Shown: positions 1-64,000, counted from the first letter of the stretch. The stretch is DNA of 64,000 bases from Vitrella brassicaformis CCMP3155 (GCA_001179505.1 CDMY01000363.1:36108-100107); one strand, 5' to 3'. Notes: generated by a model not told the origin, from the sequence alone. Numbers and translations: made by a program.

Positions 1-20
1 CCCCTCCCCCTCCCTGTCAG

Positions 21-2676
21 CCGGGCTCGATGTGGCGTCGCTGCTGCTCAAGGGCGGGGCGGCCCTGGGCGGCCTGATGGTGGGGTACTCGGCCTGCCGC
101 CTATCGTACTTCGTGTGTCGTTATGTGTGGAACTCGTCCAAGTACCGCGAGCTGCCTGCGAGTGAAGAGTCGATGCCCGTGTGGACGGCCAAGGACCCGA
201 CGGGCAAGTTCGAGGACTTCCTCGAGTCCATCCGGGACAAAGACAAACCCGGACAGTTCAGAAAGGTCAGTCAGTCGACAGACATGGCACAGTCGACACA
301 CACAATCAGGGCAGGGGAGGGGAGGGATGGGCAGGGTTCTCATGTCACGCGTCTGTGTCTGTCTGTGGGTGTTGATTGCCCATCGTGTGTGTGTGTGTGT
401 GTGTGTCAGTTGGTTGACTGCGGTCCGTTCTTCGACGGTCGTCGGATCGTGCTGATCAACGACCCCGACGTGTTCGCCACGGTGCTCAACGACCTCAAGG
501 CCTTCCCCAAATACCCCGTCCATGCCACAGAGGTCTACATCGGCGATGGGTATGTATGCCATCCAATCCAACACAAGCCATGGGGGGGGACGACGGAATC
601 ACAGCCGCCATCAAATGCCTTGTTGTCCCTTTCTCTGGTTTTGTGTGTTTGTGTGTGGTCTTATGGTGGTCAGTTTGCTCAACGCCAAGGGTGCGCAGTG
701 GCACCGTCAGAGGAAGCTGCTGACCCCGCTGTTCCACTTCAAGGCCCTAAAACAGGCGCTGCCACACATGGTCCGCCGCGTCAAGACCGTCGTCGCACAG
801 ATCGACCAAGAGATCGACCAAAACACTGACAACCGCACCATCAGATGCAGAGACACATTCAAGTCAGTCAGTGACCCCACAATCGCGCCGCGGTGGCCAC
901 ACACAGCAGGGTCTGACTGTGTGTATATCTGTGTGTATGTGTGTGTGTCCTGTGTGTGTGGCAGTGATTTGGCGCTTCAGATCATGATGGATTGTGTGTT
1001 CCCGGGCAAGTTTGACGGCCCTTGGATGATGGAGGCCTGGGAGATCTCCACGCGCTTCTCAAACACATACTTCATCGGCAGACTCATACTCGGTCAGCCA
1101 CCCCCACCCCCACCCCACCCCCACCACCACCACCACACACCTTGTCTGTGTGTTCTTGCTGCAGGTTGGCCGTGGGACCTGCTGCCCCTCCCCTCCGCCC
1201 TGGGTCTGCACCTGCGTGTGTGGCGGATCGCTCAGCGCGTCAAGGCGGCCATCCGCGACACCAAGCGGCGGCTGCAGCAGCAGGAGGCGGAGCAGGGCAG
1301 CGGCAAGGTGGAAGCGGGTGGCAATCTGGTGGAAATGCTGGTGTCGACGGACGGCATCAGCGACCACCAGGTGCTGCTGGAGGCCTTAACTTTTTTGGGC
1401 GCCGGGCACGCCACCACTTCCAACATGCTCTGCTGGGCACTCTACCACCTCGCCAAATACCCAGACAAACAGGTGCAAGGCGAGGCGATGCAATCAGTGG
1501 CCGCACTGTGTTGCTCGGTGGATGGATCGATGGATGCATCCCTGGTGTGTTATTGTGTTGTGTTGTGTTGGTTGTGTGTCAGGCCAAGTTGCATCGTGAG
1601 ATCGACGAGATGTTTGGCGGCGAGCCGATCGCTCCGGAGGACTACATGAGACTCGAGTACTGCAGGGCCGTCATCAAGGAGACACTCAGGTACACCAGAC
1701 ACCAGGGGAGAAGGGAGGGCAGGGTGGGAGGTGAGACGACCAACAGGGCAACCGTCCATTCATCCACTGTCTGTCTGTCTGTCTGTCTGCCCGCATCGAC
1801 GAATCAGGTTGCGTCCGTTGATTGCCTACATGGAGCGGCTCAGCCACAAGAAGATCCACGTCGACGGACACACCATCCCACCAGGTACACAACCAGACAC
1901 CTGTGTGCAGGTACACAACCAGACACTTCTCCTCTCTCTCTGTCGACAGGCACTGCTGTGTGGCTGGGGACCTACTTCCTCCACCACGACGAGCGTTACT
2001 GGGAGGACCCCGAGGCCTTCATGCCTGAGCGGTGGCTGGAGGAGGTGCCCGACGAGGGCCCCGACGCCAACCCACAGGACTCGGGGGTCACGGCACACCA
2101 CGCCACACTCACCGACAAGATGCGGACGGCCGGCGGGAGGGCGCCGCGGTACCAGGCGGCCACGCCATTCAACCACCCGTATGCCTACGTGCCCTTCGCT
2201 GCCGGGCCCAGGAACTGCATCGGCCAGAAGGTGGGCATAGCGGCGGACACACACTCACATAGAGGCGGTATTCTGGATGGTGTGACATATTCTCGGTGGC
2301 CCGTTTGTGTGTTGTGTATGTCTGTATGTGTCAGTTCGCGCTGCAAGAGTCGATGGTACGCCGACGCGCGCACATGAAAAGGCCCCCACATGGCCACCCA
2401 TTCTCTCCGTTCCCCTGGCATGTGTGTGTGTGTGTGTGTGTGTGGTGTGTCCAGGTGATCCTGTGCGAGTTGTTTCAGCGGTTTGAGGTGTCGCTGGCGG
2501 GCCCCGACCGAGTCAAGGCCATGTTCCCCATCACCATGATCCCACTCAACATACACATCGCATTCAAACGGCGGACCACATTCTACTTCAGCAACAACAC
2601 ACACACCACAAGCAGCAACACAAGCCAGGCATCCACCGCCCCATCCACACCCCTGCTCCCCGCTGCTGCTGTGTGA
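21..2676 (+). CDS. Cytochrome P450, multi-exon, probably 5'-incomplete at the window edge
   Basis: Spliced exons give I-helix FLGAGHATTSNMLCWALYHLAKYP, K-helix VIKETLR, FMPERW and heme-binding PFAAGPRNCIGQK (2195-2224). Splice phases are consistent for the junctions checked from 863 to the stop at 2674-2676. An acceptor-like tgtcag ends at 20. Confidence 0.95.
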
Positions 2677-5432
2677 CCACACTCGCCTGTGCTGTGCTGT
2701 GCTGTGTTGTGTTGTTTGACGTCAAGTGTTTGTTTTTGAATACGATGTGTGGCGGGCTGTGGCGGGGCGTGAGAGGGTGTGGGTGAGGTCGAGGGATAGC
2801 CTGCAATGGCAGGGAGACATGGCTATACTTACAGGGCGGGCTGGGTGAGTGGGTGGCTGGATGGCTGGATGGTGGGGAGGGGGAGGTTTTGGAGCTCACG
2901 TCTCGCCTCTATTGCTGATGCTGATGCTGCTACTGCTGATGATACATATACATGGCACCGGTGGGTGGCTTTTTCCGTTCCATCACTTGCGCACCCACCC
3001 ATTTCCACCACCCATTTCCACACACACTCGTCTTTTTCCTTCCTCCCTCCCTACCTCTTCTCTCCTCTACCTATCTATCTATCTAGTTACCTTTCTGTGG
3101 TGCTATCATTTTGTCCCTGTGTGTGCCTGCGGATGGATGGATGGATGGGGTCTTTCCTTTCTGATTCGTTTCATTTTCGTCCATCTGTGTGCGCCGATCG
3201 CTGGCTGTCCCGCCCTCCGCAAGACATTCCATCAGCCAGCCAGCCAGCCGGAGTGGAGGCGTATTTGTGAGCAGAGATGACATGACATGGCTTGAAGGGC
3301 GGCTGTGAGAGCTTTCCTTATGTGAAAGGGCAATGTTTCGGGGTAGACACACGAGGGGGAGGAGAGGAAAGTCGTTTTTTTGCTGACGACGGACGGAGAG
3401 AGATAGACATCGTGTGTGAGAGTGTGGCGAGTGGGCGAGAAAAGGTGTGGCTGGATAGTGTGATGTGGTGTGTGGTGCGTGTGCTGCGGGTGCGTCAGCC
3501 CCATTTTATCTTATCTAGGTGTCATGCCTACCCTGTCTAGGTGCTACATATCTCTCGGTCTGTCTGATGCTCTGGCTGGCTCTTCTGTGCAGACAGACAG
3601 ACGAACGTAGAGCAATGTTTTTCAACACGTGCACACGATACAAGGATGCAACAAGGTCGGTGGCTGGGTGGGTGGGGCTGGGGCCGGTGCTGTGTAGGTT
3701 TAGCCTGCGTGTGTTTGTGGCTGAGTGTCCAACTTGCCGATGGATAGGTACATATCGCTCTCTGCATACTTCTGCTGTGCAAATATCGGTGGATGTGGAT
3801 AAGACGACCGCATATATATGTCCGTGCGTGTTCATGTGGTGGTGGTGGTGGTGGGGCGGTTGGGACAACAGCAGCCGTGAATAAATCCATCAGCCAGCCA
3901 ACCAGCCGATTGACCAATACATCACTCGACTCGACAGGTCTCCGGTGGTGTGTCTCTTTCGCCGTCCCTCCCCACAACCCCACACAGGCAGATACCTGGC
4001 CATCCATCCATCCATCCGTCCACACTTGCTTGAAACCTCCACCACAATCTCACCAGAGAAAGACACACACGTGGACACACACAGCACCAGCAGCAAAAAA
4101 ACTCACTCACGATCGACCGAGATCACACACCACATCACACACCACATCCCCGGGCGGGATGCTGCCTGTGTCAGGTGGTTACGCTCCCCCGCCCCAATGC
4201 TGTGCGTCACATTGGTTACGCCCCTGTGACACGACGCATTGAGGCTCCAGATCACAACCACCACGACACAGACTAACCAAGGACACAACACGCGACGGAA
4301 AGCCTCCCTCTCTCTGTCTCTCTGGCTTGTCCTGTCTGATGGGCGGTGCCGCCTCCGACCCGTCAGGCTGTGCCGTGCACGCCTGAGTGCGCACTCGCCA
4401 CAGACTGCCGAGACGGAAACAGAGTCACCCACCAGCCAAGACGTACACCAACCTTGCACTCTACAAACTCTCTACCTACCAGGCTCTCTCCGCTTCACAT
4501 AGATCGGGCGGCAAAAAATGGTCATAATACGAGATGCAATGCAATGCCATTCACCTCTCCCAAGCACCCATCACCCACCCAAACATCGATGTAGGCAGAT
4601 AGGCAGACAGACAGACGGTGAGTGAGAGGCGGTAAGGGGTATTCATTCTCCTGACGAGGCTGGCTGGACAGTGCCATGCCAGCCCAGCCCAGCCAGCCAG
4701 CCACGCTGATGCAATGCAATCAGTGCATGCAATGCCTGGCCCGGTCCATCCCATTGCTCCCATACATCCATCCATCCATTCACCCGTCCATCCGGCTTGT
4801 GCAATTAAGAAGGCTGAAGGGGAAACGACAAACAAGAGAGAGATAGATAGCATGGTATGGTATGGCATGGACAGCACCGTATATCCCTGATCGACCGACG
4901 GACGGGCGGACAGATCAGGTCAGCCACGTCCCCTCCCATCCCCCTTCGGGAAAACTGGCACACACGCACTGCTGGAGGCGAAAAAGGATGCAGTGCTGGT
5001 GCATGCAGACACGCATCACATCACAGACATGACAGTATGGATGTACCTGCTACGGCCACAGACATACACACGTAGACAGACAGACAGACAGACAGGCAGT
5101 GAGACCCATGACCACTGATCATCAGATCGGTCGACAAAAAGGTGTCGCGCTGTTATACAATATGCAGGCATATCATGGCCGCCCCACCCACTCGCGATGG
5201 CCACCTCCCCACCTCATGCAGGAAGACAGGGGGGCAGCTAAGCAGGAGGAGAGCGGCTGCACACATGGCAGAAACCAGAAACCCAGTCCCCCAAAAAGCA
5301 CGCTGACAAACAAGACAAACAAGGTGATGCGAGCAGGCGCACACGCCCGCTCGGGTGCGATACGTCAAGATAGATATGCGATATCCCTCCCTGGCCCTTC
5401 CTCCATCCCTCCCTCTCTCTCCCATCACCCCA

Positions 5433-7595
5433 TCATACCCGTTTCCCCCTGCCCTGCACAAAGTAGCCCGCTGACGGCCCCAGCCCCTCAAACGCCTCAG
5501 CGATGGGCCCCCCCGCCTGATGGGAATCCAGCGACAACGGCCTCTTGCTGGCAAAAGCCGCCCGATCGTGCTGCAGACGAATGGGAAACGCGGGGAGGCT
5601 GCCGACGCTCTGGGCCGCATATGGGACGGGGGCGCTGCCCACGCCGGGAGGCTCGCTGTGCGCGTCCTCCGCGGTGTGTGAGTGGTGTCTGTGCCGCTGG
5701 TGGTTGTGGTGGTGATGATGGTGGCTGCTGGTGCTGCTGGATCGCCTGCCGCTTTTCTTGGAGATGAACTGCCTGATGCGCTCCCACGCGTTAGTGGGGT
5801 ACACGGCCACGCGGAAAGACGAGGCCGCCCGGTCGCAGTCCAGCGGGCCAGAGACGGGCGACGGGGACGGCGGAGGGGGCGGGATGGGCGTAGAGGTGGG
5901 GGTGACGGTAAGGTCCTCCTGGTGTGACTGGGCACTGGTGGACCGGCGGAGGTCACCCTGCATCTCCTGCTCCTCGGGAATGACGGCAAAGGACGTCACG
6001 TGCGCATCGGGCTCCCTCAGCCCGCGGAACACCGCCTCTCCGCCAGATGGCTGCTCCCGGCTGTGCATCTCGGTGGTGGTCAGAATGATCTCCACACGCC
6101 CATCCCTCTCCCTGTCCACAGTCGTGTCGGTGTGCACCATGCCGCTGTCACTGGCCGTCTCAGCGTGGGCAGCGGCGTGGTCGACACAGCCGGCGTGATC
6201 GACGTCCTGTTGATCGTATGACAGCGACCTCCGACGACTAATGGCGACGGGAGGGTGGAGACGGGGCGAGTGCAGGGAGGGCAGCCGGCCAGCGGCACCC
6301 TCCAGTGGGGGCACAGACAGGGCGGGTGAGAGAGAGAAGACGCTGCCACTGCCTCGGCCCGATTGTCGGTCGGGCGAGTCGGCGAGGGGGTGGTCCTTGC
6401 CCGTGTTGTCCGTGTTGGGGGGTGAGAGCGTCTGGGCTGGTCCGGCCTGCCGTGCAGTGGGTGACGATGGCCCCGGTGGGCTGCCAGCTGGGCTTGGGAG
6501 AGGGGAGGGGTTGAGGTGCAGCTCCTCCAGGGCGGCCTTGAGCTGATTCAGATAGTCCTCCTCAGGCATGTCACTGATGGATGGCACGCACACACAGACC
6601 GTGACTTGTGCGTGAGTGGGGGCGTCGTTGAGCTTGACTGGCCACGCACCTGAGCTTGAGCAGCTTTTGGAAGAGGTAGGTCTCCTGCAGCCTGAAGTGG
6701 TTGGTGATCCTCCCGTCGGCATGGGTCACAATGGTCGCACGCACTATGTTAAAGCCATGCTGCACAACACAACACGACACAACACAACACACGCATCCGG
6801 GTGTCCACTTGCCCATGCGACTCATTTACATGTCCTTTACTGACCTGAAACACGGTATGTGCGATTTGGTAGAGCAGGCCGGGGCTGTGGGAGCCAGCTC
6901 GCCCCTGTATCTCAACCTCCACCTGACGCTTAGCTGCACGCACACACCAACCACAGACCCGTCGACACATGCACGCATCAACGGCGCACGCCAGCCTGCT
7001 TCCCCCGCCATCATCTGACCGGGCTGGAAGAGGTCCTGCTGGTACTTGTACTCATGCAGCGCCACCCCTTTCTGCGGCCCGAATGCCGCCTGCTCGAGGT
7101 CTCGCCTGAGCTCCTCCAACAAGGCGGCGTCGGCATCGTCCTGCACCTTGTCGAGCTCGAACGTGTCCTTGACCACACGCGTCGTCGCAGGGCCGCGCGT
7201 CTCGAGCCGTGCCGTCCGGACGCTGTACTTGTACTTTTTGAAACACTCCGCCACACGCTCCAGCAGACCGATGTGGTCAGCACCTGATTCATCAACCATA
7301 CACACTCGAATGCTCAATGCTGCTGCTGCGTTAGTACCGGTGATCTCGATGACGGGGTGGTTTGGCGTGCCCTTGATGGAGAGGTTGACGCGCAACTGCT
7401 TCTCCTCCCTCTTGGGCTGCTGATAGGCGTGCATGATGCTGTAGTCAATCTGGTGGCCAGCATCGGCGGGTGCCGCCTCGCCGCCAACGGCAGTGTAGCT
7501 CTGAACGAAGAACGCAGAGAGATGCAGCGAGTCAGCATGGGCCAGCAGTGAGCATCGGCCTGGGTGTGAGTCATCCATTGGCGCACCTTGTACAT
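5433..7595 (-). CDS. Tandem ACT-domain protein (ACR/GlnD-type ACT) with a long disordered C-terminus
   Basis: ccgccATG at 7595. Splicing gives VIEITGADHIGLLERVAECFKKYKYSVRTARLET and VEVEIQGRAGSHSPGLLYQIAHTVFQHGFNIVRATIVT, both matching the ACT pattern h-h-h-G-x-D-x-x-G-L-L. The 3' end is less certain. Confidence 0.8.
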
Positions 7596-7854
7596 GGCGG
7601 CTGTGGTTATGACACGGCAAAAGGGAAAGCCTCACATTCATCCATGGTCAGCGCATCCTGCCCTTCGTGCAGCCTTCATTTCTTCAGCTCGCAGATTATT
7701 TTCGAGCGTCGAGAATTGCGCGAGCTCAGGGGAGACGTGGATTTTTCTCATTTTTCGTCACTTCCTTATCGCTTTGTCGCTTTTCCGCTGGGATTGCCTC
7801 ATCTCCTTGCTGCTGCGAGCCCTGATTTGCATCAACCCTGCGCTTGTCATTGCA

Positions 7855-8846
7855 GCCGATGCCCATGTCCACCCGAAGAGGGGCATTTCTTCGGCCACGA
7901 CCTCTTCCAGCGGCCGCTACAGCCCGAGCTCAACCATGTCGAGTGCCGAGCCCAAGACCTCCGGCTGTTTGTGGAGGCCATCATCCCCCTCAGCTCGGTC
8001 GGCATTGGCCACCGCAAGCGAGCCACCATCTGGCTCGAGTACGCCCACCACCCCGATGCCCTGGAGCGCATGAGCAGATGCTGTCAGCTGGACGGCTACA
8101 GCATCAACAAGGTCGACCTGCAGAGACGCCACACCGGCAATTGGCCGACTCTCCTTCCGTCGACGATGCTGCTCCCCACCCCTACATGACCAGAAGGAGA
8201 AGTGAGTTCCTCTCGGTAGCACGCAGGAACGATAAGAAGAGAGAGCGTATTGTACTGCTGCCCTTCCGACTCGCCGCGCCAGAGGCGGACAAGTGCATCG
8301 CACGGGACAACTGGCCGCAAGAGGACGTGCATCGGCTGCTGATACTGAGGGAGCGGCTGAGGAAGGTCGTGCCTGCGGTGAGTGAGCTAGGGATCGGCAA
8401 GAGAGGGAGGGCTGCGCACATTCGTTTGTCTGTTTCTCTGTCTGTTGATGTCTGTCTGTCGATGTGTGTGTGTTTGTATACATCAGGATGAGGAGCTCAT
8501 TGCCCAGTCGCGGTGGATGAGCATCCACAAGCTGCTCGATGCCCCCGACACCATCGGGACGACGCGGATCTCGAGCGGGACGATGCGGATCCTCGAGATC
8601 CGCGTCGAGGAGCCCGTCCACGACAGACGGGGGGGGCAGCGTGCCGTGGCTGGCGCAGCTGCAGCTGATGGAGCTGCTTCGCCTGTATGGAGTGGCGGTG
8701 AAGGGCATGCGGCTGGCTGGCCCCCATGAGCACGGGGTTCATGGCCGGCTACCTGCATCTCAAGCCGACGGGGCTCGTTCGGGCGCTGCTTCTCGGGAGG
8801 TGGGTGGGTGGACAGCGAGGGGACGGATGGATTCATGGAGACCTGG

Positions 8847-8879
<33 letters not shown>

Positions 8880-9150
8880 GTGTGTGTGTGTGTTGTGCGT
8901 GGCCTGCAGTGAGACCAAGTTCCGCGAATACGTGGCGGACATGACGGCCGAGATCGTGCGGATCGAGGGTTGCCGATGCGACAGCAATGGGTATACGCAG
9001 GCAGGCAGGCAGGCAGGCAGACACACGCTTCCACTGACAGGTACAACTTCACACACCCTTCTCCCCTCGCTTTCCCATTATTGTCAGCACACTGTCGCCG
9101 ATCCTGGAGGACCCAGCAATGGCAACCCGGCCGATGTTGCTGCTGCTGCT
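7855..9150 (+). pseudogene. ACT-like family copy A, disrupted
   Basis: Exon-by-exon paralogue of 13492-15354 (PEEGHFFGH, YAHHPDALERMSRCC, DKCIARD, DEELIAQSRWMS, KPTxLVRALLLGR, FREYVADM). Has a stop at 8187-8189, a 21/22-bp tandem duplication at 8555-8597 and a 1-nt insertion near 8712. Confidence 0.8.
8997..9020. repeat. (GCAG)6 intronic microsatellite
   Basis: Read directly from the sequence. Confidence 0.9.
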
Positions 9151-9160
9151 CCTCTTGAAG

Positions 9161-9782
9161 CGCAGCTGCCGTCTGCAGCCTTCTGCTGCCTTTCAAAAAG
9201 CTGACAAAAAGGAGAAACGGAGAGGCTCTCTTGACCTGCCTCCATTGCTTTGTGTCTGTGTCGTCTCAGAAGCGCAGCCGCCTATGAGTTCCTCGAGGAA
9301 GCGGGAGGACCACGCTCCCTACGTGCAACAGCGCGATGCAGCGATGGGGTCCATCATCATGTGGATGGAAGGTACACACGCTCAGCCATCCTTGACATAT
9401 GCATGCCTTTTGCCCCTGACGCAGCTAAGTCGAGGAAGGACTTGACTACATCGACGGAGCAGAGCGGTGCGAACAATGAATGGCTTCACTTGGATACTAT
9501 GAATGGCGTCATGAAGATCTGCCGCAGAGATGGGTGCAGCCGGGTCAGTCACCACACACCAATGCTTGAACACAGTGGCATGCTCTCTCGGTGAGGTGCG
9601 TGTGTGTGCAGATCGATGTGTGCGTGGGAGGAGCCTGCCAGCTCAACGAACCGCAGCTGCCGTCTGCAGCCTTCCTCGAGCTGTTGTGCAGGGCCACTCT
9701 CGGTAGTAAAGCTGACAAAAAGAGAAACGGAGAGGCTCTCTTCACCTGCCTCCATTGCTTGGTCTCTGTTGTCTCAGGAGCT
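9161..9782 (+). repeat. Imperfect direct repeat pair of about 110-130 bp (9161-9272 and 9652-9782)
   Basis: Both copies contain gcagctgccgtctgcagccttc...aaagctgacaaaaa(g)gagaaacggagaggctctctt(g/c)acctgcctccattgctt...gtctcag. Confidence 0.8.
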
Positions 9783-10129
9783 CCGCTGCGTGCTGACGAT
9801 CTCTCGTGCCTGTCGCCCAAGAGAAAGAAGACCAAAACCGAAGACACTCATGACCAGGTCTGACATCACCCTCCCTGCAGCCCCTTGGGCACTGCATGCA
9901 GTGCAGGCTATCCTTCCCACCTGTGCATTCATTGTATCTGTCAGGCTGCTGGTGGACTTCTGCTTATGTTGCATTAGGCTATTGCGGGCGGAAAGGAGTG
10001 AGAAGCCGGCGCCGGAAGACACACAAGAAGCAGGTGAGCACTTACACACACGCGCTTCTGGCCCTGCGTATGTGAGCAGTCGTTGCGTGTAGTTTTTGCT
10101 GTCGAGAGCGGCTGCTGACAAGGTAGACC

Positions 10130-10990
10130 GGCTTTATGGCCGGTCTGCAGCTGAAGCCCGGCTGACCAGGCTGGTCCGTGCGCTACTGCTAGGCAGGTGA
10201 GTGGGTGGGCACACTCGCGGGTGGGGAAGTTGCATAGAACACGCGTGTCTGTTTGTTGGTTGGTCATCCCTGGCTGTCAGTGAGTCACGCTTCCGCGAGT
10301 ACGTCGCGGACATGGTCGCGGAGCTCATTCGCATCGAAGGCTGCAGATCTGACGGCATCGGAGAGCCCACCCACGAACGGTCAGCCGGGGACATCCCGTG
10401 GCTGGCTCAGGTGATGGAGCTCCTGCGGAGCTACGGGGTGGGCATCAAGAGCCTCCGGCTGCTGCCCAAGCACAGCGGCTTCGTGAGCGGCTACCTGCAG
10501 CTGAAGCCGACCAGGCTGGTCCGTGCACTGCTGCTGGGCAGGTGAGTGGAGGGGCACACTGGCGGGCGGGGAAGTTGCATAGAACACGCGTGTCTGTTTG
10601 TTGGTTGGTCATCCCTGGCTGTCAGTGAGTCACGCTTTCGCGAGTACGTCGCGGACATGGTCACGGAGCTCATTCGCATCGAAGGCTGCCGATCGACCCT
10701 TCCGCCGGCCATCACACCCGCCGCCGTCCCATCCCGTCCCTGACCGTGCCACCACCGAGCATGACGCGCCGCCACCAGAGGGCCGCCCGCAGCTAGTGGA
10801 GAGTGTGGGGGCGCCCGATGAGCTGCATCGGCAGCTCGACAAGGCCGAGAGCGACGACCACGGGGAGGGCGCGGCAACGACATCGGCAGGAGGTGCCACT
10901 GATGGGCAGGACTCCTCTCCATCGACATCGTGCTGCGGGCGCGACAAGCCCATTCTGTCGTCACTCGACTCGGCTCTCAAGGTGTCCCAT
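10130..10990 (+). pseudogene. ACT-like family copy B, 5'-truncated, with an internal 345-bp tandem duplication
   Basis: The intron plus ESRFREYVADM exon occurs twice with a 345-bp period (10176 vs 10521). Downstream DDHGEGAA...DKPILSSLDSAL matches 14900-15040. Confidence 0.8.
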
Positions 10991-11460
10991 CGAATATGTC
11001 CATCTTTCTGCCAACCTCATGGCTTTTCTCTTTTCGACAATGTGGAAAGAAGCTCTTGCGGGCATTCCAGGAGGCACGGGGGGCAGAGGGCTGAGTGTCG
11101 GCTTCACATCGCTGTCTCCATTTTATATTTGATGTCTCTGCAGGACGCCAAATCGCCAGCTCATATATCTGATATGCGTAGATGAACTGAATGCACGCGG
11201 ATTGGACGAGACATAAGTTAGCTTTCGCAATTGAATGAGTCAGTCGAGTTGATTTGAGCACCAGCTTCTGTACAATCAGCATCACACACGCCACGTAAGC
11301 TATGCAGCTATGCACAAGAAAAGAGCCAAGGAAGGCAGGCGCAAAATACACCTACCAGACGGCACATGTCTACATCTATGCCTACATCCACCGGGCACGC
11401 AGCCATCTTTCCCACAGCCGGTCAGCGGCGACACTCTACTGCTGCCCCCTGTCGCCCCAA

Positions 11461-13172
11461 TCATCCACCGCCCCTCGCAACAGCATAGCTATTGAAGACA
11501 CGCTCGTCATCATTGGCACCGTGCGGCCGTGGGATTGTCACATGGATGCCATAGTCGGATGCCTCGGCCCTCACCGCCCTGTACAGCATCTCACAGATGC
11601 CCACACGACGGCCGTCCACAGCGAAGCACCACAGCGGGGCGATGCCGCCCTGACCGCCCACCACACGACCGTTGCCATGCAAAGGGCCCTGCTGCTGCGC
11701 CGCCGCCGGCTGGCAGATGACCCGATTGCCCTCCCTCACGTATTGCTGGACGGCGTTGTTGATTCGGTCACCGATGGGCCGGTCACCGATTGGGATGCGG
11801 GGGGGCGGGTCGGGGGCCAGGTGGCCGATGAGTGTCACCACCTCGGTCGCCCATATGCCTCAAGGAGCCCGGTGGGCAGGTCATCGTGGAAGTCAGCAGC
11901 CGACACAGATGCTCCATGCTCCAGCAGCCCGATTAGCGTCTCGACATGACGTGGCCCTAGGTCTGCCGCCGCCGACAGCACTGTGTTGCAGCCCCATAGC
12001 GATATAGACGCTCCGGGGTGGCAGATCTGGCGCCCTCGACGGCAGACGCACGGTGTCGGGGTCCTTGTCGAGGGCCCTTGAGTGGCAGGGCGTGCTGGAG
12101 GGGTCGCCGGCCACTGCTGTCTAGTGCGTTGACGACGTCTTCGCCCAGCGTGTCGACGATGTAATCAATGAGCCGCTCCTGGCAGCTGGCGTCGGCCAGT
12201 GGGTGACGGCAGAACCGGTGGATGGGCTGCATGGCTCCCTCCTCGTCCCTCTCGGCTTCCTCCACCAGCACCGACTCGTCACGCTGCCCAAGCATCTTGA
12301 CTGCCCTCAGCACCTTAGCAGGCTCCTTGATGTGATGGAACCGCATCTCAGCCAGCAGCTCCATCCCTGCCACCGATGCTCCCCTTGCGAGCAAGAGATC
12401 GATTAACTCCCACCTACCATTCCTCACGGCCAAGCAGAGGGGGCCACGTACGCTGCCGCTCCGGGGCTCCATGGGCGCCGCCGCATCCAGGAGCGCGCGC
12501 ATCACACCAGCGGCCTCAGGCCCGTCCAGAAACCCGGCAGCAAGCTCAGGGACAGTCGAGGCGTAGGGCCTGATGATAATGTGCTTGACGTCGGCGCCTT
12601 GTTGTAGAGGTCGCGTGCCGCCGCCTCGCTGGTGGCCTCACACACAATGCCGGCGACTAGCTGCTTGGTCGGCTGGTTCGCGCCATTGAAATCCAGCTGC
12701 ATGGACCACCACCGAGGAACGAGTGAGCATATCTCCACTCGGTCGGAGAATGTGAGGGTCGCATTCGGCACGGAAGTGTAGGGTGCCGGGAGAGGATGGG
12801 ACACAGCTCAAATGGGGGACGCACCCTGAATGACCGGACCACGTAACACCAGATGAACCAACCGACCACATTACTACGTGTTGGTGTCCTTCCTTTCACC
12901 TGTGTGGGGTCGTACTTAGACGTCATCACCGACACCCACTTGGCCGTGCGGGGGCTCCCGAATTTGTCGTTGGCAACGACCAGCTACTCTGCCATGGCGC
13001 TGCTGGTGGCGTCGCTTGACAAGTCCGTCTGCGCCGATGATGGCGTAGCCGTACGTGCAGTCCACATGAGTACCCCTGTGTGAAGGGAGGACCATATGCA
13101 GAGACCATCTCCTCGGGCACATGGCCGATGGCGGGTTCATACGGGTAGCCCGTGAGCCAAGCACCAAAGCAA
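11461..13172 (-). pseudogene. CBM20-like plus ankyrin-repeat gene, copy 1, multiply frameshifted
   Basis: Fragments include VALVLG...WSLHMVLP...YGYAIIG, QPTKQLVAGIV...QGADV (frameshift near 12606), GPLCLAVRNGRWELIDLLLARGA, QPIHRFC, GRRPLQHA and LLEHGASV, then a C-terminal INNAVQQYVREG...PLWCFAV...EMLYRAVRAEA. Collinear with 15944-17686. Confidence 0.75.
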
Positions 13173-13491
13173 CTGATGGACGGATAGATGGAGGCACCAC
13201 ACAGCGCGATAGATAGAAGCAGGGTAGATCTTGCCCTTTGGTTGCCGTCCTCACTCCATGCACACATACTTACTGTGCCTGATTCCAGAAGCTGCCACGG
13301 TGAACAGGACCAGCACAGGCTCCCGGTCCTTCCGCCACATAATGCTCGACAACAAAGCCGCGTGCTGTGTGCTGCTGCTCGTAGCCTCGACTGAATGCAA
13401 TGACTGAATGCCAAGAGAGAAACAGCAGTACTTTGCGACTGCATGTGTGTTGGGGCATCCCTGAAACCGTTGAGAGAGAGGCTCGCAAGGG

Positions 13492-15354
13492 ATGGCGAGT
13501 CATAGAGCGCTGGTGCACGTGCACAGCGTGCGCACGGGAGCGGAGAGCCTGCCCATCACTCTCGGCGGCGGCCTGGCGCCCGAAGAGGGCCATTTCTTCG
13601 GCCACGGCATGTTCCACCGGCCTCTCCAGCCAGAGGTCAACCACGTCGAGTGCAAGGCGCAGGACCTCCCCCTCTCTGTCGAGGCCGTCCTCGGCCCGAC
13701 CAGCAGCAGCCACCCCACAAGCCGGAAGCGAGCCGTCCTGTGGTGTCACTATGCACACCACCCTGAAGCCTTGGAGAGGATCTCCAAGTGCTGTCAGGAG
13801 GACGGCTTTGCGCTGTCCAAGATCGAGCTGGACACGCACCACACCGGCAATGGCGACAAGGCCAGCCTACGGCTCGAGGTGGAGCCCTTCCCCCAGCCCG
13901 ACACAGACGACCCTCCCCCTGGCCCTCCCTCTCCCCCTCACCCTACCGGCCCCTACCCCCTCCTCCCCCCTCAGCCTGTCGCACCAGCCCGCGACAAGTG
14001 CATCGCGAGGGACGGCTGGGGACAAGACGACGTGCATCGGCTGCTGATGCTCCGGGAGCGACTCAAGGAGGTCATCCGCGTGCCGAGCGTGAGTGAGGGA
14101 TGCATGGGAGAGACAAGGCCGAGAGGGGGAAGGGGGCAGAAGTGGATGGACAGACATTTGTTTCTGTCTGGTTGTGTCTTTCTCTTTATTTGCCATTCAG
14201 GATGACGAGATCATCGCCCAGTCGCGATGGATGAGCCTGAGCAAGCTCTTGGACGCCCCCGACTGCATCGGCACCATGCGGAGCTTCGAGCTCCACCTGC
14301 AAGAGCCCACCCACGACAGGTCTGCGGGCGACATCCCGTGGGTGGCGCAGGTCATGGAGCTGCTGCGGAGCTATGGGGTGGGGGTCAAGAGTCTGCGGCT
14401 GCTGCCAAGGAAGAGCGGCTTCGTGAGCGGATACCTGTACCTGAAGCCGACTCGACTGGTCCGTGCACTGCTGCTGGGCAGGTGAGTGGATGGGCACACT
14501 GGCGGGCGGGGAAGTTGCATAGAATACGCGTGTCTGTTTGGGTGTTGGTGATGGCTGGTTGTCAGTGAGTCCAAGTTCCGGGAGTACGTCTCGGACATGG
14601 TCGCTGAGATGCTGCGCATCGAAGGCTGCCGACCCGACGGCATCGCAGAGCCCACAGGCAACGGGTACACGCAGACAGACATGCACACTTTCCCTCTCAC
14701 ACATCTTCCCTTTCTCCATCTGCCATTGTCAGCACACTGTCGCCCATCGTCGAGATCCCCCCAGCCATCACACCCGCCCCCGCCCCTGTCCATAATGCGC
14801 CACCTGAGGCGCCACCTGCGACGTCAGAGGGCCAGCAGCGGCCGATGGACGGCAGGTGGGTGAGGGCGCCCGAGGAGCCGCAACGGCAGCAGGACAGGGC
14901 CGAGGGCGACGACCACGGGGAGGGCGCGGCGGCGACATGGACAGCAGATGGCACTGAGGGGCAGGAGTCCTCTCCATCTGCCTCGGGCTCTTCGCCCGAC
15001 AAGCCGACGTTGAGTTCGCTCGACTCGGCGCTGACTGTGTCCACCACGACGACGACGACGCGCCACACCACCGTGTCGCCGCGGCACTCGTCCGACACGG
15101 GCAGGAGCAGCGACGCCAGCTTCCGTGTGGGCCAGGGCACCAAGGTGGACGTCTACATGCACACCGACACGATGGAGAACATCGAGCTGTGCTGCCACAA
15201 GACACGGGAGGACATCGGCGCCTTCATGGAGCAGTCCGACACCGGCAAGTTCATCACCATGATGGGCAATGCCGTCGGAGGCTGGGGCAGGAGCGTGTGG
15301 GGCCTCGCACAGAGGGTGGGCCAGTGGGAGGGATTGGACTGGCAGTGGGGATGA
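13492..15354 (+). CDS. ACT-like domain protein, family copy C, intact, 532 aa
   Basis: Exons 13492-14088, 14201-14481, 14566-14664 and 14733-15354 total 1599 nt in one open frame. ACT-like segments are YAHHPEALERISKCCQEDGFALSKIELDT and HDRSAGDIPWVAQVMELLRSYGVGVKSLRL. The ACT assignment is tentative. Confidence 0.75.
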
Positions 15355-15943
15355 GCCAGTGCGACTCTTGAGTGAGCCAGCCATTGGGGCGGGCGCCTCT
15401 CTCTGGCTGGCAGGGCAGTTTTGTTTTTGGGGCGTGGGAGCCATTTGTGTTTTTCTGTGGGGGGAGTGGGGGCGTAAGGGGAAGTGTGAGGGGGGAAGGA
15501 GTCGTTGTCGTTGCTGATGGGTCAGGGGTGTTTGAAAGCGACAGTGGGTCATGGCGCGTTGGATCTGAGTGGTTCGGCCACGCATGCACGCAGGCCCGCA
15601 TGTACCTGTGTTGTATAGGCCAGAGAAGGACTGCAGAGGGTGGGTGCTTCGAGTGAGTATGTGAGTGGGTGGGTGGGGTCAGGTCAGACAGCTTGACGGC
15701 ATTGAGTCGAACAATCGTATGCGTGTCGTTTCGAGTTCAATACGGTTCCTCACGGGCATGGAATGAGCACATGGCGTCTCTGTACAGGCGACGACATCCA
15801 TGCACATGAACCACACACGTGACACGCATCAACGTCATGGAGGTCCACTGGTCTCTGTCATCTTGCGATATGTACACATGAATCGAAGAAACCTCTCACG
15901 CATGCGGCACGAGCGATAGGGCGACAGACATCTGCCCTCAAAG

Positions 15944-17686
15944 TCAGATGTGAGAGTATATGCAATCACACGCGTCGTAGCCGATCTCCATGTCGCTCAA
16001 GCTGTACTGGTCATCCCATCCCAACACATCCAGCGCATCCAGGCCGGCCCTCGACACTGACGCTCCCTTCTCCAGCAACTTCACCATGTCGGTCACGTCC
16101 ACCCCCAACAACTCCTCGTCTCTCCTCTCGGCCCACTCAGCGTCACTCCACCCGCTCTCCACACGCAGCCATGCCACCTCACGGAACAGCGACTCCATCA
16201 CGTGGATGTCGTCTGCCCCACGGTCGAGGAGTTTGTTGATGGTGGCTCGCTTGACATCCCACCCGCCGAAGTCAAACATGAGGGACCGGTAGGCGTGCTG
16301 GAGGGGTCGCCGGCCGTGGTCGTCTGGTGCGTTGACGACGTCTTCGCCCACTGTGTCGATCAAATACTCGATGAGCTGCTCCTGGCAGCTGGTGTCGGCC
16401 AGTGGGAATTGGCAGAAGTGGTGGATGGGCTGCTCTCCGTTGCCGTCCTTCTCCCAGAGGACCGACTCGTCACGATCGCCAAGCATCTTGATGACCTCCA
16501 GTATCTCATGACCCTCCCCCGCCCCTTCATCCCCGTAGGTCTCCTCGCTGGCCATCCCATGGACCAGGCACTGACCTGTGACGTCGGCGCCGTACTGGGG
16601 CTGCATCATGAGCTTGACGAGGCTCCAGCTGCCCGTGCCAATCGCCCTCGAGAGTGCGATGCCAGGCTTGTCTGCCTCGGGGGGGTGCGATCGGCCCCCC
16701 TGCATCCAGCAGCTCCCTCACCACTCCCTCAGCGGCCTCTGGGCACAGGTGCTCGACAGCCAGCTCGACAAGGGTCCGTTTGTCGCTGTCTGCCGTCACG
16801 ATGGCCTCGGCATCGGCCCCCTGCTCGAGCAGACCTCGTGCAGTGTGACCAGTGATGTCCTCACGCACGATTCTGGTGGCCAGCTGCTTGGTCAACTGAC
16901 ATGCACCGTCGTAGAATTCGAGTTCGGTCTGCTGATGGTGGGGCCGGCAGACGGTGAAGCTGTCTGGGAGGGGGACGGGGTGGGTGACGGGGGTGAAGGG
17001 GGCAGGCTGCTCGCTGTCGCTCGACATGGAATGGATGAGCTGATAGATGGGCAACGCACACACACACACACACACGCACAGAGAGAGAGAGCCCCATCCA
17101 TTGGATCGTTCACACTGGCCAATGCTTCAATCTCCTGTCCCGTACCTCCTTATCAATCTCCTCGGTCATTTTCTCCCGCCGCACACGGCTGGACATCAGC
17201 GCGTAGCGGTCGTCGAATGTGTCGTCGATCAGCAGCGCCCTGCAGTCCACAACCAGTGTGCGCGACCCCTACTCAGCTGCTGTCGCCGAGGGGCCTGCAA
17301 CGACGGCACCACAGGCACAGCAGTGAACGCCCTGCCTGCCTGCGTGCCTGCCCTCCTGTGTACCTGATGAGGCAGCTGCTTGTGTCGAGCCCATGATAGC
17401 GTAGGTGTAGCTGTGCTCGCCCAGCGGGACGGCCACGGTGAGGCTCCACACGGGCTGGCCGGAGCAGGCCATCGTCAGGGTCTTATCGCCAATCAACACT
17501 ACAACTGAATGAACGCATCCACACACGCAAACAACACGCATTCCTTTCCTCTTGTGTCACCTATTCTCCCATCCAGCATTCACCTGCGTCGCCTTGCTTG
17601 AGCGGCGTCTGCTTGGCCACGTTGACATTGAACGTCACGGGTGCGGTGAGCACGTGCTGCGATGACGGCGACTGTGAGGACGCCAT
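15944..17686 (-). pseudogene. CBM20-like plus ankyrin-repeat gene, copy 2, with an in-frame TAG and a +1 frameshift
   Basis: Exons 17686-17584, 17504-17364, 17294-17146 and 17039-15944 are phase-consistent (103, 141 and 149 nt for the first three). The N-terminus APVTFNVNV...VVVLIG...PVWSLTVAVPLGEHSYTYAI...E*GSRTLVV resembles CBM20. TAG at 17269-17271; a 7-G run at 16679-16685 shifts the frame. Ankyrin-like QPIHHFC, GRRPLQHA and LLEKGASV follow. Confidence 0.75.
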
Positions 17687-18068
17687 TGTGCGACGGTTAG
17701 TACCTGAAGCAGAGCAGACACACATCACCGCCGCGGTGGCTCCTTCATATAGGTGTGACCAAGGCATAACTTACAATGAATTTCTCAATCACCAAGGAGA
17801 AACTCCTCCTCCACAGCAACTCATCCTCCCCTCAGCTCAGCGACTCCTCCTCCAATCTGCGAGCTTGCGAGCTTAGTTTTCCTCCATGAGTAGGAATATC
17901 CCTGAGTAGGTTCTTCTCTGCTGTTCTGTCCCAGTAACGTGTCCAGCGCTCTTGCGAAGGCATGTGTCATTGAATTGCATTTGAGGTTCTGCGTGGAGAT
18001 CTGCGAGTGGAGATATCTGTTGGTGGAGATCTGCAAGTGTGAGTCACGGAGCCACTCACGACGCCACT

Positions 18069-21000
18069 ATGGTGGAGGGCAGGAGGAAGAAGCCCAAATC
18101 ATGGGCTCGGGTAGTTGATGGCGAGTCGTCTGGTGATGAATTTGATGACGCTGGTGATGACACACCTGTGCCGGCTGCTGCGGCAGGAGCACCGCTGGGA
18201 CGTGACGGCACGGCCCAGCTATCGAAGACTGATGAGTCGGGTGTTCACACCTTCTGGGCCGTCTTCCCAGCAACATGCATCTCAGAGGAATGTAAGCGAA
18301 CGCACCAAGACACACACTGCAGATGCCTGTGTGCATCTGTGTGGATGAATGTCTGTATACAGGCAGAGTTTATCTGCATTCTGACGCGTTTGGGTGGCAG
18401 CTCTCTGCGGCCAACAAGATGGAGCGGGTGCAGGGCGTCAAGCCGGATCACATCTTCTTCTACCTCAAGTGCCGCATCGAGCAGCCTCACATCAACTGCA
18501 AGCTCGCAGTCGCCGTGCCCCCGCGCCACGAGCTCATCTACGAGAAGGGTGACGCATCCACCTGGTCGCCAACCCACGACCGATGGATCGATTTCAGTTA
18601 CCTGCAGAACAAGTACGGCATCGTGGCATCTCGCCAGCACGTCCTGTACGTCAAGGATCATTTGGTGCAAGGCTTCTGGCAGACGCCCATGAAGATGATC
18701 CGGGACTTTTTCACACCAGGAGCTCGTGATCCGCAGGTCCACCTGCTGCCCCGGGGCTCATGGGCTTGGCGCAACACTTCGTCGCTCGTCTACCTTATGC
18801 CACCCATGCTCAAGAAGCTCGCCAGGGAGGGCCGGGTTGACATCCTTGAATGGAAGGCGCTGATCCAGGCAGCAAGTGTGGCGATGCAAACTGCGCGGAT
18901 CAAGTATATCGACTCCGAGTACCTCACGATCATCAGGGAGGTCCTGCAGCTTGGCACGAGCGTCCACCCCATGTTCGCATTCGATCCCGACTGCATCGAT
19001 TCTCGGCGTCCCCTGGCTGTTTCGGCTGCTTCTGAGCTGATTGCTGGACTGCGCCGGTCCTTCCATCTTATCCCACACCTGGCCGCGAGCCGAGACGCTC
19101 GTCAGGTGAGAGGGCACAGATGAGGGAACGCAATGAGAGGGCGTTTAGAGGGGGTATCACTGTGGCGCTGTCTGTTGCGTTCCTTCAGATTGCGGCTGAG
19201 TGGATGGACAAGTTTCTTCAGCTCCTCAAGCCCTCTCACCACGCTCTCCGCAATTCGAAGGACGAAAGCGAGTTGATGGGCTACATCCTGGTGTCGTTGT
19301 TCCGCGCGCAGCTCGTGGGCGAGTCCGTCAGCCACACGCAGCTCCTGGGGCAGTGCCAAGACGTCGATGTCATGCGGTACGTGTTGAAAGAGCTGATCGA
19401 GCTGTGCTTCACCGACGGCCGGCTGGATGTGGAGAAGGCGACGACCATCCTCCTGCTGGTGCCCATGCGGGAGTGCCTGAAGGATGCCATCGATCTCGTG
19501 TTGGACAGCCCGTTCCGGAACGCCTCCCTCGTGTGCAAGGGCCTGGTCCACAGACTGCGGGCGTATCCGACACACGCGTCACATGAAGAAGGTAGGGCTG
19601 GGAAGGCGGATAGAGTAATCATGATGGATACGAGCTGATTGTGTGATATCTGTTGTAGGAAGCAAGTTGCTGCATTTTCTACGAATCGTTCTTGATGCCG
19701 TCCACCAGCACGTAGCCTTCTTCTTCGAGGATCCAACGTGTGTGGTCTCGGTCATCGACCTGCTGGAGGAGATCATGAAAGCCCCAGCATTCGCAGTACG
19801 AGAAGCAGCGGGGAGCTCGCCGGATGGGCTAAACGCCTCGTGTGGCTGTGCTGTGTCCCTCAGGTTGAGATGGCGCTGAAGCACAAGCGCAGCGATCTCA
19901 TCATCAGCAAGTTTGCCGCCATATTCGCCCTGCCGGAGGCTCACCGGGCGAGCGAGCTGCCCAAGATGGGTCCTGTGCTCCAGTTGCTGCGACAACGCAT
20001 CCGCCGCTACCTCGACAGCGTCCAAGCAGACCGCCAGGTCAACAGGCAAATACCTACATGCTCAATCACATGTCGGCCTCGTATTGATTCGGCTGTCCTG
20101 CTCACTGCATCTGCATGTGCAGAAAGCTGCTTTCGAGATCTATCGTGATGTCTTGGCGGCCTTGTCAAACCTGTGGGACGAGCAGTCGAGTGACAGCGTC
20201 CTTAGCCAGCTGGTAGCTGAGGTCGTCAACAATCTTCCGAAAAGCTTCTTCGTGAACAGCAACATCATGGAGACTCCGCTGGTGCAGCTGCTGCCCCAGC
20301 TGCCACAAAACCTACAGCAGGTCCGCTGCAGAAAGACGTGCAGAAGAGAATGGCAAAGGTCACTTGTGTGGGTTTGCAGATCCTGAACAAGCAGGCATTG
20401 GAGGTCTTCGGTGCAGCAGCAATCGATGAGTCGAGTCAGCTGCAGTTCTTTGAGAAGATCCACAAGACGCTAAAGCGCATGGATGTGTCGCGCTACCAGC
20501 CCGCCCAGCTGCAGTATCTTGTGGACTGCACCACGGCCCTCCTCAGGCAGCTGGAGGAGTCCACCAAGCTGCCCCCAAGCACAGCTCAGTCCAGCGTGCC
20601 CCTCGAAGTGGTGCGGATGGTCGACAAGGCGGCTCTTTACCGATTCTTATCCCGATTCGAGGCTGATGTTGTGGCGTCCAATCTGACCGCAGCCATCCCA
20701 CAGCTCAGGACAATCGTCACTTCCCTCCAGCGATCATTCCTGGCTCCTTATCGCGATCTCCTCCATCAGCTGGGCAACGGAGATGTCTACAAGGCAACTC
20801 TCGACTTCATCTACAGGCACCAGGAGGCCTTTGCTGCAATTGCCGGCCAAGACAGTGAGAGGGAGGCGATTGTCAAGGCCATCGATGATCTCATGCGAAA
20901 GAAGCGGGCCATCGAGGACAAGGAGGGGACGTGTGAGGCCTTCCTCACTCAGTGCTGTACCGATGACGGCCCCCTGGGTGTCTACCGGGAGAGCTGTCGC

Positions 21001-24000
21001 ACGCGCCTCCATGAACACGCTGCGCTCAGGTCGGGGGACACAGATTAAACATGAAGGGACGGTCCGGACGTATGCTCTCCTGCCTTTTCTTCAGAGATGA
21101 GTCCGTTGGTCTCAAGAACTGGAGGGCCTTTGCTCTCGTGGAGCGAGATGAAACACTGCAGGTGATTCCAGTCTGACAACATCGCTGCACGAACAGCAGC
21201 TCTGGTGCCTTTTTCTCTTCTGGCAGGCCATGGGTTTCGCTGCCAGTGCGGTGAGCTCCCCGCTGTGCTACAAGCTGATGCTGGACTCGACCAAACTGGC
21301 GCCCTGCGGACCGCCGACCACCGTCTTCGACCCAGCAGCCTTTTCCCAGCTCGTGGAGGCGTCAGTGACGAAGTTCCAGGAGCAGCTCCAGTCCGCATAC
21401 GGCCTGCTCGTGTCGCCAAGGGCCCTGAATGCCGAGTGCTGGCCTCTTGTTCAACCGGTGATGGCGCTGCTGCCCAGCAGCAGACCGCCAGCGGCACACG
21501 AGACGCCTTCGCAGGCCCGCGAGAGGGCGCATCAAGACCGAGAGATTCGGCAGGCAGAGCTGCATCGCATCCTGACCCAGGAGGTCGCCCACCTGCAGCA
21601 GCTCATGCGGCAGATAGGCATCCCTGCCCAGAGGCTTTCAGGGGATGCTGACCTCGTCAGCAGCACGGAGCGATGGATCATCGCGTGGGAGACTGTGCCA
21701 AAAGTGGAGGCACTGCTTGCGCTGATCAAAGAGCATGAGATGTCGAGATTTCCTTTCGCCAGCAGCAGCCAGGACATGCAGCGGTTGAGGGAGCTCGCGA
21801 CTGAGGTCGCTGGCGCAACGACCAAACAGCAACTAGAGGAGCGGGTGTCAGACATGACCCGAATATGCCCGTCGCTCAGCCATGTGTCCCTCGACCAGCT
21901 CAAAGGCCTCCACGGTGCCATCAAGTCGTCGCTGCTCAGGAGGATCCTCTACCATACGGATGATGCATCCTTCTCAACATTCTTTGAGATGCGGTGAGTA
22001 CAGCACAGCACAGTTCAGGGTGGCGAAATCGGTCATCTCCTGCTGTTCGTGTTGCGCAGGCTGAGTCATGCTTCAGATCCGCTGGACGTCGACCTGCTGC
22101 AATCATTCAGGTGAATGAGTGACGATAGAGAATGAAGGTGGACAGAGGTCATTCCGCTCTGCTGCTGGCTGCGCATTTACAGGCGGCTTCGTCACGAGTT
22201 GTTCCCGTATCTTTCGTCAGCTGATGCGACGTTGGAGGAGTTCCTGCACACGTGTTCGATGCTGTCTGCCTTCGACATGGAGCTGTACACCAGCCATGCG
22301 GCGCGCATCACACACATGCTGTCGGCAGCTGCTCAATTTGAGGGCGTCACGGTGCGTACATGGCATCTGCGACGAAACACAACACACAAATGTCAATCGT
22401 GCATCACGTCGCTCGCTTCCTTGGTCTTGTCCGCAGGCGCTCGAGACTCTGTGTCACCTGTACAACTTCGGCTCATTCAACATCCGCGTGATCGACAATG
22501 CGAGTGACGCCACACTCATTGCATCCTACAAGCTGCCGGCCGGGACCTGCAATGAGCTGTCATACGAGGACCTGACCGAGCTGCGCAACCAGATCTCTCT
22601 GCAGGTGAGGAGTGGAGGGAAGTGGCAGGCACTCGATCCCATTCATTTGTTATGTCGTGTTGTACAGGACCTTCCGACCAGCCAGGACGACGACAATGAG
22701 GAGCCTGCAGCTGCAGCGACGACAGCAAGCGGTGAGGAGCTTCTTACAGTCAGCAGCCTCCTCCATAATCGCGACAAGAAAACAGGTGAGCGGGCAGAAA
22801 CCATGGGGCGTCATTCCGGCGAACCTGAGTGCTATGTGCGCCCTACGTTTCTGCAGCCTACGTGAAGGCCTTTGCAGCCAACCTTGAGAGCTCTGTGAGG
22901 ATTCGAGACCTGCTTACTGGTCTCTGCCGCGATGGTCATTTGCGCTACCAAGAAGGTGTTCTGCCCATTCGTGTGAGCTGCGAGGTGGACGAATTCCGGA
23001 GGGAGAGGGAGGCGCTGGAGGACGAATGACTGGTGTGGCGCAGGACACTGGCGGAGAGGCGGAGGGCGCTCCCCATCCTGTCGCTGCTGTCTGGCCCGAA
23101 GCAGCTCATCCGCATCTTGAAGCTGGCGAGGCAGTGTGCTCAAGCCGCCGGCACGGGAGACGAGATTGGTGAGGCCGTCCATCTGGACGAGTTGGCATCG
23201 TCGCTGTCGTTTGTGGCCCCTGTCAAGATGGATTTGCTGCGGCCTGCCATCGGTCCGCTGCAAGGTGTGTTTGAGGGGATACAGGACGAGAGCCAAGGAC
23301 TGAGGGAGGTCTTCTCGGGCGTTGCAAGCTTCTTGCGGGCGGCGTTCGAGTACGCCTTCCAAAGGCCTCAGGGCCTCCTGACTGGGCAGGCGCTGCCTCC
23401 AGGGCTCATGTCTGACACAGCAACTTCGCAGGCCCGACCACTTCGAAGCCTGGTGCAGACTCTGTCAGATCTGCCGATCCGCGAGGACCTTCCATTCGTC
23501 GTTGGCGAGACGGATATGGACAGCACTCTTTTCCTGGAGGTCGCGTCGGTCCTCTACTACATGGAGTTCTCTCGCAAGCCAGCTCCATGGTCAGCTGACA
23601 CACAGGAGAAGCCAGGACGTGGGCATGTGCCATTGTCTGTTATGTGTACACCTGCGTGCAGGGAGGTGTTGTTTCTGACCAGCAGGACAGCGACTGCTGA
23701 TCTGAATAGCTTTCTCGAGAGATGGGCAGAGAGCCACCTGCTGGAGGACCTGATCGGCGGGCAGAGGAGGGGGCTGTTCATGCTGTGCTGTGTCGAGGTA
23801 TCGGTAGAGACCGAGCAGGAAATCGTGTCGGTCATCATGCGACTGAGAGAGGAGCTCCGCGGGTAAGCGAATAGGCCAACGGGTACACACAGACATGCCA
23901 TGCAAGATGCCTTGTATATTTCCCTCTAGGATGGAGAAGAAGGCAAGAAAAGCAACTCTCGCCAAGACCCTACCGATGCTGATCTTGCAGTCGACGAAGG

Positions 24001-27000
24001 TATCACAAGTGGCGCCCATCGGCTTTGAGGCGCCCATGGCCGCCCCTCCGGCCAAGCTGCCCTCCGTCCTTGCGAAGACGTTTCCATCCAGAGTTATGCA
24101 TCTTGACGTTATCTGCGGACAGAGGTACTCACCGCCACTCACCGACTTGGAACAACTGATCCTCTGACTCGATGACCCTTGTTGTTCCAATTCCCCAGGA
24201 CGTCGCCAGCTGAGGAGCTGATTCGGAACGTCGGCGGTGCAAGGTCGATGGTCTACGCCACCAGAGAGCCGTGCACTGGCAAGACAAGAACGGTGCTGTT
24301 TGAGTGCGCAGCGGAGAACGAGGCCTTTTGCACCATCACACTCAACCATGACGTTGATCCGTCGACGCTGCACACTGCCTTCCGGCGGGTCGAGGAGGAG
24401 CGGACTCGGGTGGAGATGTTCAGCAAGAACAGAACGGCTGTGGGGTTCCATCTATCGGTGTCCCCGTCAACCAATGGCATGGATCTGAACAACGTACTAT
24501 CTCAGCTCGTCTTTGTCGGCCGTCTGGTGACCCCTGGTGGTGACGTCATCCGCATGAGGGAAGGCGACCGACTGCACGTCGAACTGCCGTCAAATGGCGT
24601 CGATGTGAATGCGACCATCGCCCACCTTCCAATCTGTCGTCTGCTTCCGCACCATGCTGTGACGCCCCATCTCGAGGCCAAGATGCCCCTTCTCCTGCCC
24701 GTGATGGATGACTGCCAGATGCTCTACAGGGTGAGGGAGGCTGCAGACACCGCAATGCTCGAGAGTGCGAGGATGCTTCGTGGCTTCCTCGATACACTTC
24801 CCACTCGCGCGCTGCCGTCCACCTCCCAGCTGGAGCAGGTAAGGATGGGGAGCACAATGGAGCTGCTCATCTTCACTCATGAGTTGTTGTATTTTTCCCT
24901 CGATTAGATGGCGGCAGAGGACGTCGATGCCACCATTACTGAGGTGCTCCGGCCTCAAACAAGACTGCAGCTTTACGGCAGAGATGTGGCGGATGGTATA
25001 GGTAACGAACCTCGCCTGCTCGAGAAGGTCCGGCTCGTCAAGTTCATCAGTCCAGCCCTCCGCTCCATCATGGCCTTCGACACGCATATCGCGAGCGCGA
25101 TTGACGCAGGAGAGCAGAAGCTGGTCAGCATGTTCAAGCATCTGCTCGCGAATCTGATGCTGCGGAGCGCGATCGATGTCGCCGCGGCAGCAGTGGAGCC
25201 CCCGCCGGGCCTGTCCAGCACCGAGGACGGCTACATCAGGCGGTTTGACCGGATGATGACCTTCCAAGGGTCGCATCTCTTCTTCGTCATTCACCACAAG
25301 GACAGTGACGGCACCCCACATTACAACCCCATCGGTCTGCATCAGGAGGGCCAGTCGCTGCTGGCGTCAATCCTGGCAGAGTACCCGCAGGGTCTCAAGG
25401 GCACACAGTATCTGGTGGCGTGGATGAGGGACAACCTTCGCTTCAGCCCTCAGGATAGCGAGGCCGTGGAGCGTGAGACGCTCGTGAGTGTTGACAAGGG
25501 ACGGCGACGCATCTGGTAAGGAGGGAGCTGAAGAACGAACAAATCACAAGAACTTGCCTAACACGCCTTCCTCTCCGTCGACACTGCTCAGGGAGTTGTT
25601 TCATGCACCGACACATCTTCGTCTGCTCGACAGCCTGACGGCCCTCGAAGAGCTGCAGAGAAAAACAGCAGTAAGGAAGGATGACAGGGCAATTCAGCGG
25701 GCTTACGAGACAGCCAGGGAGGCCTATGAGGACTTGGTTATGGGCGAAGTCCTCATAGGCCTGGAGGATGAGGACGACATGCCGACCTTCGAGAGCATCA
25801 CGGACAGCGGTATCGTCAAGCGGTTCCTCATGAAACATGCGATGCTTCCCGAGGTGACAGTGACGCTGGAGAACTTGGTCAGGCTGATATCCGTGGAGAT
25901 GCGCATGAAGGCAAGGATGCCTGTCATTCTGCAAGGTACACCACAAAGGCAGGCAGGCAGGCAGGCAGGTAGGTGGCAAAAAAATGTTGTACGGATGCAG
26001 GTGAGACTGGTTGTGGCAAGACACAGTTGGTGCAGTTCCTCTCCAGAATGCTGGGCGCGTCGTTCTTCGCTGTCAATGTCCATGGCGGCATGAAGGCTGC
26101 CGACTTCGAGGAATACCTCCGGCCGGCCATCGAGGCAGCGAGAAACGCCTCAGCTGCCAAGAAAGTGTGTCAAGCGAGCCATGACATGGAAGGGCAAGAG
26201 TGTGCGCCTCATCGAGTGTGTCCTCTTTGCGCTTTCGTGCTCAGGTGTATGTGTTGCTTGACGAGGCCAACTCCAGCAGTGACGTGTGGTCCATCAAGAG
26301 GCGGTGGTCGATGGTTTCCTCAACGGCGTCCGCATCCCCGAGTCGATCGCCTTCATCTGCTGCATCAACCCCACACGCGCGAAGCGCACCACACTGGCCG
26401 AGCATGAGAGTGCTGGTTTGGACTTGGAGCTGATGCGCTTCGGAGAGGACGTTGCGTCACCAAATGGGGCATCACTTCATCGACAAGGAATCAGCCCGTT
26501 CGCTGGACTGGCATACCCCGTGTACGCTCAAAAAGGAAGGGGGAGGCTGGACTGATCGCCATTCATGGCTCTCTGTGTGGTCAGGTACCGTCTGGACGAG
26601 AGCATGATTTCCTACGTGTGGGACTTCGGCAGTCCGGCTGAGAACGTCCTTCAGCCCGCTGCAGCTGAGGCTGCATGCCACCGCCGCACTCTCTTTCTGG
26701 ACAAGTGCATGGTCACTGACGAGTCGCTGTACGCAGAGGCCATATGCGCCTACTCACCCGTGGAGAAGAAGCTGCGGTGGGTGTCAACGATGAAGATGCA
26801 CGTCAGCGACTCGCTGTCCATCGTTGTTGTCCTCCTCTCAGGTCCGATGCTGCATTTCTGGATGAGCTACGCGCATTTGGAGGGACCGAAACATACTGGC
26901 GGCACCTCCGCACACTGATTGTTGCCCTCGGTACGCCACAACGGCTAGACACAGCCGCGAAGCGATATCTGTGGTGCGTGTGGCGCAGTGTCGCAAGCCC

Positions 27001-30000
27001 AGTACTTCGTCCGTCACGATATCTACAAAGGCGACACGAGCGCAGTGTCCCTTCGCGACATCCGCCGATGCATCGACATGATCCCCGTCATTCTGGACCT
27101 CATTGACAAGAAAGCTCAGTCCAAGGTGGCCAAGACAGTCGAGACGGGCGGGACGAGGGCCATGAAGGTGTCGGCGGCACTCCAGACATCCCTCACCATC
27201 TGTAAGCACGTCCACGGCTGAGCGGGCAGCAGCAGCAACTTGTCTATTCGTCTTGTTTTGTGCTTTGTAGGCTATGCATTGCGTCTGCCGCGCGAGAGGA
27301 GGCCAGAGTTTGCGGCTGAGATGACCAAGACGTGGGAAAGTGTCCGCGGCCACTTTGAGAACACCAACGAGGGCTTCTTCCCGGTGCCCAACACCGAGCA
27401 CTTCGAGGCGCCCTTCTTTGAGTTGGCTGAGTTTGTTGCTGACCAGCTGATTCGCCCGTCGGGCATCGCCCTCAACCACATGCTGCTCGAGAACACGCTC
27501 ACCCTGCTAGTGGCCATCATCACAAAGACAGCCATCTTCCTTGTGGTCAGCAACGAGAGGGAACGGCACAGAAGAGGCAGCTGCATTCGGACGGCCTCTG
27601 TTTGTTCAGGGCAAGCCAGGCACGTCCAAGTCGTTATCAATGGAGCTATTATCGGCCTCGATGTCCGATCGCGAGCATCCCTTCTGGTCCCTCCTTCCAT
27701 CGGTGACCAAGAAGACGGTCCAGTGCTCCCCCCTCACCACGCCACATGCCATCCTCCAGGCGGCCAACCATGCTGCCAAGGTCCAACTGCGCGAGTTACA
27801 ATCCGACTCGGAGCACACGGCCGTGCTGGTGCTGGAGGAGATCGGAGGTGGGTGCAACACATGGTGCAAAAGGTCTGTCTTGGCATCTCATGGTCGTTCT
27901 GTGTGTCCTGTCCTCTGGTCTCTTGTAGAGACTGTGTTGTCGCCACACAATCCCTTGATGACCCTACACGGCCTGATCGACCATGGTGGATGAAAAGGTT
28001 GGTCACTATGCAGCATCTATTCGTCTTTGCTGGTCGTGTACAGGCGTCAATGTGGACGGCAAGAGCGTCAAAATAGCCATTGTCGCCATCTCGAAGTGGA
28101 AAATCGATCCCGCTAAGATGAACAGAGGAGTCTTTTTGTTCAGGTGGGTTGCGTCGAGAAGCCAAGGAGAGAGCAGTGTCGACACTGAATGCTACCTCCC
28201 TCTGATGTGCAGGGGCACTCCATCTGCGTCCGACCTCTCCGAGACCGCCTTCTCCATCATCTCGTCGTCAACCTCATCCCACCAGCTGGAACTCTACGAC
28301 CGGCGAAGCGAGTCCCATTCACGCGTCGACGAGGGTAGGGCTCTGCACTTTGACTCCACTTCTTGTTACATCCCCACCTGACTTTGTTGCTTTTCGTCAG
28401 TTGGGTTCGTTGCGATCAATGAGGAGTTGCGTGAGAGTGTTGCGGCCCTTTCGTCCATACTCGAACTGAAGTTCAACGATCGAGAGGTGACGCCCTGACC
28501 GTACACCAAAAAACGACTCCTTGACCTGACGGTTTTGTCTTGTTTCATCCTCAATGCAGTACAATTGGTACTACGGCAGCCGCGATATGTACGCACTGCT
28601 GACCTTTCTTCACGGGAGCCTCTCGTCGCCCCCCGGCGGTACTGGAGTGGTGCCTCTCGATCTCCACCTAGCGCAGTGGGCCATCGAGCGGGCCTTCGGG
28701 GAGATCCCTGAGTGTGACGGCGTCCCGCAGCCCAAGGACAAGGGCGTCCTGCTCCAGAGCCTGACCAAGGCATTAGCCAGTGGCAAGACCCGTCGCGAGC
28801 AGCCCGCAGCATGGCAACATTGCGCCACCAAGGTGGTCTACTGCAACAGCTGTGCAACGGCGCTTCACCAGCTGGAGCGGCGACGTGAGTGGGCCGGCCG
28901 CAGCCAGGATGACGAGACTGAGCGATCGGAGGCGGAGAGTTTCCTCGAGCGATTCACGCGTCTCCGCACTCCGAATCAGACGTGTAAAGGGGGCCCGACT
29001 ATGGTCAGCCGCATCGCTTGGAACCTCAATGACGAGAAGGCGCGCCACCTCCTGCTCATCACGGACGGAGCGGCAGGTCATCTGCTGCTCTTTCAACTGG
29101 GCCTGGCGCACTTCGAGTCGACCAAGATCATCATCGGGTCGCAGAGCTCGGACGACGCAGCGCTGCTTCAGGATCTGCAGAAGATTCAGCTGGCGATGCG
29201 GACGGGTCAGCTGGTGGTGCTCGTCAACTGCTTTTTGATCTTCAGCAGTCTGCTGGACATGCTCAACCAGCACTACAAGGTTGAAGCGGGCCGGCGACTT
29301 GCCCGTTTGTCCATGCACTCGCACTCGCGGTACTTTCCCGTCCACCGGTCGTTCCGTTGTGTGGTGGTGTGCGATCGGGCTGACCTTAAGCGCCTCACGC
29401 CACCTTTCCTCAACCGATTTGAGAAGGTACAACACATGCAAGGCACACGCACACCAATGCTGCCAGACATTGCTGTTGGTGCCTATTCGTCAGGTTGAAT
29501 TGACCATGCAGAAGGCCCTGACACTGCCACACGATTGGCTGATGAAGGAGCTGCAACACAGGCTGATCTTACGCAGCAGTGGTGAGGCCCTACATCTCGG
29601 CGAGATCATTCTCCCAGGCTTCGACGCTGCCAACACCCTCCAGTCGCTCGTCCTCTCAGTGCTGTCTGTGGCTGACGCAGACCAGCAGAGCGAAAAGGAC
29701 AGACTGATGACGATTGCTATGAGTCGCCTGGTCTGGGCTGCCCGCACATGCGCGATGCTGGAGATGATGACCGGACGCATCGAGTTGCTCCAGAGAATGA
29801 CTCGCGATTCTAGGACAGTGGTGCACATCAAGGACAGACTTTTGGAGACCTACTTCAGTTGGCAAGTCCACGATTCCCTCACTGATGTCCAACTGCGAGG
29901 CCTCCAAATCCTTCTCGGTAGGTCACCACTTGATGAATAGCGGGTGGCGTCTGTTGTCACACAAACATGAATCATATTTGTGTGTGCTGGTCGCAGGCGA

Positions 30001-33000
30001 CAAGACGTGGGCTGCTGGGCAGGACGATGATGACGACCTGTGGGCCGAGGAGAATGTGCCATGGGGGGACTCCACCGGCCTTCAGCTGTGTGTCCTGACC
30101 GAGCAGAGCCATCGGCTGTGGAGCGCCAAGTCCCTCAAGGGATACTTCAGTGCAGGACAGTCTGACCAGGCGTCGAGCGTCGAGAGGCGATTCTTCACAT
30201 TGGATGGCAGCGACGCCATGGCTGCACTTGAAGATGAGCTCGACGCCCTCTTCAGTCCAAAGACCGAGAGCTCTTACCTCTATGTCCTCTGCGATCAGGC
30301 GGCCGTGCCGGAATCGACCGTCCGCCACGCACTGTTTTGGGCGAGTGAGAAGAGGAAGGCATTCAAGGCGAGACTGGCTGCCGAGGAGACTTCAGGAGAG
30401 GCGGTCGACGTCCCCACAGCCAATCGTCATCTCATCTTCATTTCTCAACAGCAGGGCCATAGTCTTGTCTTCACTGCTGATTGGCATGTGGTGTATTGCG
30501 ACGAAGTGCTGCCGACAGAGCCACTGCGAAAGGCCTGTCCGTCCCTGCGCGATTTCCTCGACCGTCCAGCCTTCCCTCGGTCCGTGTCGCAAGAGACGAG
30601 GGAGGAGGGTGCTTATGGAGAAGCCGCAGCGCCAGACCCCGACAGACCACGACCAATCGATGAGGACGTCTCGCCCCTCGTTTCTCTGTCCCGCGACGTG
30701 CCGCGCGACTCTCTTAGCCTCTCGATGATGATTCAGGGTGAGATCGGTCTTGTGGTGTCGTCGCTTTACTACCCGTCCGACAAAGAATCTGGACAGCAGA
30801 CGCGGTCGCGGTCAGTCGACATCCTGAAGGCGAGGCTCGACAGGCTGGTAGGTCTTCTACAGCTTACCAGCGGCCCAATGGATGCCGTCCTGCAGCGATG
30901 TGTGGAGGAGCTAGCTCATCACAGCGTCTTCCACACAACTGCCAGCTGGCTCGACGAGGCGCAGAAGATGGCAGTGCCCTCAAAGAGCACCCGAGGCTGG
31001 CTCTTTTCGTATTTGCGGCATGCCTGTGTGACCACATTTGTGAATGTCGTGGCCTTTGTGGATCGCCACAGCAATCTCGACCTCCTGGTGCACCAAGAGA
31101 CGCGGGAGATGTGGATGGACCTGTTCCGCTGCCCTGCGATCTCGGGCTCTGCACAGGTACGTGCAGCACGGATGGAGCGTGCACGTGGCGCCATGCATAT
31201 TGTGCATTATGCATGTTTTCCACTTTTCAGGCTGCCACTTTCGCCAAGGACATCGTGAAGCCCCCAGGCACACAGTTTGTGTCAGTGGAGAACCCCACGA
31301 TGCCCACCGCCGATGGTGATGAGCACGAGACGACGCATCCCACTCGACAGCTGGGCCTTGGTGGTGGTGCCGCCTTCAACTCGCATTACTCTGTGGAGTT
31401 CCCCTTTTCGTGGCTCATCGCACCCGTCGTGCGTGCACAAATGGATGTGATGGAGAGAGGAGCCAACCGTCGCAAGCGCCTCAGGTGACTGATGGCACAA
31501 GCCCATGGTGCAGACAGGATCCTGTGACTGATTGTCCCTCGTGTGTGGGTATGCAGTGATTTGACCCACCTTTCCTTCCCAATGCTGACCGACCTGCCCG
31601 TGCAGCTGTGTGTGCGATATGTGCGGGACGTCCTGTCGAATGTGCTACATCTCGGAGCGAAAGAAGAGACGCTCAAGACGGCACTCGTGTGGCTTGTTTG
31701 GGCGCTCCAATGCCCTGGAGGTGATGGCAATGAAGAAGAGCTCGCGGGCTTGAGATACATCGATGTTCATCTTGCCTTGTGGTAAGCCAGGCAGACTGTA
31801 GCATATGTCTACACTGATGCTGGTTGGATCCTTTGTACACAGGATCCACGATCGCCTCTTTTTGGACATCGTCAAGCTTGCACGAGAGCTCAAGGAAGCC
31901 GCCGTCAAGAGGAGTCTCCAGCAGGGGCAACGGGCAGCTCACGAGCTGAATGCAGCGTCTGACAAGGAGCTTCCGACCTCGGCTCAGGTGTTTGTCAACC
32001 TTCTGGGCTGCGAGGCTGTTGCGGCGACCTTTCAATCCATCACGGCCAGCACCGGCCAGTCATATGGCCTCCTTGATCAGGAGTTCCCCCTCAGCTACGA
32101 CGGCCTCATGCGCGCCTGGTCGAGCCCCTTTGACGCGCCCCTGCAGGACGACAATTCCGTGTCTGAGGCAGAGAGCTCATCTGCCGCGTTCTCTATGGCT
32201 GCGAGGCTGCCGAGTGATCTGCAGTGGCTCAGTGTCCTTTCCCAGACATGGCAGAGCCTCAAGGGGCACGCCCAAGGCGCCCGCGCCATCGCACAAGCGA
32301 TTGCACGTGCCTTCAAGAAGAAGGTGGAGGAGCTGCGATGCACCAGGCAACATTCCAACTTCGGGGAGCAGTTTTACTTCGTGGTCGACCTTGTGGCGCA
32401 CGTTGCGGCCTCTGCTGACGACACTAGTGAGTTTGACGAGAGCCAGAGGCTCGCCGACAGCTCCTCCCTGCTGCTGGTGAGAGCTTGTCGAGCCCACCTG
32501 TCTGGACTTCGCAGCCTTCCAGACGAGGATCGTGTCGGGGTGCTGCCCCAGGTGCTGCATTCTGCGCTCGACATCCTTCTAGCCCGCCAGGAGCCCTTCC
32601 GCGACGAGTGGCGTGGATTGCCTTTCGAAGGAGCCCACGCAGTGCCAGTCAACTCAGCGGTCGCCGCTAGCCTCTTGGGCGCCTTCTTTGAGATGATGAA
32701 GGACTGTTCTCATGACCGTGGCAGCCTGGCCATAGTGGATGAGATGCTGTCGTGTGAGATTGACAAGGAGGCCAACTCAGACGATGACAGCTTTGCCGTA
32801 CTGCTGGTGGTGAGCGGCATCACACACACCATTCCTATTGGCGTGCATGTGTATATGTGGTGTGTGTGTGCGTGTGTGTGTGCGTGTCAGCAATGTCGGA
32901 TTGACTGGCTCCATGCCCAAGAGACAAGCGCATCACTGCCCGGCCTGCTGCAACAGCTTCCAGATTTGCTCCTTACGGCGGCGCCGCTTTCATCATCTGC

Positions 33001-36000
33001 GGCCACGCACCCGCCTCAAAGACGAGCGTGCTCTTCCTTTTGGCGGCTGATGGTCTTCGCCCATCTGAAGCTCATCACTCAGCTGGCTGCCAAGGCACTG
33101 AAGGGGATGGTCACCACCAGGCCGCATCGCCAGCAGCCGATTGACCAAGAGGCGCTGCGGAACCTCCTGGATGACCTTTTCGTCCGGCACCTCCGCCCAG
33201 CAGAGAGCCTCACACAACTTGATCTGCAGCGAGACTCCATCATCGCCGCCCTGTCTTTCGTTGCCTTCCAATGCAATGCGCCTGCGTGTCGGCACTCGCT
33301 CGTCATTCACATCCTTCGTTCGCTCAGCAACGGCGGGACGGACCTCCAGGGGGCCCGAAGGATTCTCAAGAGGGCGTCGGAGAGGCTGGACAACCCGGGA
33401 ATCACCCGCACAGGGGCTGCGAGGCTCTTCCTGACCCCATCGGACTCCAAGAAGGCCAGCATGTTTGCCCTCCAGCCGTGCTTCGTTGCTGCCCGACGCA
33501 CGCTGATGGAGTTCGTCAGTGGCGTGCTGCCCATGCCCCATGTGGTGGCGCGACTGATGGGGGCACCAGACGGACGGCATACCAACCGGTACAGCCAGGT
33601 ATTCGGCGCAGTCCTTGCGGCAGTGGACCTTTACATTGCTGAATGCCGCCATGAGCAGCAGCAGCAGCAGCAGGACGACGTTGCGGCAGAGCGGCCTCGT
33701 TTGGATGCTTTGGAGGATCTCGTGCTCAACCACCTGCACGCGCAGCAGCTCCAGGGCCCCCACGCCAGGGCGTTCATCCATCGGTTGCTGAACCGCCAAG
33801 AGCTGCAAGGCCTCATGGCAGGCCCGCTGTGCAGTCTGGAGCAAGCTGGCTGCCTCGAGCCATTTCTGCTCTTCTGTTTGGGTCTGCTGTGTCTGCCGCA
33901 AGAGGCGACGGGGGGAGGGCTGGGGTTCTTCCTGCAACTTTTTGCCCGTCCTGATGATGCGACGACACAGTTTCTGCCTGGAGTGGCCCAGAGCAGGTTC
34001 CACGAGGCCATCCGTGCCTTTCCGCCTGCATTCTGGGTCTACACATGCCCGAAGCGCCATCCTTACGTGACTGGTACGATTGACAACAACAGAGAGGACG
34101 ACAGAGATAAAGGCAGGTGCTCATAGGTCGTTTACTGCTGTTGTGCGTCCATTTGAAGGTGAGTGTCATCACATTTCAAGCCAAGGCACATGTATCGAGC
34201 CCGGCTGCGGGGCGCCGATCGGCGGTCTACGTGGTCAGCTCCAGCCCGGGAATCGGCAGCTTGGGAACGTCCAGTCCGTGCTCGCCAACTGGAACACCTT
34301 CAGCTTCCCCGAGACGAAGGGCTACTTGCCCGAACCGGTGGACCCCACACGCACAGAGCGTAGCCTCCACCCGGCCCTCTTCCGTGTCCTTCGCTTCTGC
34401 CTCTCGTCCACATTTGTCATGGCCTATGCGGGGACCCAGCCTGACCAAGCTGAGCGGCACGCTGAGGCGATCCTGACAGACATTCGAGCATTGAAGAGGT
34501 GCCTGTTTGCCAATGATGTGACAATGGAGAGTACTTCCCTCGCGCTTGTGTCGGCCATCCAGTTGCTGCTGGACCGGAACGGCGGTCAGGCTGTGCCGGC
34601 TGCGGTCCACTGCTGGCCATTGACCAGCCTCGCTCAGCGACAAGCGCTCGAGCGAGCCCTTGTGCAGTCGATTCGGGACGATTTCGTGGGCAGGCAAAAC
34701 GACCTCGTCGCGCAAGGCCAGAGGGCGGTCCAAGACGCTGTCGAAACGCTGACACGCAACGACATAGAGGATGCTGTCCGAGTCGATCTCCAGTACGTGA
34801 ACGCGCAGCTGAACCGCAGCAATGTGGAGCGGCTGATGTATCTGCCTCGGCAAGTCAAGTACTATCCCCCGATGGACCAGCAAGGCTTCTGGCTGTACTT
34901 GGATTCACAGCCAGACACTGAGGGTCAGTTCGGTGTCCTGCAGTGCCTCAAGCGACACGAACAGGAGCTGCAGCTGCTGTGCTACCTTCCAGCTGTTCTG
35001 CGCTTCTTCCACCTGATGCGGGTGCATGCCGACAACCGCATGACGAGCAAGGAGGCAGCGGATCGCACTCTGGACAGCTTCCTTGACGAGATCAAGCAGA
35101 GCATGACAGAAGCCCTGCATCGAGCTGAAATGGAAAGGGCCGTGGAGGACTTCACGAAGGCATGGAAGGGAGTGTGGCCGTACGTCAAGCAGTGGGATTG
35201 CGTCAATTTCGACGATGGCGGCAAGCATGCCGCCATCAAGCGGGACGCGATGACTATGGATCTACACGAGCTGCGCCTATCGATGTTTCTGCCCAGCAAG
35301 CAGGGTCTCGGCATAGCGAGCAAAGCCCTTTACTCAACGCTGGCCATGAAGCAGCGGAGCGTCATCGAAGACCTCAGGAAGAAGATGGACTTTGTGCCTC
35401 TCTCGCTCGAGGCGACGCCATTCAAAGTGACGGAGGACGACCTGCTGATCTTCAGGAGCAGCGAGCATCTCCTCCCCTTCCTGCCACATTACGTCCACAG
35501 GTATTTGGATACGTTCACTTCAGCAGCAGCGATGAATCCCCGCTGCGTCCCTCCTCGTTTTGTTTTTCAGAGACTATAGACTGGAGAGCAGCGGCCCTGT
35601 GGAGTATCGATTCCTCAAGGTGCTGCAATCGGAGGTCATCCAGTGCCTCAGAATCACAGAAAAGGTGGGGAACAACACACTCAACAGTGCACTAACTACG
35701 GCTGCTTGACTTACTGTCCATATCAGCCTATGCTCGCCGCTGAGCTGCCGTCGATTCGTTTCCTTGACACGCTGGAGGGGTCGCTTTTCTCCGACCTGGA
35801 CCGCAGAATCCCACAAGACGCCGCACTGCCCATTGTGGTGCAACGAGTGAGTGCGAAGACAGCTGCACTTCAACTCGATGGATGCGTCTGTCTGCCACGT
35901 TGGTTGGTGTCGTCGCCACGTGTCATCAGGTGTTGAGGGTTGAATTGAGAGATGAGTCAGCTGTTCGCGAGAGCCTCTTCCACTTTGTCCACTTCCTCGC

Positions 36001-36799
36001 CACCATGTGCCTCCAAACAGGAGCACAAGACATGCCCCTGTCCGAGTTCGCCTACTCAAGCGGCGAGAGTGGAGACATCATGCGGACCTTCCTCAACCAA
36101 GACCAGCAAAGGGCGCGCTCTGTGCTGCTGCGGTCCACTGAGCTCCGGTCCCAGCTGCAGCTGAGGCACCTCCGGGCGCTGGCGGCGTCTTTGTGGAGTG
36201 GCAATGTGCATCACAACTATAACCAGGCGCCTGTCCCCGACGAGAAGGCGTTTCTGGACCGTCTGATTGCTGGTCTGTCTGCTGAGGACGAGCGACAGCC
36301 GGCCGTCCAGCCGCTTATCAATACTCTGCGGCAGATCGGCCTCGAGCAGCTGGGCATTGACCGAGTGAGTGCCATGACGCCGTTGGCATTCTTCACCAGC
36401 GACGTCTTCGACCGGGAGCCCTGTCCAGATGTGGCCGATGCGCTCCAAGGGCTGCTCTTGGCTGTCTTTGGGCCCACCCTTCGAGTGCTGGAGGAGCAGC
36501 TCAGCGACGATGCCACCACGGCTGCTCGCGCGATGGGCCGTGATGCAGATGAAGGGGATGACTCGGGTCACACCGGAGGGGAGGGTGTGAATCTTGCTGA
36601 GATGTGGGCGGAGCAGGATGACAAGACCCCTGACACAGCAAGCGAGGTGTCGGTAGCAGTTTCGGCTGCAGTGCCCTCTGTACCGACGCCTCAGCAGCTG
36701 ACAGCTGAGGTGCCACGAGAGGAACACGCGTCGGTGTCTGGTGCACGATGGAGGCCTGCGGGTTTGCTGTCGAGGGCTGATCATGCCACCTTGCAGTGA
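18069..36799 (+). CDS. RNF213: RNF213/mysterin-like giant AAA+ ATPase E3 ubiquitin ligase with RZ finger (about 5,300 codons, about 40 introns); carries an in-frame TGA (23027-23029) and a 1-nt deletion (near 26299), so possibly a recent pseudogene or assembly error
   Basis: RNF213 motifs occur in order: ATREPCTGKT, MPVILQGETGCGKT, LLDEANS, FICCINP, YRLDESMISYVWDFG, VSLRDIRRC, FLVGKPGTSKS, QCSPLTTP, LEEIG, IDPAKMNRG, YGSRDMYAL, LDMLNQHY, PFLNRFEK, and RZ finger YTCPKRHPYVTGECHHISSQGTCIEPGCGAPIGG. Splice phases were traced by hand across the gene. Confidence 0.9.
25945..26023 (+). other. Walker A GETGCGKT of the first canonical AAA module, split by intron 25946-26000
   Basis: CAA G|gtacac...gcag|GT GAG ACT GGT TGT GGC AAG ACA. 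Confidence 0.9.
27610..27633 (+). other. Walker A GKPGTSKS of the second canonical AAA module
   Basis: Translation after intron 27546-27609; corresponds to RNF213 GKPGSSKS. Confidence 0.9.
34040..34225 (+). other. RZ (RNF213-ZNFX1) finger, split by intron 34074-34158
   Basis: The spliced sequence YTCPKRHPYVTG|ECHHISSQGTCIEPGCGAPIGG follows the C-x3-H...GEC...C-x2-4-C-x-A-P-I-G-G pattern. Confidence 0.85.
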
Positions 36800-37361
36800 A
36801 AGGCTGTAGACAGATGGGATCATGCTTTTTTTCCTCCGCTGAGTTTTTTTTATCGGGTCCAATGAAGCTCTGTGATGATGTTCTAGCTGCACATGCCCGA
36901 TAGGTCCCTTTATCGAATGCTTTGTGGCCTTGCACGCGACTGGCGCGTCGGCAGCCGTATGCTGCTGTTTTTGCGACACCACCCACCCACAAGGTGGGTG
37001 AATGTCATTCATAGATAGCTATGTGTATTTTACATTCGCATTACGGGTGCATTTATTTATCTACACGAGACAGCTCTTCTGTGGCCCCAGACGCTATGAG
37101 AGTCAGACCTGTGATGTCAGTCAGTAGCTATCCAAGTCGTGCACTTTCAGTGAGTGTGGCGTTGACTGTGCATTTTTTTCGAGGCACGCGAGAACGAAGA
37201 GGGTCTGTTAAGGAAGACAATGAATGTCATGGCACTAGTCACATACGCAGTGCACGAACGAGTTGAACGATGAACACTGATTGCACAACTAACTGTACAG
37301 TCATCGATCCATCGCACACGCTCAGCCATTCTACATGAAGAACACTCCCCCCTATCCCTCA

Positions 37362-39814
37362 TCAGCCCGACCGGCCAAACCAGTGGCTGAAGAAGCCCCT
37401 GTACCCGCCCTCGCCACCAGGACTAGCGCCGCCGCTCTCTGTCGTCGCAGCAGCAGCAGCAGCAGCAGCAACAGCTGCTGCACTCGCACTCTCACTGGCG
37501 GCAGCTGGAGAGCTGGCAGGCACCCCCTGGGACTCACTCATGGCCGATGTCGGAGCGGCGATGCTCTCAAAACCACCACCTTGCATGCCGGACGTCTGGG
37601 ATGCCGCCAGCTGTGCGAATGGGTTGACGAGCACCGGCAGCGGCGGCTGGAAGAGGCCCTGGTCGATCGTCCCTTGGAAGATGAACAGGCTCTGCGGCGA
37701 GCCGCCCTGCTGGCCCGATGTCGCAGCTGCAGCTGCTGCTCCGGCAGGTGGCTCTGTCGGCTCGCAGGGAGGGCGTGAGTCGGCTGGAGGCGAGAAGAAC
37801 GGACGCTGCAGGGAAGGGCAAGCAGACAGCACAACGCATCAATGACGGATTGCACGGAGGCATTCCTGGTGGTGTGTCTGCCTCACCTGTGCTCTCCCCC
37901 GTCGCCTGGAGGCCCGCCTGACTTGGCTTGGGCGAGCACTCTCGTCCCCACTCCTGATGTCCTCCCACTCCAGGCCACCTCGCGGCGCCACCGGGGTATC
38001 CCACAACCAATGCCCCCCGCTGCCGCTCGGCAACGCAGCTGCTGCCGCTGCTGCTGGTGGTGCGGCCGGCTCGCTTGCTCCCACGCCGCTGCCCAGCCCC
38101 AAGCTACCGAACATCAGCGTGCTGATATCCCTCTCCTCCTGCGAGGCCCCACCGACTGCTGCTGCTGCCGCTGCTGTTGGACCATCGGCGGTCGTTGGCT
38201 GGACGGGCGGGAATGACGGCAGGGGGTGGAACGGGGAGGGGGACGGTGTCAACAGAGCTGCTGATGACGTGCGGAGGGAGCTCTCGCGCGCTCGGAACTG
38301 CGAGTCGCCTCTGGCACGATGTCTGCGGATGGCTGAGTGGCCGCGCTGCTGGGGAGCTGTGCGGGCCGTGGCGTTGGGTGCATCTGATGCAAACCAGGGG
38401 AGAACGGAAGAGTGTATTGGTCCCTCATATGTGTCTTGTATCTGCTTACCGCTACAGTCGGTGTCGGTGAAGATGATACTCACGAGGGACGACATGAGAA
38501 GGCTGCCCAGATCCCCACGAGCAGGCGACACACGAGGGACAGACATGCTGCACAATCAACACACGCACACACACACACGCACAGTCACACAGCGTCACAG
38601 CACCCTCCAGCCCCTTCCGTGTTTCTGGTGCGTATGCTTACACGCAGTATGGCGACAATGCCCCCGTCAGTCGTCTGGTCATCCGGTGAATGAAGTTGCC
38701 CCCCTCGGCAGCGGCCTGTCCGCCGTCCCCCGTAGCCCCCTCCCCCTCCCCCAGCCGCAGGTGGTCCCCGAAGCTCTGCTGCAGCTGCTGTGACGTGCGA
38801 TCGCTCTCATCATCCCCCTCGTCGCTGCTGGGCCGCATCTGTGTGTCGGGTGGGCCGTCCATCTCGGTGATGATGTCCGTCTCGATCTGCTTGAGCGTCT
38901 CGAGGAAGTCCACCTCGTCGCTGCTGAAGCTGGGGGCGCTACGTGGGGCGGCGGCGTACGCACTGCTACTCGACGGGTCGTCCGATCGGGGCAGACTCGA
39001 TGCACGACCCAAATTGCGACGGCCTGGGATGAAGGAAGGGGAAAGAACACATTGCTGGCTGGTGCAGTGGATGTTGGTGTTGGTGATACCTGCGTCGCTG
39101 ATGAGGCTTTGCATCCTCCCGAGCGCGCCGTCGATGTGCTGCTGCAGCCTGAGTGACTCGTGTCGTCTGTGCTCGAACACCGAGAGGCCCTTCTGGTACT
39201 CATCCGCCAACGTGCGCAAAGCCAGTTGCTGACATACACACATCACAAGAGCCACAGGGACGGACAGCATCAGGCGATGTGGCGCTCATCCAGTCTTCGC
39301 TTACACGCTGCTCCTCTATGATCTCCTTGGCACGACTGATGTGCACGCATCACACAACACGCACAATGATCCATGTGGCGATCGCCGCCTCTTTGGCTGG
39401 CTGCGTGGTTACTCACTTGAAGTGCGAGTGGACTTCGCCCTCGGCGTTGCTAAAATACTGCCGATAGTGCTGCACACGCACACATAACACCAATCCTTCA
39501 GGCTCATTGTGTGTGGTTGCCTTTGGTGTGCTCACGTCCTGTGCCTCTGCGCTGCGGGTGCCAGCAGACAGGGAGAGGGCCGTCCTGCTCTTCTCGAGAA
39601 ACTGACAAACAAAGACGACCACAGCACACAGCGATGAGTGGATGGTCCGTCGGCACAGTTGTGTTGTGTTGACCTGGTTGTGGCTCTTGGCGATCTCTAG
39701 TTTCTTCCTGACGGCATCCTTGATGAGCGACCGCTTGTGCGCGTAGCAGGGCGCGTCAGGAGTGATGTAGCATGAGATGCAGACACAACAGTCACACACA
39801 TCTGACAACACACA

Positions 39815-39848
<34 letters not shown>

Positions 39849-40645
39849 TCCACACGCGAGTCCCTCTTTGTCCATTCCCTCCCTCCCTCCCTCCCTTCCT
39901 GCCCGTCTCACCGCAGAAGGCATTGACGGGTACGTCATGCCTCTTGCACTGTTTGCCGGAGCTGGACAGCACCTTGAGCTTCCGCTTGGACTCCTCACGC
40001 CTCCCACCCTCCACCTGGCCGCGCTGCCCCCCGCCCCCCTGCGCCGCCTGCTCCCGCTGCAGGCGATCCCTCTCACGCTCCACCACCTGGCACACCGCGA
40101 AGTTGCGGCGAACCTCGTGGAACGGAGTCACCGCTCTGATGAGTGCAACGCACACATACAGGGGCAGGACAGACAGGCAGTTGTGAGGCATCACATCATT
40201 CATTCGATGGGTGTGGATTAGTGCTGTGTGGTGTGTACCTGCAGTTAGGGCATGTGACCTGTGGGAAGGGGAGGTACTGGAGCATGCGGCCGATACACTG
40301 ACACACACAACAGACGAAAAGGGAATGACATGTGAGGCGCGACAGCAGGGAATGAGCTTTCCTCTGATATCACTCACGTCTGAACAGAATGTATGACCTG
40401 AGAGAAGAAGAGAATGACACGGACAGCACACACAGCCACATCAATGACCCTCTGGTAGGCAGCATTTCAGGGCATTCGTCCCCGCCGAGCGTACCGCATC
40501 GCGACAGAATCTGCGGCAGGCGTGTGTTCGTGTCGTATTCTGTCAGGCAGATCTCACATGTCGAGAGGGACTCGCCGGCGTCACCTGAGCCTCCCGCGGC
40601 CGCTGCAGCCGCGGCTGCTGCCGCGGAAGAGGCTGCCGCTGCCAT
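37362..40645 (-). CDS. TRIM-like (RING-HC, B-box, coiled-coil) E3 ubiquitin ligase with a low-complexity C-terminus
   Basis: Spliced RING: CEICLTEYDTNTRLPQILSRCGHTFCSDCIGRMLQYLPFPQVTCPNC, followed by VRRNFAVCQVVE. B-box: CKRHDVPVNAFCDVCDCCVCISCYITPDAPCYAH. Helical heptad-rich exons follow. ATG at 40645, stop at 37362. Central exons were not fully traced. Confidence 0.85.
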
Positions 40646-40893
40646 TCGTGTCTGTCGACCAACCTTGGGTCTCAGAAAGTGCTCGCCAGCACATTCATCT
40701 ATGCACTTCAGCGCCTATTGCCATGGGAAAAAGGGCTGGAGGCTGGAGGAGAGGAATGAGCGGATCATGATGATTCTTTCCGAGCTCGCAAGACTGGGGG
40801 CGTGGGGGCCACTACGAGCTTGAACGAACGAACGAACGAAAGGACGAGGACTGACGGCTGGCGCCAGCCCACCAAGCAACCGAGGACTACATC

Positions 40894-41135
40894 ATGTTGG
40901 CTTTGAAAGCCGGCCGTGAGCAGCTGGACTGGCTGAATTCGACAGGTATATATTCGGCCGCCTCAGTGTGACACACGAGTCCCTTCTCGCTTGGTGTGTA
41001 TTATCGATGTGTGTTGCCGCTCGTGACGCAGACGACACGTACATGATCAAGTGGAAGGGCGCCAAGTGCGACCCCGAAATGTTCGAGGAACTGGCGTCCG
41101 ATTCGTCATTTCGGGGGGACCTCACGGGCATATGA
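40894..41135 (+). CDS. Small two-exon ORF (about 51 aa) of unknown function, possibly a fragment of a larger decayed gene extending to about 41660
   Basis: ATG at 40894 and a phase-1 intron at 40946-41031 give MLALKAGREQLDWLNSTDDTYMIKWKGAKCDPEMFEELASDSSFRGDLTGI*. Confidence 0.35.
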
Positions 41136-42055
41136 GGGGGAGTTGACCAAACGAACGAGTGTGTGCGTGTGTGGATGCATTGCTTCTAGTGCCGGACGTG
41201 ACAAACCGAGTGCGTCGCCAACTGACCCCTCCCCTTCGCTCCCCCCCGTTCCCTTCCCCATGTCACGGCACCACTCCAGCACCCTCCCCGGTGTCATCGG
41301 GGGCTTCCACGCCCCGCCTACTCGGCCATCCCAGTGCCGGCTGCTGGCCATGTGGCGCCGCGCCAGCCCATTGCGAGCCGGCCCAACAGCCCGGGGACGC
41401 CACACACGCAACTGCCACCCTGCTGGTGCCGCCCCCACGCCCATCATTTTGGCAGCGGACGTGGGCACTGCTGCAGGCGATGGGGAGGGGGGCGTGCGGG
41501 GCCTGTCGGGCCGTGTGGCAATGGGTCGTCTCTATGTTTATCGCTGACAAGCAGGTGAGATACATTGAAAGGACAAGCGGTGCATGTTTGTTGTCCCATT
41601 ACTTCTTCCTGTTTGTCTGCAGGTGAGTTGCTGCACGTGGGATCGACTCCAGTGAACATTCAGGTAACTTAGCAAAGATATTCCTTCATCATTGCATAGA
41701 TTGGCACATTGCGTGTCCCTCTCTTGATGGCGTGTGTAGGTTGAAGAGTTGGATGGCTGCCTTGGTCTTGTGAATGTTGTCAGAAATCGGCTTAGGGTGT
41801 TATCATTGCAAGCGCTTCGGTCGGTACGTCAGCTTCAGAACAATGGCATCTAGCGGGCCTTTGTGGCACTGTGTTTTGTATGCTACCCATCTGTGTTTCT
41901 AAGACCGGATTTGGTGTTTTGGCTGTGTCTGCCAACGTCTCTCCATCATCCGGGTGATCGAGGGCTGGGATTGTGCTCAGGGGATGGCTGCCCGAAGAGA
42001 GAAAAAGAATACGGCTGCCACATGGCAGCCGTATACAGGTATGTCTGCATTTCAG

Positions 42056-43256
42056 CAAGAGGCTCATGACACGCTGGATGGCTGGACACGTCAGGTGGCG
42101 AAGTTAAGGGCTGAATGGAAGACATTTCTCATGGGGGCAATCAGTGGTGTGGCTGCTCTGGGGCTGGCCATCGTTGGTACGAGGAAACCTTTCCATGGGC
42201 CATGGGCGAGGCGTGCTGCATGATCTGTTTGTCTGTCTGCCTCGTGTAGGTGCGTTTTCGTCTCCCGTGGTGCAGCTGATCTATTTGGCCATCGTGGCGA
42301 TCATCGTCAGCGTCATCGCCTTCGCCCTACTCAGCTCGGCCCAGGCGGTGTCCAACCTTTACGTCTTCTTGTCTGGTCAGAGAGAAAGAGGAGACACAAG
42401 ATACGAGAAACGAGACACAATACTGGCTGCGTCTGCTTTGTCTCGTTAGTGGCGCTGTATCTCCAAATTCCTGGAGCCGTAGGCCTCTGGTACACAGCGC
42501 GGCCCTCGTGCGTCCCGAACGGACCTACCTTCGACTTCACCTACTACCAGACAGTCTCGCAACTGGTGGGGGCGCTGGCGTCAGCATTGGCGCTCATCAT
42601 CTTCCAGACAATCACCACAGAATGGCGCCTCCGGTCGGCGTTTTGGATTAGGAGATCAGTGCGCATCATGGTGTCGTGTGTGGATCTGATCATCATTGAG
42701 CACGTCAACCTGAAGATCGGCCTGCCCGGCAGGGCTGCATTCATCCTGTGAGCCAAACGAGGGATAGAGACATGTATGTGCGGCCTCCATATGGACTGCC
42801 TCATCTGGTTGGCAGACGTGATGCGATGGTGCTGAACTCGACCCAAATGCTCAAATGCTGGATCTTGGTGCCGGCTATCCAGCCCCTCTCCAGACTCACA
42901 TCGCCGCTCGCGTAAGCACACTGGCAGAAGGAAGAGCGCCACGCGCAGATGATGTCTCTCTTTCCTTTGTCGGCAGAGAGGAAGGAAAATGCATTCCTTC
43001 ATGAATAGCTGTGGCATGAAGGTCCCGGGACTTTGGTGTTTGGCTGATCGAGGCCTCCAGCATCCAGACGGGCAATGAGGCCGACAGCACATGCAACTTC
43101 CGCAATCTCACCTATCTAGTGCTGGTGGCCCACATCATTCTGCCTGAAAGCGCCATCTCAGTGGTGTTCATTCTGATACCTGACATGCCATTTCAGCCCC
43201 GACTCAGCCACCGCACAGCCGGAGTCGGCCACTGCTGTCGACCCAAACTGGATTGA
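42056..43256 (+). pseudogene. BT1-family folate/biopterin transporter (MFS), C-terminal half, disrupted
   Basis: LWYTARPSCVPNGPTFDFTYYQTV, DLIIIEHVNLKIGLP and TCNFRNLTYLVLVAHIILP...FILIPD resemble apicomplexan/chromerid BT1. The frame is broken by stops around 42990-43020, and no N-terminal half was found. Confidence 0.7.
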
Positions 43257-44839
43257 CTCCATTGTCTGACCGGCCTTCTCGGATGTCTCTCTATACAAAT
43301 CAGGGAGGGCTGCCCTTCGCGGCTGGATCGTCCTAAGTACGGCCTGTTTGAGAATGTGTGTGTTCGCATGACGGGCTGGCGGGAAGGCTCACAGTTGACA
43401 CTCACGACATACACGCATGCCTGTCTACCTGCCTCCCCGGCCCGTGTGTGTCTCGTGTCTGCCACACCCTTTGTGTCGTATCGCTGCATGTCTGTTTCAC
43501 TACCCTTCTTTGTCGTGTATTCATCGGCAGTGCGGTCAGAAAGCTTCAGTTCAGCTGGTGGCGTCCATGTATGCACATGTATCATCTTCAGGGGTGGTCG
43601 TCGGTTCATACTTGATACACACCAGGGGAGCCGGTCTAAGAGCGGCTGCCTCTCTGATGTATGCCTCTGAGTTTGATGGGGATGTACATGAGACTCAGAG
43701 GCAGACTAATGCGCGATATACAGGGTTATTTGTCCATTGCTGCGGCAGCTATATCAATCATGTTTGCTTCTGTGCAGCTGGTGGCGTCAATGCAATGAGT
43801 GTTGTGTGCCGTGTCGTTCATGCCGTGTATGCACTTTCGAAGGTGAGAGCAGGCATCCATCCACCGATATGCAGACTAAGTGCTATAGGACTTGCTGCGG
43901 GAGTGTACACGTGTTTCAGTTGTTCGACGAAGTCCACCCACATACACAACCCCAACCGGCGCATCCGTGTGCCCCCTCCACTCGCCCTGCCCACACCAGA
44001 GGCTGTGCGGCTGAGCCGCGAGCGGCGTTCGCCTGACTCCTCTCAGCACGTTTGGCGTCGTGGTAGAGCTCCTTTGAAGAATTGGGTCGCGGGACGGCTG
44101 GGCCTGCCCGCAGCGATGGGAGGAGGAAGCCACATCGTCTAGGAAATGTGTGTGACTGACGACGGGTGGTAGTTTGGACCTTTCATGCATGAGTGGTTGT
44201 ACACAAGCCTTCATTTTTCAATGACTGATTGACTCGATCTGACACTGCCGGTTGGGCAGAGCAGCAGGACAGATGGACTCTATGTGAAAGCAGAGACAGA
44301 GTCGATGCCTCGATGCGCCAGATGCCAGAACCACGGACGAGTCAGCAATTCAAACGGATCAGCATTCATTCAGACATCATTACAAAGACGTCAAATATAA
44401 AATGCAGACAGCGATACTATACTTATCCCACCCGTCTTCAGCTGACCCCCGGCGAGACACACCACGCACCATTCCTCACACCGCCACCACGCCCGTACAC
44501 CTGGCTCATCAATGACATCGCGGAGCGTCTGCTGATCTTGTAAGGTGACCCAGGCGCCCGAATGGCCACCACCAGGCCCTTCCTGTAGACATGGCTGGGC
44601 TGTCACCTCTGGCTGTACAGCCGGCTGGGGTACTGTGGCCGTGGGTGGGGCGGCAGGGGCGGCCGTGGGGATTTTCTTGTCACGAAGCGGCGCCGGCTGA
44701 AACAAACAGACAAGAAGCTGTACACACGCATGAGTGTGAGTCATTGGTTGGCACCGACCCGTCACACGATCATTTCACAGGATCGAAAGGCAGCAGACGC
44801 TCCACAGGCGACAGCCTCTTTTGCCGGCTGTTGATGGGA

Positions 44840-45087
44840 GCCAGCAGCAGCATCGGCCGGGGTGCCATCGGTGGGTCCTCCAGGATCGGCGACAGTGTGC
44901 TGACAATAATGGGAAAGGGAGGGGAGAAGGGTGTGGTGGGTGAAGTTGTATATGTCAGTGGAAGCGTGTGTGTCTGCCTGCACGTACCCGTTGCTGTCGC
45001 ATCGGCGGCCTCCGATTCCACGATCTCGGCCGTCATGTCCGCCACGTATTCGCGGAACTTGGCCTCACTACAGGCCACGCACAGCAT

Positions 45088-45146
<59 letters not shown>

Positions 45147-45745
45147 GTCTCCATGGATCCATCCGTCCCCTCGCTGTCCACCCACCACCTCCCGAGAAGC
45201 AGCGCCCGAACGAGCCTCGTTGGCTTCAAGTGAAGGTAGCCCGCCATGAATCCCGTGCTCATGGGGGCCAGCCAGCCGCATGCCCTTCACCGCCACTCCA
45301 TACAGGCGAAGCAGCTCCATCAACTGCGCCAGCCACGGCACGCTGCCCCCCCGTCTGTCGTGGACGGGCTCCTCGACGCGGATCTCGAGACTCCGCATGG
45401 TCCCGATCGTGTCGGGGGCATCCAGGAGCTTGTGGATGCTCATCCACCTGGACTGGGCAATGAGCTCCTCATCCTGATGGATACAGACACACACACATCG
45501 ACAGACAGACATCAACAGACAGAGAAACCGACAAACGAATGTGAACAGGGCAGCCCTCTCTCTCTTGCCGATCCCTAGCTCACTCACCGCAGGCACCGTG
45601 ACGACCTTCCTCAGCCGCTCCCTCAGCATCAACAGCCGCTGGATGTCCTCTTCCGGCCAGTCGTCCCGTGCGATGCACTTGTCCACCTCTGGCGCGGCGA
45701 GTCGGGAGGGCAGCAGGGGGTAGGCGTCAGTGGGGTGGACGGCAT
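44840..45745 (-). pseudogene. ACT-like family copy D, inverted partial duplicate of copy A
   Basis: The reverse complement is near-identical to 8255-9140 including introns (DKCIARDDWPEEDIQRLL, DEELIAQSRWMSIHKLLDAPDTIG, FREYVADMTAEIV) and carries the same ctggctggcc frameshift. Confidence 0.85.
45088..45142. repeat. Compound (AC)n(AG)n microsatellite in an intron
   Basis: Read directly from the sequence; many similar tracts occur in introns across the window. Confidence 0.9.
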
Positions 45746-46069
45746 GATGATGTATGCGGGTCCGCTGCTGGCAGAGACATCAAATATAAAATGGAGGCAG
45801 CGATGAGTCTCCAACCAATTCCAGCCATCAGCCGTGGCGTTATGTCTCGGGGCCCTGACAGTAAGAGAGTGACAGCAGAGAGGGTATTATAGTGAGCATC
45901 CACCAGTCCTCCGTTTGCTTCTTACTTGTAAACCCAAAAATGGGTTTGCCCATATAGGATGGCAGGGCGGGCAAATGTGAGGGACCACCAGTCCTCTCTC
46001 CACACCTATTGATTTGCTGCAGGTGTTCGCTCGTGAGGCCAGACTCACTGTCGACAGGCAGAGGAGGGG

Positions 46070-46670
46070 GCTCAGGACGGCGATCGACCCACTTCGATGA
46101 TGGCCTCGACGCTGGCAAACTGGCGCAACACGAAGAAGGGCCACACGAACTGCATCGCCTTCTGTTGTTTCAGCTGCGGCAGCAGGTCGCCGTAGTCGCC
46201 GGCTGCCCCCGCAAACGCCCACCGGCCCACCGGCACCGAACTGAACACGACAAAAGGCATACATCAGCGCCGCATCTGTGGACTTGCTGACAATGTGCGC
46301 ACCTCTGCTGCACAATGGTGACGGCGTGTTGGTAATCGTGCTCGCACACCCTGCAGAAGACAAGGAAAAGCCGTCGATCCGCTGTGACTCACGATGATCG
46401 ACTGCCCCTCCCTCCAATTATATACGCTGCGTCGACGCTGCGTCGACGCTGCGTCGAAACGCAGGTAGTCTCTGACCATGGGAAGGAGGCTTCCCGTCTC
46501 GCCTTGGTCGTAGTAGTACGGGTGACAATCTGACAATCTGAACAAACACAGTGGACACACGTGAAGGGCATGCTGATCCATGGATGGTGAGACGAGTTGT
46601 GAGATGGTGCCGCCCTTCACCTTGATTACCTTGCTGAAATGAGAGGAATAGTAACTCCATTCTTGCACAG
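46070..46670 (-). pseudogene. Unknown multi-exon family, copy 1
   Basis: Spliced VCEHDYQHAVTIVQQS|SVPVGRWAFAGAAGDYGDLLPQLKQQKAMQFVWPFFVLRQF; upstream RDYLRFDAA is broken by an 11-bp x3 repeat. Paralogous to 47770-48130. Confidence 0.55.
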
Positions 46671-47366
46671 ATAACAGGCCATTGAGTCTGTGCCACCCAT
46701 CGCACCATCCATCAATCAGTGTGCTCTGCAGGGGCTGGTAGGTCGGGCAGCGCCTGCTGGGGCTGGGGGGCCGGCAGGGCGGCTAGGGCGACGTCCTTCC
46801 ACACTGCCGAACGAAGAGAAGCCATCACTTCGGCAGAGAGACTGCACAGCTGTAGGTCTCACCTTGGGCGATCGAAGCCTCGAGCTGATCCCTCAACGAC
46901 GGACGTTCGATGGCAGACACTCTCCTGCACACACACACACACACACACACATGCACACACACACACACAGAGACACACACAAAGAGGGTCACTTCTTCAG
47001 CCGTATCACCTTTTGCCATGATACAGTGTCAGACGAGCTATGGACTCGTCCCAAAAGGTAGAACGTGTGAGGCACCACCCAATCAATCTGATCCATGGAA
47101 AGGCAAGACAATGAGACATGCAGATGCCTTCATGCGTGTCATCGGCAGCACTGCGCGTGTGTACTTTAATTTTCTCCTGCCGTTCCACGATCAAGCACAT
47201 GATGTACTCCTGGTGCAATAGGTGCTCTTCTCTCTCGTCGCCTTGCTCTCGGCTTGAGATGCTTGCAAGGATCTTCCTTCCTCCTCTCCTCAGACGAGAT
47301 CTCGTCGACCTTATCACCTTAACATAACAACCCTGCCCACCACCGCATTTCACGGCACACCACGAT

Positions 47367-48480
47367 TCAGCATCCGTCCCAATTCGACGTCCACTGTGGC
47401 GACGTTCGCACCGTTCTCGAGGAAGTCAACGCGGCCATGATGATCGCCCTTGTGCAGAGCTGCAAAGACAAACAAAGACGAAACAACACCAGAAGGGCGC
47501 CGTGCTGACACAGGAAGGCGAGAAAGGTGACGAGAGAGAAGAGAGGGTTTTCGGCTCGCTCAATGGCTGACCAGCTTGAGATAGTCCGCTCGCATCTGCC
47601 TGCCTTCACTGCCCGTCCCGAGTGCGTCCTGTCCGTCCCCGTCGTCCAGCAGCCATGCGATGTATGCCAGTGGAGCGCGCTCGGCGTCGGAAATGGACGA
47701 GAAGTCAGCTGCACAGGCACGACAGAACTGTCATGCACACGTGGCCGGCTCGCTCTGTCTGACCTGGCCCGACGATAGCCTTGACGTTGGCAAACTGGCG
47801 CAGGACGAAGAAAGGCCACACGAACTGCATCGCCTTCTGTTGTTTCAGCTGCGGCAGCAGGTCGCCATAGTCAATTGGCCATAGTCGCTGGCTGAACCAG
47901 CAAATGCCCATCTGCCCACCGGCACCGAACTGAACACGACAAAAGGCCAGCACCGCATCCATCGACTTGCTGACAGTGTGCGCACCTCCGCTGCACAATG
48001 GTGACGGCGTGTTGGTAGTCGTGCTCGCACACCCTGCAGCACAATCAGAAGCCATCGATCCGCTGTCAATTATGAGGTCGAGTGGCCCTCCCGACAGTTA
48101 CGCGGCGTCGAAATGCAGGTGGTCTCTGAACAGGGGAGGGAGACTTCGCTGCAGCAGAAAGCAGGCCACCCAGCGGACCGCGCACGGCAACCACCGGATC
48201 GTGCAGCTGACCGGTAGCGGATGGTCGTCTTTCATCATGAGAAGCTGCCCCGTGGCGTAAGCGATGACGTGTCGATGGGGGCACTCGTCGGCAACGCAGA
48301 CAAATAGCGAGACAGTACTCAAATCGCCCGCCCACCTTTCTCAGGAGCTCGCAGCCGCACTCCGGCGATGAGGCAACACCCAGCGCATAGGAAACCGCAA
48401 AGGACGACCACTCCTTCCAATTGCCGCGCCGTCGGATCACCCGCACCATCGCTACCAGGCACAGCACATTGCCTGAACGA
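47367..48480 (-). pseudogene. Unknown multi-exon family, copy 2
   Basis: Same exons and introns as copy 1 (RDHLHFDAA, CEHDYQHAV, DLLPQLKQQKAMQFVWPFF), frameshifted by a 14-bp insertion at 47864-47886. Confidence 0.55.
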
Positions 48481-48761
48481 GGTAGAGGGGCATAGACTCA
48501 TCGATTTGTTTGTCTCTACCCACCTTCGGTGAAGTCGATGCAGCGCAGCAGGTCCTTCTCCATTCATTGCCAGCCGGGCGGGGGCTCACTCAACAAACGT
48601 ACGCTAGCAGAAAGACAGGCAGATAGACAGCTGATGGATATAATCTTGTTTGTTGTCGTACCTGCCGGTCTTCGGTGTAGAGGGCCTCTTCTTTGAAGGG
48701 GCGCCGACTCCGAGGCCTGTTTCATTGAGTCCCATTGGCCAATGCAGCATACACGATGCAT

Positions 48762-50960
48762 CTACTGATCCATCGCACTCTTATTGCACCACGTGGTGGC
48801 CGCATGATGCGCTCGCTGCATGGGTGGGGAAAGAGCCAACGAAAATAAAATGTAAGCAGCAATCAATGCTGGCGTCAGCACCAGCTCTCCTCGATGATGG
48901 CTGACAATAGGACAGGGAAGGAGGAAGGATGTGCGGTGATCAAAGGTCGGCTGCTTCTGCCTGCCTTTCTTACTACCGCTGCTTGTCCAGGCCTGGCACC
49001 GCTTGAGGGGTTTATTCATTGTTGGCGGCCCACCGGTAACTCGCTGCCGCTCGGCCGATGATAAGATGCCCATGTCCAGGCCCGTCACCGACAGAAGTGA
49101 CGATATGCTTGCGGTGGGGTGATTCGTGTCCGTGGTTTGCGTCTTCTGGTACAGGCTTGCGAAGCTTATCAGGCTGTTGTTACTGAAGCGGCCCACGTAG
49201 GGCAAGTCGGGCGTGCCTTCAAGTTTGTAGAGGGATGAAGACATGGAGAGAAGGTGGTGGTTTCTCCCCCAGTCGTCCAAGCGGTCCACATCGAGCAGCT
49301 GGCCATCAACGACCATCGCCAAAATCTCGTTGCTTACGACAGGCATACACCACACGTTCATCTTTTGTCCGTCCGTGTTGTGTCCTGTGCCTCGGTGCCA
49401 TGTGTACCTGTCCTTTATTCGCATGACGATGATCAGCGGCGAGCGGCCATTAATGGCTGCCACGAACTCCAACCAATGCCAGCCATCAGCCGTGGTGTTA
49501 TGTCTCGGGGCCCTGACAGCAAGAGAGTGACAGTAGGAGAGGGCATTATGTTTGCTGCTTACTTATAAAGGCAAACAATGGGTTTGCCCATATAGGCCGG
49601 CAGGGCGGGCAAATGTGAGGGACCACCAGTCCTCTTTCCCCATCTATTGATTTGCTGCAGGTGTTCGCTCGTGAGGAGACAGCCGGGCTGGCCCAGGTAG
49701 CGGTTGGCATCGATGCCAAAGACATGAATCGCCGAGCGGCATATCGAGATGATCTCGTCTCCCATCGACTGATGCACACCAGCTGTTATGAGGCCCTGGC
49801 GGTGCTGGTGGGCTCGCGCGATGATGTCGGCAATGCGGCGGACGCAGTCGAGGCCGTAGACCGAGTGTCGGTCATCACTAAGCCGCAATAGACACACCAA
49901 CGTATTCATCGGAACGCCACACACACACATACGTCCATCAGAACACATAGGTGGATGACGTACATTAGTGCTCTCTTCCTCACCGTGTGAATCTGCCGTA
50001 GAATGGGCTGTCTTCTCCACCCATCGACTTGGCCGCCGCCTTGGTGATGGTCACTTTCACGCCCAGCACATCAACCGACAAGAGCTGACACACCCACCCA
50101 ACAACCAGACACATAGGCGCTATGCTTGTCGCTATTCTTGCAATCCTGTTGTGTGTGTATGTGTGTATGTCTCTGAGTATACTGTACCTCATCATCATCG
50201 GCATGGACCGTCTTCAGGAGGGGTCGAATGACGTCAAGTCTGGCCAGCACCTTTTTCTTTGCAGCTTCAATTCGCTCCTTCTGCTCTGCCGCCCTCCATT
50301 CGCCAACCGGCAAGGCCGCAGTGTCCTCAGTGGGTGTGCTGCAGGGTTTGTTCGCTGATGCGCCATACAGGAGCGAATCAACCCAATACCTGACACACAC
50401 ACACACACACACACACACATGAGGCGGAACATTACGACACACACACGTGTTGACTCATTTGATCCATTCACACTGACATACTTATACGGTAAGTCCGTCT
50501 GCTTGACGGCGGGCAGGGTGACGGTCGTGATGTCTTTCCAATCGTAATATCCCAGATGCGCGACCAGCCTGTCACACAGACTGGTGACAGACATGCCACT
50601 TTATTCCCCCCGTCGCTAATAGTCGCTGACCATCTGAACGCACTCGTCACGGACAAAGGCCCTCTCGAATCGGCCAGAGAACACGTAGGCCAGCACTGAA
50701 CCCTCCATCGCACATAGAGTGCGACGCTGCACATTGGGAGAAACCACAACTTTCGCGTCCAAGCAGTGTACGTCAAGGATACGACAGACATGCACCGCGT
50801 GTGCCTCGGTGCACGTGCCATGTGTACCTGTCCTTTATTCGCATTCTCGAACAAAGTCTCCGATGAGGTCGGGCCGCTTCAACAGCCCCTCTCTCGGTTG
50901 ACGATGATCAGCGGCGAGAGGCCATCATCTTCTGGCGGCTACGCCTTCTTAGCCTTCTGA
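48762..50960 (-). pseudogene. Decayed gene fragments of another repeated family, tentatively TLDc-like
   Basis: LTSEHLQQINRWGKRTGGPSHLPALPAYMGKP and TTADGWHWLEFVAAINGRSPLIIV recur at 45790-46040, and the SPLIIV...KDR/KGQ exon end recurs at 50817-50930. The TLDc resemblance is weak. Confidence 0.4.
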
Positions 50961-51138
50961 GCCCCCAGCTGCAACAGGGACGAAGGGCGAAGGTTTGTTG
51001 TGCCGTAGGGTAACAGAACAGCTGCGGGGGGAAGAGAGAAGTTGAATCAGAGGTCCACACTGGTTGGGTGCCTTTTAATTCCGTCTCGACCGGCGAGAAT
51101 TATGCCGAGGAAGTGAATTCTCGCCGGTGCCCGAAAAA

Positions 51139-53902
51139 ATGGCGGTTGAGCTGGAACACTTGATAGGATACTCTGGACAGCATCGCAGTTGCCTGCTGTG
51201 GCACCCCGCCGAGCCGACCATCATCTACTCATGCGGCTCGGCTGTGGTGATGCAGAACGTAGAGGACCCGCACAAGCAGGAGTTCTTCAGGGCTCATGAT
51301 AGCGATATCACCGCACTCGCACTCAGCCAGGTCAGAACGACACACAACGAAGCCGCAAAATGGTAGATCTTCTTCGTGTTGGTTCGTTGTTTCAGGATGG
51401 CAAGACGCTTCTGTCCGGGCAGGCGGCGTCGCCAAGGCGCAAGGACGGCCCGTCTGAGGTCATTGCGTGGGATCTGCAGACGAGGAAGGGCATCGGCCAG
51501 TTCGCCGAAATGCGTGGCGGCATCATTGCCGCTGACATGTCCGCTGACGGCCGCTTCGCCGCCGCCTCGTCGGAGGAGCGGCAGCTGTTCGTGTGGGACG
51601 TGCAGACAGGGGAGGTGGTCGTCAACAAACGTAGCGAACAGGTTAGGTGCCGGGTTTATCCATTGGATGGGGGGGATGGTGTGCCATGGTTTGTGTCTGG
51701 TGCAGCTGTGCTCGACGGTGAAGTTCAGTAGTGTGGAGAGGGCCAAGGCGTCGCGGTATCCCGAGTACATGCTGGTGACGACACTCGAGAACCAGGTGGT
51801 CATAACCCGACTCACATTCGACCTCGCCGCCATGAACTACAGAGGTACACAAATGGAAAGCCACACCGCCACATGAAGGATTCTCATCCACTCGTCTCTC
51901 TCCGTATTCCCATCTGCAGGCGACTCGCAGCGGGCCCAGCTGCCGTCCTCCGGCCTCCAGCGTCGCTTCCTGTGCGCCCTCACCAGCCCACCATTCTTCC
52001 TGGCCGGAACCACAGCCGGCGACCTTCTCATATTCAACATGGACACGTCCGTCTTCCGTGCAGCCATCCCCGTGACGGCCAACGGTGTGCAGGCCATGTG
52101 TGGGCAGGACGGGCGTGTGGTGCTGGGGGGTGGGGATGGCAGCGTCAAGATATGCGAGGGGCGTGATGCCCAGTGGGAGGAGGTCAAGGCCATGGGGGTG
52201 AGCGGGTGCGTGTCGGGGCTGGCACTGTCGCCGGATGGGCAGGAGGTCGTGTGCGGTACCACCAACGGGAGGCTCTTCAGGTGGGTGTCTCGGAGGGCAG
52301 GGAGGCATGGATGCGATGCGCCGGTGTGTCTGTGTGTCCGGGCTGTTGGTTGTCAGGGTGATGTTGTCGGACATGACGGCTACGGTGTTGGGGCATTCAC
52401 ATTGCGCCGCCCTCACATCGCTGGTATTCGGCACCACACAGCAGATATTCGCATCCACCTCTCGATCAGGTGCGGCACACGCATACACCCACACACACAC
52501 ACACACATGTGACTGACGTGTGTATTTCATGGCAGGGGAGGCGCATGTTTGGGATCTGTCCGACTACCGTGCTGTAGTCCAGACGCAGCACCCGGCCAAG
52601 AAGGCGGCGCTCGCTGTCTGCCTGGCGTTCGATGACACTGAACTCCTAGTCGGTACGCGCAACACACACACACACCCTACACAGCTCTTCCTCGCCACAA
52701 ACAGCAGGGAATCCCATCTCTCTTTATAACACAGGTTACGAAGACGGCGCCATCCGTGGGTACTTCATCGAGCCTTGTTTGCCCAAACAGCAGCCCGAAG
52801 ACAAGAACGGCAGCCTAGACACGCCCACCGACACCACCTCTTCCTCCCCCTCCCCGTCATGGGAGATCCCCACCAGCCACCGGGGTGCGGTGACGGCCCT
52901 GACGGCCGCCCAGGGTCAGGGTGGCAAGGGGACCATGCTGGTGTCTGGGGGTGAGGACGGCTACGTGCGGGTGTGGCATCCGCGGACCAGGGAGATGGTG
53001 GGCAACTACAGCGTCGCCAAGCGGGCTGTCACGGGGCTCAAGGTCGACCACAACAAACCGCATGTGGTGCACGCCTGTAGCGCCGACAAGCTGCTGGTGT
53101 CTCTGGATCTGCAGAAGGACAAAAAGGTCACCAAGAGAGGGAGAGGGGAGGTGGATCATTCTCACCTGCCTGTTGTATGAATGTGTGTGTATGGGTGTGC
53201 AGGTGTGCCAGCATGCTGTGGTTGACGGGGTCTTCACCGGCCTGGCGCAGCGGAAGGATCACGAGTACGAGGTGACCAGAAGCCAAGAAGACACTCAAAG
53301 AGGAGCCAGCTAATGAATGGATTGGATTGATGCGTTGCTGTTGTCAGTTGATCACTAGTGGCGTTGACGGTCGCCTGCTGTTCTGGGATGAGGACGAGGC
53401 GGACCCTGTAGCCATACTCACACCCATGCCCGACCCTGTCAAGTACACACATACACACACACGCACACACACATCCATGAGACAAGCTCCCACATCATCT
53501 GCATGTCTCCGCTCTCTCTCTCTCTCTCTCTCACAGGTTTCCGAACATAGCCGGCGCCCCGACATGCCTCTCGGGCATCACGAGCGCGCCCAAGCTGCTG
53601 TGCGTGAGTGTGTCGCCATCCGGCAGATACGTGGCCTGCGGCGCACACGACAACCTCCTCTACATCTACGACCTACAGGCAAGAACGGACAGACAGGCAG
53701 ACTGATGGATGCATGGATCCAGAGACCTCGATATATGTGTGTGTTGTGTGTGGTGTATGGTATCGATCAGGGTCGCGAGTTGATGTACACGGGATTCGGC
53801 CACACGGGTAGAGTGGTAGCTGTGGCCTGGAGCCCTGACGAGAAGCAGATACTCACGGCGGCCGAGGACTGCTCTGTCGCCGTCTGGAACTGCTTCGAGT
53901 GA
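51139..53902 (+). CDS. WD40-repeat protein, CFAP52/WDR16-like
   Basis: The N-terminus MAVELEHLIGYSGQH...WHP...IIYSCG...FFRAHDSDITALALSQDGKTLLSGQ resembles CFAP52. Many GH...WD repeats follow, ending LTAAEDCSVAVWNCFE*. Confidence 0.8.
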
Positions 53903-54244
53903 GTGCTGGGTGGATGGTGATACACGCATGATGGTGCTATGGGACACATGCTACGGTGTTTTGTCAATGGCGGTTGACATACAGTGGTATGGTGTGCTCG
54001 CGAGCGACTTATTGAGAGTATCCAGCAAATGCATGGGACATTGCCGCATGCACAAGGCGTCCATCCATCCATCCATCCAATCAATCAGTCCACTGAGTCA
54101 TTCCTCCCTCCAGCCCCTCAGCCACTCACCCCACCCCACCCCACCGGCCAGCCACTCGATCGACTTTCGCCAATCCCCACACGCAGCAAGCCTCACCATT
54201 CTATGTATGACACCTCACCCATCCATCTGTGTATGTTAAGGGCA

Positions 54245-56937
54245 TCACTTCTTGCCCATCCGCGACGTCTCCACAGCCAGGGACGACTCGAAGAACCCCC
54301 GGGGCTGCGGCTGGTATGAGTAGACGCCCTGGTGAGTGGCGGGCACCGGCGTGTAGACTCCGTTGTTGGCGGCCGGCATGTACACGGGCATGGTGAGGAC
54401 ATTCTTGGTGCCGCCGGGGTAGATGTTGAGCACATTGGGGTGCGGGTGGCCGCGGCCGGGGTTGCGGGTGCGGGCCATGGCTGCTGCTGCATGGGGGTCG
54501 TGGTAGATGTAGTGGGGCGGCTCTCCCTTGGCTGTCTGCTGCTCGGTGCAACACGATCGCCAGATGGACGGGGTGAGTGCCTGTCGCTTCTGGACTTGGA
54601 GAGGAGGGATGTAGGGCGGCGTCGGGATGTAGGGCGGCGTAGGGGGCGCACCGACCACACCACCACCACCAGACGAATACAAGCTGGGCACGGCCTTGAT
54701 TGTCTTGGCCACCTCTATATCCGTCCCCGTCCTGTCCTCCATCTCACCAACCACCGGTTTCTTCACCATCCCCCCAACCTTGGCCATGGGCGGCGCCTTC
54801 CCAGCACCACCAGCGCCACCACGTGCCTTGGGAGCCGCTGTCTTGGCAGGCACGACGGGAGGCATATTCGATCGACCCCGTCTGCCCCGTGTCTCCGTCA
54901 CCGCAGGCGGACCCGGTGCAGGCGCCTTGCCACGTGCACGTCGGGGAGGCATAGCCGAGACAGCCCGCTGGGCCACTGGAGCAGCAGAGGCGGGTCGCTT
55001 GGGTGCAGCCGCCTTGACCGTGGCCTTGCTCACCGGCACAATCGCCGCCGCCCCGCCCTTCTGCGTCACCGTCACCTGCATGGTCTCCTTCGTCTGATCA
55101 TCAGTACCACCACCAGTCCCTCCAGTGACCAGCTTGTGCTCCTGCATGGGCGGGAACATCTGCACCTGGCCGTAGGGAACAACAGAGGCATAGGCAAGCG
55201 GCGGGGCCTTGGCCACAGGGCCGGGCAGGAGCGCCACTGGGGTGGCAGCAGGGCCGACACGGGTCACCATACCGCCATTGGCTGGCCCGACGGGGAATGC
55301 TGCGGGGCCTGTCATGGGCACGGGTGTGAACGGGGCCTGGTAGCGGAAGACCGGCGTGGTGGTTGGGCTGACGGCCTTGACCTGGTGGATGCGGTCCATC
55401 TCAGTGGGTGACGGTTCGCGCATGAAGGGCCCGGCGGTTTTGATACCAGGGTGGTGGGACTGGAGGTGGGGCGGTGGCGTGTAGGTGGGTACTGGCCCCC
55501 CGAATGAGCGTGTGGCCGCCAGGTGGGCGGTGGTGGGCGAGGGCTTGAGCGTGGCGCTGCTTGGTGCAGGGCAGCACGCGAACAGAGATGGGTGAGACGG
55601 TGGCCTGGAGGGTCGCCCGCTGCACAGAGACAGAGAGAGAGCAGAGAGTGTGTGTGTGTCTGTGTGCGTGTGTATGCGGGATGGTCAAACCGTATGCCGA
55701 TGTCCCCAACAGGTTGGTTGCCACTCAGAACGTTCTCAAGGAACTAACAGAGACACACATACACACGGCAGAAGTGAGGGCAAGCTCCCTCGTCCGCCTG
55801 TATGCTTCATCCAGCCGTCAGCAGCTGACCTTGTTTTGCGCTTTGAGCCTCCTGACTTCGGCATCCGACACTTTGGCGGCCTCAGACACCTCCTGATGAG
55901 ACACAAGCCACGCACAGGGGGGAGATGTGAATGTTGCTGAGTCGGAGGGATGCGTCGGTGTAAGCTGCTCACGCCCAGGTTGCGGGCCAGGTTGTCACGG
56001 GAGGCGATGAGGGCTTCGTTGCGTCGACGGATGGCCACCAACTCCTGATGCACACACACACAAACGGCTTCATCCCTGCCCCTTCCGTCACTCCCTCCCT
56101 GCTGCCGTCCACTCCGCTGACCCCGACGAGCGCCTGGTACTCGTGCACGTCCACGACCTTCATCGAATCCTCCTTCCCCTCCTTGTACACGTAACGCGGG
56201 TACTGACCACCGCCCTCCTTCACATCACCACCCTCAACGCCCTCTTTCTTCGTAATGACTGCCTTGGCCACGCCCTTCTTGCCGCCCCCTGTGGCCTTGC
56301 CCTTCTTCGCTGCCGCCCTGGCCGGGGACTTGGCACGGGAGGGCTTCTTGTCCCTGGCACCACCCTTGGCTTTGGCCTTCTTGGCCTTCTGGGGCTGTTT
56401 GACCCACTTCGTCAGGTCCTTGCCGCCCTCCATGTCTCGGTTGTGGTCTATCGGGGTGACCTGCGGGTCGGTTGCAGCTCTCGTCTTGACCTTCTTGGGC
56501 CCGGTTTCCTCACGCGCCACGACATGCAGAGGGAGAGTGAGCAGCAGCGGGTCGCTGTCAGAGTGGATTATCAGAGTGGGCCGCTGATGAACCTCAACCT
56601 CTCCGCGCTTGTCCTGTGCACTCTTCTTGGAGGGGGGCTCCTTTCGCACCTGCCGCTTCCTGCCGCTGGGGGTCTTGCTGACAGGCGTGGTGGCGATGGG
56701 GGTGCTGCGAATCTGCTTGATGTCGTCAGAGGATAGGCTCCTGTTGCTGCTGTAGAGGGCCCTCGCTCGGGCCGTGTCTTCGACCTCCTCTAGCACCGGT
56801 TGGAGGAGGTTGCCGCCCACAAACACCGGGAAAGCCTCGTATGCACTCGACTTGCGGCGCGGTTCCTCTCGTTGGGGGAGAGGTCCGGCTGATAACAGCT
56901 GTTGGTCTTGGGGGACACTCACGGTGTCATGTGACAT
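54245..56937 (-). CDS. Hypothetical Pro/Ala/Lys-rich low-complexity protein with a short coiled coil, multi-exon
   Basis: Long codon-biased exons (55969-56937, 54245-55423) flanked by splice signals; coiled-coil-like ELVAIRRRNEALIASRDNLARNL. Exact junctions are uncertain. Confidence 0.6.
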
Positions 56938-57080
56938 ACGTTGGCGCCTTCAACGACACGAGAAAACAAGAGAAACTTTCAACACAAGCTTGCCTGGCGC
57001 CCCCTCGGCCCCCAGTCTCAAACCCTGGACCCCATAAACCCCAGGCGCACATCTGGAGGCCTCCAGCGACGCATCCGAAG

Positions 57081-57889
57081 ATGCTCAACTTCATCTTGCT
57101 TGCCACAGCGGCCACCGCCACACAAGCGTTCGTCCCCCCCGCGTCCCTCCTCTCCCCAGTCCGCCCTCATGCCGCCTCCTCCCTGCAGATGGCCAGCGCA
57201 TCAGGCATCGAGAAGATGAAGCCCGAAGAGCAGAGTGCGCTCCTGTGGCGCGCCGTCAAGAGCTCTGTGGGCATATTGCGGCGGCCGAGCAAGAGTTCGG
57301 TCACGTTTGAACCTGAGAGCGAGACCATCAACTACCAGGGGGAGGTGGCCACCGCCACATATGAGGAGGAACTGAGGCAAGAGCTCATGATCAGGTCGGC
57401 CTTGCCATAGATCTGACTGCCTGCTTCACAGGGAGCTGACTGGTTGACTCACTGTGCTTCTCTGCGTGTGTGACGTCAGGTACCTGAAGAAGATGCTCCG
57501 TCTGAAGCGCATCGAGTCCCTTGAGAAGGCTTTGTCGAGTGGAGACTTCTCCAGCACCGCCATCGGCATGGGGGTGGAGGAAGACAAGATCATGAAGCCG
57601 CCAGAGGACGGCGAGACCGTCGACTGGTCAGTGACCGACACGCCCACACTCCAGAGAGCCAGCCTGTGACAGACATTGGTGCGGGCGGACGGGCGTGCTG
57701 CACTGTGTGTTCAGGTCTCAGCTGCCTGTTGATGATCCCGACTTTGACCCGTCCACCTACCTCACTCCCTCCGAGCGTCGTGAGCTGACGCTGCGCTCCA
57801 CGACTAAGGGCCGCATGGACGACTTCGTCAAGTCGTGGTACGAGGGATTTGACAGGCCGACCGAGAAGCCCGACCCCATCTCGGGATAG
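57081..57889 (+). CDS. Nuclear-encoded, probably plastid-targeted hypothetical protein, 3 exons
   Basis: The leader MLNFILLATAATATQA-FVPPASLLSPVRPHAASSLQM is a signal peptide, a Phe at +1 and a Ser/Arg/Pro-rich transit peptide. Stop at 57887-57889. Confidence 0.7.
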
Positions 57890-58398
57890 AGATTACGAAC
57901 GATGCGTAGGTGTAATGGCTGATAGATAGGCCATCCATGTTTTCGGTGCGGCGTGTTGGGATGTGGGTGTCATGTGATTGATGCTCTAGTGTGATGTGAC
58001 ACGGCGGTGGAGAGGCAGGGATGCGTGTGTGAGTTGAGTGCTGGGATGATTGTTTTTGCCTCAGCGACTGAGAGAGATGGCTTTCAAAGACAATATCACC
58101 CGTCAAATCAATTTTGCTGCCTGGATGGTCGGTCCATCTGATGAGGCTTGACCGCATAGGGAGCGTCCGGTCACCGTTAGTTAACTTCACGCATCTACTC
58201 ACTTCACAAACACACGTATCTATTCAAGTATTCAAGAAACACACCCACTCCCTTACACACAGCACACGCACCATATAGTACTGCTCTTTTCCCGTGCCCT
58301 CCCTCCCTCCCGAAAAGCACATAAAATGTTGGACACGTAGGTTCGAGTATGGGAAGAGGCTATGTAAAACGGAAAAAGCCCGCAGATGGTTCGGTTCG

Positions 58399-59734
58399 TC
58401 AGTAGTAGCAAACGTTGACGAACCACTGTCGCACAAAGATGATCTGGAAGTAGATGGCCGTCAGCAAGTAGATGGCCACCATCAGATAACCTGCACCACA
58501 CACGCACACACATGGAGAATCGCGTGCCGTGACGACCGACAACACAACACAGGAGGACGTCACAGCTGCGTACCTGACATCCATTCGCTGTCCCCAGCCA
58601 CGCCAATCACGGCCAACAGGAACGTGAGGAAACCGCAAAAGAAGGTGGCGTTGCGACGAAAATCACCTGGAGACAGGCACAGACAGGCAGACAGACAGAT
58701 GCACAGCCTGTCCCTGTGTTTGGTGTCGGTGGGTGGTTGATGGTGTGTCGGCTGTGTGTTGTGTGTGACCTTCGCAGTGGTTGGATTCGAGCAGTGCGAC
58801 CACCTCGGCTATGACGACGATCCAGTAGACCATGTGGAACACCTTGACCACCTGCTGCAGGAAACTAAACCAACTGTGGAACGACTCCTCACCGTCACTA
58901 CCCTGCACACACACACACACACACACACGTGCACAGGCCAGTGGCCACTCGGCCTTTCGATCTCTCGTGTGCTGTGTTGCCCCACCCGTCTGGACAGCAG
59001 GTGGGCGATGGGGCTGTCCTGGTGCTCAAACGCCCTCTGGGCCACGTAGCTCTTCCCGCCCTCCAGCACGAAGGCGCTCCCCCGCTGCGATGCCCCCATG
59101 GTGTTCATGGAAGCCGACAGGCGCTGGTTGGAGCCCCGGCGACCCAGCCCGAATATGGGTGAGAGGGAGGGCGTCGGGCTGGGGTGGTCCGTCGACACGC
59201 CCAGGGCGTCATCGCATGGACGGAATGGAAAAGACCCACGGGTATCGCGTGGGTCAGCCTTCACCAACCGCAGAACTGACACAGCAGGACAATGGCTCGT
59301 GTAAAGGCGTGTGCTTCGGTGGTGTCGTCTTTGCACCATTCTCACCTCTAGGGATGAGGCCCTGCAGCTGCTTCAATGAGTACTCGCCCGCAGGGAGAGC
59401 CAAAACCTGCATGAGAAATCACGCACCAACACAGAATCTCAGTGCGAGGCGTGCGTCATCTGCACAGCCGCGAGCACCCACGTCGCACCTGCGCCTCGCC
59501 ATGGTCCGACACGAAGTTGACCGTCGCCATGCCGCCATGCACCACCGTCGGGAGGCTGGCAGGGTCTTCTATATCATCGGAACTCCACGCCCTATCTCGC
59601 CCTTTGACCATCCCCTCCACTGCACGCCGCCGCGATGGGTCATCCACGCCTGTGTCATGCCCATTCATCATGGCCTCGCCGTGCTCGTCATCGCCTTCAT
59701 CGGCAGGCAGCCGCTGGAAACGGGACGAAGCCAT
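58399..59734 (-). CDS. Hypothetical membrane protein with a disordered N-terminus and about 3 C-terminal TM segments
   Basis: Hydrophobic exons VFHMVYWIVVIAEVVALL, FFCGFLTFLLAVIGVAG and YLMVAIYLLTAIYFQIIFV; ATG at 59734. Confidence 0.6.
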
Positions 59735-60109
59735 CCGTTCTCAAGGAGACTCACAGGGACTAATAGCGCTCCCTGATCATCAGGAGAGAGCCGCAAACCG
59801 CTGAAATCGGTGCGAGCCTGAAGGCGATCGGACGAGAAAGCAGCACGCCGACGCTTCAACGCATCTCGTCTCGCCTGCAGCACGCCCTTCTGTCAACTGG
59901 CCTCTTCTCTGCGACAAGATCGGCTTTTCTTTCTCTGCGGGCTTAGATTGCAGACGATACGCATTGGGGGAATTGTGGCTTTTGTAGTAAGCAGGTGACG
60001 CGGATGAAGCCAGATGACACAGATCCACGGGAAAGATGCAGTCACACTCATGGTTTTCGTGTGTTTGTTTGGACGCAGGTGTGTGAGTGAGTGTTGTTGA
60101 TTTGTGTCG

Positions 60110-61957
60110 ATGACGGAGGTCGACATAGAGGACATTGAGCTGCCTCTTCACGCTTTTGACCTCCAGTTCCACCCGTCTGAACCCGTCGTCGCCTCGTCGA
60201 ACGTCGCCGGCCACGTCTTATTGTAAGGCGAAGGAGGCCTTGACTGTATGCTCATGAAAGGATGGCATCTCTCTCTCCCTCTTTGTTGGTGTGTTCACAT
60301 CGGTCAGCCACCAATACAATGTGGCCGAGGGGACGGCACGGCTCGTGCTGGAGCTGGAGGCCCATGACGAGTCGTGCAGAGCCATCCGGTTCTTCCCAGA
60401 CGGACAGCGTACGCAGGCTGAGTCAGGCGATGATCAGTCATTTCTGTGCCCATCGTTCATGTGGATGGCTGGTCTCACTGCACAGACATGGTGTCGGGTT
60501 CGGCTGACTACCGGGTGCAGGTCGTCGACCGGCAGGGCAACCGCGTCTGGCGGAAAAAACACAGGTGGGCAGACTGGAAGCTAAGCAATCGTTCTATCGT
60601 TCTTGCTTGAATGCGTGTTCGTGGTTGTGTGTGTGTGTCGTGCCATCGTTCGATAAGGGGGAAGGTGAATGCAGTGAATGTGCTGAGCGAGCAGATCTTT
60701 GCGTCAGGTGACGACGACGGGGTCATCAAGGTGTGGGACCTGCGGCAGCCCAAATCAGTCATGAGCTTCCACGAACAGGGGGACTTCATCTCAGGTCGAC
60801 AGGGCACGGGTGTCACAAACAAGGCATCATACGTCCATCCTTAGCCACTTCTTGCCTTTGATGAGTGCAGATCTGATGCCGGACGATGAGGTCAAATACC
60901 TCCTGGCCACCAGGTGAGTGTGTGTGTGTGTGCAGCCACCATGATGCACACACAGAGACAAGCGCATTCCTGTGTTGATGTGGCGGATGGATGGATGGAT
61001 GCAGTGGTGACGGCACATTGGGTGTTTATGACCTGCGCACGAGGAATGGCGAGCTCGAGGCGCTCTCCGACCCACACGACGACGAGTACCTGTCACTGCA
61101 AATCATGAAGGTGACCAAGACCTCCCGACAGACAGAGACACCCAGACTTTCGCATACTCACACGTGTGGTTGGTCATGGCTGAGTCAGGACGGCCGCAAG
61201 GTGGTGTGTGGCACCCAGAATGGCGTGATATCGCTGTTCTCGTGGGGCGACTTCGGCGACCTCAACGACCGGCTGCTGGGCCACCCCATGTCAGTGGACG
61301 CAATGGTCAAGCTGGACGAGTCCACACTACTGACCGGGTCGAGCGACGGCATCATCCGCATCGTCAGCATATTGCCCAACAGAATAATTGGTCGGCGGGT
61401 GCCGGACGGGAGCAAGACACATGCGGATCGATGGATTGATGGATGGATGGATGCATGGATGGGTTGATGGGCGTGTGCAGGTGTGCTTGGTGAGCACGGG
61501 GAGACGCTGTTTGAGAGGGGCGAATCGTTCCCCGTCGAGCGGCTCGCACTGGACCCGTCAAATGCCATACTCGGTGACCCCACACCAACACGGACATACC
61601 TCTCACTCAATATCTGTGTCCTTTCTCTCTGTGTGCCCTGTGCTGGTCGTGTGTGCAGCGAGTCTGTCTCACGATTTGTGCATTAAGTTCTGGTCGACGG
61701 CCCACGCGTACCTGACGGCCGAGGAGGCCATGAAGGAGGGGAAAGGAAGAAAAGGCATGCAAATCGATGAGGATGATCATGACGATGACGACGATGATGA
61801 TGGTGACGAGGAGGAAGATGAAGATGGGCCGGGGCCCGCACCTCCACCTCCTGCTGCAGCAGCTGCTGCTTCTGCTGCTGCGGCGGCGCCATCAGCTGGG
61901 TTGCGTCGCAGCTCACGGCTAAGGGCGAGGAGTGATGACTTCTTTGATGACTTGTGA
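60110..61957 (+). CDS. WDR55: WD repeat-containing protein 55 (JIP5-like rRNA processing factor)
   Basis: FDLQFHPSEPVVASSNVAGHV, HDESCRAIRF, ASGDDDGVIKVWDLR, KVVCGTQNGVISLFSWGDFG, LLTGSSDGIIRIVSILPNRIIG, then an acidic tail ending DDFFDDL*. Confidence 0.85.
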
Positions 61958-62218
61958 CGTACAAGGGAGGGGATGTGTGTGCGTGTGTGTGTGTGTGGAC
62001 GCTGAGCAAATGGGATGCGTGTGTGTTTTTGGGTTGTCTTCTGCTGTCGATGCTCTCTGTGGACACGGATTGGGGTGAAATCAAACGTCAGGTCACGTGT
62101 CGTCTCTTCCTCTTTCCGTCCACACACACACGTGGCATTCATTCACTCAGTCGCTCGACAACAAACTTCCTCCACTGAATGAACCTGTTAGTCACGGCTG
62201 GGTCTTCGGTCGTTTCAC

Positions 62219-62606
62219 TTAGTTGTCGTTAGTGGTGCATGGGTTGCACTCTTCTTGGTCCGTCTCTGCCCCAGTCGGCAGGGCAGCAGCCGGCGCCCCT
62301 CCCTTGGCTGCCTTGGCGCATGCCGCCTCTCTCGCTGCCGCCGCCTCACGAAGGACCTGCATCTTCTCTGCACACGAGATGGACAGACAGATGGATGTGT
62401 GTGTGTGTGTCTGTCTGTGTGTGTGTGTGTACCTGAGAAGAGTTTGGCTGCCGATTTGCTTGCAAGTTGCTCTTGTTTGCTGTGTGTGGCCGCGTGCTGC
62501 GCCATGACGTTCGCCTCCCTCTCGATGTGCTCACGGTGCTGACGCTCCACAGCCTCCTTCATCTACACACACACACACACACACACACATACACACATGC
62601 ATTCTT

Positions 62607-62640
<34 letters not shown>

Positions 62641-62980
62641 CCTGTTGCTGAGTCTTGAGGTCGTTCTCTCTGCTGTGTTTTGCGATGGCTCGCCTCTCGG
62701 CTTCGTCTCTCTCGATGGCCGCCTCGGTGGCCATGTCCTTGATGCGGTGCGTCTCCTCCTCTGCCAGCCGGCCGGCGGCCTCTTTCTCCTGAGCTATCTC
62801 TCGCGCTTTGGCGGTCGTGACGGCGTCTTCGTCCATCTGTGCCTGTGCGCCGGCCGCCGCCACCTCGCTGTTGGCGTGCTGCTCACGCGCCGCACGCTGC
62901 ACAGACGCCTCGTGAGACAACATTCCCGCATCCTGAACACACACAGACACACAGAGAGAGAGAGGGACGTCCTCTGTGTG

Positions 62981-63014
<34 letters not shown>

Positions 63015-63171
63015 TCATAGACCTGTTGTTCCTTGTCGATCTGTGCGGCTGTGTCGGCGTCCTTCTGCTCCTCGCTCTCCCTCTTGCGCTCCTCCGCCTC
63101 GGCCAACCGCTCCAAACGCTCTCGCAGTCCAGCGTGGAAGCCGCCACGCATCTTGCACGCAGCCTCCTAAA

Positions 63172-63202
<31 letters not shown>

Positions 63203-63303
63203 AAGGGACACACATGAGAGCTGGTCACTCATCCATTTGGTGTGGTGTGGTGTGAATGCACGTGTTTGGCCTTCTGGTAGGCGGGGCTCTTCATCACAGC
63301 CTG

Positions 63304-63335
<32 letters not shown>

Positions 63336-63706
63336 AGACACAGAGTGTGTGCCAACGGTGCGTGTCTTGTGCCGGTGTGGTTGTTTGCCTGTGCGGCCTC
63401 TGCGTGCGGTGTGATTGCCACTCTGTCCCGTGCAGTCGACAGATGGCCAGACAACGACTCCTCAAGTCGGTGGAGGACGTCCACGTCGTGCCGCAGCTGA
63501 CTCACCGTCCCCTCCAGCGCACCGTTGGGCACTCCGCCAGACACAGCCGCCACCTGTGCCACGATGGATTTGCGGAGTGCGAGTGCCTTGCGCATCTGCT
63601 GCTTCTCGCGGGAGCCCTCCACCGACGTCGACAGGCAGCAGCAGCACGGCAGTGGGAGGAGCAGGCAGAGGGCCAGCGGGCACAGCAGAAGCTTTGCCAT
63701 CGTCAT
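62219..63706 (-). CDS. Signal-peptide-bearing Glu/Ala/Arg-rich coiled-coil protein, multi-exon
   Basis: N-terminus M(TM)AKLLLCPLALCLLLPLPCCCC; charged helical exons such as LRERLERLAEAEERKRESEEQ; TAA at 62219-62221. Confidence 0.65.
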
Positions 63707-64000
63707 CGTGAGCTGCTGATGGGCCGGGTGAGCGTGCAGATTGCCGACAGACAAAGCTCAGCCTGGAGGAAGCAATATTGATATGATTCACTGCAAAAGG
63801 AGAAGCAAGCGAAGAAAGAAGCAAGCACGCAGCCTTGTATACGTATTAGCCCCTCTAAGAAGGGCAGAAGCAGATAGGTTGGTTGGTTGGTTATTGTGTT
63901 TAACGAGACTCGTGTCTGTAACCCCGAGGGGATCCTGTCCAGGTCACGCACCAAAACTAGCAGCATGCACATGCACAGAAGCATGCACACGGCCTGTCTC

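What the first reader, a model, noticed from the sequence alone, without database searches (positions are those of the whole stretch)
18069..36799. Full-length RNF213/mysterin-like ligase in an apparent chromerid, with RZ finger but no RING
Size, motif order across the AAA core, E3 module and C-terminal domain match animal RNF213, the E3 that ubiquitylates bacterial LPS through its RZ finger and targets Toxoplasma vacuoles. The segment RQHSNFGEQFYFVVDLV appears to match the region just after the RING in human RNF213, and the roughly 100 residues before it have no Cys/His RING pattern. A RING-less, RZ-only mysterin in a free-living relative of apicomplexans would suggest an ancient cell-autonomous immune ligase with RING as a later insertion. 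I cannot tell whether this homologue has been described.
Basis: partly seen in the sequence, partly recalled or inferred. Interest (0 to 1): 0.85.

Follow-up and report, generated by a model that had tools for sequence, protein, structure and literature searches.

The report
RING-less RNF213-like gene in Vitrella
This stretch of the alga Vitrella brassicaformis encodes a giant relative of the animal immune ubiquitin ligase RNF213 that keeps the RZ finger and lacks the RING, but many other non-vertebrate relatives also lack the RING, and here the reading frame is broken in two places.

Summary
The window is Vitrella brassicaformis CCMP3155, contig CDMY01000363.1. The span 18069-36799 holds two annotated + strand models: 1346 aa (18069-23029) and 3824 aa (P0001, 23228-36799).

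**Family.** P0001 matches mouse and human RNF213 at E 4e-60 in collinear stretches: AAA3, AAA4, AAA5/6 and the RZ finger. Midasin scores 9e-15. The E3 module aligns to a family profile at E 1e-22.

**RING and RZ.** No RING or U-box is detectable. The RZ finger keeps its zinc ligands and the catalytic Cys, but the dyad His is Gly.

**Full-length claim.** It holds only after joining the two models. They share one frame, separated by a single TGA (23027-23029). A 1-nt frame break near 26297 in AAA3 is hidden in the annotation by an atypical 257-nt intron. Whether these are real lesions or assembly errors is unresolved.

**RING as a later insertion.** This is not supported.
- RZ-bearing relatives occur in Rhizaria, stramenopiles, Picozoa, Physarum, sponges and corals, and many lack the RING.
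- Chlorarachniophytes carry a U-box at the RING site.
- RING loss occurs inside cnidarians and sponges.

This is a new member of a known kind, of moderate interest. Other first-stage notes of this scan cover the same stretch.

The parts
18069..23029 (+). Upstream annotated gene model (1346 aa), the presumed N-terminal arm and linker of the RNF213-like protein. It ends at an in-frame TGA.
   Evidence: The called gene is listed (locus position + 13227 = window position). My own splice model gives 1280 aa. Only its last ~140 residues align to homologues. No Pfam family matches. Codon log-odds are typical of coding sequence.
23027..23029 (+). In-frame TGA that separates the two annotated models.
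   Evidence: Homologues P0002, P0003, P0004 and P0010 align across it in frame without a gap, with a conserved Trp three codons downstream. No acceptable in-frame GT-AG intron removes it. The same letters stand in a Logan contig of DNA run X2 at depth 22, which may be the assembly's own source.
23030..23227 (+). Annotated 'intergenic' 198 nt. It is an open frame continuous with both models and has a coding signature.
   Evidence: Codon log-odds are +0.28 per codon in frame, against -0.40 and -0.25 off frame. In-frame windows of the gene average 0.25 +/- 0.08. It is aligned by homologues.
23228..36799 (+). Annotated gene model P0001 (3824 aa, 28 exons): AAA core, E3 module, RZ finger and C-terminal domain.
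   Evidence: An exact exon map reproduces P0001. The PDB sequence search gives RNF213 at E 4e-60.
25719..29556 (+). Dynein-like AAA core matched to RNF213 (P0001 residues 712-1633).
   Evidence: Three collinear phmmer stretches match mouse RNF213. 73 family members score E <= 1e-37.
26000..26023 (+). AAA3 Walker A, GETGCGKT.
   Evidence: The motif is GETGCGK[TS] in all 26 family members examined.
26254..26271 (+). AAA3 Walker B, LLDEAN.
26296..26299 (+). Frame break in AAA3. Coding continues one frame back, as if one nucleotide were missing.
   Evidence: Homologues read V-W-x-x-K-E-x-x-x-D without a gap. The window holds VWSIK in one frame and EAVVDG... in the next frame, overlapping by one base.
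26298..26521 (+). AAA3 sensor-1 region (…ICCINPTR…), left out of P0001 inside an atypical 257-nt 'intron' (26328-26584).
   Evidence: tblastn of P0003, P0009, P0006 and a rodent RNF213 gives E 3e-11 to 8e-7. Codon log-odds are +0.19 in this frame and -0.24 and -0.26 in the others. A typical 63-nt intron, 26522-26584 with a GTACGC donor, restores the homologous join.
27610..27633 (+). AAA4 Walker A, GKPGTSKS.
   Evidence: mouse has GKPGSSKS.
27823..27846 (+). AAA4 Walker B region, VLVLEEIG (mouse VVVLDEVG; the first acidic residue is Glu instead of Asp).
30809..34045 (+). E3 module (hinge and E3 shell; P0001 residues 2025-3007), all-helical.
   Evidence: hhalign against a profile of 34 family E3 modules gives probability 99.5, E 1e-22 over 897 columns. 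The AlphaFold2 model has pLDDT 63. The top nine Foldseek PDB hits are all RNF213. VIA-align gives Z 12.8 to the human RNF213 E3 module, residues 3701-4425, with the next hit at 7.5.
32288..32413 (+). Site equivalent to the RING or U-box of other family members. The conserved flanks abut and no domain lies between them.
   Evidence: MAFFT of 38 E3 modules places the animal RING in columns 1022-1086 and the chlorarachniophyte U-box in columns 1009-1110. Vitrella is gapped there. Pfam finds no RING or U-box at E <= 0.05. There is no C-x2-C pair.
34037..34256 (+). RZ finger (P0001 3005-3049), split by the intron 34074-34158. Zinc ligands are C3008, H3012, C3028 and C3033. The candidate catalytic Cys, C3019, is at 34164-34166.
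   Evidence: Pfam PF20173 scores E 1.2e-8. The four Cys are invariant in 37 family sequences. The finger aligns to the mouse RZ finger. The dyad His position is Gly.
34257..36796 (+). C-terminal domain (P0001 3050-3824).
   Evidence: phmmer to the C-terminal domains of family members gives domain E 5e-15 (Epipyxis P0003), 4e-13 (Halichondria P0061) and 8.5e-9 (Gymnochlora P0007), all collinear.

Best explanation
This locus is one ancestral gene of the RNF213 (mysterin) family in Vitrella brassicaformis. It runs, in order: about 1350 codons of N-terminal region, a dynein-like six-AAA core with nucleotide-site motifs in AAA3 and AAA4, a helical E3 shell without any RING or U-box, an RZ finger, and a C-terminal domain.

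By analogy with mouse and human RNF213, an intact product would work as follows. ATP binding to AAA3 and AAA4 switches on the ligase. A charged E2 docks on the E3 shell and C-terminal domain, not on a RING. Ubiquitin passes by transthiolation to the RZ-finger cysteine (here C3019) and then to a substrate.

Shown here: family membership, domain order, absence of the RING, and presence of the RZ zinc ligands and the catalytic Cys. Inferred: every biochemical step and any role in defence.

In this assembly the reading frame is broken twice, by an in-frame TGA at 23027-23029 and by a one-base frame break near 26297 in AAA3. The annotation hides both, by splitting the gene in two and by drawing a 257-nt intron. 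I rate it about even that these are real, very recent lesions (a decaying or split gene) rather than base-level assembly errors.

The RING-less state is one of several recurrent states in a family that is widespread in eukaryotes. It is not evidence that the RING arrived late.
For: - **Family.** RNF213 scores E 4e-60 in four collinear stretches, against midasin at 9e-15 and dynein at 0.016. 73 family proteins score E <= 1e-37. AAA3 Walker A is GETGCGK[TS] in all 26 family members examined.
- **E3 shell.** hhalign gives E 1e-22, Foldseek returns RNF213 as its top nine hits, and VIA-align gives Z 12.8.
- **RZ finger.** Pfam scores E 1.2e-8, and four Cys are invariant in 37 sequences.
- **C-terminal domain.**
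- **No RING.**
- **One frame across the TGA.**. In the same clade, AAA3 lies about 2000 residues into the protein in Epipyxis P0003 and in P0004, but at residue 784 in P0001 alone.
- **Frame break in AAA3.**
- **Lability of the RING.**
- **Mechanism in mammals.** The RING is dispensable, the RZ Cys/His dyad is catalytic, the E2 is recruited by the C-terminal domain, and ATP activates the ligase (PMC12075652, PMC8567218, PMC13015453).
Against: - No transcript evidence was obtained. The RNA-labelled runs gave no contigs on 18000-23999, and no transcript-derived fragments were found.
- The frame break at ~26297 was not checked against reads.
- The N-terminal ~1140 residues show no detectable homology to anything.
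- The RZ finger is atypical: C-x4-C instead of C-x2-C, and the catalytic-dyad His (mouse H4483) is Gly, while it is His in 44 of 51 family members. Activity is therefore not assured.
- AAA4 Walker B has E-E instead of D-E.
- The E3 model is of middling confidence, pLDDT 63.
Confidence: 0.8

Rival explanations
1. The gene is intact and functional in the organism. The TGA and the one-base gap are base-level errors of the 2015 draft assembly, or the TGA is read through, and a single ~5200-residue RING-less RNF213-like ligase is made.
For: About 5170 codons are otherwise open, with a uniform coding signature and 27 regular introns of 58-85 nt. Only two lesions in ~15.5 kb of coding sequence means little or no decay. 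The stop is UGA followed by C, a context that I recall as leaky in several eukaryotes; this is from memory and untested. RNA-labelled run X1 shares 17% of the sampled words of 27500-37000.
Against: A Logan contig assembled separately from DNA run X2, at depth 22, carries the same TGA, though that run may be the source of the assembly. Two independent errors within 3.3 kb of an Illumina-era assembly would be unusual. There is no slippery sequence at the frame break.
Confidence: 0.35
2. The annotation is right. There are two separate genes, and they encode an N-arm-like protein (1346 aa) and an N-terminally short AAA/E3 protein (3824 aa) that lacks the AAA3 sensor-1 strand. These act separately or as a two-chain complex.
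For: This is the public gene calling. An ATG stands at 23228. P0002, the closest homologue, is also short at the N-terminus, with 958 residues before AAA3.
Against: The 198 nt between the models are open, in frame, coding-like and aligned by four homologues. The 257-nt intron is three times the length of any other intron in the gene and removes conserved AAA3 sequence that is coding-like in another frame. P0002 may itself be a partial model.
Confidence: 0.15
3. One reading: the Vitrella protein preserves a primitively RING-less, RZ-only ancestral immune ligase, and the RING was inserted later on the animal line.
For: All four members of the Vitrella clade (Vitrella, P0002, Epipyxis P0003, P0004) lack a RING. 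This clade is the deepest split under midpoint rooting. The RING is dispensable for mammalian RNF213 activity (PMC12075652).
Against: A U-box sits at the same site in Amorphochlora and Gymnochlora (E 1e-12), and an eight-Cys RING-like motif sits there in two metagenomic homologues that group with the protist sequences. RING-less members are nested among RING-bearing ones in cnidarians and sponges, and at least 5 state changes are needed on the tree. The tree is unrooted and the Vitrella clade has long branches. No evidence bears on an immune role.
Confidence: 0.2
4. It is not RNF213-like but another giant AAA protein (midasin, dynein or MoxR-like) that happens to carry a zinc finger.
For: Generic AAA_5 and AAA_7 Pfam hits. 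One source names a related metagenomic protein 'MoxR-like ATPase'.
Against: RNF213 outscores midasin by 45 orders of magnitude and matches in four regions, including the RZ finger. Midasin matches a single AAA module. The E3 shell and C-terminal domain are specific to the family.
Confidence: 0.01

Closest known systems
Mammalian RNF213 / mysterin (PDB 6TAX, 6TAY, 7OIK, 8S24, 9JWG)
   Same: Same overall size and order of parts. AAA3 Walker A is the identical GETGCGKT, and AAA3 Walker B is DEAN. AAA4 Walker A is GKPGxSKS. The helical E3 shell is homologous (hhalign E 1e-22; VIA-align Z 12.8 to human 3701-4425). The RZ finger keeps its four zinc ligands and the catalytic Cys. The C-terminal domain is present.
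   Different: There is no RING. The dyad His (mouse H4483) is Gly, and two His follow the catalytic Cys directly. The last zinc pair is C-x4-C. AAA4 Walker B is E-E. The N-arm and CBM20 are not recognisable. The reading frame is broken twice in this assembly.
RING-less RNF213-like proteins of other eukaryotes: Physarum polycephalum, Incisomonas marina, a Picozoa-linked cluster, Amphimedon, Halichondria, Stylophora, Oculina
   Same: The same architecture: AAA core, E3 shell, RZ finger and C-terminal domain, with the RING flanks abutting.
   Different: Most of them keep the canonical RZ finger (C-x2-C and the dyad His; Amphimedon has Tyr at the His position). Vitrella belongs to a separate long-branched clade with P0002 and two chrysophyte-type proteins.
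Chlorarachniophyte RNF213-like proteins (Amorphochlora amoebiformis P0006, Gymnochlora P0007)
   Same: Protist members of the family with an RZ finger and a C-terminal domain.
   Different: They carry a U-box (Pfam PF04564, E 1e-12) about 520 residues before the RZ finger, in the same alignment columns as the animal RING. Vitrella has nothing there.
ZNFX1, the other RZ-finger ligase
   Same: It shares the RZ finger fold and, by the literature, the transthiolation chemistry (PMC13015453).
   Different: ZNFX1 is an SF1 helicase with a variant RING. No helicase family matched here beyond a sub-threshold P-loop hit at the AAA3 Walker A, and the whole-length similarity is to RNF213.
Midasin (MDN1/Rea1)
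   Same: A giant protein with dynein-related AAA_5 modules. It is the next-best PDB match (E 9e-15).
   Different: Only one AAA module aligns. There is no MIDAS domain. The E3 shell, RZ finger and C-terminal domain are absent from midasin.

Membership tests
RNF213 family (broad sense: AAA core + E3 shell + RZ finger + C-terminal domain) | Dynein-like AAA core whose best match is RNF213, with Walker A motifs in AAA3 and AAA4 | tested here: met
   PDB phmmer gives E 4e-60 in collinear stretches, with midasin at 9e-15. GETGCGKT and GKPGTSKS are present. However, the AAA3 sensor-1 region lies in a shifted frame.
RNF213 family (broad sense: AAA core + E3 shell + RZ finger + C-terminal domain) | Helical E3 shell between the hinge and the RZ finger | tested here: met
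   hhalign against a 34-sequence family profile built without Vitrella gives E 1e-22 over 897 columns. Foldseek and VIA-align match solved RNF213 E3 modules.
RNF213 family (broad sense: AAA core + E3 shell + RZ finger + C-terminal domain) | RZ finger with four zinc ligands and the catalytic Cys | tested here: met
   Pfam PF20173 scores 34.9 bits against a cut-off of 27. C3008, C3019, C3028 and C3033 are invariant in 37 sequences. H3012 is present.
RNF213 family (broad sense: AAA core + E3 shell + RZ finger + C-terminal domain) | Catalytic-dyad His after the IGG motif (mouse H4483; PMC12075652) | tested here: not met
   The position is Gly in Vitrella and His in 44 of 51 family members. His3020 and His3021 follow the catalytic Cys, and whether they substitute is unknown.
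RNF213 family (broad sense: AAA core + E3 shell + RZ finger + C-terminal domain) | C-terminal domain after the RZ finger (the E2-docking part in mouse) | tested here: met
   Collinear phmmer matches to family C-terminal domains, domain E down to 5e-15.
RNF213 in the strict vertebrate sense ('RING finger protein 213') | C3HC4 RING about 500 residues before the RZ finger | tested here: not met
   Pfam finds no RING or U-box at E <= 1 in the whole protein or E <= 0.05 in the E3 segment. There is no C-x2-C pair in residues 2140-2975. The alignment is gapped at the RING columns.
RNF213 in the strict vertebrate sense ('RING finger protein 213') | N-terminal arm with a CBM20 carbohydrate-binding domain (PMC11549300) | tested here: inconclusive
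   No Pfam hit in the upstream exons at E <= 1. The Atlas look-alikes are uninformative. hhalign to the clade's N-terminal regions gives E 0.06, no better than a reversed control. The single-sequence AlphaFold2 model has pLDDT 38.
RNF213 in the strict vertebrate sense ('RING finger protein 213') | One uninterrupted reading frame of about 5200 codons | tested here: not met
   In-frame TGA at 23027-23029 and a one-base frame break near 26297.
RNF213 in the strict vertebrate sense ('RING finger protein 213') | ATP-gated E3 activity, ubiquitylation of LPS or lipid A, and pathogen coating | not testable with these tools
   This needs a biochemical assay. The literature covers mammals only (PMC12075652, PMC11549300).
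ZNFX1 | SF1 RNA helicase core before the RZ finger | tested here: not met
   Among helicase families, Pfam gives only a sub-threshold RNA_helicase (PF00910) hit, E 0.034 and 15.1 bits against a cut-off of 21.5, at the AAA3 P-loop (residues 780-835). All whole-length matches are RNF213.
Midasin | Six AAA_5 modules followed by a D/E-rich linker and a MIDAS domain | tested here: not met
   Midasin aligns only to residues 710-827. Pfam finds no MIDAS or VWA family.

The most novel reading that the evidence does not exclude
The RNF213 family is an old, pan-eukaryotic invention, found in Amoebozoa, SAR, Picozoa and Metazoa. Its constant core is the AAA ring, E3 shell, RZ transthiolation finger and C-terminal domain. 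The RING or U-box at a fixed site in the shell is an optional accessory that has been lost or swapped many times. Within this family, the Vitrella/P0002 lineage has re-wired the RZ active site: the dyad His after the IGG motif is lost, and a His appears next to the catalytic Cys (C-H-H in Vitrella, C-E-H in P0002). This would be a natural experiment on the minimal RZ ligase. Nothing found in the searched literature describes this distribution.
Probability: 0.45. Interest if true: 0.6.

Novelty: new member of a known kind. Interest (0 to 1): 0.4.

Why it matters
RNF213 is studied almost only in mammals, as the moyamoya disease gene and as the ligase that ubiquitylates bacterial LPS. The Vitrella gene, and the survey it prompted, show three things:
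- The AAA, E3-shell, RZ and C-terminal-domain machine exists in free-living protists of several supergroups.
- The RING is dispensable in evolution as well as in the test tube.
- The RING site can hold a U-box instead.

This supports the view that RZ transthiolation is the conserved chemistry of the family, and it offers small natural variants for biochemistry.

It does not by itself show an ancient immune role. This particular copy may be decaying, which limits its value as a model. It is also a practical warning about annotation. The public models split the gene at a stop codon and hide a frame break inside an oversized intron, so the UniProt entry is not the true product.

Tried and rejected
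- **Single large exons give no RNF213 match.** Pfam and PDB searches with single exons found nothing for RNF213. The family was recognised only with the whole model P0001.
- **The E3 shell is too diverged for pairwise search.** phmmer of the E3-module exon against 1.84 billion representatives found only the protein itself.
- **No transcript evidence.** The two RNA-labelled runs gave no contigs there, and only a DNA contig identical to the window was laid. Splicing and the TGA therefore remain untested in RNA, and the frame break at ~26297 was not checked against reads.
- **No intron removes the TGA.** In-frame GT-AG candidates have very poor acceptors (-6.1 against 3.1 to 10.7 for real ones). 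The well-scoring sites give 59- or 71-nt introns that shift the frame into non-coding-like sequence.
- **The exact RING deletion point is not fixed.** Flank-only HMMs around the RING site did not detect Vitrella significantly.
- **The N-arm stays unidentified.** Pfam on the upstream exons, the ESM Atlas, hhalign to the Epipyxis and P0004 N-terminal regions (E 0.06, reversed control 0.12) and a single-sequence AlphaFold2 model (pLDDT 38) were all uninformative.
- **No transcript-derived fragments.** Searches over the frame break found nothing.
- **Literature.** Searches for RNF213 together with Vitrella, protists, metazoa or LECA found no paper describing non-animal homologues. The library is incomplete.
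- **Midasin or dynein identity** was rejected on scores.


Full report
**Source and gene layout.** An exact-sequence look-up places the window on Vitrella brassicaformis CCMP3155, assembly GCA_001179505.1, contig CDMY01000363.1. The window has about 58% G+C and short introns. The second is protein P0001, recovered from the 1.84-billion-protein library as the only hit of the largest exon. I mapped P0001 onto the window as 28 exons. With GT-AG introns of 58-85 nt, plus one of 257 nt, the splice model reproduces P0001 exactly.

**Family assignment.** Single exons gave nothing in Pfam or the PDB. The whole of P0001 matches mouse and human RNF213 at E 4e-60 in collinear stretches:
- AAA3, where Walker A GETGCGKT is identical to mouse and Walker B is DEAN
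- AAA4, with GKPGTSKS against mouse GKPGSSKS
- the AAA5/6 region
- the RZ finger

Midasin follows at 9e-15 for a single AAA module, and dynein at 0.016. Pfam finds AAA_5 and the RZ-type finger (PF20173, E 1.2e-8, above its cut-off) and no RING at E <= 1.

**E3 module and the missing RING.** The E3 shell is too diverged for pairwise search, but three results tie it to RNF213:
- A profile of 34 family E3 modules, built without Vitrella or P0002, aligns to P0001 2025-3075 with probability 99.5 and E 1e-22 over 897 columns. The alignment includes the conserved DR..NL.LL and FPFSW motifs.
- An AlphaFold2 model made with a 37-sequence alignment has middling confidence, pLDDT 63. Its nine best Foldseek matches in the PDB are all RNF213.
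- VIA-align gives Z 12.8 over 528 residues to the human E3-module map, model 169-900 against chain 3701-4425. The next hit scores 7.5.

Several results show that the RING is absent:
- In a MAFFT alignment of 38 E3 modules, the animal RING occupies columns 1022-1086, about 500 residues before the RZ finger. Vitrella is gapped there, with the conserved flanks close together.
- P0001 residues 2140-2975 contain no C-x2-C pair at all.
- Pfam finds no RING or U-box at E <= 0.05 in that segment.
- The introns are too short to hide an exon.

The quoted segment RQHSNFGEQFYFVVDLV is at 32345-32395. Its second half resembles the post-RING motif FFVDLVS of rodents, and its first half resembles the pre-RING SRFGIQ. 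The aligners disagree on this placement and flank-only HMMs are not significant. The exact junction is therefore uncertain, but the absence of the domain is not.

**RZ finger.** The finger is split by the intron 34074-34158. The family-invariant residues are C3008, C3019, C3028 and C3033, with H3012 also present. In mouse, the Cys equivalent to C3019 (C4462) takes ubiquitin from the E2, with H4483 as its partner in a dyad (PMC12075652). Vitrella differs in three ways:
- The last zinc pair is C-x4-C instead of C-x2-C.
- The dyad position after the IGG motif is Gly, whereas it is His in 44 of 51 family members.
- Two His follow the catalytic Cys directly.

The closest homologue, P0002, shows a similar pattern: Tyr at the dyad position and C-E-H after the Cys. 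Whether this is a relocated general base or a weakened site cannot be told here.

**The gene is one frame, broken twice.**

The first break is the TGA. The upstream model ends at TGA 23027-23029. The next 198 nt are open in the same frame and run straight into the annotated ATG of P0001. Four lines of evidence show that this 'intergenic' stretch is coding:
- Its codon log-odds are +0.28 per codon, like real exons (0.25 +/- 0.08) and unlike off-frame sequence (-0.35 +/- 0.13).
- Four homologues (P0002, Epipyxis P0003, P0004, Incisomonas P0010) align across the stop in frame and without a gap, with a conserved Trp three codons after it. E values run from 2e-16 to 1e-3.
- Full-length members of the same clade have AAA3 about 2000 residues into the protein, whereas P0001 alone has it at residue 784.
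- No acceptable intron removes the stop.

A Logan contig of DNA run X2, at depth 22, carries identical letters over 18000-23999. That run may be the assembly's own source.

The second break is in AAA3. The Walker B part (…LLDEANSSSDVWSIK) is in one frame. Its homologous continuation (EAVVDGFLNGVRIPESIAFICCINP…, the sensor-1 region) follows immediately in the frame one base back. Homologues read V-W-x-x-K-E-x-x-x-D without interruption. The annotated model avoids the shift with a 257-nt intron, three times longer than any other in the gene. That intron deletes about 74 codons that have a coding signature (+0.19 in frame, -0.24 and -0.26 off frame). A regular 63-nt intron, 26522-26584, restores the homologous join.

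I could not test either break in RNA, or the second break in reads. Two lesions in about 15.5 kb of otherwise clean coding sequence mean either a very recent inactivation or base-level errors. I put these at roughly even odds.

**N-terminal region.** Only the last ~140 residues of the upstream model align to homologues. The first ~1140 residues have no Pfam family, no useful Atlas neighbour and no profile similarity to the clade's N-terminal regions above a reversed control. A single-sequence model was useless, at pLDDT 38. Calling this region an RNF213 N-arm, or saying it holds a CBM20 as another note of this scan proposes, rests on position and length alone.

**Family survey.** A search with the AAA core returned 73 family proteins at E <= 1e-37. 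With the names, the sources are:
- vertebrates, tunicates, amphioxus, molluscs, cnidarians and sponges
- Amorphochlora and Gymnochlora (Rhizaria)
- Incisomonas and Epipyxis (stramenopiles)
- a cluster with a Picozoa member
- Physarum (Amoebozoa)
- several metagenomic lineages

Most carry the RZ finger. At the fixed site in the shell, the state varies:
- **C3HC4 RING:** vertebrates, Styela, Nematostella, Oscarella and Dreissena.
- **Variant Cys-rich motif:** other bivalves, and two metagenomic homologues that group with the protist sequences (P0005, P0008). The motif in those two is not significant in Pfam.
- **U-box** (PF04564, E 1e-12): the two chlorarachniophytes.
- **Nothing:** Vitrella, P0002, Physarum, Incisomonas, the Picozoa-linked cluster, Amphimedon, Halichondria, Stylophora and Oculina.

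An AAA-core tree (43 rows, 973 columns, quick search) puts Vitrella in a fully supported but long-branched clade with P0002, Epipyxis P0003 and P0004. RING-less corals sit next to RING-bearing Nematostella, and RING-less demosponges sit near RING-bearing Oscarella. At least five changes of state are needed on this tree. Pfam detects neither a RING nor an RZ finger in P0003 and P0004.

The RING or U-box is therefore a labile accessory at a conserved site. It was lost secondarily at least in some animals. Since it also stands in the protist-grouping homologues, it probably predates animals. For the Vitrella clade itself, the unrooted tree cannot separate loss from primitive absence.

**Mechanism.** By analogy with the mammalian enzyme, an intact product would be an ATP-gated transthiolating E3. 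The published mammalian findings are:
- The RING is dispensable for autoubiquitylation and LPS ubiquitylation.
- The E2 (UBE2L3) is recruited by the E3 shell and C-terminal domain.
- Ubiquitin passes through the RZ cysteine.
- ATP binding to AAA3 and AAA4 activates the ligase (PMC12075652, PMC8567218, PMC13015453).

Vitrella has all the parts that this mechanism uses. The exceptions are the canonical dyad His and, in this assembly, an in-frame AAA3. Substrates and any defence role are unknown, and nothing here tests them.

**Novelty and score.** The protein is already in public databases under an automatic name, 'RZ-type domain-containing protein'. No paper in the searched library mentions it or non-animal RNF213 homologues, but that library is incomplete. 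I rate this a new member of a known kind. The family-wide pattern (pan-eukaryotic spread, a U-box at the RING site, repeated RING loss, a re-wired RZ finger in one clade) is the more interesting product of the work. The possible decay of this copy lowers its own value. Interest 0.4.

Noticed in passing
window 37362-40645 (- strand; L001 24135-27418): The gene tail-to-tail with the RNF213-like gene encodes a 763-aa protein with RING-family Pfam hits on record (zf-C3HC4, zf-RING_2, zf-RING_UBOX). Another note of this scan calls it TRIM-like. Whether it relates to the RING-less neighbour is unknown.
   Followed up: no
proteins P0006 (Amorphochlora amoebiformis) residues ~4126-4189 and P0007 (Gymnochlora) ~4081-4144: The chlorarachniophyte RNF213-like proteins carry a U-box (Pfam E 1e-12) in the alignment columns where animal RNF213 has its RING, about 520 residues before the RZ finger.
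   Followed up: partly
proteins P0003 (Epipyxis sp. PR26KG, 4822 aa) and P0004 (Logan contig, 4849 aa): The chrysophyte-type members of the Vitrella clade keep the AAA core and the C-terminal domain but show neither a RING nor an RZ finger in Pfam or in a family RZ profile. They may be ligase-dead giants, or they may use another site.
   Followed up: partly
window 34164-34172 and 34224-34232 (P0001 C3019-H3020-H3021; G3041 at the dyad position): In Vitrella and in P0002 the conserved His after the IGG motif is missing (Gly, Tyr), while a His appears one or two residues after the catalytic Cys (C-H-H, C-E-H). This may be a relocated general base.
   Followed up: partly
window 32810-32890: This intron is largely a (GT)n/(GC)-like low-complexity run and happens to be open in frame. 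In a naive ORF reading, the 773-codon stretch 31805-34123 therefore looks like one exon.
   Followed up: yes
window 18069-18400: The 5' end of the upstream model is uncertain. My splice model gives 1280 aa against the annotated 1346 aa. It needs two unusually long introns (160 and 109 nt), and no good donor stands at the position that would give 1346 aa.
   Followed up: partly
proteins P0008 (cluster of 20, JGI metagenomes) and P0009: Several ~5000-aa family members sit on 16-17 kb metagenomic contigs that they fill almost entirely, which means intron-less genes. One source names them 'MoxR-like ATPase'. Their organisms are unknown, except for a Picozoa member in the P0009 cluster.
   Followed up: no
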